Shown: piece by piece, positions 1 through 64,000 of the stretch
Layout: every line of letters starts with the position of its first letter
Numbering within the stretch: position 1 is the stretch's first letter
Assembly: GCA_030390025.1 (NCBI GenBank)
Contig: CM059431.1
Coordinates: forward strand, 150,166,001 to 150,230,000
DNA from: Squalus acanthias
Lineage: Eukaryota
Direction: 5' to 3'
Length of the DNA stretch: 64,000 nt
The notes under the pieces: model-generated
What the model saw: the letters and a program-made list of their open reading frames with translations, nothing else
Told to the model about the DNA's origin: nothing
Databases searched by the model: none
Program-made: the position numbers and the translations under genes

Positions 1-500
1 TCGGAGGGTCAGTACGGAGCGAGTGCTGCACTGTCGGAGGATCAGTACTAAGGGTGCGCTGCACTGTCGGAGGTTCAGTACTGAGCGGGTGCTGCACTGT
101 CGGAGGTTCAGTACTGAGGGAGGGCTACACTGCCGGAGGTTCAGTACTGAGGGAGAGCTGCACTGTCGGAGGTTAGGTACTGAGGGTGCGCTGCACTGTC
201 AGAGGGGCAGTGCTGAGGGAACGCTGCACTGTCAAATGGACAGTATTGAGGGAGAACTGTATTGTCGAAGGGGCAAAAGTGAGTGAGCGCTGCACTTTCG
301 GAGGTGCAGAATTGAGGGAGCCCTGCACTGTCGGAACGGCAGTGCTGTGGGAACGCTGCACTTTCGGATGGTCAGTACTGAGGGGGAACTGTATTGTCGA
401 AGGGGAAAAACTGAGCGGGCGCTGCACTGTTGGAGTTGCACTATTGAGGGAGCGCTGCCCTGTCGGAAGTGCAATACTGTTGGAGTACTGTCTTGTCGGA
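1..500 (+). repeat. 33-bp tandem array (GCACTGTCGGAGGTTCAGTACTGAGGGAGCGCT-like), ~15 units, truncated by window start
   Basis: GCACTGTCGG or close variants recur at 28, 61, 94, 127, 160, 193; 11-aa periodicity in the spurious ORF 23..286. Confidence 0.9.
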
Positions 501-806
501 GAGGCCTTCTTTCGGATGCGATTTTAAACCAAAGCCATGTCTGCTCTCTCTCAGCTGGAAGTAAATGATCCGAGGGCACCATTCGAAGAAGACCAGCGGG
601 GTTTTCCCCAGTGTTCTGGCCAATATTTATCTCAATCAACATCACTAAAACAGATGACCTGGTCGTTATTGCAATGCTGTTTGTGGCAACTTGCTGTGCA
701 CAAACTGGATGCCTTGTTTCCTACAGTACAACACTGACTTCACTTCAAAAGTACTTCGTTGGCTGTGCAGTGCTTTTGGGATATCCCAAGTTCGTGAAAG
801 GCGCTC
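480..806 (+). mobile_element. DeuSINE (SacSINE1-like) body with L2-type 3' tail
   Basis: CTTTCGGATG..TTAAACC..GATCC..GGCAC..TGTTCTGGCCAATATTTATC core and tail CTTCAAAAGTACTTC..GCTTTTGGGA..TCGTGAAAGGCGCT; recognised from memory of the family. Confidence 0.65.
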
Positions 807-924
807 TTTCTTAGCAGTAAGTTTCAAAAGGTAATTCGATATCTAATAGAAAAGGAGACATTTTCAGGACTATGAGGAAACTGTTTAATTGTTCACTACC
901 ATTCACGAAAGGTTTATGACTGCT

Positions 925-1260
925 TTGAAATAATCTGATCGGTTGCCTGAAGATGTGCTGATTCATCAGCAGAATGATGTCGGTAGATAGTAATCAGCAG
1001 GAAGTTACCTTGCCCATGTCTGAATGGAAGCCGCGATACTTCATTATGTCCGTAAGCAAATTTGAAGCCTCGCAGGATCTCTCCCAGTCGACTGTATATC
1101 CATGTGCCCCCACATTTGGTGAGTCTGTACTGCCGGTGGAACAGGATATGCCCTGAGATGGTGATGGAGGAGTCGGGAATGTTGACTGATAGGAATGGTT
1201 CTGTGACTTTGATTGTGCGTGAATGCAATGTTTCCAGAGCGTTTCTATCCCCTTCTTGCT
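925..1260 (-). mobile_element. degraded LINE AP-endonuclease fragment (probably the same CR1/L2-superclade family as 56830-58800)
   Basis: ORF 914..1228(-): TEPFLSVNIPDSSITISGHILFHRQYR..GGT..HGQGNFLLITIYRHHSADES resembles the LINE endonuclease N-terminus. Confidence 0.65.
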
Positions 1261-1425
1261 GCTGTTAGTGTTTCTTGTAAGTATTTATATCCAGTTATTA
1301 ATTATATAGATCACATTACACTGTAATATTATTCTTGCTATTTCTCGTTCTTTACTCAGTTATTAATGGTATCGTGTGTTTCAAGTTGTTGCATTTTGTT
1401 AATGCAAGAGTTGTTGTTTAAATAG

Positions 1426-1458
1426 ACTGGCACATCCTCGCTGCTATTGGTGATACTG
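1426..1458 (+). pseudogene. candidate upstream (TM1) exon remnant of the GPR139-like pseudogene
   Basis: CAC ATC CTC GCT GCT ATT GGT GAT ACT G|GCAAGT = HILAAIGDT + G; phase-compatible with acceptor ACAG|TG AAC at 3135, giving ..AAIGDTVNLVTIVILSR; donor is GC and there is an in-frame TAA at 1419. Confidence 0.45.
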
Positions 1459-1719
1459 GCAAGTCTCTGTATCCAACGATTAATTATATAAATCATGTTT
1501 TATTGTATTACTGTTCTTGTCATAATCCATACCATCCCCACTGCTGTCGGCTGTTGATTCTGAAGGTGATACTGTGTTACCAAGATTATTTTTTTCTGTA
1601 TTCAACTCACGAAATGATATTGGACGATACTCTTTGCTAAACGAATTTCGTTCTACTATCTGCACTGAACATTTATAACAGATCAGCAGAATATTGTCTT
1701 GATTGAGGAGAGTTTTCAG

Positions 1720-1855
1720 CAAATGGCGGAAGAACATCACCCTGTAACGTTAACTCTCTCTCTCTCTCCACAGATGATTTCTGACCTGTTGAGTATTTAA
1801 AGCATTTTCAATTCTTTTTTCAGATTTTCCAGCAACCGCAGAAATTTGCTTTTGT
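1720..1855 (+). mobile_element. degraded short repeat, probably a Penelope-derived 3' end
   Basis: AACGTTAACTCT..CTCTCCACAGATG..TGACCTG.TGAGTATT..AGCATTTT..TTTCAGATTT.CCAGCA pattern; family recognised from memory. Confidence 0.45.
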
Positions 1856-3134
1856 TTTCAGCGAATGCTCGGTATGTTTACTGACACAGTGTCACAGGAA
1901 CAAATCCTGACAGATCACACCCACATCTTTAAATGTCTGAAATATCCGCTAATCATTCAGTTCCAGTCAGTGTCTCCTTTCCCACCATATACAGCTCTGC
2001 ATTAGTGGCACTGATTCTGTTGTTTAGAATAGGATTACTAGGATAATTTACATTCTCAAAAATATTCACTCAGACATATTTCAATGTGTTTATTTCCAAT
2101 CTTTGTATTTGAATTTACAATTGGAGCCCATGCAGGCCTGTCACAGTTCAGTGGATCTCTCAGTGAGACCCAGAGTGATTCTCTGTTGTCTCCTGCTGTA
2201 CTGCAGAATAAACAAACCCAGCTGATTGTAACTGAAGTACTGAGGATAAGAAAATCTTTTCATATTTTCTCGACTAATATTCTCTGCACAAATTGCAAAC
2301 CAACAGGTGATAAAGTACAAGGATAAATCTCGTTGCCTGTGTGATAAGTCGCGTAATTATGAAGCTAAAAAGTGTATTTAATGGGCTATTACCTGGTCAA
2401 AGATAACTATTTCTTTTTCAGAATCCATTCTTTGCAATGCTATTTGGAAAATCTTCCATTCAATGAGCTGCAATTTGCGTATTTCAACAAAACTGTGGAA
2501 AGCTCAAAGTTCAAAACAATTCTTATAGCCCAGTTATCTGTATAACTGCAGTGCACTTGTATTTATTATCTCAGATTTGCATATTACAGCCGTACATATT
2601 AAATACAATTGCCGGTAATTATTGCACGCCAAGCTTACAGTTTCTGTATTTTGTTGTTGCATTCATTTTCAGTTGTAAATATAGCCTGGAACATGAATCT
2701 AATCGGGGTTTCCCCCTCACTAACAACAGGGGCACAGAAGCGAATTGCACCGTTCCAAATGCTGACTGATCCCGGGACACGAAGGCTTCCTGAGAGTTTC
2801 TGGTGATTTGTGTCCCTGGTACCTCGGGCGGCGCTTTTGTCTGCTGGGCTAAAGGCAGATCTACCATTTAATCTCTCATTGATCAAACATCTGTTATTTC
2901 ATGTTATCCCCGTTTCATTTATTAATTCCGCAGTGTAATCCCGTTATTCTTACAATTTTCAGATCCACGAGTAAAATAATTAGATTATATAATTGAATGT
3001 CGTTATTGAGTTGCATCTTTCTCCCCGAATTCCATCAAATGCTGCTCTTGCTCCCAGCCTGATGTATAATTTCCGTGTTAATTTACCCTCTCAGCCTGAT
3101 GTATAATTTCCCTGTTTATTTCCCTTCCTTACAG

Positions 3135-4034
3135 TGAACTTAGTGACGATTGTGATCCTGTCCCGGGAAAGTGCGGTCTCTCCAAATGTGTCACTCGCTA
3201 CCTGGTGTCCATGGCAGCGGCGGATTTACTGGTCGTTATACTTGACCTGATATTGAGGCAGATTCCGATTGCTTATATGGAACAGTTTATTTTCTTGAAT
3301 TCATTCCCCGTGTGTAATATCCACGCCATCCTGCTTTTCTCGCCACGGACTGTTCTGTCTGGTTCACCGTCACTTTCACATTTGATCGATTTATGGCCAT
3401 TTGTCGCCAGAAGCTGAAAACTAAATATTGCAACGAGAAATCCGCGGCTGTGGTTCTGGGAACAGTAACTGTGCTGAGCGGGTTAAAGAAAATGTTCTGG
3501 TATTTTATGTTCACAGATCGGTATATGCTTATGAACTTCCCCTGGTTTTGTGATGTAACAATTCATGTTCTGTTTTCACGGATCTGGGGAGCAATCGAGC
3601 TCATTCATTATATTCTCAACCCGGGGCTTCCATTTTTGCTGATTCTGCTGCTCAATGCTGTCACCGTCAGACATATTTGAGTGTCCAGCAGAGCCCGCAG
3701 GAGACTCCGGGGTCCCAGCAGTGGGGAGAGTCCCAGAGAACAATAGATGGAGAGCCGCAGGAAATCCATCATTTTACTGCTTGTTATCTCCGGCAATTTC
3801 ATCCTGTTATGGGCAGCGTTTATGATCTTTGCTCTTTGGAACCGGATGTATTTTCTGGGGTTTCGGGATGTAGATCCACCTCTTTATTTACAGGAATTGG
3901 GATTGATGTTGCAGATGCTCAGTTGCTGCACAAATACTGGGATTTATGTCGTGACCCAGACTAAGTTCAGAGAGGAGTTGAAGTACGTGGGGAAATATTT
4001 CTCCGCTCTGATTATAACATTCATTAAAGAATGA
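3135..4034 (+). pseudogene. GPR139-like class A GPCR, main exon (end of TM1 to TM7), disrupted
   Basis: Acceptor CCTTCCTTACAG at 3134; MAAADLLVV, FTFDRFMAIC, PFLLILLLN, SCCTNTGIY; 1-nt deletions near 3168 and 3340; in-frame stops TGA 3678 and TAG 3744; collinear with the open copy at 58863-59764. Confidence 0.88.
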
Positions 4035-4129
4035 TGTGAATGGAGATTTTGTAGCCTGAAAGCTCCCTGGGCCTCATATTGTGGCGACCAGCTCTCTCCC
4101 GAAACCGACCGCCCCGCGACGGGAAAATT

Positions 4130-4610
4130 CATATAACAAAGTTGTCCGCCGCGGCGCACCGCACAAATATGGCGGCTCCGGTGCCCCGCACAATGATGGC
4201 GGCTCCGGTGCCCAGCATAATGATCGCAGATCCGGTGCCCCGCAACAAACTGGCGCATCCCGGCGAACTGCAAAAAAGATGGCGGCTTCGTTGCTCCGCA
4301 CAAGGATAGCGGCCCTGGCGCTCCGCACAAAGATGGTGTCTCTAGCGCACCTGACAAAAAAGGCGGCGCTGGCGTACCGCAGAAAAATAGCGGCGCTGGC
4401 GCCCCTGCGCATTCATGGCGACTGCGGCGCCACTAACAAATATGGCGGCTCTGGCGTCCGGCACAAAGATGGTGGCTCTGGTGCCCCTAACAAATATGGC
4501 GGCTCTGGAGCCCCTAACCAAGATGGCGGCCCCGGCGCCTCGGAGAAATAAATTGTGGCCATGTTGCCCCGCAAAAATGAGGCGGCTTTGGCGGCACGCA
4601 CAAAAATCAC
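4130..4610 (+). repeat. CpG-rich 27-bp tandem array rich in YY1-type AANATGGCG motifs
   Basis: CAAA(G/T)ATGG(C/T)GGC-type words recur in 27-bp register (e.g. ~4164, 4437, 4464, 4491, 4519); 9-aa periodicity in overlapping ORFs. Confidence 0.8.
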
Positions 4611-4619
4611 GGCCAATTA

Positions 4620-4740
4620 ATGGTTTTATGATTGATACTACTCACACTTTTACAATTTTCCTATATTTTGAAAAGGTGCTTGATAAAGTAGCACATATTA
4701 CCAAAACTGAAGCCCATGGAGTTAAATTGGCAGTGGCCAC
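4620..4740 (+). mobile_element. short degraded CR1 RT fragment
   Basis: translates ..LYFEKVLDKVAH..EAHG, matching CR1 YLDFQKAFDKVPH..KAHG; inverted homologue at 55495-55630. Confidence 0.55.
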
Positions 4741-6770
4741 AGTGAGTAGTGCGAGGGATATCAGTATTACAGTGAGTGGTGTGGGGTGTAACAGTCCAGA
4801 ATGTGACATGTATCAGAGGGTTACAGTGAGTGGTGTGGAGTATATAAGACTATTAAAGTGAGGGGAGTGGGGTATTTCAGAGTGTGTTACAATGAGGGGC
4901 GTGGGGTATATCAGAGTGTTGCCGTGAGGGGTGTTGGGTTTATCAGTATTACAGTGACTGTTGTGGGGTGTAACTGTCCAGAATGTAGCATGTATCAGAG
5001 TGTTACATTGAGGGGTGTGGGGTATATCAGACTGTTACAGTGAAGGGTTTGGGGTATATCAGAGGGTTACCTTGAGGGGTTTGGGGCATATCAGACTGTT
5101 AAAGTGAGGAGCGTGGGCTTTATCAGTGTGTTACAGTGAGTGGTGTGGGATATCTCAGAGTGTTAGTGCGTTGGAGGGTGTATCAGAATGTTACAGCTAG
5201 TGGTGTGGTGTATATCACAGTGCTAAATTTAGCGGTGTGGGGTATATCAGAGTTTTACAGTGAGGAGTGTGGGGTGTTTCAGCGTGTTACAGTGTGGGTT
5301 GTGGAGTATATCAGAATGTGTCACATTGAGGGGGGTGAAGTATATCAGAGTGTGTTACAATGAGTGGTGTGGGGAGTAACATCCTCTGTGTGGCATATTT
5401 CAGAGTGTTTGAGTGAGGGGTGTGGTGTATATCCAAGTGTTATAGTGAGGGGTGAGGGGTATATCAAATTGTTACAGTGAAGTGTCTGGTGAATACGAGT
5501 GTGTTACAGTGAGGGGTATGGGTATACAAATGTGTTAAACTGAGAGGTGTGGGTCATAGCAGTGTGTTACTGTGAGGGGTGTGGCTAATATCAGATTTTT
5601 ACAGTGAGGATTTATGCAGTATATAAGAGAGTAAGAGTGAGAAGTGTGGGGTATATCAGATGTTTGCGTGAGTGGTGTGGGGTACATCAGTGTTACAGTA
5701 ATGGGTGTGGCGTATATAAGAATGTTACAGCGAGGATTGTTGGATAAATCAGAGTGGCACAGTAAGGGGTGTTGATTATTTTAATGTTACAGTGAGGGTG
5801 TGAGTTATATCAGAGTGTTACATTGAGGGATGTGAAGTATATCATAGTAAGTTACAGTGTGGGGTTGGGGTATATAAGAGTGTTACATTGAGTGGTGAGG
5901 GGTGTATTAGAGTGTTACAGTGAGGGGTGTGGGATATATCAGAGTGTTACAGTGAGGGTTGTGGAGCATATCAAAGTGGGTTACAGTGATGGAGGTGTTG
6001 TTTATCAGAGTGTGACAGTGAGTGTGCCGGAGTGTATCAGAGTGGTGCGAGGTATATCAATACTACAGTGAGGGGTGTTTGGTATATCCAAGGATTACAG
6101 TGAGAGGTGTGTGGTATATCAGTTTTAGAGTGAGGGTGTGTGATATATCAGAGTGCGATAGTGAGTGATCTGGGGTATATCAGAGTGTTACAGTGAGTGG
6201 TGTGGGGTATATCAGATTGCGATAGTGAGTGATGTGGGGTATATCAGAGTGTTACAGTTAGGGGTGTGGGGTATATCAGATTTGAATAGTGAGTGATGTG
6301 GGGTATATCAGAATGTTACAGTGAGTGGTGTGCGGGATATCAGAGTGTTACAATGAGTGGTGTGGGGGAAAGCAGAGTGTTACAGGGAGTGGTGTGGAGT
6401 ATTATCAGATCTTTACATTGAGGGGTGTGGGGTATATCAGAGTGTTAAATTAATTGATGTGGGTTATATCAGAGCGTTATAGTGATTGGTGTAGCGGATA
6501 TCAGTGTTACAGCGAGAGTTGAGCTCTACATCTGAAATTTATTGGCCAGCGGGTGTCTATCAGGGTGTTGCACTGAGAGGTTTGGGGTATATCAGAATGT
6601 TACATTTATGTGGTGTGGTATATCAGAATGTTACAATGAAGAGTGTGGGGAATTGCAGTGTGTTACAGTGAGGGTTTAGGGCATATCAGATTGTTACAAT
6701 GAGTGTTGTGGGGATTATTTGAGTGTTACATTGAGGCATGTGGTGCATAACAGAGTACGACACCGAGTGG
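4740..6770 (+). repeat. 32-bp GT-rich satellite (GTGTTACAGTGAGGGGTGTGGGGTATATCAGA)n
   Basis: ~60 diverged units read directly. Confidence 0.92.
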
Positions 6771-6771
6771 T

Positions 6772-7035
6772 GTGGCCAGGAATCTCAAGGCTATCTCGGG
6801 GACAGGCTTCGCGAGTGGAGCTCGGGGCCAGAGACCAGAGGCGAGCTCGGGGCCAGGAACAGCGAGTCGAGCTCGGGGCCAGAAATAGTGTGTGGAGCTC
6901 GGGGCCAGGGATCGCGAGGCGAGCTCGGGGCCAGGAATCGCGTGGCGAGCTCGGAGCCAGAGACCAGAGGCGAACTCGGGGCCAGGAACCGCGAGGCGTG
7001 CTCAGGGCCAGGAACAGCGTGTGGCGCTCAGGGAC
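6772..7035 (+). repeat. GC-rich ~24-27-bp tandem repeat (core GAGCTCGGGGCCAG)
   Basis: GAGCTCGGGGCCAG(G/A) and variants repeated about 9 times. Confidence 0.85.
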
Positions 7036-7356
7036 AGGAATACTAATACAAATACAGGCACAAATACAGAAACCTGATGGGGCTCCACTAACCTCCCCCC
7101 GGCTAAACTTCACCAGAATATCAGTGCTAATTTGATCTTGTGAGACAAAACATCATTCATGTCCGAGGCACGGACCCAGAAGCCAGGAAGAGCACAGCAG
7201 CGAGGTCAAGTCCCAAGAGATGCGCAGCGTGGACCAGCTTTGGGGTCGGGGCCCAGGTAAGGTGCGGGACGGGCCAACAGCGAGGTCGGGAGTACCACAA
7301 TGCATGCTACGAAATCCAGGCAGAGAGGACCTGTGGGAAGGAGGGAGGAGGATAAT

Positions 7357-8070
7357 GGCCCGAAAATTACGCACTGTTTATTCTCGCGTATTAGGTCCCG
7401 AATTGCCGGTTTCCTGCATGCACTGCGCATGCGCGGGAAACCGGCACTTCGTGTATTGCAAAGGGGGCGGTTCCTAAGTGCAGTGCACTTAGTTTTTTTT
7501 TCAGGTTTGAACGCCCAGGTAAGTGGTGAAGATTTTATACATAATGAAAGCAGGCCTAGGACTCCCTTTTAACAAAGTAAGTAGTTAATTAAGTGTTATT
7601 TTAAAAAGTTTTCAACAGGTTTATCTTTTATGGAGACTTTAAAGAAAGGTAAGTTTAATTTTATAAATTTTGAAAAGATTTAAAATTTTTTCAAAAATTA
7701 AATTTTTTGTTTGAAGTGGTTAATTTATTTAACTATACTTATTTTATTAATGTGATGGCTTTTTAAAAAAAAATAATTGAGGTTTTGCTGTTCTTTTGTG
7801 GGTTTGTAGTATTCATAGTTTTGATAGCCCTTGCTGTCAAAACTATGAATAAAAGATGGTGTGCTGCCATTGGCTCTAACTGAATCACGTGATCCCAGAG
7901 CTCGCATGAACTCATTGCGCCTCTGGGTACGCAAGCACTGCACGATTGCAGCAGGGAGAGGCTCTGAAACTAAAGTTCATGTGGGCCCCAAACAAAAAGG
8001 TAGGCGCAGAGTGAGATATCGCGGGGAATCCTTACCCCTGCGGGAATCATCGATGTTTAATTTCTGGGCC
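7357..8070 (+). mobile_element. non-autonomous DNA transposon (MITE, PIF/Harbinger-like), copy 1
   Basis: Ends GGCCCGAAAATTA / TAATTTCTGGGCC; flanks AAT/ATT; homologous throughout to 45490-46232. Confidence 0.75.
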
Positions 8071-8129
8071 ATTAGGAGTATGTTTGTGTGTGTGTGCTTG
8101 GGCGATAGAGCAGAGCATTGTCTCCAATC

Positions 8130-8695
8130 GTCTTGTATCCCCTTGCCATTGGACGAAGACATTGCTCTGTCATGCCCGTGTGCTAGCTGGTGTGCAACGG
8201 CCACCCCACGTTAAAAGAATTCACGCACAGGCATCTTCCACCCTTTAAAATTAAGTTCGGGACCTGGAACTTCAGGATCCTCATGGACAACTCCAACAGT
8301 GACAAACCGGAACGCCATACTGCTATTGTTGCCTGGGAGCTCAGACGTTTCGACAATGACATCGCCACCCTAAGTGAGACCAGGCATGCAGGGGAAGGGC
8401 AGCTCAAGGTGCAAGGCGTTGGCTACAACTTCTTCTGGAAAGACAAACCTGAAGACGGACGCCACCTCCATGGGGTAGGCTTCGGCATAAAAAAATGAAC
8501 AAGTTGGACGTCTCAGAGACTCCCCTTGCGGTATAAATGTGTGACTCATGTCTCTTCAGCTCAACCTAGCCCGGAACCACTGCGCTAAGGTCATCAGTGC
8601 TTACGCCACAACACTGGAAGTCACAGACGAGACAAAAGAGGAATTCTGCTCCAGCTTCGAACAATCCCTGTCCTGAGTCCCAACGGGCGAAAAGC
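8130..8695 (+). mobile_element. RTE-clade LINE, 5' part (AP endonuclease N-terminus)
   Basis: FGTWNFRILMD..ERHTAIVAWELRRFDNDIATLSETR..HGVGFGIK; breaks at VPTGEK and resumes with ILLGDFNARVG at ~13287. Confidence 0.88.
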
Positions 8696-8920
8696 AGGCT
8701 GGTGTCAGGAGCGGCGAGACCGGAGGTCCAGTGAGTATTTGAACTCACTTTCGCGGGCTTTTCTTTCACAGGCTGGTGTCGGGAGCGACGAGACCGGAGG
8801 TCCTGTGAGTATTTCAACTCACTTTCACGGGCTTTTCTTTCATAGGCTGGTGTCGGGAGCGACGAGACCGGAGGTCCTGTGATTATTTGAACTCATTTTC
8901 GTGGAATATACTTTCACAGG
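8695..8920 (+). repeat. 3 x 74-bp tandem units at the CR1 5' end
   Basis: (C/T)AGG starts at 8695, 8769, 8843, 8917. Confidence 0.9.
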
Positions 8921-11900
8921 CATACCAATCTCAGACCGGCGGCGGCGTTCCAGAGCAACGTCACAATACAATACGTGATGCAGGCTGGAGGGAGCAGCTG
9001 ATTGGGTGAGTGCAGCTCGGGAAGTATTTATACTACTCTATAGTTTGACAGTTAAGGTTCATAGTTTATAAAGTTTAGAAGGTCTTAATTTTGTGGATAT
9101 AGTTTCTAGTGCTAGTAACCATGCCCTTGAGTAGAGCATTTAATTGAGTGTAATTGGTGGTATTGATTTGATTTAATTTAAGTTCATTTAATTAAAGGGT
9201 AAGTCCTGACAGGACAGCCCAGCCCCGTGTTATGCTCCTCCTGCTCGATGTGGGAAATCAGGGACCCTTCCGGTGTCCCTGACAAGCATGTGTGCGGGAA
9301 GTATATCCAGCTGCAGCTACTGACAGACCGCATTGCGGCGCTGGAGCTGCAGATGGATGCGTATTGGAGCATTCGCGATGCTGAGAACCTCGTGGATAGC
9401 ACGTTTAGAGATTTGGTCACACCACAGGCAAAGGGAGCACAGGCAGAAAGTAAATGGGTGACCACCAGGCAGAGTAAGAGGTGCAGGCAGATAGTGCAGG
9501 GGTCCCCTGTGGACATCCCCCTCTCAAACAGATATACCACTTTGAATACTGTTGCGGGGGATGACTTATCAGGGGAAGGCAGCAGCAGCCAACTTCCTGG
9601 CACCATGGGTGGCTCTGCTGCACAGGCTGGGAAGAAAAAGATTGGAAGAGCTTGAGTGATAGGGGACTCAATTTTAAGGGGAATAGATAGGCGTTTCTGC
9701 GGCCGCAACCGAGACTTCAGGATGGTGTGTTGACTTCCTGGTGCAAGGGTCAAGGACGTCTCGGAGCGGCTAAAGAACATTTTGGAGGGGGAGGGCGAAA
9801 AGGCAGCTGTCGTGGTGCACACAGGCACCAACGATATAGGTAAAAAAGGGGATGAGGTCCGAAAAGAAGAATAGAGGGAGTTAGGAGGTAAATTAAAAAA
9901 TAGGATCTCAAAGGCAGTAATCTCAGTATTGCTACCAGTGCCACGTGCTAGTCAGAGTAGAAATAGGAGGATATTTCAAATTAATACGTGGCTAGAGGAA
10001 TGGTGCAAGGGGGAGGTATTCAAATTCCTGGGACATTGGAACCGTTTCTGGGGGAGGTGGAACCAATACAAACCGGATGCTCTGCACCTGGGCAGTTCCG
10101 GGACCGCTGTCCTAGTGGGAGGGTTTGCTAGTGCTGTTGGGGAGGGTTTATACTAAAGTGGCAGGGGATTGGTCACCTGAGCAGGGAGACAGAGGAAAGC
10201 GTCTCAGGAAGGGACAGAAGGTATGGAGTAAAAGGTAAAGTGTTAAAAAGGAAAAAGCAGGAACTAAGTGTCACAAAACATATTTGAAAGTTCTTTATCT
10301 GAATGCATGTCGCATTCGTAAAAAAATAGATAAGTTAACGGCACAAATAACTATGTATGTTTATGATCTTGTGGCCATTACGAAATATGGCTGCAGGGTG
10401 ACAACGACTGGGAATTAAATATGCCAAGGTATTTAACAATCAGGAAGGACAGGCAGGAACGTAGGGGAGGTGGGGTGGCTATGTTAATAAAGGAAGGAAA
10501 GACTGGAATACAGGGAAATTATATTGGGTCAAAGGATCAGGATAATGAAACAGTTTGGGTGGAGATAAGGAATGTTAAGGGGAAAAAAACACTAGTGGGA
10601 TTGGTATATTGGCCTCCTAATAGTTGCAACTCTGCTGGAAGAAGTATTAATCAGGAAATAGTTGGGGCATTAAATAAGGGAACAGCTATAATTATGGGGG
10701 ATTTTAAGTATCATATTAACTGGACAAATCAAATTGGGCAGGGCAGCCTTGCGGAAGAGTTTATTGAGTGTATTAGGGATGGATTTCTTAAGCGGTATGT
10801 AACTAATCCTACAAGTGGGCAAGCAACCTTGGACCTGGTCCTGTGCAATGTGTCAGGAATAATTTATAATGAACTAGTTAAGGATCCCCTTGGAATGAGA
10901 GATCATAACATGGTTGAATTCCATATCCAATTAGAGGGTGAGAAGGTTGGTTCTCAAACAAGCGTACTGAGCTTGAATAAAGGAGACTATGATGGTATGA
11001 GCGCGGAATTGATAAAGTGGACTCGGAAACTAGATTAAAGGGTGAGACGGTACATGAGCAGTGGTGTTCATTTAAGGAGTTTATTACAACTTCAAAAAAT
11101 ATATATTCCACTGAGGAAAAAAGGGTTTAAAAGAAATGACAGCTGTCCGTGGCTAAATAAAGAAATTAAGGATAGTATCCGACTAAAAACAAGGACATAT
11201 AAGGTAGCCAAACTTAGTGGGAGGATAGAAGATTGGGAAGTCTTCAGAAGACAGCAAAAAGTTACTAAAGGATTGATTAAGAAAAGGAAGATAGATTATG
11301 AAAATAAATTAGCCAAAAATATAAAAAAAGATCGCAAGAGTTTCTATAGTTATATAAAAAGAAAAAGGGTGGTTAAGGCAAACATAGTTCCCTTAGAGGA
11401 TGAGACCGAGCAATTAATGGTGGATAACATGGAGATGCCAAAAATGCTGAACAAATATTTTATTTCACACTTTACGGTAGTGGACACTAAGGATATCCCA
11501 ACACTGGACAAAAAGGGGGCTCTAGGGGGGGAGGAGCTAAATACGATTAAAATGACTAAGAAATAGGTACTCAGTAAAATATTGGCACCCAAGGCGGATA
11601 AATCCCCTGGACCTGATGGCTTACATCCTAGGGTCTTGAGGGAAGTGGCAGTAGGGATTGTGGATGCTTTGGTAATAATTTTCCAAAATTCCCTGGACTC
11701 AGCAAAGGTCATGGCAGATTGGAAAACTGCTAATGTAACACCCTTATTTAAAAAGCGTAGTAGCCAGAATGCTGGAAATTATAGACCAGTTAGCCTAACA
11801 TCAGAGGTGGGAAAAATTTTGGAGTCTATTATTAAGGAGACAATAACGGAACATTTAGATAAACATAATTTAATAGGACAAAGTCAGCATGGCTTTATGA

Positions 11901-13285
11901 AGGGGAAGTCATGTCTGACAAATTTGCTTGAGTTCTTTGAGGACATAACGTACAGGGTGGATAAAGGGGAACCAGTGGGCGTAGTGTATTTAGACTTCCA
12001 GAAGGCATTCGACAAGGTGCCACATAAAAGATTATTGCTCAAGATAAAAAATCTCTGGATTGGGGGTAATATTCTGGCATGGGTAGAGGATTGCTAATCT
12101 AACAGGAAGCAGAGAGTTGGGATAAATGGTTCATTCTCGGACGGGCAACCAGTAGCCAGTGGTGTTCCCTAGGGGTCGGTGCTTGCTCCCCAACTCTTTA
12201 CAATCTATATTAACGAGTTGGAGGAGGGGACAGAGTGTAACATATCAAAGTTTGCAGATGATACAAAGATGGGAGGGAAAGTAGAAAGTGAGGAGGACGT
12301 AAAAAACCTACAAGGGGATATAGACATGCTGGGTGAGTGGGCGGAGATATGGCAGATGCAACACAATATTGGAAAATGTGAGGTTATGCACTTTGGCAGG
12401 AAAAATCAGTGAGCAAGGTATTATCTTAATGGCGAGAAACTGGGAAGTACTGCATTACAAAGGTATCTGGGGGTCCTAGTGCAAGAAAATCAAAAAGTTA
12501 GTATGCAGGTGCAGCAGGTGATCAAGAAGGCCAACGGAATGTTGGCTTTTCTTGCTAGGGGGATAGATTATAAAAACAGGGAGGTATTGCTGCAGTTATA
12601 TAAGGTATTGGTGAGACCGCACCTGGAATACTGCATACAGTTTTGGTGTCCATACTTCAGAAAAGACATACTTGTTCTCGAGGCAGTTCAAAGAAGGTTC
12701 ACTCGGTTAATCCCGGGGATGAGGGGGTGGACATATGAGGAGAGGTTGAGAAGATTGGGACTCTACTAATTGGAGTTCAGAAGAATGAGAGGCGATCTTA
12801 TTGAAACCTATAAGATTGTGAAGGGGCTTGATCGGGTGGATGCAGTAAGGATGTTCCCAAGGATGGGTGAAACTAGAACTATGGGGCATAATCTTAGAAT
12901 TAGGGGCTGCTCTTTCAAAACTGAGATGAGGAGAAACTTCTTCACTCAGAGGGCAGTAGGTCTGTGGAATTTGCTGCCCCAGGAAGCTGTGGAAGCTACA
13001 TCATTAAATAAATTTAAAACAGAAATAGACAGTTTCCTGGAAGTAAAGGAAATTAGGGGTTATGGGGAGCGGGCAGGAAGTTGGACATGAGGCTGAGTTC
13101 GGATCGGTCAAGGCCCTGTGGGTATCGGAGCGGGCTCAGGGGCTGAGTGGCCGGATCCTGCTCCTACATCTTGTGTTCTTTAGATTTGAGCTTAGGATCA
13201 GATCAGCCATGATCTTATTGAATGGCAGAGCAGGCTCGAGGGGCCGATTGGCCTACTCCTGCCACTATTTGTTATTTTCTTATGT
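8696..13285 (+). mobile_element. near full-length CR1 LINE (defective), nested in the RTE element
   Basis: ORF1 zinc finger (CSSC..HVCGK) + SGNH esterase (VIGDSILRG..LPGARVKD) 9227-10156; ORF2 APE (IIMGDFK, DHN) + RT (YLDFQKAFDKVPH, KFADD) ~10280-13090 with stops and frameshifts; CR1 3' tail. Confidence 0.95.
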
Positions 13286-13286
13286 T

Positions 13287-16020
13287 AAATCCTCCTTGGC
13301 GACTTTAACGCCAGAGTTGGAAAGGACACAGTCCTCTCGGGAAGTGTGATCAGCAGAGAAGGTGTAGGGAATGCCTCCTCCTGACGAAATGATGAGAACA
13401 TGGCTTTGTCATAAACAACAACTTGTTCCCTCAGAGAGAGAAGTGCAAGGCTTCATGGCAGCAACCTCGCTCCAAGCATTGGCATCTGCTGGACTACGTC
13501 ATCGTCCGAGCGAGCGACTGCAAGTTTGTCCGCATTACCTGCGCCATGGCAGGAATTGAAGACTGCTGGACAGACAAACAACTAATCCACTCTGTCATCT
13601 CCAACAATGTAGCGCCAAAAAAGCGGCTGCAACTGAAACAATGCCGCAGGAAAATTAGCACTGGAGCACTCTAAAGACCCCGTTAAAAAAGCCCTATTCA
13701 GACTGCGACTCACAAACAATATTGATGACTCCCAGTGATGCAGAGACACAGAGTGTCCACAGCGCCTGGGCTGCACTCAAGGCCTCCATAATCAGCACCT
13801 GTGAAGAGACTCTCGTCGCTCGACCAGGAAACACACAGACTGGTTCGACGAGGACGACCAGGATATCCAGGAGCTAAAACATCGCAAGTGCAAGGCATTC
13901 CTGAACTGGAAACAGCAACACAACTCGAGAGCAAGAAAGCAGCTCTACAAACGCCTGCATGCCGAGGTCCAACAAAAAACTCGCGACCTACAGAACAGAT
14001 CGTGGGTGGAGTAAGCACAGGAGATCCAGCAGCTAGCCGACAACCACGACATGCGTGGATTCTTTAGCGCAGTCAAGAGCATCGACGGCCCAATTACCCA
14101 AGGTCCTACCCCACTGCGGGCCAAGAACGGAGAGATGCTCATCAAGGACAGAGAGGCAGTCAGTGCCCGCTGAAAGGAGCACTTCGAAGGTCTCCTTAAC
14201 AAAGACTCTGTCTTCGACGTGAGTGTCCTCAACTCCATCCTGCAGCATGCTACCCGCCACCACCTCAGCACAACAACATGATGTAGAAAAGGCCACACGA
14301 CAACTGAAGAACAACAAGGCCTCAGGAGCAGATGGAATTCTCGCAGAGGCGCTAAAACAAAGCGGAGAAGCACTATTGGCATGAATACGTGAACTCATTT
14401 CTCTTATTTGGAAGGAGGAGAGCATGCCGGGTGATCTCAGAGATGTGGTAATCATGACCATCTTCAAGAAAGTTGACAATTCCTATTGCCGTAATTACAG
14501 AGGAGTCTCCCTGATGTCTGCCACAGGTAAACTGATCGCAAGAATCCTCCTCAATCGCCTTTTCCCAGTGACTGAAGTGATCCTCCCAGAGTCGCAAAGC
14601 GGATTCCGTCCACTGAGGGGCACAATAGACATGATAATCATCGTGCGTCAACTGCAAGAGAAAGGCAGGGAACAGAACCAACCCCTGTACATGGCTTTCT
14701 TTGACCTCAAAATCGCCTTTGACATCGTCAACCATGAGGGATTATTGACTGTCCTCCTCAAATTCGGCTGCCGTCAAATGTTTATCACCAACCTCCGCCT
14801 GCTCTGCGCCGACATGCAAGCTGTGATCCTGACCAACAGATCAACCCCAAACACAATTCGCGCACGGACCGGGGTCAAGCAAGGCTGTGTCATCAAACCA
14901 AAGCTCTTCTCGATCTTCCTTGCTGCAATGTCCATCTCACCCTCAGTAAACTCCCTGCTGAAGTGGAACTAATCTACAGAACAAACGGAACACTGTTCAA
15001 CCTCTGTCGCCTCCAGTCCGGATCCAAGGACGTCCTATCCACTTTCATCGAATTACAGAATGCAGACGACGCTTGCGTCTGCTCACACTCTGAGGCCGAA
15101 CTGCAATCCAAATTCAACACATTCACCGAAGCGTACGAGTGCATGGGCCTTACACTAAACATCCGTAAGACAAAGGTCCTCCTCCAACCTGCCCCCGCCA
15201 CACAGTACTGCCCCCCGAATATCAAAATCCACGACAAGGCCTTGGACAACCTGGACCAATTTCCATACCTCGGGAGCCTACTGTCAACAAGGACAGACGT
15301 CGATGACGGAGTCCAACACCACCTTCCGTGTGCCAATGCAGCCATTGGACGCCTGAGGAAAAGAGTGTTTGAAGACCAGGACCTCAAATCCGGCACTAAT
15401 GTCATGGTTTACAGAACCTCTCCTGTATGCTTCAGAGACATTTACCATGTACAGCAGGCACTTCAAATCACTGGAGAGGTACCAACAACGCTGTCTCTGC
15501 AAGGTCCTGCCAATCCAAAGAAGCCCCGACGTCAGTATTTTCACTCAGGCCCACATCCCTAGCAACGAAGCTCTGACCACGCTCGATCAGCTCCGATTGA
15601 CGAGTCACATCGTCCGCATGCTTGATACTAGACTCCCAAATCATGCGCTCTACTCGGAGCTCCGACACGGCAAGAGAGTCCCAGGTGGGCAGAGTACACG
15701 CTTGAAGGACACCCTCAAAACCTCCATGAAAAAATGCAACATCCCCACCGACACCTGGGAATCCCTGGCCCAAGACCGCACAGAATGCAGGAGAAGCATC
15801 CGGGAATGCGCCGAACCACTCAAATCTCTTAGGCAGGAGCAAGCGGAAGCCAAGCGCAAACAGGAAAATGAGCGCACCTCAACCACCCGCCCCTTCAAGC
15901 ACGGTCTGCCCAACCTATGACAGAGACTGTAGGTCACGCATTAGACTCATCAGTCACCTGATAACTTATTTTTAGTTTGGAAGCAAGTCAAACTCGAATT
16001 CGAGGGACTACCTAAGAGAT
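13287..16020 (+). mobile_element. RTE-clade LINE, 3' part (endonuclease C-terminus, RT), defective
   Basis: LLGDFNARVG, HWHLLDYVIVR, NYRGVSLMS..GK, AFFDLKIAFDIVN, GVKQGCV, LQNADDA, GLTLNIRKTKV. Confidence 0.93.
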
Positions 16021-16024
16021 AATA

Positions 16025-16120
16025 GCGTCTAGCATTTGCCCTACTGCTGATATAAGGCTAACTGATCTGTAGTTCCACGTTTTCTCTCTCCCTCCTTTCT
16101 TAAATAGTGGGGTTACATTT
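16025..16120 (-). mobile_element. short CR1 RT fragment
   Basis: reverse strand encodes an NVTPLFKKGGR..NYR.VSL-type segment. Confidence 0.6.
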
Positions 16121-16124
16121 CCTG

Positions 16125-16778
16125 ACTCTCTCTCGGACCGAGGGGTAAATGGACAATGATCAGGAGCAGGAACCCTGGCTAATCGCACCTCTCTCTAAAC
16201 CAGGGGTCACTGGACAGGGCTCAGTAGCAGGAACTATGGCTCAACCACAAGCTCTCAAACCCAGGGCTCACTGAAAAGTGACCAGGAGCAGGAACACTGG
16301 CTCAGTCCCACCCTCCCAAACCCAGGCGTCACTGGAAAGTGATCAGGAGCAAGAACCCTGTCTGATTTCAACTTTCAATAAACCAGGGCCCAGTGGACAG
16401 TGATCAGTTTCAGTAATCCTGGCTGATTTCGACACTCTATTTACCAGGTGTCACTGGACAGTGATTAGGAGCAAGAAACCTGGCGGAATTCTACTCTCTA
16501 TAAACCAATGCTCACTGGACAATGATCAGGCGCAGGAACTATGGCTTGTTTCACTTCAATCTGAACCAGGGCTCACTGGACAATGATCAGGCGCATGAAC
16601 CATGGCTTGTTTCACCTCTATCTCAACCATGGGTCACTGGACAATGATCAGGCGCAGGAAGCATGGCATGTTTCACCTCTGTCTAAACCAGGGCTCACTG
16701 GACAATGATCAGGCGCAGGAACCATGGCTTGTTTCACCTCTATCTAAACCAGGGCTAACTGGACAATGATCAGGGGCA
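16125..16778 (+). repeat. 61-bp tandem array (~11 units)
   Basis: CCA(G/T)GG(C/G)TCACTGGACAATGATCAGG-type units start at 16566, 16627, 16688, 16749; more diverged upstream. Confidence 0.9.
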
Positions 16779-19700
16779 GAAACATAGAAACATAGAAACA
16801 TAGAAGATAGGAGCAGGAGCAGGCCATTCAGCCCCTCGAGCCTGCTCCGTCATTCAATGAGATCATGGCTGATCATCCAAATTCAGTACCCTGTCCCTGC
16901 CTTCTCACCATATCCCTTGATCCCTTTAGATTTAAGAAATATATCTAACTCCTTCTTAAATATATTTAATGAATTGGCCTCTACTGCCTTCTGTGGTAGA
17001 GAATTCCACAGGTTCATCACTCTCTGGGTGAAGAAATTCCTCCTCATCTCAGTCCTAAATGGCTTACCCCTTATCTTTAGACTGTGACCCCTGGTTCTGG
17101 ACTCCCCGGTTATCGGGAACATCATTCCTGCATCTAGTCTGTCTAGTCCTGTTAGAATTTTATAAGTTTCAAGGAGATCCCCTCTCATTCTTCAAAACTC
17201 CAGCGAGTATAAGCCCAATCGACCCAATATCTCCTCATACGTTATTCCTGCCATCCCAGGTATCAGCCTGGTGAATCTTCGCTGCACTCCCTCCATGGCA
17301 AGAACATCCTTCCTCGGAAAAGGCGACCAAAACTGCACACAATACTCAAGATGTGGTCTCACCAAGGCCCTGTACAACTGCTGCAAGGCATCCTTGTTCC
17401 TGTACTCGAACCCTTTCGCTACGAAGATCAACATAACATTTGCCTTCTTAACCGCCTGCTGCACCTGCATGCTTACCTTCAGCCACTGATGCACAAGGAC
17501 ACCCAGGTCTCGTTGCACTCCCCCTTCTCTCAATCTATTGCCATTCAGATAATAATCTGCCTTCCTGTTTTTGACACCAAAGTGGATAACCTCGCATTTA
17601 TCCACATTATATTGCATCTGCCATGCTGCTGCCCAATCACCCAACTTGTCCAAATCATACTGGTGTTTCTCGGCATCCTACTAACGGCTCACTCTCCCAC
17701 CCAACTTTGTCTCGTCTGCAAACTTGGAGATATTACATCCAATTCCCTCGTCTAGTTCATTAATATATATTGTGAAACGCTGGGGTCGTAGGAGCGATCA
17801 CTGCGGTACCCCACTAGTCACTGCCTGCTACTCGGAAAAATACCCTTTTATTCCAACTCTTTGCTTTCTGTCTGCCAAAAAGTTCTCTATTCAAGTCAAT
17901 ACCTTGCCCCAAACACATGTGCCTTAACTTTACACGCTAATTTCTTATGCGGGACCTTATCGAAAGCTTTCTGAAAGACCAAATACTCCACATCCACTGG
18001 TTCTCCCTTATCTATTTTAACAGCTACATCCTCAAAAAATTACAGCAGATTAGTGAAGCACCATTTACCTTTTGTAAATCCTTGTTGACTTTGTCCGATC
18101 CTGTCACTGTTTTCCAAGTGCTCTGCTATTACATCTCTTATAATGATCGCTAACATTTTCCCCACTACAAATGTCAGGCTTACCGGTTTATAAATCACCG
18201 TTTTCTCTCGACGACCTTTTTTGAATAGTGGGGTAACATTAGCTACCCTCCAATCCATGGGCACTGTTCCAGAGTCTATAGAATTTTGGAAGATGAGCAG
18301 CAATGCATCTACTATTTCTAGGTACCTTAGGATGTAGATTATCAGGCCCTGGGGATTTATCGGCCTTCAAACCTGTCAATTTCCCGAACACTATTTCCCT
18401 ACAAATACTGATTTCTTTCAGTTCCTCCCTCTCATTAGATCCTATGTTCCCCGACATCTCTGGGAGGTTATTTGTGTCCTCCTTTTTGAAGACAGAACCA
18501 AAATATGTATTTCATTGATCCGCCATTTCTTTGCTCCCCATTATAAATTCCCCTGATTCTGACTGCAAGGGACCTACGCTTGACTTCACCAATTTTTTTC
18601 TCTTCTCAAATCTATAAAAAACTTTTCCAGTCAGTTTTTATGTTCCATGCAAGCTTACTCTCATACTCTATTTTCCCCCTCTTAATTAATCCCTTTGTCC
18701 TTCGTTGCTGAATCCTATACTGTTCCCAATACTCAGGTTTGCTGCTTTTTCTGGCCAATGTATATGTTCTTTCCTTGGCTCTTATGCTATCCCTAATTTC
18801 CCTTGTTTGCCACGGTTGAGTCACCTTTTTTATGCCAAACTGGGATGAACAAATTCTGTAGTTTATTCATGCGATCTTTGAATGTTTGCCATTGCCTATC
18901 CACCGTCAACCCTTTGAGTAACATTCCGCAATCAATCCTACCCAACTCGCGCCTCATACCATCGTAGTTTCCTTTATTTAAATTCAGGACTCTAGGCTCT
19001 GATTCAACTACATCACTCTCCATCTTAATGAAGAATTCTATCATATTATGATCGCTCCAATCCAAGGGGCCGTGCACAAAAAGATTGCTAATTAATGCTT
19101 TCTCATTACATAATACCCAGTCTAAGATGGCCTGATCTCTAGTTGGTTCCTCGACATTTTGATCCAGGAAACCATCCCGTATACACTCCAGGAATTCCTC
19201 CTCGACAGTATTGTTACTAATTTGGTTAGCCCAAACTATAGGTAGATTAAAGTCGCCCATGATAACTGCTGTGCTCTTATTGCACGCTTCTCTAATTTCC
19301 CTTTTAATGCCATCCCCAACCTCCGTATTAATGTTTGGGGGTCTGTACTCCACCAGCATTTTCTGCCCCTTGGTATTTCTTAGTTCTACCCATACAGATT
19401 CCACATCATCAGAGCTAATATCCTTCCTTAATATTGAGTTAAGCTCCTCTTTAACCAGCAATGCTACCCCACCTCCTTTTCCTTTTTGTCTGTTCTTCCT
19501 GAATATTGAATACTCCTGGATGTTGAATTCCGAGCCTTGGTCACCCTGGAGCCATGTCTCCGTCATCCCAATTATATCATATCTATTTACATCTAGTTGC
19601 GCAGCTAATTCATCCACCTTATTACGAATGCTCCTCGCATTAAGACACAACACCTTCAGGCTTTTTTTTTAACACTCTTAGTACTTTTAGAATTATTATT

Positions 19701-20782
19701 TACTGTAGCCCTCTTTGATTTACACCCCTGATTTCTCTGCCTTCCACTTTTGCTTTTCTCCTTCCTGTCGTCTGCTTCTATCCTTGCTACCCTTTCCTCT
19801 TCTCCGTGCACAGGTGCCCAACCCCCTGGCATTTTAGTTTAAACCCTCCCCAACAGCACTAACAAACACTCCCAATAGGAGATCGATCCCGGTCCTGCCC
19901 AGGTGCAAACCCTCCAGTTTGTACTGGTCCCACCACCCCCGAACCGGTTCCAATGTCCCAGGAATTTTAATCCCGCACCCTTGCACCATTCCTCTAGCCA
20001 GGTATTCATCTGAAATATCCTTCTATTTCTACTCTGACTAGCACGTGGCACCGGTAGCAATCCTGATATTACTACCTTTGAGGTCCTATTTTTTAATTTA
20101 CCTCCTAACTCCCTATATTCAGCTTTTAGGACCTCATCCCGTTTTTTCCCTAAAGCGTTGGTGCCTATATGCACCAGGACAACTGGCTGTTCACCCTCCC
20201 CCTCCAGAATGCCCTGGAGCCGCTCCGAGACATCCTTGACCCTTGCACCAGCGAGGCAACATACCATCCTGGAGTCTCGTTTGCAGACGCAGAAAAGTGT
20301 ATCTATTCCCCTTACAATATGATCCCCTATCGCTATAGCTCTCCGGGTTTTTTTCCTCCCGTCCTGTGCAGCAGAACCACCCATGGTGCCAGCAATTTGG
20401 TTGGTGCTGCCTTCGCCCGATAAGCCATCTCCCTCAACAATATCCAAAGTGTGAGAAGTCGCACAACGCCAGGTTATAGTCCAAGAGCTTTATTTGAAAT
20501 CACAAGCTTACGGAGCGCTGCTCCTTCGTCAGGTGAAGTGATACATCCAAAGTGGTATATCTGTTTGAGAGGGGGATGTCCACAGGGGACCCCTGCACTA
20601 CCTGCCTGCGCCTACTACTCTGCCTGGTGGTCACCCATTCCCTTCCTGCCTGTGCAGCCTTTACCTGCGGTTTGCACAACACCCTATCGCGAATGCTCCA
20701 GTATGCATCCATTCGCAGCTTCCAGTGCTGCAATGCGGTCTGCTAGTAGATGCAGCTGGATACACTTCCCGCACACATGGTC
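16779..20782 (-). mobile_element. CR1 LINE, 5'-truncated within the ORF1 zinc finger, defective
   Basis: (AGAAACAT)n tail at 16779-16805; ORF2 pieces 16883-19653 (LCLNARSIRNK, AVIMGDFN, RPHLEYCVQFW); ORF1 esterase 19839-20447. Confidence 0.95.
20452..20544 (-). mobile_element. short Penelope-like 3'-end insertion inside CR1 ORF1; hammerhead core mutated (GAAA to GTAA)
   Basis: TSD ATCCAAAGTG at 20442-20451 and 20545-20554; homologous to the 3' end of the GIY-YIG element at 35810-35900. Confidence 0.85.
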
Positions 20783-20784
20783 AA

Positions 20785-23116
20785 CAGACTCTCTCTTTAA
20801 AAAGGCCCCTTGATAGAAAGACTCCCTCTTTAATAAGGTCCCTGATGGTAAGACTCCAACTTTAAAATGTTCCCTGATGGTGAGACTCCTTGTTTAAAAG
20901 GGGTCCCTGATGGTGAGAATCTATCTTTAAATGGTGTGACTAATAGGAAGATTATCTTTAAAATGTATCCCTGATTTAAAAAAAAAACTCTCTCTTTAAA
21001 AGGGGCCCTTGATAGAAAGACTCCCTCTTTAAAAGTGGTCCCTGATGGTGAGACTCCAACTTTAAAATGGTTCCCTGATGGAGACACGTCCTCTTTAAAA
21101 GGGGTCCCTGGTGGAGAGACTCTATCATTAAAATACCTGAAGGGGATACTCCCTCTTTAAAAAGTCCCCTGATGTTGAGATTTACTCTTTAAAAGGTGTT
21201 CCTGATGCTGAAACACCCTCTGTAAAAGGGGTCCCTGATGGTGAGAGTCCCTCTTTAACAGGGGTCCCTAATGGAAAGATTTCCTCTTTAAAAGGGGACC
21301 TTGCTAGAAATACTTTCTCTTTAAAAGGGGTACCTGATAGAAAGACTCTTTCTTTAAAAGTGGTCCCTTATAGATAGACTCCCTCTTTAAAAAGAGTCCC
21401 TGATGCTGAATCACACTTTTTAAAAGGGGACCCCGATGGTGAGCCTCTTTAAAAGGGTTCCCTAATGTTGATACTCCCTCTTTAAAAGTGAACTCTGGTG
21501 GAGAGACTCTCTCATTAAAAGTGGTCTCTGATGGGGAAACACCCTCTTTAAAATGTGTCCCTTATGGAGACACTCCCACTTTAACAGGGGTCCCTGATGG
21601 TGTGTCGTGCTCTTTAAATGGTGTCACTAATAGGAAGATTATCCTGAAAAGGGGCCCTTGATAGAAAGAATCACCCTTTTAAATGGGTCCCCGAGGGTGA
21701 GACTCCCTCTTTAAAAATGCTCCCTGATGGAAAGACACTCGTTAAAAGGTGTCCCTGATGGGGAGACTCCCTCTTTAAAAGGTGTCCCTGATGGGGAGAC
21801 TCCCACTTTAAAAGGGGTCCCTGATGGTGAGATTCCAACTTTAAAACGGATCCCTGAGTGTGAGCCTTTCTCTTTAAAAGGGATCCCTGATGGTGAGTCG
21901 TACTCATTAAAATGGTTACTGATTGTACGACTCTCGTTGAAAGGCATCCCTGATCGAAATACTCCCTCTTTAAAACGGTCTCTGATGGTGAGACTCTCAC
22001 TTTAAATGAGATACCTGATCGTGAGATTTCCTCTTTAAAAGGGATCTCTAATCGGGAGACCTTCTCTTTAAAAGGGATCCCACATGGTGACTGCCTCTTT
22101 AAAAGGGATCCCAGATGGTGAGACTCAATCTTTAAAGGGGATCACTGATGTTGAGATTCCCACTTTAAAACGGGCCCCTGATGGTGAAACTTCCTTTTAA
22201 AAGTGTTCCCTAATGGTGAGACACTCTCTTTAAAACGAATCCCTGAGAGGAAGACTCCCTCTTTATAAGGGGAACACTGATGGTGAGACTCCCCCTTTAA
22301 AAGGGTTCGCTGATGACGAGAATCTATCTTTAAAATGTGTCCCTAATAGGACGAATCTCTTTAAAAGGTGTCCTTGATAGAAAGACTCCCTCTTTAAAAG
22401 GGATCCTTGATGGAAAGTCTTTCCCATTAAAGTGGTCCCTGATGGTCAGACTCTCTCTTTAAAATGGGTCCCTGATGTTGAGACTCCCTCTTTAATAGGA
22501 GTCCCTGATGCTGAAACACCATCTTTTAAAGGGGTCCCGAATGGGGAGACTCTCTCTTTAAAAGGGTTCGAATAGAAAGACTCCCTCTTTAAAAAGTGTT
22601 TCTGATGGTGAGACTCTCTCCTTAAAAGGGTTCCCTGATGATGAGAATCCCTCTTTAAACGGTGTCCCTGATGGTGAGATTCCCTCTTTAAAAGGGTCCC
22701 CTTATGTTGAGACTCCCTCTATAAATGGTGCCCCTGATGGTGAGACTCCCTCTTTAATATGGGACACTGACGTTGAGACCCTTGTTAAAAAGTGTCCCTG
22801 ATGGGGTGACTCCCTCTTTAAAAGGTGTCCCTGATGTTGCCAATCCCTCTTCAAAAGGGTCCCTTGATGGTGAGGCTCTCTCTTTAAAATATGTCCCTGA
22901 TGGTGAGACACCCGCTTTAAAAGTGGTCCCAGATGGTGAGACTCTCTCTTTAAAATGGGTCCCTGATGGAGAGACTCTCTTTAAAAGCGGTCACTGATGC
23001 TGAAACTCCCTCTTTATAAAGGGTCCCTGATGGTGAGACTCCCCCTTTAAAAGGTGTCGCTGGAGGAGAGATTCTCTCATTAACAGGGGTCCCTGACAGG
23101 GATACTCACTCTTTAA
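20785..23116 (+). repeat. 33-bp satellite (CTCTTTAAAAGGGGTCCCTGATGGTGAGACTCC)n, left block
   Basis: unit read directly; SLKGVPDGETP 11-aa periodicity in spurious ORFs. Confidence 0.95.
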
Positions 23117-25930
23117 TGATATAATTGGGATTACGGAGACATGGCTCCAGGGTGACCAAGGCTGGGAATTCAACATCCAGGTGTATTCAATATTCAGGAA
23201 GGACAGGCAAAAAGGAAAAGGAGGCGGGGTAGCTTTACTGGTTAAAGAGGAGATTAACACAATGGTAAGGAACGATATTAGCTCTGGCGATGTGGAATCT
23301 GTATGGGTAGAGCTGATAAATGCCAATGGGCAGGAAACGTTAGTGGGAGTTGGACACAGAACGCCAAACAGTAATGCTGTGGTTGGGGATAGCATTAAAC
23401 GGGAAATTAGAGACGCGTGCAATAACGGCACAGCAGTTATCATGGCTGACTTCAATCTACATATAGATTGGGCTAATCAAATTAGTAACAATACTGTGGA
23501 GGAGGAATTCCTAGAGTGTATACGGGATGGTTTACTGGACCAATATGTCGAGGAACCAACCAGAGATCCGGCCATCTTAGACTGGGTATTATGTAATGAG
23601 AAAGGATTAATTAGCAATCTTGTTGTAATAGGCCCTTAGGGAGGAGCAATCATAATATGATAGAATTCTTCATTTAGATGGAGAATGAAGTAGTTGACTC
23701 AGAGACAAGGGTCCTGCATTTAAATAAAATAAACTACGGTGGTATGAGGCGCGAGTTGGCTAGGATGGATTGGGCAACGTTACTTAAAGGGTTGACGGTG
23801 GATAGGAAATGGCAAACATTTAAAGATCGCATGTATGAACTACAGAATTTGTTCATCCCTGTTTGTCATAAAAATAAAACAAGAATGGTGACTCAAGAGT
23901 GGCTAACAAGGGAAATTATGAATAGCATAAGATCCAAGGAGAGACAATATAAATTGGCCAGTAAAAGCAGCAAATCTGAGGATTGGGAGCAGTTTAGGAT
24001 TCAGCAAAGGAGGACAAAGGGCTTAATTAAGAGGGGGAAAATAGAGTATGAGAAAAAGCTTGCATGGAACATAAAACCTGACTGGAAATGCTTCTATAGA
24101 TATGTGAGGAGAAAAAGATTGATGAATTCAAGCATAGGTCCCTTGCAGTCAGAATCTGGTGAATTTATAATGGGGAACAAAGAAATGGCAGAGCATTTAA
24201 ATACATACTTTGGTTCTGTCTTCTCAAAGGAGGACACAAATAACCTCCCAGAGATGTCGGGGAACATATGGTCTAATGAGAGGGAGGAACTGAATGAAAT
24301 CAGTAGTTTTAGGGAATTGGTATTCAGGAAATTAATGGGATTGAAGGCCGATAAATACCCAAGGCCTGATAATGTAAATCCTAGGGTACTTAAGTAAGTG
24401 GCCCTAGAAATAGTAGATGCATTGCACGTCATCTTCCATAACTCTATCGAATCTGGAACAGTTCCCATGGATTGGAGGGCTGCTAATGCAAACGCCCTAT
24501 TTAAAAAAGATGGTAGAGAGAGAACGGGGAATTGTAGTCCGGTAAGCATGCCATCGGTAGTGGGAAAAATGCTGGAGTCCATTATAAAAGATGCAATAGC
24601 AGAGCACTTGGAAAACAGTGACATGATCGGTCAAAGTCAACATGGATTTACAACAGATAAATCATGCTTGGCTAATCTACTGGAATTTTTTGAGGATGTA
24701 ACTGGTAGAATAGATAAGGGAGAACCAGTGGATGTGGTGTATTTGGACTTTCAGAAAGCTTTCGATAAGCTCCCGCATAAGAGATAAGCGTGCAAAGTTA
24801 AAGCACATGGGATTGGGGGTAACGTTCTGACTTGGATAGAAAAATCTTTGGCAGACAGGAAGCAAAGAGTTGGAATAAACTGGTATTTTTCCGAGTGGCA
24901 GGCAGCGACTAGTGGCGTACCGCAGGGATCGGTGCTCGGACCCCAGTTATTCACAATATATATTAATAATCTGGACGAGGGAACTAGATGTAATATCTCC
25001 AAGTCTGCAGATTACTTAAAGCTGGGTGGGCATGTGTGCTGTGAGGAGGATGCAGAGAAATTCCAGTATGATTTAGAAAAGTTGCGTGATTGGGCAGATG
25101 CATGGCAGATGCAGTATAATGTGGATAAATGCGAGGTTATCCACTTTGGTGTCAAAAACAGGAAGGCAGATTATTATCTGAACGGCAATAGATTGGGAAA
25201 AGGGGAAGTGCAACGAGACCTGGGAGTCCTTGTGTACCAGTCGTTGAAGGTAAGCATGCAGGTGCAGCAGGCGGTTAAGAAGGCAAATGGTATGTTGGCC
25301 TTCATAGCGAGAGGATTCGAGCACAGGAGCAAGGATGTCTTGCTGCTATTGTACAGGGCCTTGGTCAAACCACACCATGAGTATTGTGTGCAGTATTGGT
25401 CGCCTTATCTGAGGAAGGATGTTCTTGCCATGGAGGGAGTGCAGCGAAGATTCAAAAGGTTGATACGTGGGAAGGCAGGAATGATGTATGAAGAGAGATT
25501 GGGTCGATTGGGCTTGTATTCGCAAGAGTTTAGAAGAATGAGAGGGGATCTCAGTGAAACTTATAAAATTCTAACAGGACTAGACAGACTAGATGCAGGA
25601 AGGATGTTCCCGATGGCGGGGGTGTCCAGAACCAGGGGTCACAGTCTAAAGATAAGGGGTAAGCCATTTAGGACTGAGATGAGGAGTAATTTCTTCACTC
25701 AGAGAGTGGTGAACCTGTGGAATTCTCTAACGCAGAAGACAGTTGAGTACAATTCATTAAATATATTCAGAAGGTGTTAGATATATTTCTTAAGGCTAAG
25801 GGTATCAAGGGATATGGGGAGAAAGCAGGGGCAGGGTACTGAACTTGGATGATCAGCCATGATCGCATTGAATGGCAGAGCAGGCTCGAGGGGCCGAATG
25901 GCTCCTATCTTCCATGTTTCTATGTTTCTA
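23117..25930 (+). mobile_element. 5'-truncated CR1 ORF2 inserted in the satellite
   Basis: DIIGITETWL through RT to a (ATGTTTCT)-type tail; in-frame stops; looks like the same subfamily as 16779-20782. Confidence 0.95.
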
Positions 25931-25934
25931 AATG

Positions 25935-28900
25935 AAAAGGGGACCAATAGAATGATTCCTTCTTTAAAAGGGTCTCTGATAGTGACACTCCCTCTTTAAA
26001 AGGATTCCTGAGTGTGAGTATCTTTAAAAGGGATCCCTGTTGGTGACTCACTCATTAAAAGGGCTCCCTGATAGAAAGATACCCTCTTTAAAAGTGATCG
26101 CTGATGGTAAGTCTCTCTTTAAGTGTGCTCCATTGTAGAAAGAATCCCTCTTTAAAAGGGCTGCCTGATGGTGAGGCTCACTCTTTAAAAGGGATCCCAG
26201 AAGGTAAGACTCACTCTTTAAAAAGGGTCCGTGATGCGGAATCGCCCTCTTTAAAAGGGGTCCCCGATTGTGAGGCTCGCTCTTTAAAAGTTGTCCCTGG
26301 TGGAGAGACTCTCTCTTTAAAAGGGGTAGCTGATAGAAAGACTCTATTTTAAAAGGGGTACCTTTTGGGGAGACTCTCTCTTTAAAAGGGATCCCTGATG
26401 ATGAGACTCCCGCTTTAAAATGGACCCCTGATGGTGATACACCCTTTTTAAAAGGGGTCCCTGATGGTGAGACTATTTCTTTAATAGCGGTCCCTGATAC
26501 TGAATCTCCCTCTTTAAAATGGGTCCCTGTTGGTGAAACTCCCTCATTAAAAGTGGTCCCTGATGGTGAGACTTTCTGTTTAAAATGAGTCCCTGATGGT
26601 GAGACTCCCTCATTAATAGGAGTCCCTGATGCTGAAATACCCTCTTTAAACGGGGTCCCTGATGGTGAGCCTATTTAAAGGGGTTCCCTAATGGGGATAC
26701 TCTCTCTTTAAAAGGGGTCCCTGACTGAAAGACTCTCTCTTTAAAAGCGGTCCCTGATGGTAAGATGCCCTATTTTAAAGGGGTCCCTGATAGTGAGACT
26801 CACTCATTAAAAGTGGTCCCTGATGGTGAGACTCCCTCTTTAAAAGTTGTCCCTGTTGGTAAGATTCCCTATTTAAAAGGGGCCCCTGATGGGGCGACAC
26901 CCTTTTTAAAAGCGGTCCATGATTATGAGACTCTCTCTTTAAATGGGGTCCCTGATGGAGTGGCGATCTCTTTAAAAGCAGGCCCTGATGCTGTAACTCC
27001 ATCTGTAAAACGGATCCCTAATGATGAGACTCTCTCTTTAAAAGGGTTCCCTGATTATGAGGCTCCGTTTTTTAAAAGGGGTCCCTGACGTGTATTCTCC
27101 CTCTTTAAATGGGTCCCTGATTGAGACACTCCCTCTTTAAAAGGGGTCCCTGATGGTGAGATTCTCTCTTTAAAAGGGGTCCCTGATGGTGAGACTCCTT
27201 CTCAAATGGGTCCCCGATGGTGAGATTCTCTCTTTACAAGTGGTCCCTGATGGTGAGATTCTCTCTTTACAAGTGGTCCCTGATGGTGAGATTCTCCCTT
27301 TAAAAGTGGTCCCTGATGGTGAGACTCTCTCTTCCGTAGGAGTCGCTGATGCTGAAACAGCCTCTTTAAACGGGGTTCCTGATGATGAGCCTCTTTAAAA
27401 GGGGTCCCAAATGGGGAGATTCTCTTGTTAAAAGGGGTCCGTGATAGAAAGTATCCCTCTTTAAAGTGTGTCCCTGATGCTGAAACAGCCTTTTTAAAAG
27501 GGTTCCCTTTTGGTGAGCCCCGATAAAAGTTCTCCCTATTGGGGAGACTCTCTCTTTAAAAGGGGTCGCTGATGGAAAGACTCTCTCTTTAAAAGTCGAC
27601 CCTGAGAGTGAGACTCCTTCTTTAAAAGGGGTCCCTGATGGTGAGACACCCTCTTTAAAAGCGGATCCTGATGGTGAGAGTCTCTCTTTAAAAGTGGTCC
27701 CTGGTGGAGAGACACTCACTTTAAAAGGGGTGCCTGATGGTTATTATCCCTCTTTAAAAGTGGCCACTGATGGTGATACTCTCTCTTTAAAAGGGGTCCC
27801 GGATGCTGAAATACCCTCTTTAAAATGGATTCCTGATGGTGAGATCCCCTCTTTAAAAGGGGTCCTTGATGGCGAGTTCCTCTCTTTAAAAGGGGTTCCT
27901 GATGGTGAGACTCTCTCTTTAAAAGGTGTCCCTGATGGTGAGACTCCCTCTTTAAAAGGGGTCCATGATGGTGAGACTCCCTCTTTTAAAGGGGCCACCG
28001 ACTGTGAGACTCTCGTTAAATGGGGTCCCTGATGGGGAGACTCCCACTTTAAAAGGGGACCCTGATGGTGAGAAACCATCTTTAAAAGGGTACCCAAACG
28101 GTGAGACTCTCGTTAAAATGGGTCCCTGATGGGTATAATCCCTCTTTAAATGTTGTCCCTGAATGTGAGACTCTCTCTTTAAAAGGTGTCCCTGATGGTG
28201 AGACACCCGTTTTAAAATGGTCCCTGATGGTGAGACTCTCTTTTTAAAACCGGTCTCTGATGCTGAAACTCCCTCTTTTAAAGGGGTCCCTGGTGGAGAT
28301 ATTCTCTCATTAACAGTGGTCCCTGACCGGGATACTCACTCTTTAAAAGGGACCCCTGATGGTGAGATTCTCTCTTTAAAAGGGGTCCCTGATGCTGAAA
28401 CACCCTCTTTAAAATGGAACCCTGATGGTGAGACTTCCTCTTCAAAAGGAATCCCTGATGGGGAATAACCCTCTTTAAAAGGTGTTCCTAATAGAGACAC
28501 ACCTTCTTGAAAAGGGCACCCTGATGGTGAGACATTCTCTTTAAAAGGTGTCCCTAATCGGAAGATTATCTTTAAAAGGGGTCCTTGATAGAAAGATTCT
28601 CTCTTTAAAATTGGAGCCCAAAGTGAGTCTCACTCTTTAAAAGGGCCCCCTGATAGAAAGACCACCTCTTTAAAAGGGATCCCTGATGGTGAGACACACT
28701 CTTTAAAAGGGGTCCCTGAGTGTGAGACTCTCTCTTTAAAAGTGACCCGTGATGTTGAGACTCACTCATTAAAAGGGCTCCCTGACAGAAATATCCCGTC
28801 TTTAAAAGGGTTCCTGATGGTGAGTCTCTCTTTAAATGGTGTCCCTGATGGAAAGATTCTCTTTAAAAGCGGTCCCTGATAAAAAGACTCCCACTTTAAA

Positions 28901-31900
28901 AAGGGACCTTGATAGAAAAACTCTCTCTTTAAAATGTTCTCTGATGGTGAGACTCTCTCTTTAAAAGGAATCCCTGATGGGGAAACAGCCTCTTTAAAAG
29001 GTGTTCCTCATAGAGACATACCCTCTTGAAAAGGGCACCCCGATGGTGAGACACTCTCTTTAAAAGGTATCCCTAATCGGAAGATTCTCTTTAAAAGATC
29101 TCCCTGATGGAAAGACTCAATCTTTAAAGGGGGTCCAGGATAGAAAGACTCTCTCTTTAAAATGGGTGCGCCAGGGTGAGTCTCACTCTTTAAAAGGGCT
29201 CCCTGATAGAAAGACCACCTGTTTAAAAGGGTCTCTGATGGTGAGACTCCCTCTTTAAAAGGACTCCCTGAGTGCAAGACTCTCTCTTTAAAAATGACCC
29301 GTGATGGTGAGACTCCCTCTTTAAAAGTGGTCCCTGACCGGGATACTCACTCTATAAAAGGGACCCCTGATGGTGAGATTCTCTCTTTAAAAGGACTCCC
29401 TGAGTGTAAGACTCTCTCTTTAAAAATGACCCGTGATGGTGAGACTCCCTCTTTAAAAGTGGTCCCTGATGGTGAGACTCCCTCTTTAAAAGTGTCCCTG
29501 GTGGAGAGTCTCTCTGATTAAAAGGTGTACCTGATAGAAAGACTCTATCTTTAAATTGTTTCCCCGAGGGAGAGACTCCCTCTTTAAAAGGTATCCCTGT
29601 TGGTGAGACTCCGTCTTTAAAAGCGGTCGCTGATGGTGAGACTCCCTCTTTAAAACCGGGTCCCTTATGATGAGACTGTCTCTTTAAAAGCGATCCCTGA
29701 TGCTAAGACTCATTCTTTAAAAAGGATCCCTGATGGTGAGACTCCCTCTTTAAAAGGAATCCCTGATGGTGAGACTCTCTCTTTAAAAGGGATCTCTGAT
29801 AGAAAGACTCCCTCTTTAAAAAGAGTCCCTGATGCTGAAACAACCGTTTTAAAAGGGGTCCCTGATGGTTAGCCTCTTTAAAAGGGGTCCCTGATGGGGA
29901 GATTCCCTCTTAAAAAATGGGCCCCTGTTGGTCAGATTCTCTCTTTAAAAGGTGTTTCTGATGGTGAGACACCCTCTTTAAAATTGGTCCCTCATGGCGA
30001 GTCACTCTTTAAAAGGTGTCCCTGATGGAGAGCCTCTCTTAAAAAGCGGTCCCTGATGCTGAATCACCCTCTTTAAAAGGGGTCGCTGATGGTGAGACTC
30101 CCTCTTTAAAAGTGATACTGATGGTGAGACTCTCTCTTTAAAATCGGTGCCTGATGCTAAAAGACCCCCTTTAAAAGGGGTCCCTGATGGTGAACCCCTT
30201 TAAAAGGTGTCCCAAATGGGAGACTCTCTCTTTGAAATGGATCCCTGAGAGAAAGTCTCCCCCTTTAAAAAGTGTCCCTGATGCTGAAACACTCTCTTTA
30301 AAAGGGTTTCCTGATGATGAGCCTCTTTAACAGGGGTCCCTAATGGGGAGACATTCTCTTTAAAAGGTGTCCCTGATAGAAAGACTCTCCCGTTAAAATG
30401 TGTCCACGAGTGTGAGACTCCCTCCTTAAAAGAATTCCCTGATAGAAAGACTCTCTCTTTAAAAGTGGTCCCTAATGGTGAAACTCCCTCTTTAAAAGGG
30501 GTCCCTGATGTTAAGATCCCCTGTTTAAAAGGTGTCCCTGATGTTGAGACACCCTCTTTAAAAGCGGTCCCTGATGGTGAGACTATCTCTTTAAAAGCGG
30601 TCCCTGATTCTGTAACTCCCTCTGAAAAAGGGATCACTGACAGTGAGGCTCCCTCTTTAAAAGTGGTCCCTGATAGAGAGACTCTCTCATTAAAAGGGGT
30701 ACCTGATGGGTATACTCCCTCTTTAAAACGGGCCCCTCATGGAGATAGTCCCTCTTTAAATGTGTCCCTGATGGTGAGACACTCTCTTTAAAAAGGGTCC
30801 TTGATGATGAGATGCCTTCTTTACATGTGGTCCCTTATGGTGAGACACCCTCTTTAAAAGGGGACACTGACTGATGTATGAAAACTACTAGGCACTTGGT
30901 CTAAGCGTTAAACAAAGCTTTAATCAACTGTTTTTCAACATGGAGGTCTAGTTGCATCCTTTACTGGTTCCTGTAAAGGAATGTCCTAAGCAAGCTGGGC
31001 CCATGCCCTAGTAATTACACTCTCCCTGGACAGCGCCACCAGAAGGCCGGCCAGTATTATTTCATACATGAATGACAAGATTCATGTCACAGACGGTGAG
31101 ACGCTCGTTGAAATGGTTCCCTGAAGGTGAGACTCCCTCTTTAATTGGAGACGCTGATGCTGAAACACCCTCTTTAAAAGGCGTCACTGATGGAGACACT
31201 CCCTCTTTAAAAGGGGTCCCTGATGGTGAGACTCTCTCTTTAAATGGTGTCCCTGATAGAAAGATTCTCTTTAAAAGGGGTCCCTGATAAAAAAGACTCC
31301 TACTATAAAAAGGGAACTTGATAGAAAAACTGTCTCTTTAAAATACTCTCTGATGGTGAGACTCTTTCTTTAAAAGTGTACACTGATGGAGAAACTCTAT
31401 TTAAAAAGTGTCCCTGATGCTGAAACACCCTCCTTAAAAGGGGTCCCTGATGATGTGACTCCCTCTTTAAAAGGGGTCCCTGGTGGGGAGAATATCTCAT
31501 AAAATGGTGTCCCTGATAGAAAGACTCTCTCTTTATAATGGGTCCCCGAGGATGAGACTACATCTTTAAAATTGGTCCCTGATAGAAAACTCTCTTTAAA
31601 AGGTGTTCCTGATAGTAAGCCTCCCTCTTTAAAAGGGTCGCTGATGGTGAGACTCCTTCTTTAAAATGGGTCCCTGATGGTGAGACTCCCTCTTTAAAAA
31701 TGCTCCCTTATGGTGAGACACAATCTTTAAAATGGATCCCTGATGGTGAGACAACCTCTTTAATTGGAATCCCTGATGCTGAAACACCTTCTTTAAAAGG
31801 GGTCCCTGATGGTGAGCCGCTTTAAAAGGCTTCCCTCATGGGGAGATTCCCTCTTTAAAAAGTATCCCTGATGCTGAAACACACTTTTTAAAAGGGTTCC

Positions 31901-32520
31901 CTAATTGGGAGAAACTCTCTTTAAAAGGGGTCCCGGATAGAAAGAATCTCTCTTTCAAAGACGTCCCTGATGGTAAGGTTCCCTCTTTACAAGGGTCCCT
32001 GATGGTGAGACTCACTCTTCAATAGGTGTGCCTGATGGTGAGACTCCCTCCTTAAAAGCGTTCCCTGATGGTGAGACTCACTCTTTAAAAGGGCGGCTCC
32101 CTGATGGAGAAACTATCTCTTTAAAAGCGTTCCCTGATGCTGAAACTCCCTCTGTAAAAGGGATCCGTGATGGTGAGACTCCGTCTTTAAAAGGGATCCC
32201 CGATGGTGAGACTCCCTCTTTAAAAGTGGTCCCTGGTGGAGAGACTCTCTCACGAAAAGTGCTCCCTGATGGGTATACTCCCTCTTTAAAAGGGGTCCTT
32301 GATGGCCAGTCTCTCTCTTTAAAAGGTCCCTGATGGTGTGATTCCCTCTTTAAAAGGGGTCCCTGATGGTGACAATCCCTGTTTAAATGGGATCCCTAAT
32401 GGTGAGACTCTCTCTTTAAAATGAGTCCCTGATGCTGAAACATTCTCTTTAAAAGGGGTTCCTGATGGTGAGTCTCCCTCTTTAAATGGGGTCCCTGAGG
32501 GAGAGACTATCTCTTTAAAA
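25935..32520 (+). repeat. 33-bp satellite, right block
   Basis: same unit as 20785-23116; interrupted at 30872-31091. Confidence 0.95.
30872..31091 (-). mobile_element. putative solo LTR (220 bp)
   Basis: unique sequence inside the satellite; minus strand TGT..TCA termini; ATTAAA near its 3' end; GAC on both flanks. Confidence 0.55.
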
Positions 32521-34018
32521 TATTGTCGTAGTGTTATGCAGCGCAGAAAGATGCCCTTCGGCCCAACGTGTCTGCGCCGGCCATCTTGCCCTATCTACTC
32601 TAATCCCATTTTCCAGCATATGGTCCGTAGATTTGTATGCTATGGCGTTTCAAATGCTCGTCTAAATGGTTCATGATTGTTGTGAGGGTTCCTGCATCTA
32701 CCAAACGTTCAGGCAGTGAGTTCCAAATTCCAAACACTCTCTGGGTGAATTTGTTTTACCTCATATCCCCTCTACACCTCCTGCCACTTAAATTGAAACT
32801 ATTCCCCCTGGTTATTGAACCCTCTAATAAGGGGAAATGTTCCTTTCTATCTACCCTATCTATGCCGCTCATAATTTTTTACACCTCAATCAGGTCCACC
32901 CTCAGCCACCTCTGCTCTACCGAAAACAACCCCAGCCTTTCCAGTCCCTCTTCATAGCTGAAACTTTCCAGCCCAGGTAACATCCTGGTGAATCTCCTCT
33001 GCACCCTCTCTAATGCAATCACATCCTTCTTATAATGTGTCGACCAGAACTGCACACAGTTTTCCAGCTGAGGCCAAACTTGCATTATGTACAGCTCCAT
33101 CATAACCTCCCTGCTCTTATATTCTATGCCTCGGCTAATGAATGCAAGTATCCCATATGCCTTCTTAACCAACTTATCTACCTATTCTGCTGCCGACAGG
33201 GATCTATGTACATGCAGATCAAGTTGTCTCCGATCCTCTGTCCTTCCTAGAGTGCTATCATTCATAGTTTATTCCCTTGCCTTGACAGTCCTCCCAAAAT
33301 GCATCACCTCACACTTTTCTGTGTTAAGTTCCATTTGCCAATGTTCTGCTCATCTGACCAAACCGTCTATATCGTCCTGTAGCCTGATGCTTTCCACCTC
33401 GCTATTTACCACTCTCCCAATTTTCGTGTCATCAGATAACTTACTGATCATGCCTCCTGCATTCATATCTAAATCATGAATGTAAACTACAAACGGCAAA
33501 GGACCCAGCACCGATCAATGCGGTACAGCACTGGACACAGGATTCCAACCACAAAAACAACCTTCGACCATCACCCTCTGCCTCCTGCTACGAAGCCAAT
33601 GTTAGATCCAATGTGCCTAATTGCCCTGGAACCCATGGGCTCTTACCTTCTTGATCAGTCTCCCATGCGGGACTTTGTCAAAAGCTTTACTAAAGTCCAT
33701 GTAGATCACATCAACTGCACTTCCCTCATCCGCACATCCAATCATTACCTCGAGAAATTCAATCAAATTGGTCAGACGTGATCTCCCCCTGACAAAGCCA
33801 TGCTGACTATCCTTGATTAATCCTTGCCTCTCCAATTGGAGACTAATTCGTTTGCCATCAGAATTGTTTCCAATATTTTCCCTACCACTGATGTTAGGCT
33901 CACTGGCCTGTAATTCCCTGGTTTATCCCTACTACCCTTCTTGAATAATGATACTATTTTAACTGTTCTCCAGTCCTCTGGCACCTCTCCTGTGATAGTC
34001 CAACAGTTTTATTTGAAA

Positions 34019-34056
34019 TCACAAGCTTTCGGAACTATCGCTCCTTCCTCAGGTGA
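34019..34056 (-). ncRNA. minimal type I hammerhead ribozyme motif (inverted copy)
   Basis: reverse complement of 34096-34133. Confidence 0.7.
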
Positions 34057-34095
34057 CATCTACATATGCTCTGACGATTCTGTATCCAATTTACT

Positions 34096-34133
34096 TCACC
34101 TGAGGAAGGAGCGATAGTTCCGAAAGCTTGTGA
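34096..34133 (+). ncRNA. minimal type I hammerhead ribozyme motif
   Basis: UCAC-CUGAGGA-A-GGAGC(GAUA)GUUCC-GAAA-GCUU-GUGA. Confidence 0.75.
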
Positions 34134-34850
34134 TTTCAAATAAAACTGTTGGACTATAACCTGGTGTTGTGCGACCTCTCAATTTTGTCCACCCCAGTCC
34201 AACACCGGCATCTCCGCATCATGACCTCTCCTGTGGCCAGAGAGGTGCTGAAAATTTGTGTCAGAGCCCCTGCAATGTCCTCCCTTGCCTCACACAGCAG
34301 CCTGGGATAACTCTCGTCTGGGCCTGGGGATTTATCCACTTTTAAGCCCGCCAAAACCGCTAGTACCTCCTCCCTTTCTATACTAATTTGTTCAAGTTTA
34401 TCAAAATACCCCTGCTTGATTTCTATGCCTACATCGTCCTTCTCCACAGTGAACAGAGATACAAAATATTTATTTAAATCCTCACCTACATCTTCCGGCT
34501 CTGCACACAGATTGCCACTTTGTTCCCTAATGGGCCGTACTCTTTCCCTGGTTATCCTTTTGCCCATAATATACTTATAAAACACCTTGGAATTTTTCTT
34601 TATTTTGCCTGCCAGTGTTTTTTCATGCCCCCTCTTCGCTCTCCTAATTTCTTTTTTAGGTACCCACCTGCACTTTCTATACTCCTCTATGGCTTCCACT
34701 GTTTTTAGTCCTTTGTGTCTGCCAAAAGCCTTCCTTTTTTCCTAATCCATTCTTGTATATCCCTTGACATCCAGGTTTCCCTGGGCTTTTTGTTCCCACC
34801 CTTGACCTATACGGTTACATGTTGGCGTTGTACTCTCTCTAGTTCCTTTC

Positions 34851-35941
34851 GATCGACAGTTCCGACGGGCCACAGCGAAAAACCGCATAGACCTCCTCAA
34901 AAGGCGAACATGGGACACAACCAAAAGAGTACCCTACGTCGTCCAGTACTTCCCCGGAGTGGAGAAACTACGCCATTTTCTTCGCAGCCTTCAATATGTC
35001 ATCGATGACGATGAACACCTTGCTACGGTCATCCCCACGCCTCCATTACTCGCCTTCAAGCAGCCGCCTAACCTCAAATGTACCACCGTTCGCAGCAAAT
35101 TACCCAGCTGTCAAGAGAACAGCGACCACGACATCACACAACCCTGCCACGGCAACCTCTGCAAGACATACCAGATCATGAACAACGATACCATCATCAC
35201 AGGTGAGGGCACTACCCACCAGGTACATGGTACATACTCATGTGTCTCGGACAACATTGTCTACCTCATACTTTGCAGGAAAGAATGCACTGCGGCATGG
35301 TACATCGGCAAGACCATGCAGATACGGAGACAACGTATGAACGGACACCGCGCACAATCGCCAGGCAGGATTGTTACCTCCCAGTTGGGGAACACTTCAG
35401 CAGTCATGGACATTCAGCCTCAGATCTGCAGGTTAGCGTTCTCCAGGGCGGCCTTCGAGACACACGACAACGCAAAATCATCGAGCAGAAACTGATAGCC
35501 AGGTCCCGCAACCATGAGGACGGCCTCAATAGGGATCTCGGGTTCATGTCACGCTACAGAACGTGACTCGACATCGTTGCCTGTTTTTCCAGTTTTTAAA
35601 AAGTCATCGTTGTCTGTTTTTACAGTATAAAAAAAAAGTTAAAAGCTAAACTGCAGACGGCAGCATTTGACACGTTGGACCCCCTGTGACCAACCTCATT
35701 GTCTCAGCTGTACTCTGATGTGTCTTTGATGTAATGCCTCCCGAACAGATTGTATCTCTGCAGACCTTTGTTTTCTGTGTATATATACTGTGTAATAGAT
35801 TCCCTCACTGTACTTGTACCTGAAGAAGGAGCAGCGCTCCGAAAGCTCGTCATTTTAAATAAAACTGTTGGACTATAACCTGCTGTTGTGCGACTTCTCA
35901 TTTTTGTCCACCCCAGTCCAACACCGTCATCTCCGCATTAT
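34851..35941 (+). mobile_element. 5'-truncated Penelope-like element (GIY-YIG endonuclease + 3' repeat)
   Basis: AFKQPPNL..CHGNLCKT..NIVYLILC..WYIGKT..RMNGHR..VGEHF..EQKLI..GLNRDLG; TSD TTCCTTTC (34843-34850, 35942-35949). Confidence 0.9.
35817..35851 (+). ncRNA. minimal hammerhead ribozyme motif in the Penelope 3' repeat
   Basis: AC-CUGAAGA-A-GGAGC(AGC)GCUCC-GAAA-GCUC-GU; stem I is weak. Confidence 0.65.
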
Positions 35942-38354
35942 TTCCTTTCTGAAAGACTCCCACTGCTCTGATGTGGATTTTCCTACAAGTAGCTGATCCC
36001 AGTCCACTTTGGCCAGATCCTGCTTTATCATATTCAAATCGATCTTCCCCCAATTTAGATCATTTATTTCCGGTCCATCTTTGTCCTTTTCCATGACTAC
36101 CCAAAATCTCACCGAATTATGGTCACTATCAGCATAATGCTCTCCAACTGTCACTTCTCCCACTTGCCCGGCTACGTTACATTTAATTAGGTCCAGTACC
36201 GCCCCCTCTCTTGTAGGATTTTCTACATGCTGGCTCAAAAAGCTCTCCTGGATGCACTTTAAGAATTCCACACCCTCCAAGCCTTTCACACTCTGCCTAT
36301 CCCAGTTAATATTGGGGAAGTTGAAATCCCCTACTATTATTACCCTATTATTTCTACACTTCTCTGAGATTTGCCTACAAGTCTATTCCTATATCTCCCC
36401 CTGACTGTTTGGGTGCCTATAGAACACTCCCAGCAAAATGCTTGCCCCCTTTTTGTTTTTAAGTTCTACCCATATGCCCTCATTAGAGGAAACTGCTAAG
36501 ATATCATCCCTCCTTACTGCAGTAATTGACTGCTTGATTAATATTGCGAACCCCCTAATCTTGAACACGCCCCTCTATCTCGCCTGAAGATTCTATACTC
36601 CGGTATATTTTTGCATTCAAATAAATGCCATCCAGCCTTGCCATACTCCCTTGTGCCGTTACATATTTGCTCTGCCTTCCAGGCTGACTTGTTTATTCCT
36701 CTATATTTGGCTGTGCATCACCCCCTACTATAGCTCCACTCCGTATCCCATCCCCCTGCCAAGTTAGTTTAACCTCCCCCCACCCCGCTAACAGCACTAG
36801 CAAACTTCCCCGCAAGGATGCTGGTCCCATTCCGGTTCTGGTGCAACCCGTCCGACTTGTTTAGGTCCCACCTTCCCCAGAAGCAGACCAGTGATCCAGG
36901 AAGCTAAAGCCCTCCCTCCTGCACCAACTCTTTAGCCACGCATTAATTTGTTCTATCCTCCTATTCCTATACTCATTAGCACGTGGCACCGGATGTAATC
37001 CAGAGATTACAACCTTTGAGTTCCTGATTTTTAATTTGATACCTAGCTCCCTAAATTCTTGTTGCAGGACCTCATCCCTTTTTCTACCCATGTCGTTGGT
37101 ACCAATGTGAACAACGAACTCTAACTATTCGCCCTCCCCCTTCAGAATGCCCTGCAGCCGTTCACTGGCATCCTTGACCCTGGCAACAGGGAAGCAACAT
37201 ACCATCCTGGGATCAGGTCTGCGGACACAGAAACCTCTATCTGTTCCCCTTACGATAGTATCCCCTATCACTATGGTTCTCCCACTCTTTTTCCTCCCCT
37301 CCTGTGCAGCTGAGCCACTCGTAGTGCCACGGACTTGACTCTTGCTGCATTACCCTGAGAAACTATCTCCCCCAGCCGTATCCAAAACGGAAACACTGTT
37401 GGAGAGGGAGATGGACCCAGGGGACTCCTGCTCTAGCGTCCTATTTATTTTACTCTGTCTGGCGGTCACCCACTCCCTGTCTGTCTGTGCACTATTTACC
37501 TGCCGTGTGACCAGCTTGGTAAACGTGCTATCCATGTAGATCTCAGCCTCGCGGATGCTCCACACTGACTTCAGCCGCAGCTCCATATCTGAAACGCGGA
37601 TTTCGAGTAGCTACATCTGGAGACACTTCATGCACATGTGTTCGCCTTGGAAAGCTAAAGTGTTGCTGACTTCCAACATAGCACAGGAGGAGCACTCCAC
37701 GCTGCCGAGCTGCCCTGCCATGTCCTACGCTGAATTTACTGCCTTTAGTTCCTTTAAATTAAAGAATATTAAATAAACAAGGGAACTTATCTCCCTTTAA
37801 AAACTACTTCTTCTAAACTAGAGACCTTAGCTTTACTTTAACGATGGAATGTAGAAATACTGTAGAAATACTCACCGCTGGTTCTCTGTCCCCTCTTGTG
37901 CAGATTCTTAGCTCCTGCTCTCCTGGAAGCTGACAAAGATAGAAAAAGAAAGGAACACCTCCCTCCCCGAAGTCCCTCACTCACCAACCTCGCAGCTTCA
38001 CACTCTGTTCCGATCTGCACAGCGTGACGAACTGCACGCTAGCCTCCCTTGTTGATACTGCTGAGATTGAAATAACTGAGCTATCTGGCAGTTACAGAAC
38101 CAGATTAGACTAATTAATTAATTAATTACTCTCACCTGCTCTCCTGCACAGAGCTTGCTTAGCCCTGCCCAAGACTGGAAGAAACTTAAAACTTGAAACA
38201 ATAAATATAAAATTTAAGTTAAATGCTAATTGCAAGCACACAAGACTAGATTTTATAAAAAGGAGATTAACCCTTAAGATTCACTCCCTCACTCACCAAA
38301 CTCGCAGCTTAAAACTCTGTTCTGATCTGCACTCCGTGACAAACTGAACTCTAC

Positions 38355-38715
38355 AGTTGTAGAAAATTATGTGGGGCATGGCTAGGGTTGATAGAAATGA
38401 ACTTTTCTGCTTGGTAGAGGGGTCAATAACAAGGGGGCATAGTTTCAATGTAAGTGGCAGGAGGTTTAGAGGGGATTTGAGAAAAAACATTTTCACCCAG
38501 TGGGTGGTTGGAATCTGGAACTCACTGCGTGAAAGGTTGGTAGAGGCAGGAGCGCTCATAACATTCAAGAAGCATTTAGATGAGCACTTGAAACGCTATA
38601 GCATACAAGGCTACGGACCAAGTGCTGGAAAATGGGCTTAGAATAGACAGGGCTTGATGGCCGGCGAGAAAACGATGGGCCGAAGGACTTCTTTTTCTGC
38701 TGTATATCTCGATGA
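38355..38715 (+). mobile_element. CR1 3'-end fragment
   Basis: ITRGHSF..RFRGDLRKNIFTQWVVGIWNSL + 3' tail. Confidence 0.85.
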
Positions 38716-38730
38716 CTCTATCGATGACTC

Positions 38731-38733
<3 letters not shown>

Positions 38734-38765
<32 letters not shown>
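38734..38765. repeat. (TA)n microsatellite
   Basis: direct read. Confidence 0.95.
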
Positions 38766-38768
<3 letters not shown>

Positions 38769-38879
38769 GGCAAAATTTTAACTTTTGCAGATGACACGCA
38801 ACTGGGAAATGTAGTAAACACTGAATGGGATAGCAGTAGGCTTCAGGAGGACATAGACAGACTGGGGAAATTAGCAAAA

Positions 38880-40155
38880 TGATGAAAGGTGTCGGAGACA
38901 GTGCTATTAAGTGGTACTTACTCACCAATAAACTAATCACCAGCGCTCAGATTGTGTTCAGACTGGACTTCAATACAGCCTTTGTCCAAACATGGACAAA
39001 GAGCTGAATTCCAGAGCTGAGGTGAGAGTGACTGCCCTCGACATCAAGGTCACATTTGACAAAGTGTGGCATCAAGGAGCCCTAGTAAAATTGAAGTCAT
39101 TGCGAATGAGGGGGAAACTCTCTATTGGTTGGAGTCATACCTTACACAAAGGAAGATGGCTGTGGTTGTTGGAAGTCAACCAGGACAGAGAAGTGTACTA
39201 GGCACAATCATCTTCAGCTGGTTCATCAATGACCTTCGCTTCATCATAAGATCGGAACTGGGGATGTTCTCTTACGATTGCAGTGTTTACTTCCATTCGC
39301 ATCTCTTCAGATAATGAAGCAGTCCGTGCACGCATGCAACAAGACCTAGTCGTCTTTCAGGCTTGGGCTGATAAGCGGCAATAACACTCGCACCACACAA
39401 GTGGCAGGCAATGACGATCTCTAACAAGAGCCAACTGCCCGTGACTTTCAATGGCATTACCATCGCCAAATCTCCCACCAACTATATCCTGAGGAACACC
39501 ATTCACCAGATACTTAACTGGACCGAGACCAGCCACATTAAAATTGTGGCTACAAGAGCATGTCAGATCCTGGGTATTCTGCGGCGATTGTTTCACCTCC
39601 TGACACCCCAAAGCCTTTCCACCATCTACAAGGCACAAGTCAGGAGTGTGATGGAATAGTCTCCACTTGTCTGGATGAGTTGCAGCTTCAACAACACTCT
39701 AGATGCTCGACATCATCCAGGACAGAGCAGCCCGCTTGATTGGCACATTTCCACCACCTCAAACATTCAGACCTTCCACCGCCGGCGCACAATGGCTGCA
39801 GTGTGTATCATCGACTGGATACTGCAGCAACTCGCCAAGGCGTCTTCGACAGCACCACCCAAAACCACGACCTCTACCATCTAGAAGGAGAAGGGTAGCA
39901 GGCGCATGGAACATCAGCACCTAAAAGTTCCTATCCAAGTCACAGTCCGTCCTGACTTGAAAGTATGTCGCCGTTCCTTTATCGTCGCTGGGTCAAAATC
40001 CTGCAACTCCCTCCTTAACAGCACTGTGGGAGAAACGTTGCCTCACGGACTGCAGCTGTTGAAGAAGGCGGCTCAACGCCACCTTCTAAACGGCAATTAG
40101 GGATGGGCAATATTTGCTGGCCGTGCCAAACATGTCCACATCCCATGAATTGATT
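38880..40155 (+). mobile_element. LINE 3' half (CR1/L2 superclade, ALDIK..FD.VWHQG family), degraded
   Basis: VRVTALDIKVTFDKVWHQG, TIYKAQVRSVME; 3' tail GGCAATTAGGGATGGGCAA; homologous to 57480-58800. Confidence 0.85.
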
Positions 40156-40179
40156 AAAATGTAAAAAAGACAGGTGCAA

Positions 40180-40965
40180 TTTCATGCAGAGACGTGTTAA
40201 GGATAAATCTGGGAGGAAAATGAGGAAAGGCAATATAAACTATACTGTAAAATTTTAAACGCGGTGCAGGAAAAGAGACACCTGGGAGTTTACTTACAGA
40301 AGCCTTTGAAGATGGCAGTACAAATTGACAAGATTGTTAAAAAAACACATGGGATCCTTCGCTTTATAAATAGAGGCAGAGAACAAGAGCAAGGAAGTTA
40401 TGCTGAACCTTTATAAATCACTTGTTAGGCCCCGGCTGGAGTATGGTGTCCAAATCTTGGCAGCTTTAGGAAAGATGTCAAGTTCCTGGAATGGGCACAG
40501 AGGAGACTTACAACAATGGTATCAAGGATGACGGTCTTAATTTATGCGGAGAGACAAGAAATGCTGGAGTTCTTCTCCAGAGAGCACACAATATAAAAGG
40601 GAGATATATGGGAGATGTTCAAAATTATGACGGGTTTCATGGAGTAAGATAAATTCTACTGGCAGGAGGGTCGGTAACCAAAAGGCAAAGATGTAAAATA
40701 ATTATGAAAAGAACCAAAGGGATGATGAGGAGAATTTGTTCTACGCAGCGAGTTGTTATGATCTGGAATGCACTGCTTGAAAAGGTGATAGAAGCAGATT
40801 CAATAATAACCATCAACTGGGGATTAGATCAATACTGGAAGTGAGGGACTTGCAGGACTGTGGGAAAGGAAAAGGAGAGGGGCACAACTGGTATTGCTCT
40901 TTGAAAGGGCCGGCAGAGGATCGATGGACTGAATGGCCTCCTTCTGTGCTGAATGATTCTGTGAT
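40180..40965 (+). mobile_element. old degraded CR1 ORF2 3' portion
   Basis: recognisable LYKSLVRP.LEY and F.QRVV..WN.L segments plus 3' tail. Confidence 0.75.
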
Positions 40966-41194
40966 AACAGAAGCCACGGTGTCCTGCTCTCATGTGTAGA
41001 TTCGGCCTTCTGCAGTTTTTGAGCCGGATTCTAATCGTTACTTGGAATCTGATAAAGTCGACAGCGGAAAAACTAAGACAACGTGCTGGTGAGACAAGGT
41101 GTGTTGACAAATTTATAATAGAGTTCATAAAAACTGAAATCATGAAATAGTTATGAGAATAAAATAGCGGCCATGAATATAAGGTAGTCACAAA

Positions 41195-41460
41195 TAAATG
41201 CCATCAGGCATTCAGGAGAAACCTCTTTACCCAGAGAGAGGTGAGAATGTGAAACTCGCTACCACAGAGAGTGGCTGAGGTGAATCGCATTGATCCATTT
41301 AAGGGGAAGCGTGATAAACACATGAAGGAGAAAGGAATAGAAGGTTATGCTGACAGTGTAAGAGGAAGGAGGAATGGGAGGAGGTTCTGTGGAACATAAA
41401 CACCGGCATGGAGCAGTTAGGCTGAATGGCCTGTTTCAGTGCTATTTATTCTGTGCAATT
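41195..41460 (+). mobile_element. CR1 3'-end fragment
   Basis: RRNLFTQR.VRM.NSLPQ-type sequence followed by GGCTGAATGGCCTGTTTC tail. Confidence 0.65.
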
Positions 41461-41869
41461 TGTTCAACTTTGCCTGGTTTCAATCAGTGAAGTAAAATCA
41501 TTGATTATAATCCTATTACATTATTTATATCTGTTTGTTCTCTGGATATCGAATCTATAGGTAACCAAGACATGGATGAGGGTTTCAGCAGAAGATGAGC
41601 TCAGGCAGGGGCGGAGACGGCCATTGTTATGGAAACTGAAATCACGATGGAGACTAACCGTGACACCTCCCACGTTTCAATAGCAACACTCAGCACTGAC
41701 TCCTAAGGAACTGCCAGAGGAGGCCGGACGCCAGTGAGAGACAAAACGTTCCAGGGTGAACAGAAGGAGTTTTGTAATAACAGAAGTGATCAACACAAAC
41801 ACTGTCTCAGATTAATGGTCAGGTATTTGATAAATTAGGAATGACAACCATCTTAGTTTAAACTGCTCC

Positions 41870-42325
41870 CCTGGCAGGTACAGCACGGGGTTAGATACAG
41901 ACTAAAGCTCCATCTACACTGTCCCATCAAACACTCCCCGTGCAAGTACCGCATGGGTTACTTCTAGATTAAATCTCCCTCTACACTGCACCATTATCTG
42001 TGTATAAAGTGCTCAGTACCACAGCGTGAGTGAGATCAGGCTAACACAGCACAGCCCTGGGATGGAGCCTTGGGCTTTCCTTTTCTGTGTCTGTGTGGGG
42101 TTCAGTACCACAGCGGGTGAGATAAGGCTAACTCAGCACAGGCCGCGAACGGAGTCTGGGGCTTTTCTGATCTGTGTCTGTGTGGGGCTCAGTACCACAG
42201 CGGTGGAAAAAGGCTAACTCAGCACCAGCCGGGGATAGAGCCTGGGCCTTTCCTGCCCTGTGTGTCTGTGCGGCTCAGTATCACACCGGGTGTGAGATCA
42301 GGCTAACTCAACACAGGCCGGGCTG
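41870..42325. repeat. two short tandem arrays (~65-bp unit x2; ~80-bp unit x4)
   Basis: CCCTCTACACTG-type word repeated; TCAGTA(C/T)CACA..AGGCTAAC(A/T)CA recurs about every 80-90 bp. Confidence 0.7.
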
Positions 42326-42699
42326 GATCCTGTACATTTCCCAACGATCACTGCCTCCCCTCTCTCAGTGATGCCCCTGCCTGGATTGCTCAGCTCCAGT
42401 CTCTGTCGGATCAGTGTCGAGATATCAATTCCTGCTTCTGTCGTCCCAGTGGATTGAAATTAATCCTCTTTCTTCCTGGTACCTCTCTACTGTCCTTCCA
42501 AAAAGTTGCTGCTGTTTTGTTGGCAGGAGCTCAGCTCTGTGACATTATTGGAGATAGTAAATCTGAGATCACATCCAGTAGTAACGCAAATTCTGTTTAA
42601 GAACCATGAACAGCTCAATGGGCCCACAGCACACAGAATTTTACAAAACCAAGAGGGAAACACATCTCCCTCTGTCTAAAATCTGCCTCTGACTTCGCG

Positions 42700-43090
42700 T
42701 TTGTCTGCTATCATCTATCTCTCCTCTATGTCTGTCAACCACTCTCTCTCCCTATCTATATCTATGAGAAGTCGCACAACACCAGGTTATAGTCCAACAA
42801 ATTTATTTAAAATTACAAGCTTTCGGAGCTGTCGCCCCTTCTTCAGGTAGGGTATCTATATCTAGTAATCTCTCCTCTCTCTCTAGCTCCATCTATCTCG
42901 CCTTTATATCTGTCACCCTCTCTCTCTCCCTATCTGTACATAATAATCTCTACTATTTCTATCTCCATCTATCTCTCCTTTATCTCCGTCACCCTATCGC
43001 TCCCTATCTTTATTGATTAATCTCTCCTCTCTCTATTTCCATTTATATCTCCTCTCTATTTCTGTCACTTTGTCCATCTTCCTCTCTCCG
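42700..43090. repeat. CT-rich low-complexity/degenerate tandem tract
   Basis: CCATCTATCTCTCC..TATCTGTCACCCTCTCTC-type words repeated. Confidence 0.75.
42765..42852 (-). mobile_element. short Penelope-like 3'-end insertion with intact hammerhead core (42814-42849)
   Basis: TSD TATCTATATCTA (42753-42764, 42853-42864); minus strand UAC-CUGAAGA-A-GGGGC(GACA)GCUCC-GAAA-GCUU-GUA. Confidence 0.85.
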
Positions 43091-43655
43091 AAGGAGATTG
43101 ACAGGATAGGTGCTGAAAGGTTGTTTCGCCTGGCTGGAGTGTCTAGAACTAGGGGTTATAAACTCAGAATAAGGGGTAGGCCATTTAAGATTGAGATGAG
43201 GAGGAATTTCTTCACACAGTGAGTTGTGAATTTTTGTAATTATCTGACCCAGAGGACGTTGGATGCTGAGTCTTTAAGTATGTTCAAGGCTTTGATAGAT
43301 AGATTTTTGCACTCTAGGGGAATCAAAGGTATGGCGATTGGAGTTCAGTTCCGCACTCCATTGGATGTTGCAGCTGACAATCATACACGTATTCAAGCAC
43401 TGTAATAATTTTGTATGTTTCAATGATAACACCACTCATTCTTCTAAACTCTAGAGAATATAGATATAGTCTACTCAATCTCTCCTCATAGGACAACTCC
43501 CCCATCCCAGGAACCAGTCTGGTGAACCTTCATTACACTCCCTCTTTGACAAGTATATCCTTCCTTAGGTAAGGAGAACAAAACTGTACACAATACTCCA
43601 GGTGTTGTCTCACCAGGGCACTATATAACTGTGTAAAGACGTCTTTACTCTTTTA
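43090..43655. mobile_element. two CR1 3' fragments, (+) ~43090-43340 and (-) ~43400-43655
   Basis: SRTRGYKLRIRGRPFKIEMRRNFFTQ (+); LSYEERLSRL.LYSLEFRRM (-). Confidence 0.8.
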
Positions 43656-44089
43656 CCACTTAGAGCACACAGCACACCTACCGGTCATTGGCCCAGAGCG
43701 TGTCCCAAAGTTCGAACCAAACATTTACGCAAAAACTGACAGCCAAACAGATGAAGCTCTCGCCCACCCCGCCCCCAACTGCACTGTATCCCGCGCTCTC
43801 TGCAGCCGCTGGCGCTCTGGCCATTGTTCTGCGCCCCCCGCCCCCGGCCCAGCTCTCCACATACCTGTGAATGTGACTGCGCGGGGCCTTGCAGATGGCT
43901 ACGCGACCGTGCATCCGCACACCTTCGCGGGAACATTGATGCAACCTCGAATTAATGTAAATAATTGTGAAAGTCAGGGAAGTGTCGTAAATTGATAGAC
44001 TTTCTGTTGGAGATGTTTATGACATTGCCTATACTGAACAATAAGAAAACTGAATTTTATAGCCTGGCCCCTACCCGAGATATCGGAAC

Positions 44090-45285
44090 TGTAGGCTTCG
44101 CAAAATCCCCCAGAAACTCGAACAGAGCCCTAAAGGGAGTGAGTTTTGGACTTTTCATACAAACTTCAGATGATGGGGCCTAAGTGAAGTGATTTGATGT
44201 AAAAACCTATAGATCATGGAAGAAAAACCTGAGGAAAATGATTTTTTAAAAATTCTGATTGTTGGGAGAGACATTTTTTTCACAGACACAAGCTGCGAGG
44301 GGCTGGGCCGGTCAGTGAACAGATCAAGCTGCCTGGGAATTGTTTGAGTCAAAGCAAAACTCACAAACACATTCAAATTTGGATCCCCAGGGGCAAACAA
44401 GATGCTGGAAATCTAAAAACGATTCAATGACAATATAACTTCGATCACACAGTTTCATAGCCATTATCCCATCGAAAAAAACAATCAACCAGGTTTCCTC
44501 AGAACAGATTTAAAAGCCCGCCAACAGAAGGACAATAGGGTGGAGATTTGGCGCGTAAGTAAGGCTGTGTTTTAATGGGCCAAACGATTAACACTAAGCA
44601 AAAACCATCGGAACTGGCAAGCCCGCCAAAAACTAGACAATTGGACTAAGCAAGGTTTATTTACAATCAAAAAGGAATTCGTTTTAGTAAGGGGTTTTTG
44701 GGCGCAAAAAAGAAACAGTATAATTTGAGATTCTGTGCCATAATTTCTCTCTTTTTCGGACTGAATGACGACGCGGACACAGCTCTCTCCCTGCTCCAGC
44801 AAAAATTACCTCAAGCTACGAGGAAGAAGGCCAGAAGACAAGCACACAAGAAGATACCAGAGTGACTGCCTCAGTGACCATCAGACACCTCGCAGCAACA
44901 AGGGCATAACGGAGTCCTTTTAAACAAAAGACTCTAATATCCTGTCAAGGATTCGTTGGTGAGCATTATCCCTGATCTCCTGAAACCTAAAACCTAGCCA
45001 GATAGTGGGATCTTTGGGAGGGATAAGTTTTTGTTTGATATATTGTCATTTCCCTCGCTTGTACCGTGTGTTCCCCGAATCTGTGTTGAAGTAATAAGTG
45101 TGTTTCAAGTGTGTTACCTTTTTCCTTTAATAAAGTAAAATTCTTTCATCAGAACCTGTTTACTGCAATTTTGTTCACAATCCCTAAATAAGCCCAAAGT
45201 CAAGGAACCGGAGGGGTGTTGGAGCGATTCGAACCGCTCACTGTGTCAGAAAGCGAAGGCTGACCCCATCAATATACCCCTTACA
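44090..45285 (+). repeat. 5' LTR (1196 bp)
   Basis: direct repeat of 51859-53029; TG..CA ends; AATAAA ~45129; possible TATA-like ATTTAAAA ~44507. Confidence 0.95.
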
Positions 45286-45289
45286 TAAA

Positions 45290-45307
45290 TGGCGACCGTG
45301 GCAGGAG
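45290..45307 (+). promoter_or_regulatory. primer-binding site, tRNA-Arg(TCG)-like
   Basis: TGGCGACCGTGGCAGGA starts 4 nt after the LTR; complement of the recalled tRNA-Arg 3' end TCCTGCCGCGGTCG-CCA with 1 mismatch. Confidence 0.75.
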
Positions 45308-45489
45308 TTTGGCGAAAGGGTTGTGAAGCAGTAAATGCTGGTTTTGAGGAGAGAACAAAAATGGAAGAGAGGATGTCATCCTATGTATATAAAAAAGTAA
45401 ATATCACCAAGAAATGGGTCCTCAGGCTGTTGCATGCTGAACGTCCCATGGACGCTGCAGCTGCATGGACTGAGAGCAAGGAATACAAT

Positions 45490-46232
45490 GGGCCGAAAAT
45501 TGATCCCGGGAAGCGAGAGTACGCACTGTGTACTCTCGCGTATTCCCACTCCAATTGCCGGTGTTCTGCATGCCCTGCGCATGCGCTGAAAACCGGCAAT
45601 TGCTCTTCTGAAAAGGGGGCGGGTCCTGGGTGCATCGCGTGCGCGCTACAGGCTGCGCGCACGCTGTGCACTTCATGCTTTGGACGCGCAGGTAAGTAGG
45701 GAAGATTTTGGAAATGTAAAAAGGAGGAGTAAGAGTCGCTTTTAAGAAGGTAAGTAGTGAATTAAGTATTTTTTTGAATTTTTTTTTACAGGTATATCTT
45801 TTTTAGAGACTTTAAAGACAGGTAAGTTTATTTTTATAACTTTTTAAAAGATTTTAAATTTTTTCAAAAATTTAACTTTTTATTTAAAATGGTTAATTTA
45901 ATTAACTATACTTATTTTATTAATGTGATGTTTTTTTTTTAAATTTAATTGAGGTTTAGCTGTTATTTTGGGGGAGTGTAAGATTCATAGATTTCACAGC
46001 AGGTCTGTGAAACTTATGAATGGAAGATGGTGTGTTGCCATTGGCTCTAACTGAGTCACGTGATCCCACAGCGCGCACGAATTCACTACGCCGCTGGGAT
46101 AAGCAAGCCCAGCACAGCTGATGTCTGGAACATCAAGTTCGTGCGAGCTGCATCTGAAAAAGCACAAGCGAGGTGAGACTTCGCGGGGAAGGCTTACCCC
46201 CGCGGGAACAGAGCGAGATCAATTTCTGGGCC
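45490..46232 (+). mobile_element. Harbinger-like MITE, copy 2, inserted in gag
   Basis: imperfect 19-bp TIR GGGCCGAAAATTGATCCCG / CGAGATCAATTTCTGGGCC; 3-bp TSD AAT (45487-45489, 46233-46235). Confidence 0.85.
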
Positions 46233-47839
46233 AATAAGTCTGTGGATAAAGCCATATGGTTGGTCTGCTCCCAGAAACAAATGCAGCTTATGGGAAGTGT
46301 ATTCAGGCTCTCACAGAAGAGCTAAAGAAAGAAAGCCAACTGTCCCGTGCCAGAGCTGTAGCAGGAGATAGATTGTTAGCAGAGCTCGGCCCAAAAGATC
46401 AGGAACAGTCACAGATGCTGGAGGAACACCGTGCCAGTAAGGGATACCTCCAGTATCAGTCCACCGAGGCCAAAAGTAGTGAACTGGCATTGCGGGAACA
46501 GAACACCCGCCTTGCCAAGCAATTAAGGGAACTCACAATGAAGTTAAACGATGTTCAGGCAGCCTATAGAATAGCCAGTAAAAGGGAGTTTGAGGTAGGG
46601 GACCACGGCCCCTCTCAGAAGCAGATTGAGAGTCTGAACCTTGCTCTGATCAAGACAAAAGGCATGCTGTGCCTGATAAGCCCGGGTGCGGCCCAGGCAG
46701 ACCTGGTAGAGCAGGGGGAGACTGTTCGACCACCACCTGTGGCGCCAAGGAGAAGCTTGTTTAGGCAGCAGAAGGTGCAGACAATCTGTGAGGCTGACAG
46801 GGAGTGCACACCAGCACCTGTGGCGCCGAGTTTTGACTCGGTCTGGCAGCAGGGAGAGGGGGGCGAACCGATGCAGGAGAAGTCGGAGCCAGGGCCAATG
46901 TTCCCAGCACGACAGCAAAAATTCGGCCCGCACGCCGGTTGTGGAGGTCAGCGACCCCTTGAAAGTCAATTCTTGGCTCCCCACGGTACACAAGAGCTTA
47001 GGGCTATGGTAAGCCACCAGAGTAAACTTACCCAAAAGGAAGACCCCGCAGTTCACTTCATGGAGGTGGAACAATCAGCAGCCATTAACGATTGTGACGA
47101 TGCCGAAATGGCAAAATTGCTCCTGTTCTCATTAGATGGGAAATTGTACCAGTCACTCTCTAATGAGAGCAAGAGAGGACAGAACGGGTGTGCTGCCCTC
47201 AGGGAGGAAGTTTTAGAGGCCATGGGAATGAATGAGGGAAGTCCTTTCTCCCGGGTGGAGAAAAACAGTGCAGCTCGCAGGGGTGATCCCACAGGCTTTC
47301 GCAGACAGGCTGTGGCCGGTGTACATGGTTGCCTGTAATGGGGCTCTCGACAGGGCTAACCTGAACAGGGACGAGCTGGCCCACTGGCTCCGTAACCTAG
47401 TGGCAAACAGCTTGCCACGAGTCAAAGCCATGGCTCAGCTTTGGTTTGACCCAAGAGATCCCCGGGTCACCGAGGAGGCAGTGGTCTGGCAACTGACCCT
47501 AGCCTACCGGAACGGTAGGGGAGCTGAAGACACCCCACTGAAAGGGATGGTGTATGAGATAAAGCCCAGTCAGGATAAGAAGGAGTGGGACCTGGAAGGT
47601 GGTAAACCTTCAGACATGAAGCGTAACTGCTTCGGGTGCGGGAAGAGTGGGCACTGGAGAAAGGACTGTAGAAATCCCTGGAAGGATATGCTGACAAAAA
47701 ATTCCCCAGCTTTTGCCCCAAAAGTAGAGGCACTGACCTCTTCCCCCACACTGGACACAATAGTAGCGGCCATCAGAGTCCTGTTTGGTGGCCCAGGGAA
47801 GGTAGCTACTGGTGCATTAATCCCATCAGACCCCCCCTA

Positions 47840-48290
47840 ATGCAGACCTATGACTGGAACCAGCGCAGCCTGTCTACCTGTGTTCCCCTGGGATACGATG
47901 TGAAGAAGGGGGTGGAGAAAGTGCAGGGGAGATGTTTGGTGGACACCGGAGCCGCCAGCACGGTGGTCCATTCGGCAGACCTGACCAATTCACTCAGGTC
48001 TAGCGGGGTCCCGTACAGTTTAATGGGAATCACAGGGAACAAGCAGGCTGGGGCCATATCCAAACCTTTGGACATAGATTTAGGATCCCTCCATACCACG
48101 TGGGAGGGTAACCAAAAGGCCGACAAGTTGGCCAAGCAGGGGGCCAGTGAAGAAGAGTTATGGGATCCCTATAATGCAGGTCAGGTAGCTGCAATCCGGG
48201 ACAAGGGAGGCACACAGGGGAGAGCTTAGCCCCCGGACTTAAAGCAGGTCCAAGCCCAGCATCCCGTCTTTAAGTCCGGCCTGGTAGAGA
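47840..48290 (+). pseudogene. pol: pol remnant: aspartic protease fused directly to RNase H C-terminus
   Basis: CLVDTGAASTVV (retropepsin DTG), then ..HTTW|EGNQKADKLAKQGA (GN..AD..A RNase H motif) and DLKQVQAQHP; no YxDD, HHCC or DD35E seen. Confidence 0.82.
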
Positions 48291-49263
48291 GAGTGAGGGG
48301 AGTCCCTCGGAGGTCCTTTCAGGGCAGAGGACCAGATTTTTAAACAGAATCACTGGCAAGCAGCCAGTAACCTGGGGAGCCAGCACCAGAAAGATAGGCT
48401 GCTGTTAGAACCCCAGAGAACTCACGAGTGGGAGATTGACCAGTGCAAACTGTTTAAACCTAAAAGGGAACAGCCGGCAAAGGTGGATTGCCCCCAAGTT
48501 AGAAATCCGCAGCCAGCCACAACTGTGGCAGACGCACAAGCTGCAGCGGGAGGGACAGTGTGTTGTCTCACAGGAGAGGTCACTCCACCGATTATGTGGG
48601 GCTCAAGCACACCCCCAGTGGCCAGAGCCCTAAGAAGGTCTCCCCGCACACCACAGCAAAGGCTACTGTGGCAACAGGTGTATCTGTTAAGAGGGTCCCA
48701 CCCAAAGAGGGTTGCAATCCGAAGAAGGGCGCCCAAGAGCAGGGAGCGTTCTAAAGTTGGGGATTCCCAGCCTACAGCCTCCAACAGTGAGGGTTTCACA
48801 GGAGAGGTAGTACTGGAAGGAGAGAGAGAGAAGGGTCCCCCGCCCACAGCCTCAGGCTGGGAGGAGCCCACAGATATGAACGAGGGCGCTGCAAACACAC
48901 CAAAGTGGGTAGTGTGCTGCAGCACAGGACGCAGCTGGGATGTTAAGATACCCCCAGCGGATTTGAGGAAGGCCTTCTGGGTCTGCGGTACAGGCCGCAC
49001 GACACCCAGGTGTACAAGCCATCCAGAGGCCGCATAAGGCAGAGACTAAACAGAATTTAACCTGGCCGCCCGGAGACGGGCGGCAAATGAACATAAATTT
49101 GGGTTTTTAAGTAATTGCAGTTTTGGTGGTTTTGAGTTATCATTAGTTTCGTTGTTTGTAGAGTTTTTTTTAAGTTTAAGGGCTTGATTGATTATCCAGC
49201 CGGAGAACCTTTCTGGGACATGGACATATGTTTTGTGTGTGCCCCTACAGAAAGGACTTCGGG

Positions 49264-51482
49264 ATGACAAGGTTTCTGCTCCTCTTCGCCCTGGTAGGGG
49301 TGAGCATCGGCTACCGAGGTGACGTGGAGGACTCCCACATCTATGGGTGCTCAGGAGTGAGAGCACCAGTCGTCACTGCAGGGGGTGGCGAGCGAGTAGT
49401 GGTGGAGCTCGCCATCTACTTCCACGAGGGGAGGTGGCCAGGGTGGCTGGGGTCCAACTTTACTAAATAATCCACCCAGCCCGGGTTCACGTACGGGGAG
49501 GCCTACCTCCCATGACCCAGAATGCAGGTCGTTGCCACCAGGGTCAGTGTCACCGAGGGGAAGCGTATGTGCCTTACCTGTAAGGGACGAATTCCCCTGA
49601 CTAGGTGGTGGTGGCTCAGGAAGCTGAGCAGGGACGCAGTGTACCATACAGCCGACTGGGAAAGATTAGGGAACGACACCCACCGGACAATCACAGGGAC
49701 CCAAGGAGAAGTTAGTGTTTGTTGGGATAAGTGGTGGGAGTCGGAACAGGGAGTCTATGGTTGTATGTGGGGATCATAGGAAGCCTGCCCCACAGGGGTA
49801 TCCATCATCTTCTCCAGCCAATGGCAAGATGCCGGGGAGGGGATAGGGTGTGATTCTAGCCTGCATGGGTGCGTGGTGCCACACATTCAGGTCCCAGTTA
49901 ATGCCACTGAACTCGTGGCACACACCCGAAAGCCCCTACCCACGACCCAGGTACCGAAAACCCTGGAAGAAAAGTGCCCTACCACCACCAAGGGACCAGG
50001 GAATGGGTTAGTCCTAGCACCAAACGAAAAGGTACTATACCAGGGGGAACACTATGCAGTAGCTTCAGTAATATTAAACCTTACCGAGGTATACTTACCT
50101 GTGTGGTGTCCTAAGGAAACGGAGCAGCTGTACCAGGCCCTGCTGAAGGAAATGTTTAGGAAATTTTACGAATTTGATTTTGCCAATATAGACAAAGTAG
50201 AGCTATACAGAATACACCCTAAGAACCCTATGGGCACGGGTAGACAAAGAAGGGGAGCCTGGAATGATGTCTTCACTGCCTATAGTACAGGGTCCTCTGT
50301 AATAAATAGCCTGAATGACATGGAATTACAGACACAGATAAATGGTTGAAAAACCCAGTTCAGTAAGATCCTGAAGGATGGGAACACAGTGGTAGGCTCA
50401 GAGCTACATGAGGACCAAGCTTTGAAGGATCATTTAAAGGAAATTATTGCAGAATTGGAAAGGCATGCCAAAACAGTAAATTCACTCATACGGGAGGATA
50501 GGAATGCATCGGATCAGGCTGCACAGAATGAGGTGTGTGTGCTGTACGGGGCATGGTTACTGGGCGAGGACCGTCGCAACCTGGAGGATTTAAAGCAAGG
50601 TTTAGTCCCCTCCTGGATCAGCAACAAGCACCTTACAGCCCTCAACCCGTTTAGTAATTCGCTGAGTCCATGCCAATTTCGTCTAGCCTCTGAAGCCTGC
50701 CCTGTCCCAATAGATTGTGGGCGTTCAAATCACACTATCATGGGGATAGTAGTGAGAATGCCAGTCATGAGTGGGACAGCCCGACCCGTACCGGTATACA
50801 GGGCGGAGAACAGTGGAGTAATTCAAGGGGGTGCACACATCCGTTTTACAGCGGTCCCACCTTATGTCATAAAGTGGGAGGAAGGCATGACAGGTACTGA
50901 CCTCTCCGGGTGCCGGAGCCGGGGTTCACACATAATACTGTGTCCCCAGCACTTGACCGCCTATTCCAAACCACAGTGCGGGTTTAAAGCTGCTGGCGCA
51001 CGACCTATCAATTGCACAATGGAGGTGATGGCACACGGCCATGTTTCCCCACAGGTAGCATATATATGGGGTGGGACATATTGTGTCATCACAGGTGCGT
51101 CCCACTACCAGCATGGACACTTCTGGTGTCCGGTAAGTGACAGCAGTTTCTGCTTTAAACCCGAGGCAGAAGTTCAAGTTGCCCAGGAACGGATTGTCCC
51201 CATTCCTGAAACCTTCACTCTTCACCTCACTGTTACAGAAAACATTACAAACCTGCAAAAGTATTTGACATCCTACTTAAAGCTGCAGAGATTTCAAAAA
51301 AACATTTCTACATCCTGGAACAGAAAACATTTGAAATAGGGGCAGAGATTTTGGATATAGTAGTTCAAAACTGGTGGGATATTTTCGAGAATATAGCGGT
51401 GCCGTCCTGGATGAGGATGGCTTCCCATCTTTTGGTGGTCTGCCAGCTCGGGATAGTTCTCTACCTGCTGTGTACAAAGTGA
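49264..51482 (+). pseudogene. env: env-like glycoprotein: signal peptide, Ig-like domain, furin site, F-type fusion ectodomain, TM
   Basis: acceptor CCCCTACAG at 49250, ATG 49264 MTRFLLLFALVGVSIG; four ORF pieces in one frame (stops 49468, 49777, 50347); RQRR|GAWNDVF; frameshift ~51270-51340, then QNWWDIF..HLLVVCQLGIVLYLLC. Confidence 0.85.
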
Positions 51483-51846
51483 AGGGGTAGGGACGAGGAG
51501 CTCCGCTGCAGACACGAAGGTACTTGGGAAGTGCATCAAAATAAAGGCTATGGCCGGGGATGGAACAAACCTTGAATTTTGTCTTTTAATAAAAAAAATT
51601 GTATGTGTGTTGTTTCATTTTTATGATGTGTATGATGTGTTTTTTCTAAGCTGTGCAGGGGTGTCGGACCCTCTCCGTGCTTGGATGTGAAATAAAGATT
51701 GATTCTTACCTGTATGTACCTGAAACCCCACTTTCAAAAGGGGAATTAATGTTTGGGTTTTTAGTTTATGTAATACAGGGGAAGGTTGCTTTTCGGGGAT
51801 CGGTAATTTTGCTCACCTGTTAATGATACTAATTCAGTGTTAGTAT

Positions 51847-51858
51847 GAAAGTGGGGGA
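51847..51858 (+). promoter_or_regulatory. polypurine tract
   Basis: GAAAGTGGGGGA immediately before the 3' LTR. Confidence 0.85.
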
Positions 51859-53029
51859 TGTAGGCTTCGCAAAATTCCCCAGAAATTCGAACAGATCCCT
51901 AAAGGGAGTGATTTTTGGACTTTTCATACAAACTTGGGACGATGGGGCCTAAGTAAAGTGATTTGATGTAAAAACCTATAGATCAGGGAAGAAAAAACTG
52001 AGGAAACTGATTTTTTTTTTAATCTTATTGTTGGGAGAGACATGTTTTTCACAGGCACAAGCTGCGAGGGGCGTGGCCGGTCAGTGAACAGATCAAGCTG
52101 TCTGGGAATTGTTTGAGACAAAGCAAAACTCACAAACGCATTCAAATATGGATCCCCAGGGGAAACAAGCTGCTGGAAATCTAAAAACGATTCAATGACA
52201 ATATAACTTCGATCACACAGTTTCATAGCCATTATCCCATCAAAAAAACAATCAACCAGGTTTCCACAGAACAGATTTAACAGCCCGCCAACAGAAGGAC
52301 AATAGGGTGGAGAGTTGACGCGTAGATAAGGCTGTGTTTTTAAATCGGAAAACGATTAACACTAAGCAAAAACCATCGGAACTGGCAAGACCGACAAAAA
52401 CTAAACAATTGGACTAAGCAAGGTTCATTTACAATCAAAAAGGAATTCGTTTTAGTAACGGGTTTTTGGGCGCGAAAAAGAAACAGTATAATTTGAGAGC
52501 CTGTGCCATAATTTCTCTCTTTTTCGGACTGACTGACGACGCGGATACGGCTCTGTCCCTGCTCCAGCAAAACTTACCACAAGTCACGAGGAAGAAGGCC
52601 ATAAAACCAGCACGCAAGAATAAACCAGAGCGACTGTCTCAGTGACCATCAGACACCTGGCACATAAACAAAAGACTCTAATATCCTGTCAAGGATTCGT
52701 TGGTGAACATTATCCCTGACCTCCTGAAACCAAAAACCTTGCCAGATAGTGGGATCTTTGGGAGGGATAAGGTTTTGTTTGATATATTGTCATTTCCCTC
52801 GCTTGTACCGTGTGTTACCCGAATCTGCGTTTAAGTAATAAGTGTGTTTCAAGTTCGTTACCTTTTTCCTTTAATAAATTAAAATTCTTTCATCAGAACC
52901 TGTTTACTGCAATTTTGTTCACAACCCCTAAATAAGCCCAAAGTCTAGGAAAAGGAGGGGTGTTGGAGCTATTGGAACCGCTCACTTTGTCAGAAAGTCA
53001 AGGCTGACCCCATCAAGATACCCCTTACA
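51859..53029 (+). repeat. 3' LTR (1171 bp)
   Basis: collinear with the 5' LTR; scattered substitutions and a ~25-bp indel near 52660. Confidence 0.95.
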
Positions 53030-53593
53030 GAACCACGCAGAAGGAGATAAGCAAAGATCTCCAGACACCTCAGGAGCTTTTGATAAGATCACCTGAAAAC
53101 CCGAGAATGGCTTGGATCCGATGTCACGTGTGGCATGATATTGGGATACGGTTTTGTGCGTGAACGAACGAGTCTCAAACATGCTTCGTTATCGACAGCA
53201 GCACAACATGAAATGGCTGATGTGGCTCAGGAGAGTGAGACACTTTTTAAATCATAAAGGCCACGACACAGTCTCCATAGAGAAACAGATTTGAAATATT
53301 CAGGATAGTGTTAAACACCCTGTCAGAGGCATTACAATTAAAAGTCAAGATAATGCTCATCAAATTAGGATTTCCTTACCGCTAACTTTGTCGTCAGCTT
53401 CAAGGCCTCTACTAAGTATTGAACAAAGAAAGATTGTAGGGAGGGTAAAAACAACAGATATTAACGGAGGCCGAGACCTGTCTCTGTCTGGACAAGGTGG
53501 ACATGGTTGTATCCAAATCAGCTACAAGCTGAAGGTGTGAGACCAGGAGGCCATAACTTACAGGTTCCATAACAAAACATGGATCCAAGTGAG

Positions 53594-54760
53594 AGGCAAC
53601 CTGCATGAGAAAGCAGAAGACATCAAAAGGGTTTAATTTGTAATCTGTGTTAAACCGAGGTGCAGCATCTCAATCGCCTAATGTCGGTGATAATAGAGAA
53701 AGAACCCTAAAGCAGGCTCCTTGGGAAGATTGGGAGTCCCGTATGCAGGAGACCAGGAAGATCCCGCTGAACCAGGTGAGATGGGACACACCCTGACCCC
53801 AAACACTAAATTGGTCACTGAATTCATAGGGTTCAGTTAAAGACTTAATATCAGACTAGGACAAAAATGAATTCGAGAACATTGTAAAAGACTTCAATAC
53901 AAACTTACAAGAAAACTTCAGCAAGTTATTTTAAAGTAACAAATGTCTTATGTTGATAAGTAATATTAACTATTGCTTTGCCAAGTACAAACGCTGATGG
54001 TGATCAACGTAACACTAAAACCTTTGTGACACCAAAAGAAAGACATCCCAACTCACAAACTGATCTCTACCTGTCCGATCCAGCAAAATAACCCAAACGC
54101 TGATGGACTAGAAATAATTGAATCAGGAAATGTATGTGTGTGTTGAAATTATACAGGTTGCGGTAAACTTGAACTTGAATCTGTCAACCAGATTATGTGA
54201 TGGGAGTTATTCACAATTAATAGGCAAAATGGAAGGAGAATGAGTAAATAATGTGCTAGTAAAGAACATAAAATAGGAACCAAGGGCTGAGGAAGATGAG
54301 GAGCAGAAGGAGAATCAGTTTAAATCGAGAAGGAAGCCAGGGATGGCAGAATGGCGATGAATAGGAGCCATGGCAAGGTTAGCGGGACTAAGCAGAATCG
54401 ATATAGAAAGTATGGAGGAACACGACGAGATAATGAAGAGGCATTTAGAAAGATTGTTTGCAAACAATGAGTTTAACCAGAATCAGGACCTTACTGGATT
54501 CCTATGTGACATTTGTGATGAATGTGGTACAGAAGTGTCTTACTGCAATTATTTCGGGCCCTGGGTGTGTCCCATTCCACCTGGTTCAGGGAGTCTTCCT
54601 GGTCTCCCGCATACGGGACTCCCAATATTCCCAAGGAAACGGCTTTAGGGATCTTTTTCTACTACCGCCGAAATAAAGCTTTTGAGACGCCATACATCGG
54701 TTTAGCACTGATTCCAAAACTAACCATTTTGAGGTCTTCTGCTTCATCATGGAGGTCACC
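53594..54760. repeat. ~200-bp diverged inverted repeat (53594-53793 / 54562-54760)
   Basis: TTGGGAGTCCCGTATGCAGGAGACCAGGAAGA versus TCTTCCTGGTCTCCCGCATACGGGACTCCCAA, alignable for ~200 bp. Confidence 0.85.
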
Positions 54761-54769
54761 ATGGAGGCC

Positions 54770-55500
54770 ACTCTGATATACGCCACACACAACATAATAA
54801 ATCTCTGATATACCGCAAACCCCTGAATTTAAGACTTTGATATACCCTACGCCCCACACTGTAACACTGTGATTTACCCGGCATCACTTATTGTAATACT
54901 CTGATATACACCACACCCCTCACTGTAACACTCCGAGAAACACAACACCCCTCACTGTAACACACTGAAATAGACCACACCCCTCACTGTAACATTCGGA
55001 TATACCCTACACCCCTCACTGTAACACTCTGATTTACCCCACATCACTCACTGTAACACTCTGATATACTCCACCTCCATTACTGTAACACACTCTGCTA
55101 TACTCCATACCAATCACTGTAACACTCTTATATAGCCCACACCCCACACTGTAACATACACCGATATACTTCACACACCTCAATGTAATACTCTAATATA
55201 ACCCACACCCTCACTGTATCATTATAATATAGCCCACACCCCACACTGTAACATACACCGATATACTTCACACACCTCAATGTAATACTCTAATATAACC
55301 CACCCTCACTGTATCATTATAATATAGCCCACACCCCTCACTGTAACACTCTGATACATGCCACACTCTGGATTATTATCCCCACACTACTCACTGTAAT
55401 ACTGATATTCCTCACATCCCTCACTGTAGCCCTCTGATACATGCCACACTCTGGAAGGTTTCACCCCACACTGTAATACTGAAATAAGTCGCACCACTCA
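54770..55500 (-). repeat. 32-bp satellite, inverted counterpart of 4740-6770
   Basis: (CTGATATACCCCACACCCCTCACTGTAACACT)n. Confidence 0.92.
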
Positions 55501-55759
55501 CTGTTGCCACTGCCACTTTTATCCCATGGGCTAAAATTTTGGAAATATGTGGTGCTTTATCAAGCAGCTTTTGCAAGTATAGGGAAATTGATAAAGTGTA
55601 AGAAGTATCAATCATAAAACCATAGAATTGGTGAGCCAAGTTGTGTTGGCATTTTTTTTGGCGGAACATGAAGCTCCGCTCTGATCACAGGCCTCGCCTG
55701 GTTTCAATCAGTGAATTTCATAATCAGTGAATTTATTCCCATTTTATTATTTATATTTA

Positions 55760-55955
55760 TTTGTTCTCAGGATATGGACGGCGCTGTCAAGGCCGGTATT
55801 ACTTGCCCATCCCTAGTTACCCAGGAGAAAATTGTGGGCCTTCAACTTGAGCCGCAAGCAGTCCATGTGGTGAAGGTGCTGCCACAAAACTGTTATGGAA
55901 GGAATTTCATGCTTTTGTCCCAGTGACGATGAAGGAACGGCGATATATTTGAAGT
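55760..55955 (-). mobile_element. 3'-end fragment of the 56830-58800 LINE family
   Basis: TTGCCCATCCCTAGTT..AGTCCATGTGGTGAAGGT..CAGTGACGATGAAGGAACGGCGA is the reverse complement of that family's tail. Confidence 0.7.
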
Positions 55956-55961
55956 TTACGT

Positions 55962-56370
55962 TAGGATAGTGGTTATGTTGCTAGACTCGTAAACCAGATG
56001 CATGGATGAATGATCCTGGGTTCAAGTCCCAACAGCTGTGGAATTTAAATTCGATTAATTAAACAAATCTGGAACAAAAGTTTAGTGTCAGTAATGATGA
56101 ACATGAAACTTCCGGATTGTCGTAAAAACACAGCTGGTTCATTAATATCCTTCAGAGAAGGAAATCTGCCGTCCTTACCCATCCTGGCCGCAATGTGCCT
56201 CTAAATTCACAGCAATGTGGTTGATTATTAACTGCTCCTCTGAAATGGCCGAGTAAGCCACTCAGTTGTACAAGGCGTCGCACCACAACCTTCTCCAGGG
56301 CAATTACGGACGGGCAACAAATGCTGGCATTGCTAGCGACACCCACATTAGAAAAATGAATAAAAAAACA
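55962..56370 (+). mobile_element. tRNA-derived SINE with a MetaSINE-like core and a LINE-derived tail
   Basis: A-box-like TAGTGGTTATG, B-box GGTTCAAGTCCC; core GGTTCATTAAT.TCCTT.AG.GAAGGAAATCTGCCGTCCTTACC; tail matches 58710-58800. Confidence 0.75.
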
Positions 56371-56409
56371 TTTATTTATTATCATAATGTTTTATAAAGG
56401 GTTATAATG

Positions 56410-56735
56410 TTGGAACGAGTGCCGCCATCTTTGTTACGGGCGCCGGAGACGCCATTATTGCGCGGGTCGACAGCGCCGCCATCTTTGTGCGTAGCGCCAG
56501 CGCCGCCATCTTTGTTAGGGGCGCCAGAGCCGCTAAATTTGTGCCCGGAGCCGCCATCTTTGTCCGGAACGTGCGTTCCGCCATTGGTGTGAGGCAACGG
56601 AACCACCATCTTTGTGCGACGCGTCGGCGCCGTTATCTTTATGCGAGTCAACGGCGTCACCATATTTGTGACGGGTGCCGTTTCCGCCATCTTTGAACCA
56701 TGCGCCGGATGCGCCATCTTTGTGATGTGAATTTC
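56410..56735 (-). repeat. 27-bp YY1-motif CpG-rich array, inverted counterpart of 4130-4610
   Basis: GCCGCCATCTTTG and variants in 27-bp register. Confidence 0.8.
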
Positions 56736-56829
56736 CACGCCGGCGGGAGGTCGTGAGGCCTGGGGATTGCGGCCATCCATAATATTTCTAATAGCCCGGC
56801 ATATGGTTTCCACTAGAATTACCACGAAG

Positions 56830-58800
56830 CAGGGGACTTACCCTGGTTCAACAACGAGTACAGAAGAGCATGTCAGGAGCAGCACCAGGCGTACCTAAAC
56901 ATGAGGTGCCAAACTGGAGAAGCTACAACGCAGGACTACATTCATGCTTAAAAGCGGAAGCAGCAAGCTATAGAGAGAGCGAAGCGATCCCAAAATGAAC
57001 GGATCTGCTCTTCAGACTTCCCACATCCAACTAACGGGAGAAGGAGGCTCAAAGAATATCCCCATCCTCAATGATGGTAGAGCCCAGCACATGAGTGCAA
57101 ATGACATGGCTCAAGCATTCGCAACCAGCTTCAACCAGAACTGCCGAGTGGATGGACCATATCGGCCTACTCACGAGATCCCCACCATCACAGATGCCAA
57201 TCATCAGCCAATTCAATTCACTCCACGTGATATCAAGAAACGGCTAAGTGCACTGGGTACAGCAAAGGCTATGGACCCCGACAACATCCCGGCTATCGTG
57301 CTGAAGACTTGTGCTCCAGAACTAGCCAACGCCACTAGCCAAGCTGTTCCAGTACAGCTACAACACTGACATCTATCCGACAATGTGGAAAACTGCCCAG
57401 GTATGTCCTGTCCACAAAAAGCAGGACAAATCCAACCCGGCCAATTAACGCGCCATCAATCTACTCTCAATCCTCAGCAAAGTGATGGAAGGTGTCGATG
57501 ACAGTGCTATCAAGAGGCACTTACTCACCAATAACCTGCTCACTGATGCCCAGTTTGGGTTCCGCCAAGACTACTCGGCTCCCAACCTCATTACAGACTT
57601 GGTCCAAACATGCACAAAGGAGCAGAACTCCAGAGGTGAGGGGAGAGTGACTGCCCTTGACATCAAGGCAGCATATGACCGAGTGTGGCATCAAGGAGCC
57701 CCAGTAAAACTGAAGTCAATGGGAAAACGCTCCACTGGCTGGATTCCTATCTATCACAAAGGAAGATGATTGTCGTGGTTGAAGGTCAATCATCACAGCC
57801 CCAGGACATCACTGCAGGAGTTCATAAGGGCAGTGTCCTGGGCCCAACCATCTTCAGCTGGTCCATCAATGACCTTGCCTCCAACATACGGTCAGAAATG
57901 GGGATGTTCGCTGGTGAATGCATAGTGTTCTGCGCCATTCACAACTCAACAGATAATGAAGCAGTCCATGCCCGCATACAACAATACCTGCATGACGTTC
58001 AGGCTTGGGCTGATAAGTGGCAGGTAACATTCGCGCCACAGAATGCCAGGCAATGACTATCTCCAACAAGCGAGAGTCTAAACACCTCCCCTTGACATTC
58101 AATGGCATTACCATCGCCGAATCCCCCACTATCAACATCTTGGGTGTCACCATTAACCAGAAACTTAACTGCACTAGCCACATAAATACTGTGGCGCAAG
58201 AGCAGTTCAGAGGCTTGGTATTCTGCGCCGAGTGTCTTACCTTTGACTCTCCAAAGCCTAAACACAATCTACAAGGCACAAGTAAGGAGTGTGATTGTAA
58301 ACTCTTCACTTGCCTGGATGAGTGTAGCTCCAATAACAGTCAAGAAGCTCGACACCATCCAGGACAAAGCAGCCCGCTTGATTGGCATCCCATCAACCAC
58401 ATTAAACATTCACTCCCTCCACCACCGGCGTACCGTGGCTGCAGTTTGTACCATCTACAGGATGCACTTCAGCAACTCGCCAAGGCTTCTTCGGCAGGAC
58501 CTCCTAAACCCGTGACCTCTTCCACCTAGAAGGATAAGGGAAGAAGGCGTATGGGAACACCACGACTCCCAATTTCCCCTCCAAGTCACACAACATCCTG
58601 ACTTAGAAGAATATCGCCGATCCTTAATCGTCGCTGGGGCAAAATCCTGGAACTGCCTACCTAACAGCACTGTGGGAGTACCTTCACCACACGGACTGAA
58701 GCAGTTCAAGAAGGCGGCTCACCCCCACCTTCTCAAGGGCAACTAGGGATGGGCAATAATTGCTGGCATTTCCAGCGACGCCCAGATCCCATACACGAAT
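56830..58800 (+). mobile_element. 5'-truncated LINE (CR1/L2 superclade) inserted just 3' of the GPCR stop
   Basis: KAMDPDNIPAIVLKTCAPELA, QFGFRQ, ALDIKAAYDRVWHQG, GSVLGP, TIYKAQVRS; 3' tail. Confidence 0.9.
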
Positions 58801-58862
58801 GGAAATGTTTAAAATAAAAATCACACCAAGGAAGCTGTCAGGTGCAAATTATCCGTTTCACA

Positions 58863-59764
58863 TCATCCTTTAATGAATTTTACAATCAGAGTAAAGGGAT
58901 ATTTCCCCATATTCTTCAACTGCTCTCTGAACTTAGTCTGGGTCACGGCATAAATCCCTGTGTTTGTGCAGCAACTCAGCATCTGCAGCATCAATCCCAA
59001 TTCCAGTAAATAAAGAGGAGCATTTACAGACAAAGGACTGATAGACCCTATCCGGCTCCATATGTAAATCACCATAAACACTGCCCATAACAGGATGAAA
59101 TTGCCCGAGATAACAAGCAGTAAAATGATGGATTTCCTGCGGCTCTCCATCTCTGGGTCTCTCTGAATCTCACCACTGCTGGGACCCAGGAATCTCCTGC
59201 GGGCTTTGCTGGCCACTAAAATGTGTTTGACGGTGAGAACATTGAACAGCAGAATCAGAACAAATGGGACCGCCGGGGTGAGACTATAATGAAGGAGCTC
59301 AATTGCTGCCCAGGCACGTGATTTCAAAACATCGATTGTTACTTCACAAAACCAGGGAATGTTGTAAAGCCCATACCAAGCTGTGAACATAAAATACCAG
59401 GAAATGTTCTTTGAGCCGCTCAGCACAGTCACTGTTCCCAGAATCACAGACGCCGTTTTCTCGGTGCAATACTTCGTTTTCAGCTTCTGGCGACAAATGG
59501 CCACAAATCGATCGAAGGTGAAACTGACGGTGAACCAGACAGAACAGTCTGTGGCTGCATAAAGCAGGACGGCGTGGATATTACACACGGGAATGGACCG
59601 CACGAAATAAAAATGTTCCAAATAAACAATCGGAATGTGCCTCAGTATCAGGTCGAGGAAAACGACCAGTAGATCCGCTGCTGCCATGGCCAGCAGGTAG
59701 CGAGTGACACATTTGGAGAGACCGCACTTTCCCCGAGACAGGATCAGAATCGTCACTAAGTTCA
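58863..59764 (-). CDS. GPR139-like class A GPCR, open main exon (end of TM1 to TM7); first exon outside the window or not identified
   Basis: uninterrupted ~300 codons; acceptor TTTCCCTTGCTCACAG ending at 59765; LAMAAADLLV, CNIH, FTFDRFVAIC, PFVLILLFN, SCCTNTGIYAV. Confidence 0.85.
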
Positions 59765-60016
59765 CTGTGAGCAAGGGAAATAAACAGGGAAATTATACAT
59801 CAGGCTGGGAGCAAGAGCAGAAGTTTGGAGGAATTCGGGGAGAAATCAGCAACTCATAAGCGACATTCAATGATATAATCTCATTCGATTACCCGTGGAG
59901 CTAAATACAGGGTTTATTGTAAGAATGATCGGGAATACAGTGAAGAATCAATCAATGAAACGGGGCTAAATACAACAGGAAAGTAACAGATTTTTGATCA
60001 ATGAGAGATTAAATGG

Positions 60017-63000
60017 TGCAAGGTTCAAGGATGTCTCAGAGTGGCTACAGAGAATTTTGGAAGGGGAGGGTGAACATCCAGTTGTCGTGGTGCATATAGG
60101 TACCAACGATATAGGTAAAAAACAGGATTAGGTCCTAAAAGCAGAATATAGGGAGTTAGGAGGTAAATTAAAAAATAGGTCCTCAAAGGTAGTAATCTCA
60201 GGATTGCTACCAGTGCCACGTGCTAGTCAGAGTAGAAATAGAAGGATATTTCAAATGAATACGTGGCTAGAGGAATGGTACAAGTGGGAGGGATTCAAAT
60301 TCCTGGGGCATTGGAAACGGTTCTGGGGAAGGTGGGACCAGTACAAACCGGACGGTCTACATCTGGGTAGGGCCGGGACCGATGTCCTCGGGGGAGTATT
60401 TTCTAGTGCTCTGGGGAGGGTTTAAACTAAAATAGCAGGGGGTTGGGAACCTGAGCAGGGAGACAGAGGGAAGGGAATCAAGGATAATAGCAAAACATAG
60501 GAAGGTGAAAAACAAAAGTGGCAGTCAGAGAAAACAACGGTTTAAATCAAACATGGCCACAGTAAATACTAATTCTAATAGGTCTAAGAGCCTAAAAAAG
60601 AACAAGCCTGTAGGCTTTGTGTCTTAATGCAAGGAGCATTCGGAACAAGGTGGATGAATTAGCTGCGCAAATAGAGGTAAACTAATATGATTTGATTGGG
60701 ATTACCGAAACATGGCTCCAGGGTGGCCAAGGCTGGGAACTGAACATCCATGGGTACTCAATATTCAGGAAAGATAGGCAAAAACGAAAGGGAGGTGGGG
60801 TAGCATTGCTGGTTAAAGAGGGGATTAACACAATTGAATGAAAGGATATTAGCTCTGATGATTTGGAATATGTATGAGTTGAACTGATAAATAACAAGGG
60901 GCAGAAAACGTTAGTGGGCGTGATATATAGACCTCAAAACAGTAATGCGGAGGTTGGGGATGGCATTAAAAGGGAAATAAGAGAAGCGTGCAATAAGGGC
61001 ACAGCAGTCATCATGGGTGAATTTAATATACATATAGAGTGGGCTAACCAAATTAGTAAGAATACTATGGAGGAGGAATTCCTGGAGTGTTTACGGGATG
61101 GTTTCCTGGATCAATATGTAGAGGAACCAACCAGAGAACAGGCTATCTTACACTGGCTAATATGCAATGAGAAAGGATTACTTAGCAATGTTGTTCTGCG
61201 AGGCCCATTGGGTCGGACCGATCATAATATGATAGAATTCTTCATTAAGATGGAGAGTGAAGTAGTTGCCTCAGAGACTAGGCTCCTAAAATTAACTAAA
61301 GGAAACTACGATGGGATGAGGAGCGAGTTGGGTAGGATTGATTGGGTAAATTCACTCAAAGGGTTGACCGTGGATAGGCAATGGCAAACATTGAAAGATC
61401 GCATGGACGAACTACAGAATGTTTTCATCCCAGTTTGGCATATGAATAATACAAAAAGGGTGACTCAACGGTCGCTAACAAGGGAAATTAGGGATAGCAT
61501 AAGATCCAAGGAGAGGGCATATAAAATGGCCAGAAAAAGCAGTAACCCTGAGGATTGGGAGCAGTTTAAGACTCAACAAAGGAGGACAAAGGGATTAATT
61601 AAGAAGGGGAAAATAGATTATGAGAGTAAGCTTGAAGGGAACATAAAAACTGACATTAAAAGCTTTTATTCATATGTGAAGAGAAAAACATTAGTGAAAT
61701 CAAGCATAGGTCCCTTGCAGTCAGAATCAGGGGAAATTATAATGGGGAACAAAGAAATATCAGCCTAATTAAATACATATTTTGGTTCTGTCTTCACAAA
61801 GGAGGACACAAATAACCTCCCAGAAATGTTGGGGAACATAGGGTCTGATGAAAGGGAAGGACTGAAAGAAATCAGTATTTGTAGGGAAATTATGCAAGGG
61901 AAATTGAAGGGATTGAAGGCCGATAAATCCCCAGGGCCTGATAATCTAGATCCTAGGGTATATAAGGAAGTGGCCCTCGAAATAGTAGATGCATTGCTGA
62001 TCATTATCCAACATTCGATGGAATCGGGAACAGTTCCCTTGGATTGGAGGGTAGCTAATGTTACCCCACTATACAAAAAGGGTGGTAGAGAGAAAACGGG
62101 GAATTACAGACCGGTAAGCCTGACATCGGTAGTGGGGAAAATTCTAGTGTTCATTCTAAAAGATGTAATAGCTGAGCACTTGGAAAAGAATGACAGGAAC
62201 GGACAACGTCAACTTGGATTTACGAAAGGTAAATAATGCTTGACAAATCAACTGGAATTTTTTGAGGATGTAACTGGTAAAATAGATAAGGGAAAACCAG
62301 TGGATCTGGTGTATTTGGACTTCCAAAAGGCATTTGATAAGGTCCCGCATAAGAGATTAGCGTGTAAAGTTAAGGCACATGGGATTGGGGGCAAGGTATT
62401 GACTTGGATAGAGAACTGGTTGTCAGACAGAAAGCAAAGAGTTGGAATAAAAGGGTATTTTTACGAGAAGCAGGCAGTGACTAGTGGGGTACAGTAGGGA
62501 TCGGTCCTTTGACCACAGCTATTCACAATATATATTAATGATCTAGACAAGGGAACTAGATGCAATATCTCCAAGTTTGCAGACGACACAAAACTGGGTG
62601 GGCATGGGTGCTGCGAGGAGGATGCCGATAAACTACAGGATGATTTGGACAGGTTGGGTGATTGGGCAGAAGCGTGGCAGATGCAATGTAACGTGGATAA
62701 ATGCGAGGTTATCCACTTTGGTGTCAAAAACAGAAAGGCAGATTATTATCTGAATGGCAATAGATTTGGAGAAGGGAAAGTGCAACGAGACCTGGGTGTC
62801 CTTCTGCACCAGTCGCTGAAGGTAAGCATGCAGGTGCAGCAGGCGGTTAGGAAGGCAAATGGTAGGTTGGCCTTCATAGCGAGAGGGTTTGAGTACAGGA
62901 ACAAGGATGTCTTGCTGCATTTGTACAGGGCCTTGGTGAGACCACACCTTGAGTAGTGTGCGCAGTTTTGGTCGCCTTATCTGAGGAAGGATGTTCTTGC

Positions 63001-63448
63001 CATGGAAGGAATTCAGCGAAGATTCACAAGGCTGATACCTGGGATGGCAGGAATGACGTATGAAGAGAGATTGGGTGGATTGGCCTTATACTCGCTGGAG
63101 TTTAGAAGATGAGAGGGGATCTCCTTGAAACTTATAAAATTCTGACAGGACAGGACAAAGTAGATGCAGGAAGGATGTTCCCGATGGTCGAGGAGTCCAG
63201 AATCAGGGGTCACAGCCAAAGGATAAGGGTTAAGCCATTTAGGACAGAAATGAGGAGGAATTTCTTCACCCAGAGAGTGGTGAAACTGTTATTCATTAAA
63301 TAGATTCAAGAAGGAGTTGGATATATTTTTAAGGCTAAAGGGATCAAGGGATATGGGGAGAAAGCAGGGACAGGGCACTGAATTTGGATGATCAGCCATG
63401 ATCGCATTGAATGGCGGAGCAGGCTTGAAGGGGCCGAATGGCCTACCC
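60017..63448 (+). mobile_element. 5'-truncated CR1 LINE (esterase, APE, RT; defective) in the putative GPCR intron, antisense to the gene
   Basis: starts in a GARVKD-like esterase segment; LCLNARSIRNK; YLDFQKAFDKVPHK; 3' tail to ~63448. Confidence 0.95.
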
Positions 63449-64000
63449 CTGGTGTATTTGGACTTCCAAAAGGCATTTGATAAGGTCCCGCATAAGAGAT
63501 TAGCGTGTAAAGTTAAGGCACATGGGATTGGGGGCAAGGTATTGACTTGGATAGAGAACTGGTTGTCAGACAGAAAGCAAAGAGTTGGAATAAAAGGGTA
63601 TTTTTACGAGAAGCAGGCAGTGACTAGTGGGGTACAGTAGGGATCGGTCCTTTGACCACAGCTATTCACAATATATATTAATGATCTAGACAAGGGAACT
63701 AGATGCAATATCTCCAAGTTTGCAGACGACACAAAACTGGGTGGGCATGGGTGCTGCGAGGAGGATGCCGAAAAACTACAGGATGATTTGGACAGGTTGG
63801 TTGATTGGGCAGAAGCGTGGCAGATGCAATGTAACGTGCATAAATGCGAGGTTATCCACTTTGGTGTCAAAAACAGAAAGGCAGATTATTATCTGAATGG
63901 CAATAGATTTGGAGAAGGGAAAGTGCAACGAGACCTGGGTGTCCTTCTGCACCAGTCGCTGAAGGTAAGCATGCAGGTGCAGCAGGCGGTTAGGAAGGCA
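63449..64000 (+). repeat. near-identical tandem duplication of the CR1 segment starting at 62306 (period 1143 bp)
   Basis: CTGGTGTATTTGGACTTCCAAAAGG at 62306 and 63449; shared stop codons; about 3 substitutions seen in ~550 bp. Confidence 0.92.

What the first reader, a model, noticed from the sequence alone, without database searches (positions are those of the whole stretch)
44090..53029. Complete provirus with lokiretrovirus-like architecture in a shark-type genome
Seen: paired ~1.2-kb LTRs, 4-bp TSD GAAC, PBS, PPT, gag with a long coiled coil and one CCHC knuckle, DTG protease, retroviral-type RNase H tail (GNQKADKLAK), and an env lacking CXXC/ISD/CX6CC motifs. Established: lokiretroviruses are a sister lineage of retroviruses whose Env resembles Mononegavirales fusion (F) proteins. 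As I recall, they were reported from lampreys, bony fishes, amphibians and reptiles; I do not recall a cartilaginous-fish report. Inference: this is a loki-like, or independently F-capturing, LTR retroelement lineage in a chondrichthyan.
Basis: partly seen in the sequence, partly recalled or inferred. Interest (0 to 1): 0.88.

Follow-up and report, generated by a model that had tools for sequence, protein, structure and literature searches.

The report
Polymerase-less shark retrovirus, measles-type envelope
This is a dead, polymerase-less copy of an abundant shark-type endogenous retrovirus that is not a lokiretrovirus but a deep-branching true retrovirus near the snakehead-fish virus, and its envelope is predicted to fold like the fusion protein of measles-type viruses, which hints that this may be the oldest kind of retroviral envelope.

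Summary
LTRs, GAAC target duplication, PBS (tRNA-Arg), PPT, coiled-coil Gag with one CCHC knuckle, DTG, RNase H tail and env are confirmed. The element is bounded but not complete: about 3 kb of pol (RT, tether, integrase core) is missing, and the same deletion junction occurs 206 times in the genome, so this is a non-autonomous subfamily spread by pol-bearing siblings. Sibling RT falls inside retroviruses proper (100/98); grouping with lokiretroviruses is rejected (p-AU 0.006). The nearest named virus is snakehead retrovirus (SnRV; RT 44%, Arg primer, in-frame gag-pol stop), but trees neither resolve nor reject that grouping, and tether and integrase are closer to loki. The Env model matches paramyxo/pneumovirus F (Foldseek 6e-10) and foamy Env, with a probable N-terminal Ig V domain. 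The family profile also detects the Envs of walleye dermal sarcoma virus, foamy viruses and SnRV, but not gamma-type Env. SnRV-like ERVs are already reported in a cartilaginous fish; an F-type Env in them was not found in my searches. The scan reached similar readings on other DNA of this genome. Verdict: loki reading wrong by RT, F-type Env right; moderately interesting for the origin of retroviral Env.

The parts
44086..44089 (+). left target-site duplication GAAC
44090..45285 (+). 5' LTR (TG...CA, 1196 bp)
   Evidence: 85 substitutions in 1170 columns against the 3' LTR, K2P 0.076
45290..45307 (+). primer-binding site for tRNA-Arg(TCG)
   Evidence: 16 of 18 bases complementary to the host tRNA-Arg(TCG) 3' end here, 18 of 18 in siblings L022, L026, L031 (the CCA part is inferred)
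45289..47850 (+). gag, broken: coiled-coil N-part, CA-like part (inferred from position), one CCHC knuckle at about 47628-47669
   Evidence: tblastn of a sibling's natural frame gives four pieces at 84-97%; Pfam zf-CCHC
45490..46231 (.). 742-bp young MITE-like insertion in gag with short terminal inverted repeats and an AAT duplication (Harbinger-type is a recalled label)
   Evidence: absent from siblings; 40 of 40 scored places full length at 98-100%
47851..47853 (+). TGA that separates gag and pol in frame in siblings (readthrough site, inferred)
   Evidence: TGA-CTG context in window, L033, L034, L039
47854..48103 (+). N-terminal half of the aspartic protease with DTG at 47942
   Evidence: Pfam RVP E 0.036, below cut-off; 59% to sibling protease
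48104..49045 (+). pol remnants: RNase H tail, integrase fragments and long C-terminal tail, after deletions of about 2.1 kb, 0.85 kb and 0.14 kb
   Evidence: first junction 206 exact copies genome-wide, control 0
49228..51575 (+). env, broken: signal peptide, probable Ig V domain (about 49525-49791), Pro/Thr linker, F-type core (about 49996-51216) with RQRR site at 50242, TM at about 51405-51479
   Evidence: 91% and 83% to a natural open sibling frame; model and fold searches on that sibling frame
51844..51858 (+). polypurine tract
51859..53029 (+). 3' LTR (1171 bp)
53030..53033 (+). right target-site duplication GAAC

Best explanation
A dead, integrase-inserted copy of a non-autonomous subfamily of a large chondrichthyan ERV family. 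The family is a true retrovirus of the deep, SnRV-like grade (clade Huo / class III in the broad sense), not a lokiretrovirus. How it worked: LTR transcript, tRNA-Arg priming, Gag-Pol by readthrough of an in-frame TGA (inferred), and an Env made of an F-type (class Ib) fusion core cleaved at RQRR, with an N-terminal Ig-like arm as the probable receptor-binding part (inferred). The deleted subfamily kept LTRs, PBS, PPT, gag and env, and borrowed RT and integrase from pol-bearing siblings (inferred from the repeated junction); purifying selection on shared env variants suggests spread through enveloped particles. This copy then decayed and took a MITE in gag. Shown: anatomy, deletion, copy counts, RT placement outside loki, Env homology. 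Predicted: Env fold. Inferred: readthrough, trans-complementation, receptor role, infection route.
Confidence: 0.8

Rival explanations
1. The family, with the frog and coelacanth 'NYNRIN-like' elements, is a separate, unnamed lineage that branches between lokiretroviruses and all named retroviruses (SnRV included), keeping an ancestral tether, integrase and F-type Env. This refines the best explanation rather than replacing its mechanism.
For: RT-to-RNase H tree 98/99 and RT+tether tree 91/94 exclude the family from SnRV + the rest; the tether still scores as Gypsy-type RNase H (PF17917 E 8e-19); the integrase tree joins loki with this lineage at 84/88, and with its frog/coelacanth part at 94/93.
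Against: AU tests do not reject a clade with SnRV (p 0.54, 0.29) nor an integrase tree that keeps loki outside (p 0.097); the RT-only tree leaves the branch open at 53/17; SnRV and foamy rows are long; only 2-3 loki rows; the literature already treats the SnRV-like clade as a possible ancestral branch rich in coelacanth and amphibian elements (PMC4977317, passage).
Confidence: 0.4
2. A true lokiretrovirus, the first in a cartilaginous fish.
For: Dual RNase H, F-type Env, tether and integrase nearest loki; Wang and Han found none in six chondrichthyan genomes, so it would be new.
Against: RT lacks the PFG-x-x-NS / HKA-x-PD signature seen in the published loki rows and has LPQG; family+loki rejected p 0.006; loki+Gypsy split from the family at 100/99 in both longer trees; a loki RT motif pattern found 0 places in this genome (not proof of absence); the printed Loki-Rca Env lacks the long N-terminal arm and has a more hydrophobic fusion peptide (by eye).
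Confidence: 0.04
3. A recombinant lineage: SnRV-like RT with a loki-derived tether and integrase (or the donor of loki's integrase).
For: Domain-wise best matches alternate between SnRV (PR, RT) and loki (tether, IN); Wang and Han infer repeated integrase replacement and place loki IN with CGIN1/NYNRIN.
Against: Shared slow-evolving ancestral states give the same BLAST pattern; the IN conflict is not significant (p 0.097); RNase H, which lies between tether and IN, is not loki-best.
Confidence: 0.15
4. An env-bearing Ty3/Gypsy element (errantivirus-like) that captured an F gene independently.
For: F-type Envs are common in invertebrate Gypsy elements (10.1101/2023.10.26.564294, passages); weak Baculo_F lead (score 0.75).
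Against: Separate retroviral RNase H after a tether; RT inside retroviruses at 100/98; that paper found no vertebrate homologues of its elements.
Confidence: 0.01

Closest known systems
Snakehead retrovirus (SnRV) and the SnRV-like / clade Huo ERVs, including CmiERV lineage I of elephant shark (PMC4422223; PMC6001957; PMC12193657; record L083, whose RT equals the SnRV row of PMC7947760)
   Same: Nearest named RT (44%), protease and pre-RT linker; Arg-type PBS; single CCHC knuckle and coiled-coil Gag; in-frame gag-pol stop; homologous Env core over 350 columns; cartilaginous-fish members already reported.
   Different: TGA rather than TAG at the junction; Env 796 v 1134 aa with a short tail; no 3'ORF seen; tether and integrase nearer loki; clade with SnRV not resolved; this copy lacks most of pol.
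Lokiretroviruses (Wang and Han, PMC7947760)
   Same: LTR-gag-pol-env, dual RNase H, F-type Env with RXXR site; tether 38% and integrase 39% identical; a long coiled-coil stretch (theirs is called smc).
   Different: RT outside loki (p-AU 0.006), LPQG motif, N-terminal Ig-like arm on Env; the coiled coil lies inside the Gag frame.
Foamy virus Env / paramyxo- and pneumovirus F (class Ib fusogens; PMC11468914)
   Same: Predicted fold and sequence profile match the shared F core.
   Different: Signal peptide plus Ig-like arm instead of the foamy leader peptide and RBD; Gag has a CCHC knuckle; RT is not foamy.
Frog and coelacanth proteins annotated 'NYNRIN-like' (P0002, P0004, P0005)
   Same: 42-45% over RT to RNase H; same RT clade at 94/92; the P0002 model ends in sequence like the V-set start of Env relative P0049 (by eye).
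   Different: Automatic gene annotations, not described viruses; other hosts.

Membership tests
Lokiretrovirus | RT groups with loki as sister to all other retroviruses | tested here: not met
   (p-AU 0.006); three loki proxies L098-L100 that match the published rows by eye
Lokiretrovirus | Dual RNase H (tether + RNase H) | tested here: met
   siblings; deleted in the window copy; shared with all retroviruses
Lokiretrovirus | Env related to Mononegavirales F, with signal peptide, RXKR-type site, coiled coil, TM | tested here: met
Lokiretrovirus | Integrase of the CGIN1/NYNRIN group | tested here: inconclusive
   groups with loki IN 84/88, p-AU 0.097; no CGIN1 sequence in the tree
Lokiretrovirus | Optional smc gene | not tested
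   only a coiled-coil stretch inside Gag was seen; not compared with loki SMC
Retroviridae proper (ortho + spuma) | RT inside the retroviral clade | tested here: met
   100/98, 100/99
SnRV clade / clade Huo | RT forms a clade with SnRV | tested here: inconclusive
   nearest named RT, but open fork; p-AU 0.54 and 0.29; longer trees put SnRV with other retroviruses
SnRV clade / clade Huo | SnRV-type layout: Arg primer, one CCHC, in-frame gag-pol stop | tested here: met
SnRV clade / clade Huo | Env homologous to SnRV Env | tested here: met
   hhalign 85.9%, E 5e-6; 0 of 500 shuffles higher; not specific, walleye and foamy Envs score higher
SnRV clade / clade Huo | Accessory ORFs and spliced transcripts as in SnRV | not tested
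   no transcript data were examined
Spumaretrovirinae | RT groups with foamy viruses; Gag without CCHC | tested here: not met
   fish foamy-like ERVs were not in the tree
Gamma/epsilon ERVs with TLV_coat Env | RT in the class I clade; TM with ISD and CX6CC | tested here: not met
Ty3/Gypsy errantivirus-like | RT in Metaviridae | tested here: not met

The most novel reading that the evidence does not exclude
The F-type (paramyxovirus-like) fusogen is the ancestral retroviral envelope. It survives in lokiretroviruses, in this shark/frog/coelacanth lineage (possibly the deepest branch of retroviruses proper, below SnRV, and the source or sister of the loki/NYNRIN integrase), in SnRV, in foamy viruses, in a second shark lineage and in the walleye epsilonretroviruses. 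The familiar gamma- and beta-type Envs would then be later replacements, and host-like Ig V domains were added to the F core as binding arms.
Probability: 0.4. Interest if true: 0.8.

Novelty: new variant of a known kind. Interest (0 to 1): 0.55.

Why it matters
Wang and Han left four scenarios open for the origin of retroviral Env because only loki then had a recognisable F-like envelope; foamy Env joined in 2024. One Env profile from this family links SnRV, walleye-virus and foamy Envs and folds onto paramyxovirus F, across every deep RT branch sampled here except the gamma/SSSV/Xen-1 types. That favours an F-type ancestral Env and makes the question testable with an Env tree against an RT tree. 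The family also gives abundant natural sequence for a poorly sampled part of the retroviral tree, and shows a pol-less subfamily that kept env. The single locus itself is an ordinary decayed provirus.

Full report
Observation. The 5' LTR runs 44090-45285 and the 3' LTR 51859-53029, both TG...CA, with GAAC on each outer side. The LTRs differ at 85 of 1170 columns (K2P 0.076). The PBS is complementary to host tRNA-Arg(TCG): a pattern for that tRNA end has 426 matches against 0 for its control, and ARAGORN calls tRNA-Arg(TCG) in 2 of 2 loci scanned; this copy matches 16 of 18 bases, three siblings 18 of 18. Gag has a coiled-coil part and one CCHC knuckle. It is interrupted by a 742-bp insertion that has 40 of 40 scored full-length matches at 98-100% and by a frameshift. 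env has at least four stops and a frameshift.

Not complete. Against a pol-bearing sibling, the protease stops shortly after DTG and joins the last residues of RNase H; two more gaps remove the integrase finger and core, about 3 kb in all. This is not damage at this site. Of 20 env-selected loci, 13 have the same deletion, 4 have pol and 3 have another pol-less layout; a 32-base stretch across the first junction occurs 206 times, control 0. Env matches: 122 scored of 8681 candidates, all 85-100%; RT matches: 144 scored of 16823, all 91% or more; both are lower bounds. I infer a non-autonomous subfamily moved by siblings' RT and integrase. Env variants shared between copies are mostly synonymous (83 v 40; omega about 0.14) whereas singletons are not (101 v 190; 0.56) in 18 copies, which suggests that Env was in use during spread; the loci were chosen for similarity to env, so this is indicative only. 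None of the four pol-bearing loci read was free of breaks.

Host. The nearest named Pol is a Heptranchias perlo protein (85-89%); Env relatives at 60-78% come from a skate, a sawshark and a catshark, and at 20-38% from other sharks and frogs. A cartilaginous fish is very likely; the species was not determined.

Is it loki? Sibling Pol is PR-RT-tether-RNase H-IN. Its RT has LPQG; the published loki rows that I read have PFG (PMC7947760 supplement parts 73-75). I fetched references through the tools: SnRV (L083, 10,688 nt, RT equal to the printed SnRV row), gamma, epsilon, foamy and class II records, and three metagenome contigs whose RT matches the printed loki rows. In a 40-row RT tree loki is sister to 30 rows that include the family (100/98), and holding family and loki together is rejected (p-AU 0.006). 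Both longer trees agree (100/99). Wang and Han list six chondrichthyan genomes, none marked positive, and a loki motif pattern finds 0 places in this genome.

What then? SnRV is the nearest named virus in RT (44%, 214 bits, against 33-35% for loki), protease and pre-RT linker, and ties with Xen-1 in RNase H. It shares an Arg-type PBS (label recalled), one knuckle and an in-frame gag-pol stop (UAG readthrough per PMC13517186; the family has TGA). SnRV-like ERVs are reported in elephant shark (PMC4422223), and clade Huo in all major vertebrate lineages (PMC6001957). Against simple membership: the clade with SnRV is neither recovered nor rejected (p-AU 0.54 and 0.29); RT-to-RNase H and RT+tether trees place SnRV with the other retroviruses (98/99 and 91/94) and leave the family with frog and coelacanth 'NYNRIN-like' elements below; tether and integrase are closer to loki; and loki integrase groups with this lineage at 84/88, not significantly (p-AU 0.097). 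ERV-L, fish foamy-like ERVs, CmiERV and Odin were missing from the trees.

Literature seen. PMC7947760: parts 1-3 of 4, supplement parts 1, 73, 74, 75 and passages. PMC4422223: part 1 of 2, supplement not read (it holds the CmiERV sequences and may bear on novelty). PMC12583693: passages, section 9, supplement search (files 9 and 10 not searched). Passages only: PMC6001957, PMC4977317, PMC12193657, PMC11468914, PMC13517186, PMC10699275, PMC9447858, PMC13709493, PMC11521997, 10.1101/2023.10.26.564294, 10.1101/2024.03.17.585361, 10.64898/2026.05.06.723177. Not seen: Hart 1996 (not held), Calcraft 2024 and Hayward 2015 (cited through others). F-like Env is in print for loki and foamy viruses. I found no statement of it for SnRV, SnRV-like ERVs or walleye viruses, and no chondrichthyan loki, in searches; the library lacks most subscription papers, and the errantivirus authors announce a vertebrate study. 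The shark Env survey of 2026 selected ISD/CX6CC proteins only.

Earlier notes of this scan on other DNA of this genome reached the same readings: SnRV-near not loki, F-like Env, Ig-like arm. I had formed my reading before seeing them; one prompted the search that fetched the SnRV record. They are not independent evidence.

Verdict. A real, decayed, pol-deleted provirus of a large chondrichthyan family of deep-branching true retroviruses near SnRV, with an F-type Env. The loki claim is not supported; the F-type Env is. New variant of a known kind, interest 0.55. The boldest reading not excluded, that F-type Env is ancestral to retroviruses and that this lineage lies between loki and SnRV, I put at 0.4.

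Noticed in passing
window 44090-45285 v 51859-53029: The LTR pair differs by 55 transversions and 30 transitions, an odd ratio for neutral decay; six siblings have 97.4-98.6% LTR identity. An older insertion fits the 94-96% internal identity to siblings, but gene conversion or a hybrid pair is not excluded.
   Followed up: partly
L021 (G000:C7:148565201-148575200): An inverted duplicate of this insertion 1.6 Mb away, 98.5% identical, with the same flank, TSD and MITE.
   Followed up: partly
window 47854-49045; L025, L026, L032: The deleted pol stays in one frame of about 400 codons across its deletions in three siblings, and its remnants are only 59-69% like sibling Pol while gag and env are about 90%: a long-lived subfamily that exchanged gag and env with helpers.
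   Followed up: partly
L029, L036, L038: A second pol-less layout: divergent gag, then after the stop a roughly 250-codon coiled-coil frame in place of pol, then the same env.
   Followed up: no
window 45289-45307: The first ATG of the gag frame overlaps the start of the PBS, here and in siblings, so the leader is very short or a later ATG is used.
   Followed up: no
L115:5962-9648; BFVD Q9WHI8, A4GTG3: Envs of walleye dermal sarcoma and epidermal hyperplasia viruses match the F-type model and profile; not found stated in my searches.
   Followed up: partly
L083:6131-6430: The start of the SnRV Env frame looks Ig-like by eye (V-x-V...LTC...W...YQC) but the profile score there is negative.
   Followed up: no
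L061-L076: Two further families in this genome carry related F-type Envs on different Pol branches ('shark B' with this lineage, 'shark C' nearer foamy and class I).
   Followed up: partly
window 58863-59792 (-): Intronless 309-aa rhodopsin-family receptor frame (7tm_1 E 1.8e-19), of the expanded GPR139-like kind recalled for sharks.
   Followed up: partly
G000:C26:39.0-42.2 Mb: Long tandem arrays, 1.6-kb unit, that carry tRNA-Arg(TCG) and tRNA-Ser(GCT) genes; 426 pattern matches genome-wide.
   Followed up: no
window 1-479, 4811-6756, 20786-23116, 25957-32520, 54769-55356: 32-33-bp minisatellite arrays, up to 200 copies, among decayed LINE-like frames.
   Followed up: no
window 53599-54756: Long inverted-repeat pair (163-nt arms, 81%) just right of the provirus, probably a non-autonomous DNA transposon.
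   Followed up: no

Follow-up and report, generated by a model that had tools for sequence, protein, structure and literature searches.

How retroviruses acquired their Env, and how a fusogen of the F type finds its cell when it has no partner attachment protein, are open questions on which a locus of Squalus acanthias bears. The window, that is, the whole stretch of DNA analysed here (64,000 nucleotides), had been described in an earlier note as holding a chimeric envelope, in which an Ig-like domain and a Thr/Pro stalk stand in front of an F-type fusion protein. The locus thus raises the question of what this envelope is, whether its two parts belong together, and what the front part would have done.

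The env at positions 49264–51482 lies in a provirus of 8.9 kb (44090–53029), whose parts are collected in Table 1. The two LTRs are 93.1% identical over 1169 aligned bases (K2P distance 0.073), with 51 transversions against 30 transitions; this excess of transversions departs from neutral decay and may come from recombination between copies or from assembly error. Only residues 11–89, 779–847, and 1138–1282 of pol are kept, the RT and the integrase core being deleted. Gag begins with a coiled-coil-like stretch, as judged by eye, and the repeat inserted before it matches positions 7368–8074 of the window at 75%. The frame between pol and env is conserved at 77–86% in close copies and poorly in farther subfamilies, and is possibly an accessory gene. 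About 1.65 Mb away on the same contig, an inverted copy (L036) repeats the provirus and its flanks at 98.2% over 10 kb, which would make it either a segmental duplication or an uncollapsed haplotype. The window also holds tandem arrays of 33 bp and 32 bp (about 20800–32000, 4770–6770, and 54760–55450) and, by eye, LINE-like RT fragments near 57000–58050.

Table 1. Parts of the provirus and of its env, in positions of the window.
Feature	Positions	Strand	Basis and remarks
5' LTR (TG...CA)	44090–45285	+	4-bp target-site duplication GAAC directly before
Primer-binding-site-like sequence	45290–45306	+	Directly behind the LTR; 5 other copies have a similar sequence
Unrelated repeat inside leader/gag start	45485–46243	+	About 760 bases; most copies are without this insert
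gag, frameshifted, with CCHC zinc knuckle	46250–47840	+	zf-CCHC, E = 7e-4
pol remnant	47885–48630	+	Protease start fused to RNase H end, then integrase tail
Open frame between pol and env, 246 codons	48297–49037	+	Candidate only
env signal peptide	49264–49311	+	By inspection
Pre-Ig segment of the head, residues 17–84	49312–49515	+	Two stops; pLDDT mostly under 50; dN/dS ~0.2
Ig-like domain (predicted), residues 85–186	49516–49821	+	One stop near the end; dN/dS 0.09–0.10
Thr/Pro-rich linker, ~35 residues	49876–49977	+	Residue composition
F2-like segment ending in furin-type site RQRR	49978–50253	+	Motif and fold model
F1-like ectodomain (predicted)	50254–51276	+	Putative fusion peptide, long heptad helix, Cys-rich beta domains; one stop
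C-terminal heptad, WWDIF, TM segment (51417–51473), early stop	51277–51482	+	Frameshifted
Polypurine tract	51848–51858	+	Sequence directly before the 3' LTR
3' LTR	51859–53029	+	Target-site duplication GAAC directly after

One frame opening at 49264 carries, just as the earlier note had read it, the signal peptide, VSVTEGKRMCLTC, RWWW, EQGVYGC, and a Thr/Pro-rich stretch, followed by RQRR (residues 327–330, positions 50242–50253), GAWNDVFTAYSTG, long helices, and a Cys-rich beta region; WWDIF and a hydrophobic segment (Kyte–Doolittle value of 2.07 for a 19-mer) sit in another frame, at 51210–51482. The motifs and the frameshift, near 51277, therefore stand, but four stop codons had been overlooked (49468–70, 49513–15, 49777–79, and 50347–49), two of which bracket the Ig-like segment. 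Because of the four stops and the frameshift, the window copy makes no protein. The locus is a dead, pol-deleted copy of a high-copy endogenous retrovirus and as such is ordinary; the interest lies in the family. The Thr/Pro-rich stretch is distinct in composition (14 of 39 residues, or 36%, against 12–13% elsewhere), but the word stalk does not suit it, since it is short and joins the head to the F2-like segment instead of lying next to the membrane.

The fusion part was modelled as a whole ectodomain, with the stops read through as X and 44 relatives folded with it, and the confidence of the model is fair over residues of about 237–660. All PDB entries listed by Foldseek for the core are F proteins of paramyxoviruses or pneumoviruses, the best being hPIV3 F (E = 6e-10). 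By VIA, the core aligns with NDV F at Z = 10.7 (333 aligned residues, rmsd 15.8) and with foamy Env at Z = 8.7 (274 aligned, rmsd 5.4), against a Z of about 6 or less for unrelated helical proteins; the rmsd is high (5–16 Å) because the monomer model mixes conformations. Structural matches span residues 245–662, and the layout of F2, basic cleavage site, and F1 is recovered, with a 62-residue helix. Among predicted viral structures, the core matches those of a lispivirus, a fish filovirus glycoprotein, baculovirus F, and walleye epsilonretrovirus Envs, the last from walleye epidermal hyperplasia virus 1 and walleye dermal sarcoma virus. By sequence, F was matched neither in Pfam (including PF00523) nor among PDB sequences, and the segment after RQRR is barely hydrophobic (mean hydropathy 0.06), the corresponding segments of relatives being Gly-rich and more hydrophobic. 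Overall, the F-type fusogen claimed for the C-terminal part is borne out at the level of predicted fold, with paramyxovirus and pneumovirus F as its structural match, and the env core is predicted to be a class I fusion protein of the paramyxovirus F type.

In the same ectodomain model, pLDDT is under 50 over most of residues 17–233 and the head is left unfolded; we therefore folded the head alone. Over 49522–49790, where an Ig fold had been expected, the strands modelled at residues 87–169 follow each other in Ig order (B, C, C', D, E, and F) at pLDDT 60–85, but the mean pLDDT of the head model is only 49 and the G strand is missing; neither the pre-Ig segment nor the part that follows strand F took a defined shape in the model. 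The Ig motifs (B-strand Cys, C-strand Trp, and D/E-x-G-x-Y-x-C) are present and conserved across subfamilies and species. With VIA, all 50 rows listed for the head are antibody, TCR, or other Ig-superfamily chains, judged by title or by chain letter and length, at Z = 6.4–7.6 and rmsd of mostly 2–3 Å over 73–88 residues, and it should be noted that a Z under 8 may reflect only a common arrangement of elements. The ESM Atlas gave 0.93 for the head core, with nine of the ten best family matches in one Ig clan, and 0.85–0.87 for a longer piece.

Searches by sequence point in the same direction. Ig_3 is the recurrent top match of the head in Pfam (E = 0.003 for a sister copy and 0.0012 for a distant lineage), the best scores being 18.5 bits in the family and 19.8 bits in the distant lineage, below the Ig family cut-off of 30 bits. 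The family's own head profile found 0 matches among PDB sequences. When the alignment included distant rows, which were trimmed around the Ig-like motif, 20 of 28 matches were Ig (best E = 0.0035), and a profile of distant-lineage heads alone found Ig-superfamily chains in 24 of 24 matches (best E = 0.02). The UniRef entry of a shark relative is named 'Ig-like domain-containing protein'. The proposal of an Ig-like module is upheld at moderate strength by the model, VIA, the ESM Atlas, and the profiles, but Pfam stays below its cut-off and Foldseek gave no match for the head at E ≤ 0.001, agreeing on Ig only at E ≥ 0.032. On this evidence, we consider it very probable that the head holds an Ig fold.

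A search of the same genome with the F1 part gave 8681 candidates; 122 of these were scored, all 85–96% identical apart from the window itself, and in 13 the env frame runs for 800 codons or more and the match is free of stops. When copies were picked by the F core alone (36 loci, 7 of them duplicates), all 29 distinct ones proved to have the same head in front of it. All 150 scored matches cover the head, and head and core also occur together in skate and sawshark proteins, the closest proteins in the database. Contigs spanning the env occur in three sequencing runs presumed to be RNA, an observation that speaks neither for nor against expression. The envelope is thus chimeric in a deep sense only, and is otherwise the ordinary env of its family, which has thousands of candidate copies.

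Selection was estimated from differences common to pairs of copies, between subfamilies about 60% identical. The resulting dN/dS is 0.09–0.10 for the Ig part, about 0.2 for the pre-Ig segment, 0.25–0.31 for the linker, and 0.07 for F1, of which only a short stretch was sampled, with dS between subfamilies near saturation (1.3–1.7). These values indicate that the head is under purifying selection and about as constrained as the fusion core; a dN/dS of 0.09–0.10 means that the head was made and needed in the replicating virus.

Between lineages the picture is different. A profile search with env listed 50 proteins, 10 of which were looked up, and the relatives listed include Envs of Chiloscyllium, Mustelus, Heterodontus, Pelodytes, Mantella, Xenopus, and Latimeria. 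Their core is alignable throughout, and the region before the core differs strongly. The S. acanthias genome itself holds further env lineages, 33–80% identical to the Chiloscyllium protein, several of which show the pattern VxEG..C..W/F..HxGxxxC. In profile comparison, the head of the window family and the distant heads do not match significantly (probability 0.3 and 3.4), the best score being 6.7 bits, with a shuffled control of the reverse search reaching 5.9. The frog heads are Ig-like by motif only and have no match in Pfam, and two relatives (P0054, of Latimeria, and P0045) have no head. For 12 of 13 related envs, the RT upstream has its best match in the same pol clade (two of them short and weak); the remaining env has no RT upstream. 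Sixteen near-identical proteins of Mantella aurantiaca, most of 677 residues (cluster P0053), are a related env with an Ig-like motif and appear to be a young frog family of the same clade.

The virus itself was placed by pol, which in complete sister copies comprises PR, RVT_1, RT_RNaseH (tether), RNase_H, and integrase. Its closest pols (45–50%) come from frog, Xenopus, and coelacanth and are named 'NYNRIN-like' at NCBI. In three RT trees (121, 49, and 28 rows, the first two being quick trees), they group with the family query at supports of 91, 83, and 87/97, and this group falls on the canonical-retrovirus side, apart from Loki. In the 28-row tree, support is 100/98 for Loki and 100/99 for the canonical side including the query; the RT reference rows are few, and those of Loki were assigned by eye against the RT alignment of PMC7947760. 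AU tests (LG+G4, 28 of 49 rows, 21 left out) rejected a forced union of query and Loki (p-AU = 0.0146). A union with the SnRV clade was weakly rejected (p-AU = 0.04), with a single SnRV row and an unresolved tree base; a union with foamy was not rejected (p-AU = 0.174), the foamy rows being long-branched copies from the same genome only and not joined to the query in the free tree. The integrase tree is weakly resolved and sets Loki next to two clade members at 83/81, and the RNase H tree, quick and weak, has no resolved grouping. We dropped the identification of the element as a lokiretrovirus because its RT lies outside the Loki clade and the union is rejected at the p-AU given above. Tentatively, the family would form a separate shark/frog/coelacanth RT clade on the canonical-retrovirus side. 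The same genome also contains foamy-like proviruses (L037–L045), separate from the Ig-headed family, and gives 49 matches to the spumavirus protease family, with foamy-type RT motifs.

By analogy with known F proteins, the Env of a replicating member would have been led to the ER by its signal peptide, would have formed a trimer, and would have been cut at RQRR by a furin-type protease. Held by the short Thr/Pro linker, the head would have remained part of the F2-like fragment and bound a molecule on the surface of the fish cell; either this binding or endosomal acid would have set off the F1 part, so that it inserted the segment behind the cut and, again as in known F proteins, folded back into a helical hairpin bundle, merging the membranes. 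Paramyxovirus F depends for attachment on another protein, and the proviruses of the family show no evident gene for a second glycoprotein. We therefore read the Ig-like head as the attachment domain that the virus carried on its own F-type fusion protein, with a probability of roughly 0.6. Receptor binding is deduced here from the position of the head and the evolutionary pattern only: the heads differ strongly between lineages over an alignable core, as receptor-binding parts do, which favours an attachment role.

The strong conservation of the head would also fit a structural role, and the head-less relatives (P0054, P0045, and six Loki Envs) suggest that the core can work without a head. 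The best placed of the alternatives, though unlikely, is a structural role, in which an Ig-like head caps or clamps the trimer, keeping it stable before fusion or setting the moment of its trigger, and the F core does the receptor binding. A head constraint equal to that of the fusion core suits such a cap, as does the existence of head-less relatives, in which the core alone may bind cells; pneumovirus F binds cells by itself. However, the interface of a cap should stay like the core, yet no likeness can be detected any more between the heads of related lineages, and a flexible Thr/Pro linker separates head from core.

Compared with attachment, it is distinctly unlikely that the head is a captured host Ig domain serving as an immune decoy or modulator, a mimic of the Fc-receptor, CD, or adhesion type. 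Herpesviruses and poxviruses capture Ig domains for such use, and weak profile matches to FcgammaRII, CRTAM, JAM-A, and IgLON could be taken in this sense, but they spread over many Ig families and not one. No host donor of the head was found, the 50 matches listed at E ≤ 0.001 among 1.84 billion representatives including no Ig receptor, and a recent capture would hardly show the extra cysteines and tryptophans or a pre-Ig segment of 70 residues. The place of the head, its constraint within lineages, and its turnover between them would likewise favour attachment over decoy.

It is improbable that the head is a viral beta-sandwich merely resembling Ig, with the Cys-Trp-Cys pattern and the model due in part to convergence and prediction bias. 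The sub-threshold Pfam scores, the Foldseek values of E ≥ 0.03, the Z below 8, and the low mean pLDDT would all be expected of such a domain; against this, five kinds of test agree on the Ig superfamily, the order and spacing of the motifs are right, and the signal recurs in a distant lineage that was not used to define the motif family. Finally, a junction of head and core peculiar to the window copy, made by a host exon or an assembly error before env, might be suspected from database gene models that join env pieces to host genes (zinc finger, Niban) and from the odd transversion excess of the LTR pair, but is already refuted by the copy data given above, namely the 29 of 29 copies and 150 of 150 matches with a head, the skate and sawshark proteins, and the 13 of 122 copies with long, uninterrupted env frames.

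Among known systems, lokiretroviruses share with the complete copies of the family the order LTR-gag-pol-env and a tether plus RNase H. Both Envs have a signal peptide, a basic cleavage site, a coiled coil, and a TM segment, with a GPxxGxVL-like motif, recognised by eye, opening the core; the relation to PF00523 is that of the Loki Env, and here it is one of fold. The family integrase is 36–43% identical to that of Loki, its closest match after its own clade. In the available text of PMC7947760, 0 of 6 cartilaginous-fish genomes screened were positive for Loki, and some lokiretroviruses carry an smc-like gene. The two differ at the front of Env: in six Loki Envs the core follows directly after the signal peptide, whereas in the family it is preceded by a head and linker of about 220 residues together.

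Foamy viruses have a Gag without a CCHC knuckle and a protease of the A9 family, whereas the family Gag has zf-CCHC and the family protease has no match to PF03539 at E ≤ 1; the family RT is only about 35% identical to the foamy-like elements of the same genome. The two are alike in joining an F-like core and an extra domain in one chain, in the fold match at Z = 8.7, and in a 4-bp target duplication. According to the text available from PMC11468914, the binding domain of foamy Env is inserted within its F-like core (residues 217–543) and has a fold of its own, whereas the extra domain of the family is N-terminal, before the core, and Ig-like. The same text uses 'immunoglobulin' for domain II of the F-like core, which lies inside the core and is separate from the N-terminal head.

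The F proteins of paramyxoviruses and pneumoviruses, the lispivirus protein, baculovirus F, and the F-type Env of errantiviruses, for which four conserved domains are described in the accessible part of 10.1101/2023.10.26.564294, share the predicted core fold and the layout of F2, cut, and F1. In the portions of the literature consulted, no N-terminal Ig head was found in these proteins, and the fusion peptide of the family is far less hydrophobic. SnRV-like ERVs (clade Huo; CmiERV lineage I, in the available part of PMC4422223) share a deep-branching class III-like RT in sharks and amphibians, the family RT being 42.5% identical to that of SnRV. For the shark and frog foamy-like ERVs CmiFLERV and XtrFLERV, only pol is reported in PMC5512871, and they may belong to the same clade.

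The literature search, which covered titles and passages of the sources named here, gave no description of a retroviral Env that begins with an Ig domain. No such head occurs in the available portions of PMC7947760, PMC4422223, PMC9040795, PMC12440569, PMC11468914, PMC5512871, PMC6001957, PMC8227577, PMC12690878, 10.1101/2023.10.26.564294, 10.1101/2021.11.23.469661, and 10.1101/2024.07.05.601823. This agrees with the earlier note, which did not recognise the Ig-headed design as described, but F-like retroviral Envs as such are known from lokiretroviruses and foamy viruses. Tentatively, the Env would work like one of the loki or foamy type, yet the element is not a lokiretrovirus.

Besides the loki Env without a head and the foamy Env with its internally inserted binding domain, an N-terminal Ig-like head, which is under constraint inside a lineage but turns over from one lineage to another, would be a third architecture. 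The pairing of an F-type Env with a pol that groups with those of canonical retroviruses is relevant to the four origin scenarios set out by Wang and Han (PMC7947760). A wider picture, offered tentatively and with the odds somewhat against it, is that sharks, rays, frogs, and coelacanth harbour an undescribed deep-branching retrovirus clade, neither loki nor foamy, whose F-type Env has an N-terminal slot for exchangeable Ig-superfamily receptor-binding heads; together with the Envs of foamy, loki, and, by fold search, the walleye epsilonretroviruses, it would make the F-type fusogen the ancestral retroviral Env, to which binding domains were added at different sites in different lineages.

The copies also differ in what they have lost. 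Among 16 fetched 10-kb loci, a biased sample mostly chosen for long env frames, four have a complete pol, seven share the pol-deletion junction of the window copy, and five belong to a second type without pol, whose LTRs differ and whose gag is only 73% alike although its env is nearly the same. Two pol-less lineages have thus been amplified while keeping gag and env (L021–L036 and window 47885–48630), and several of their copies have LTR pairs 95.5–98.7% identical; they must have borrowed pol from complete copies. Genomic superspreaders usually lose env, not pol. Between the second type (L022, L025, and L030–L032) and the window type, env has a shared dS of about 0.02, with gag 73% and LTRs under 81% alike; since env is nearly the same while gag and LTRs have diverged, env was recently exchanged between the two lineages.
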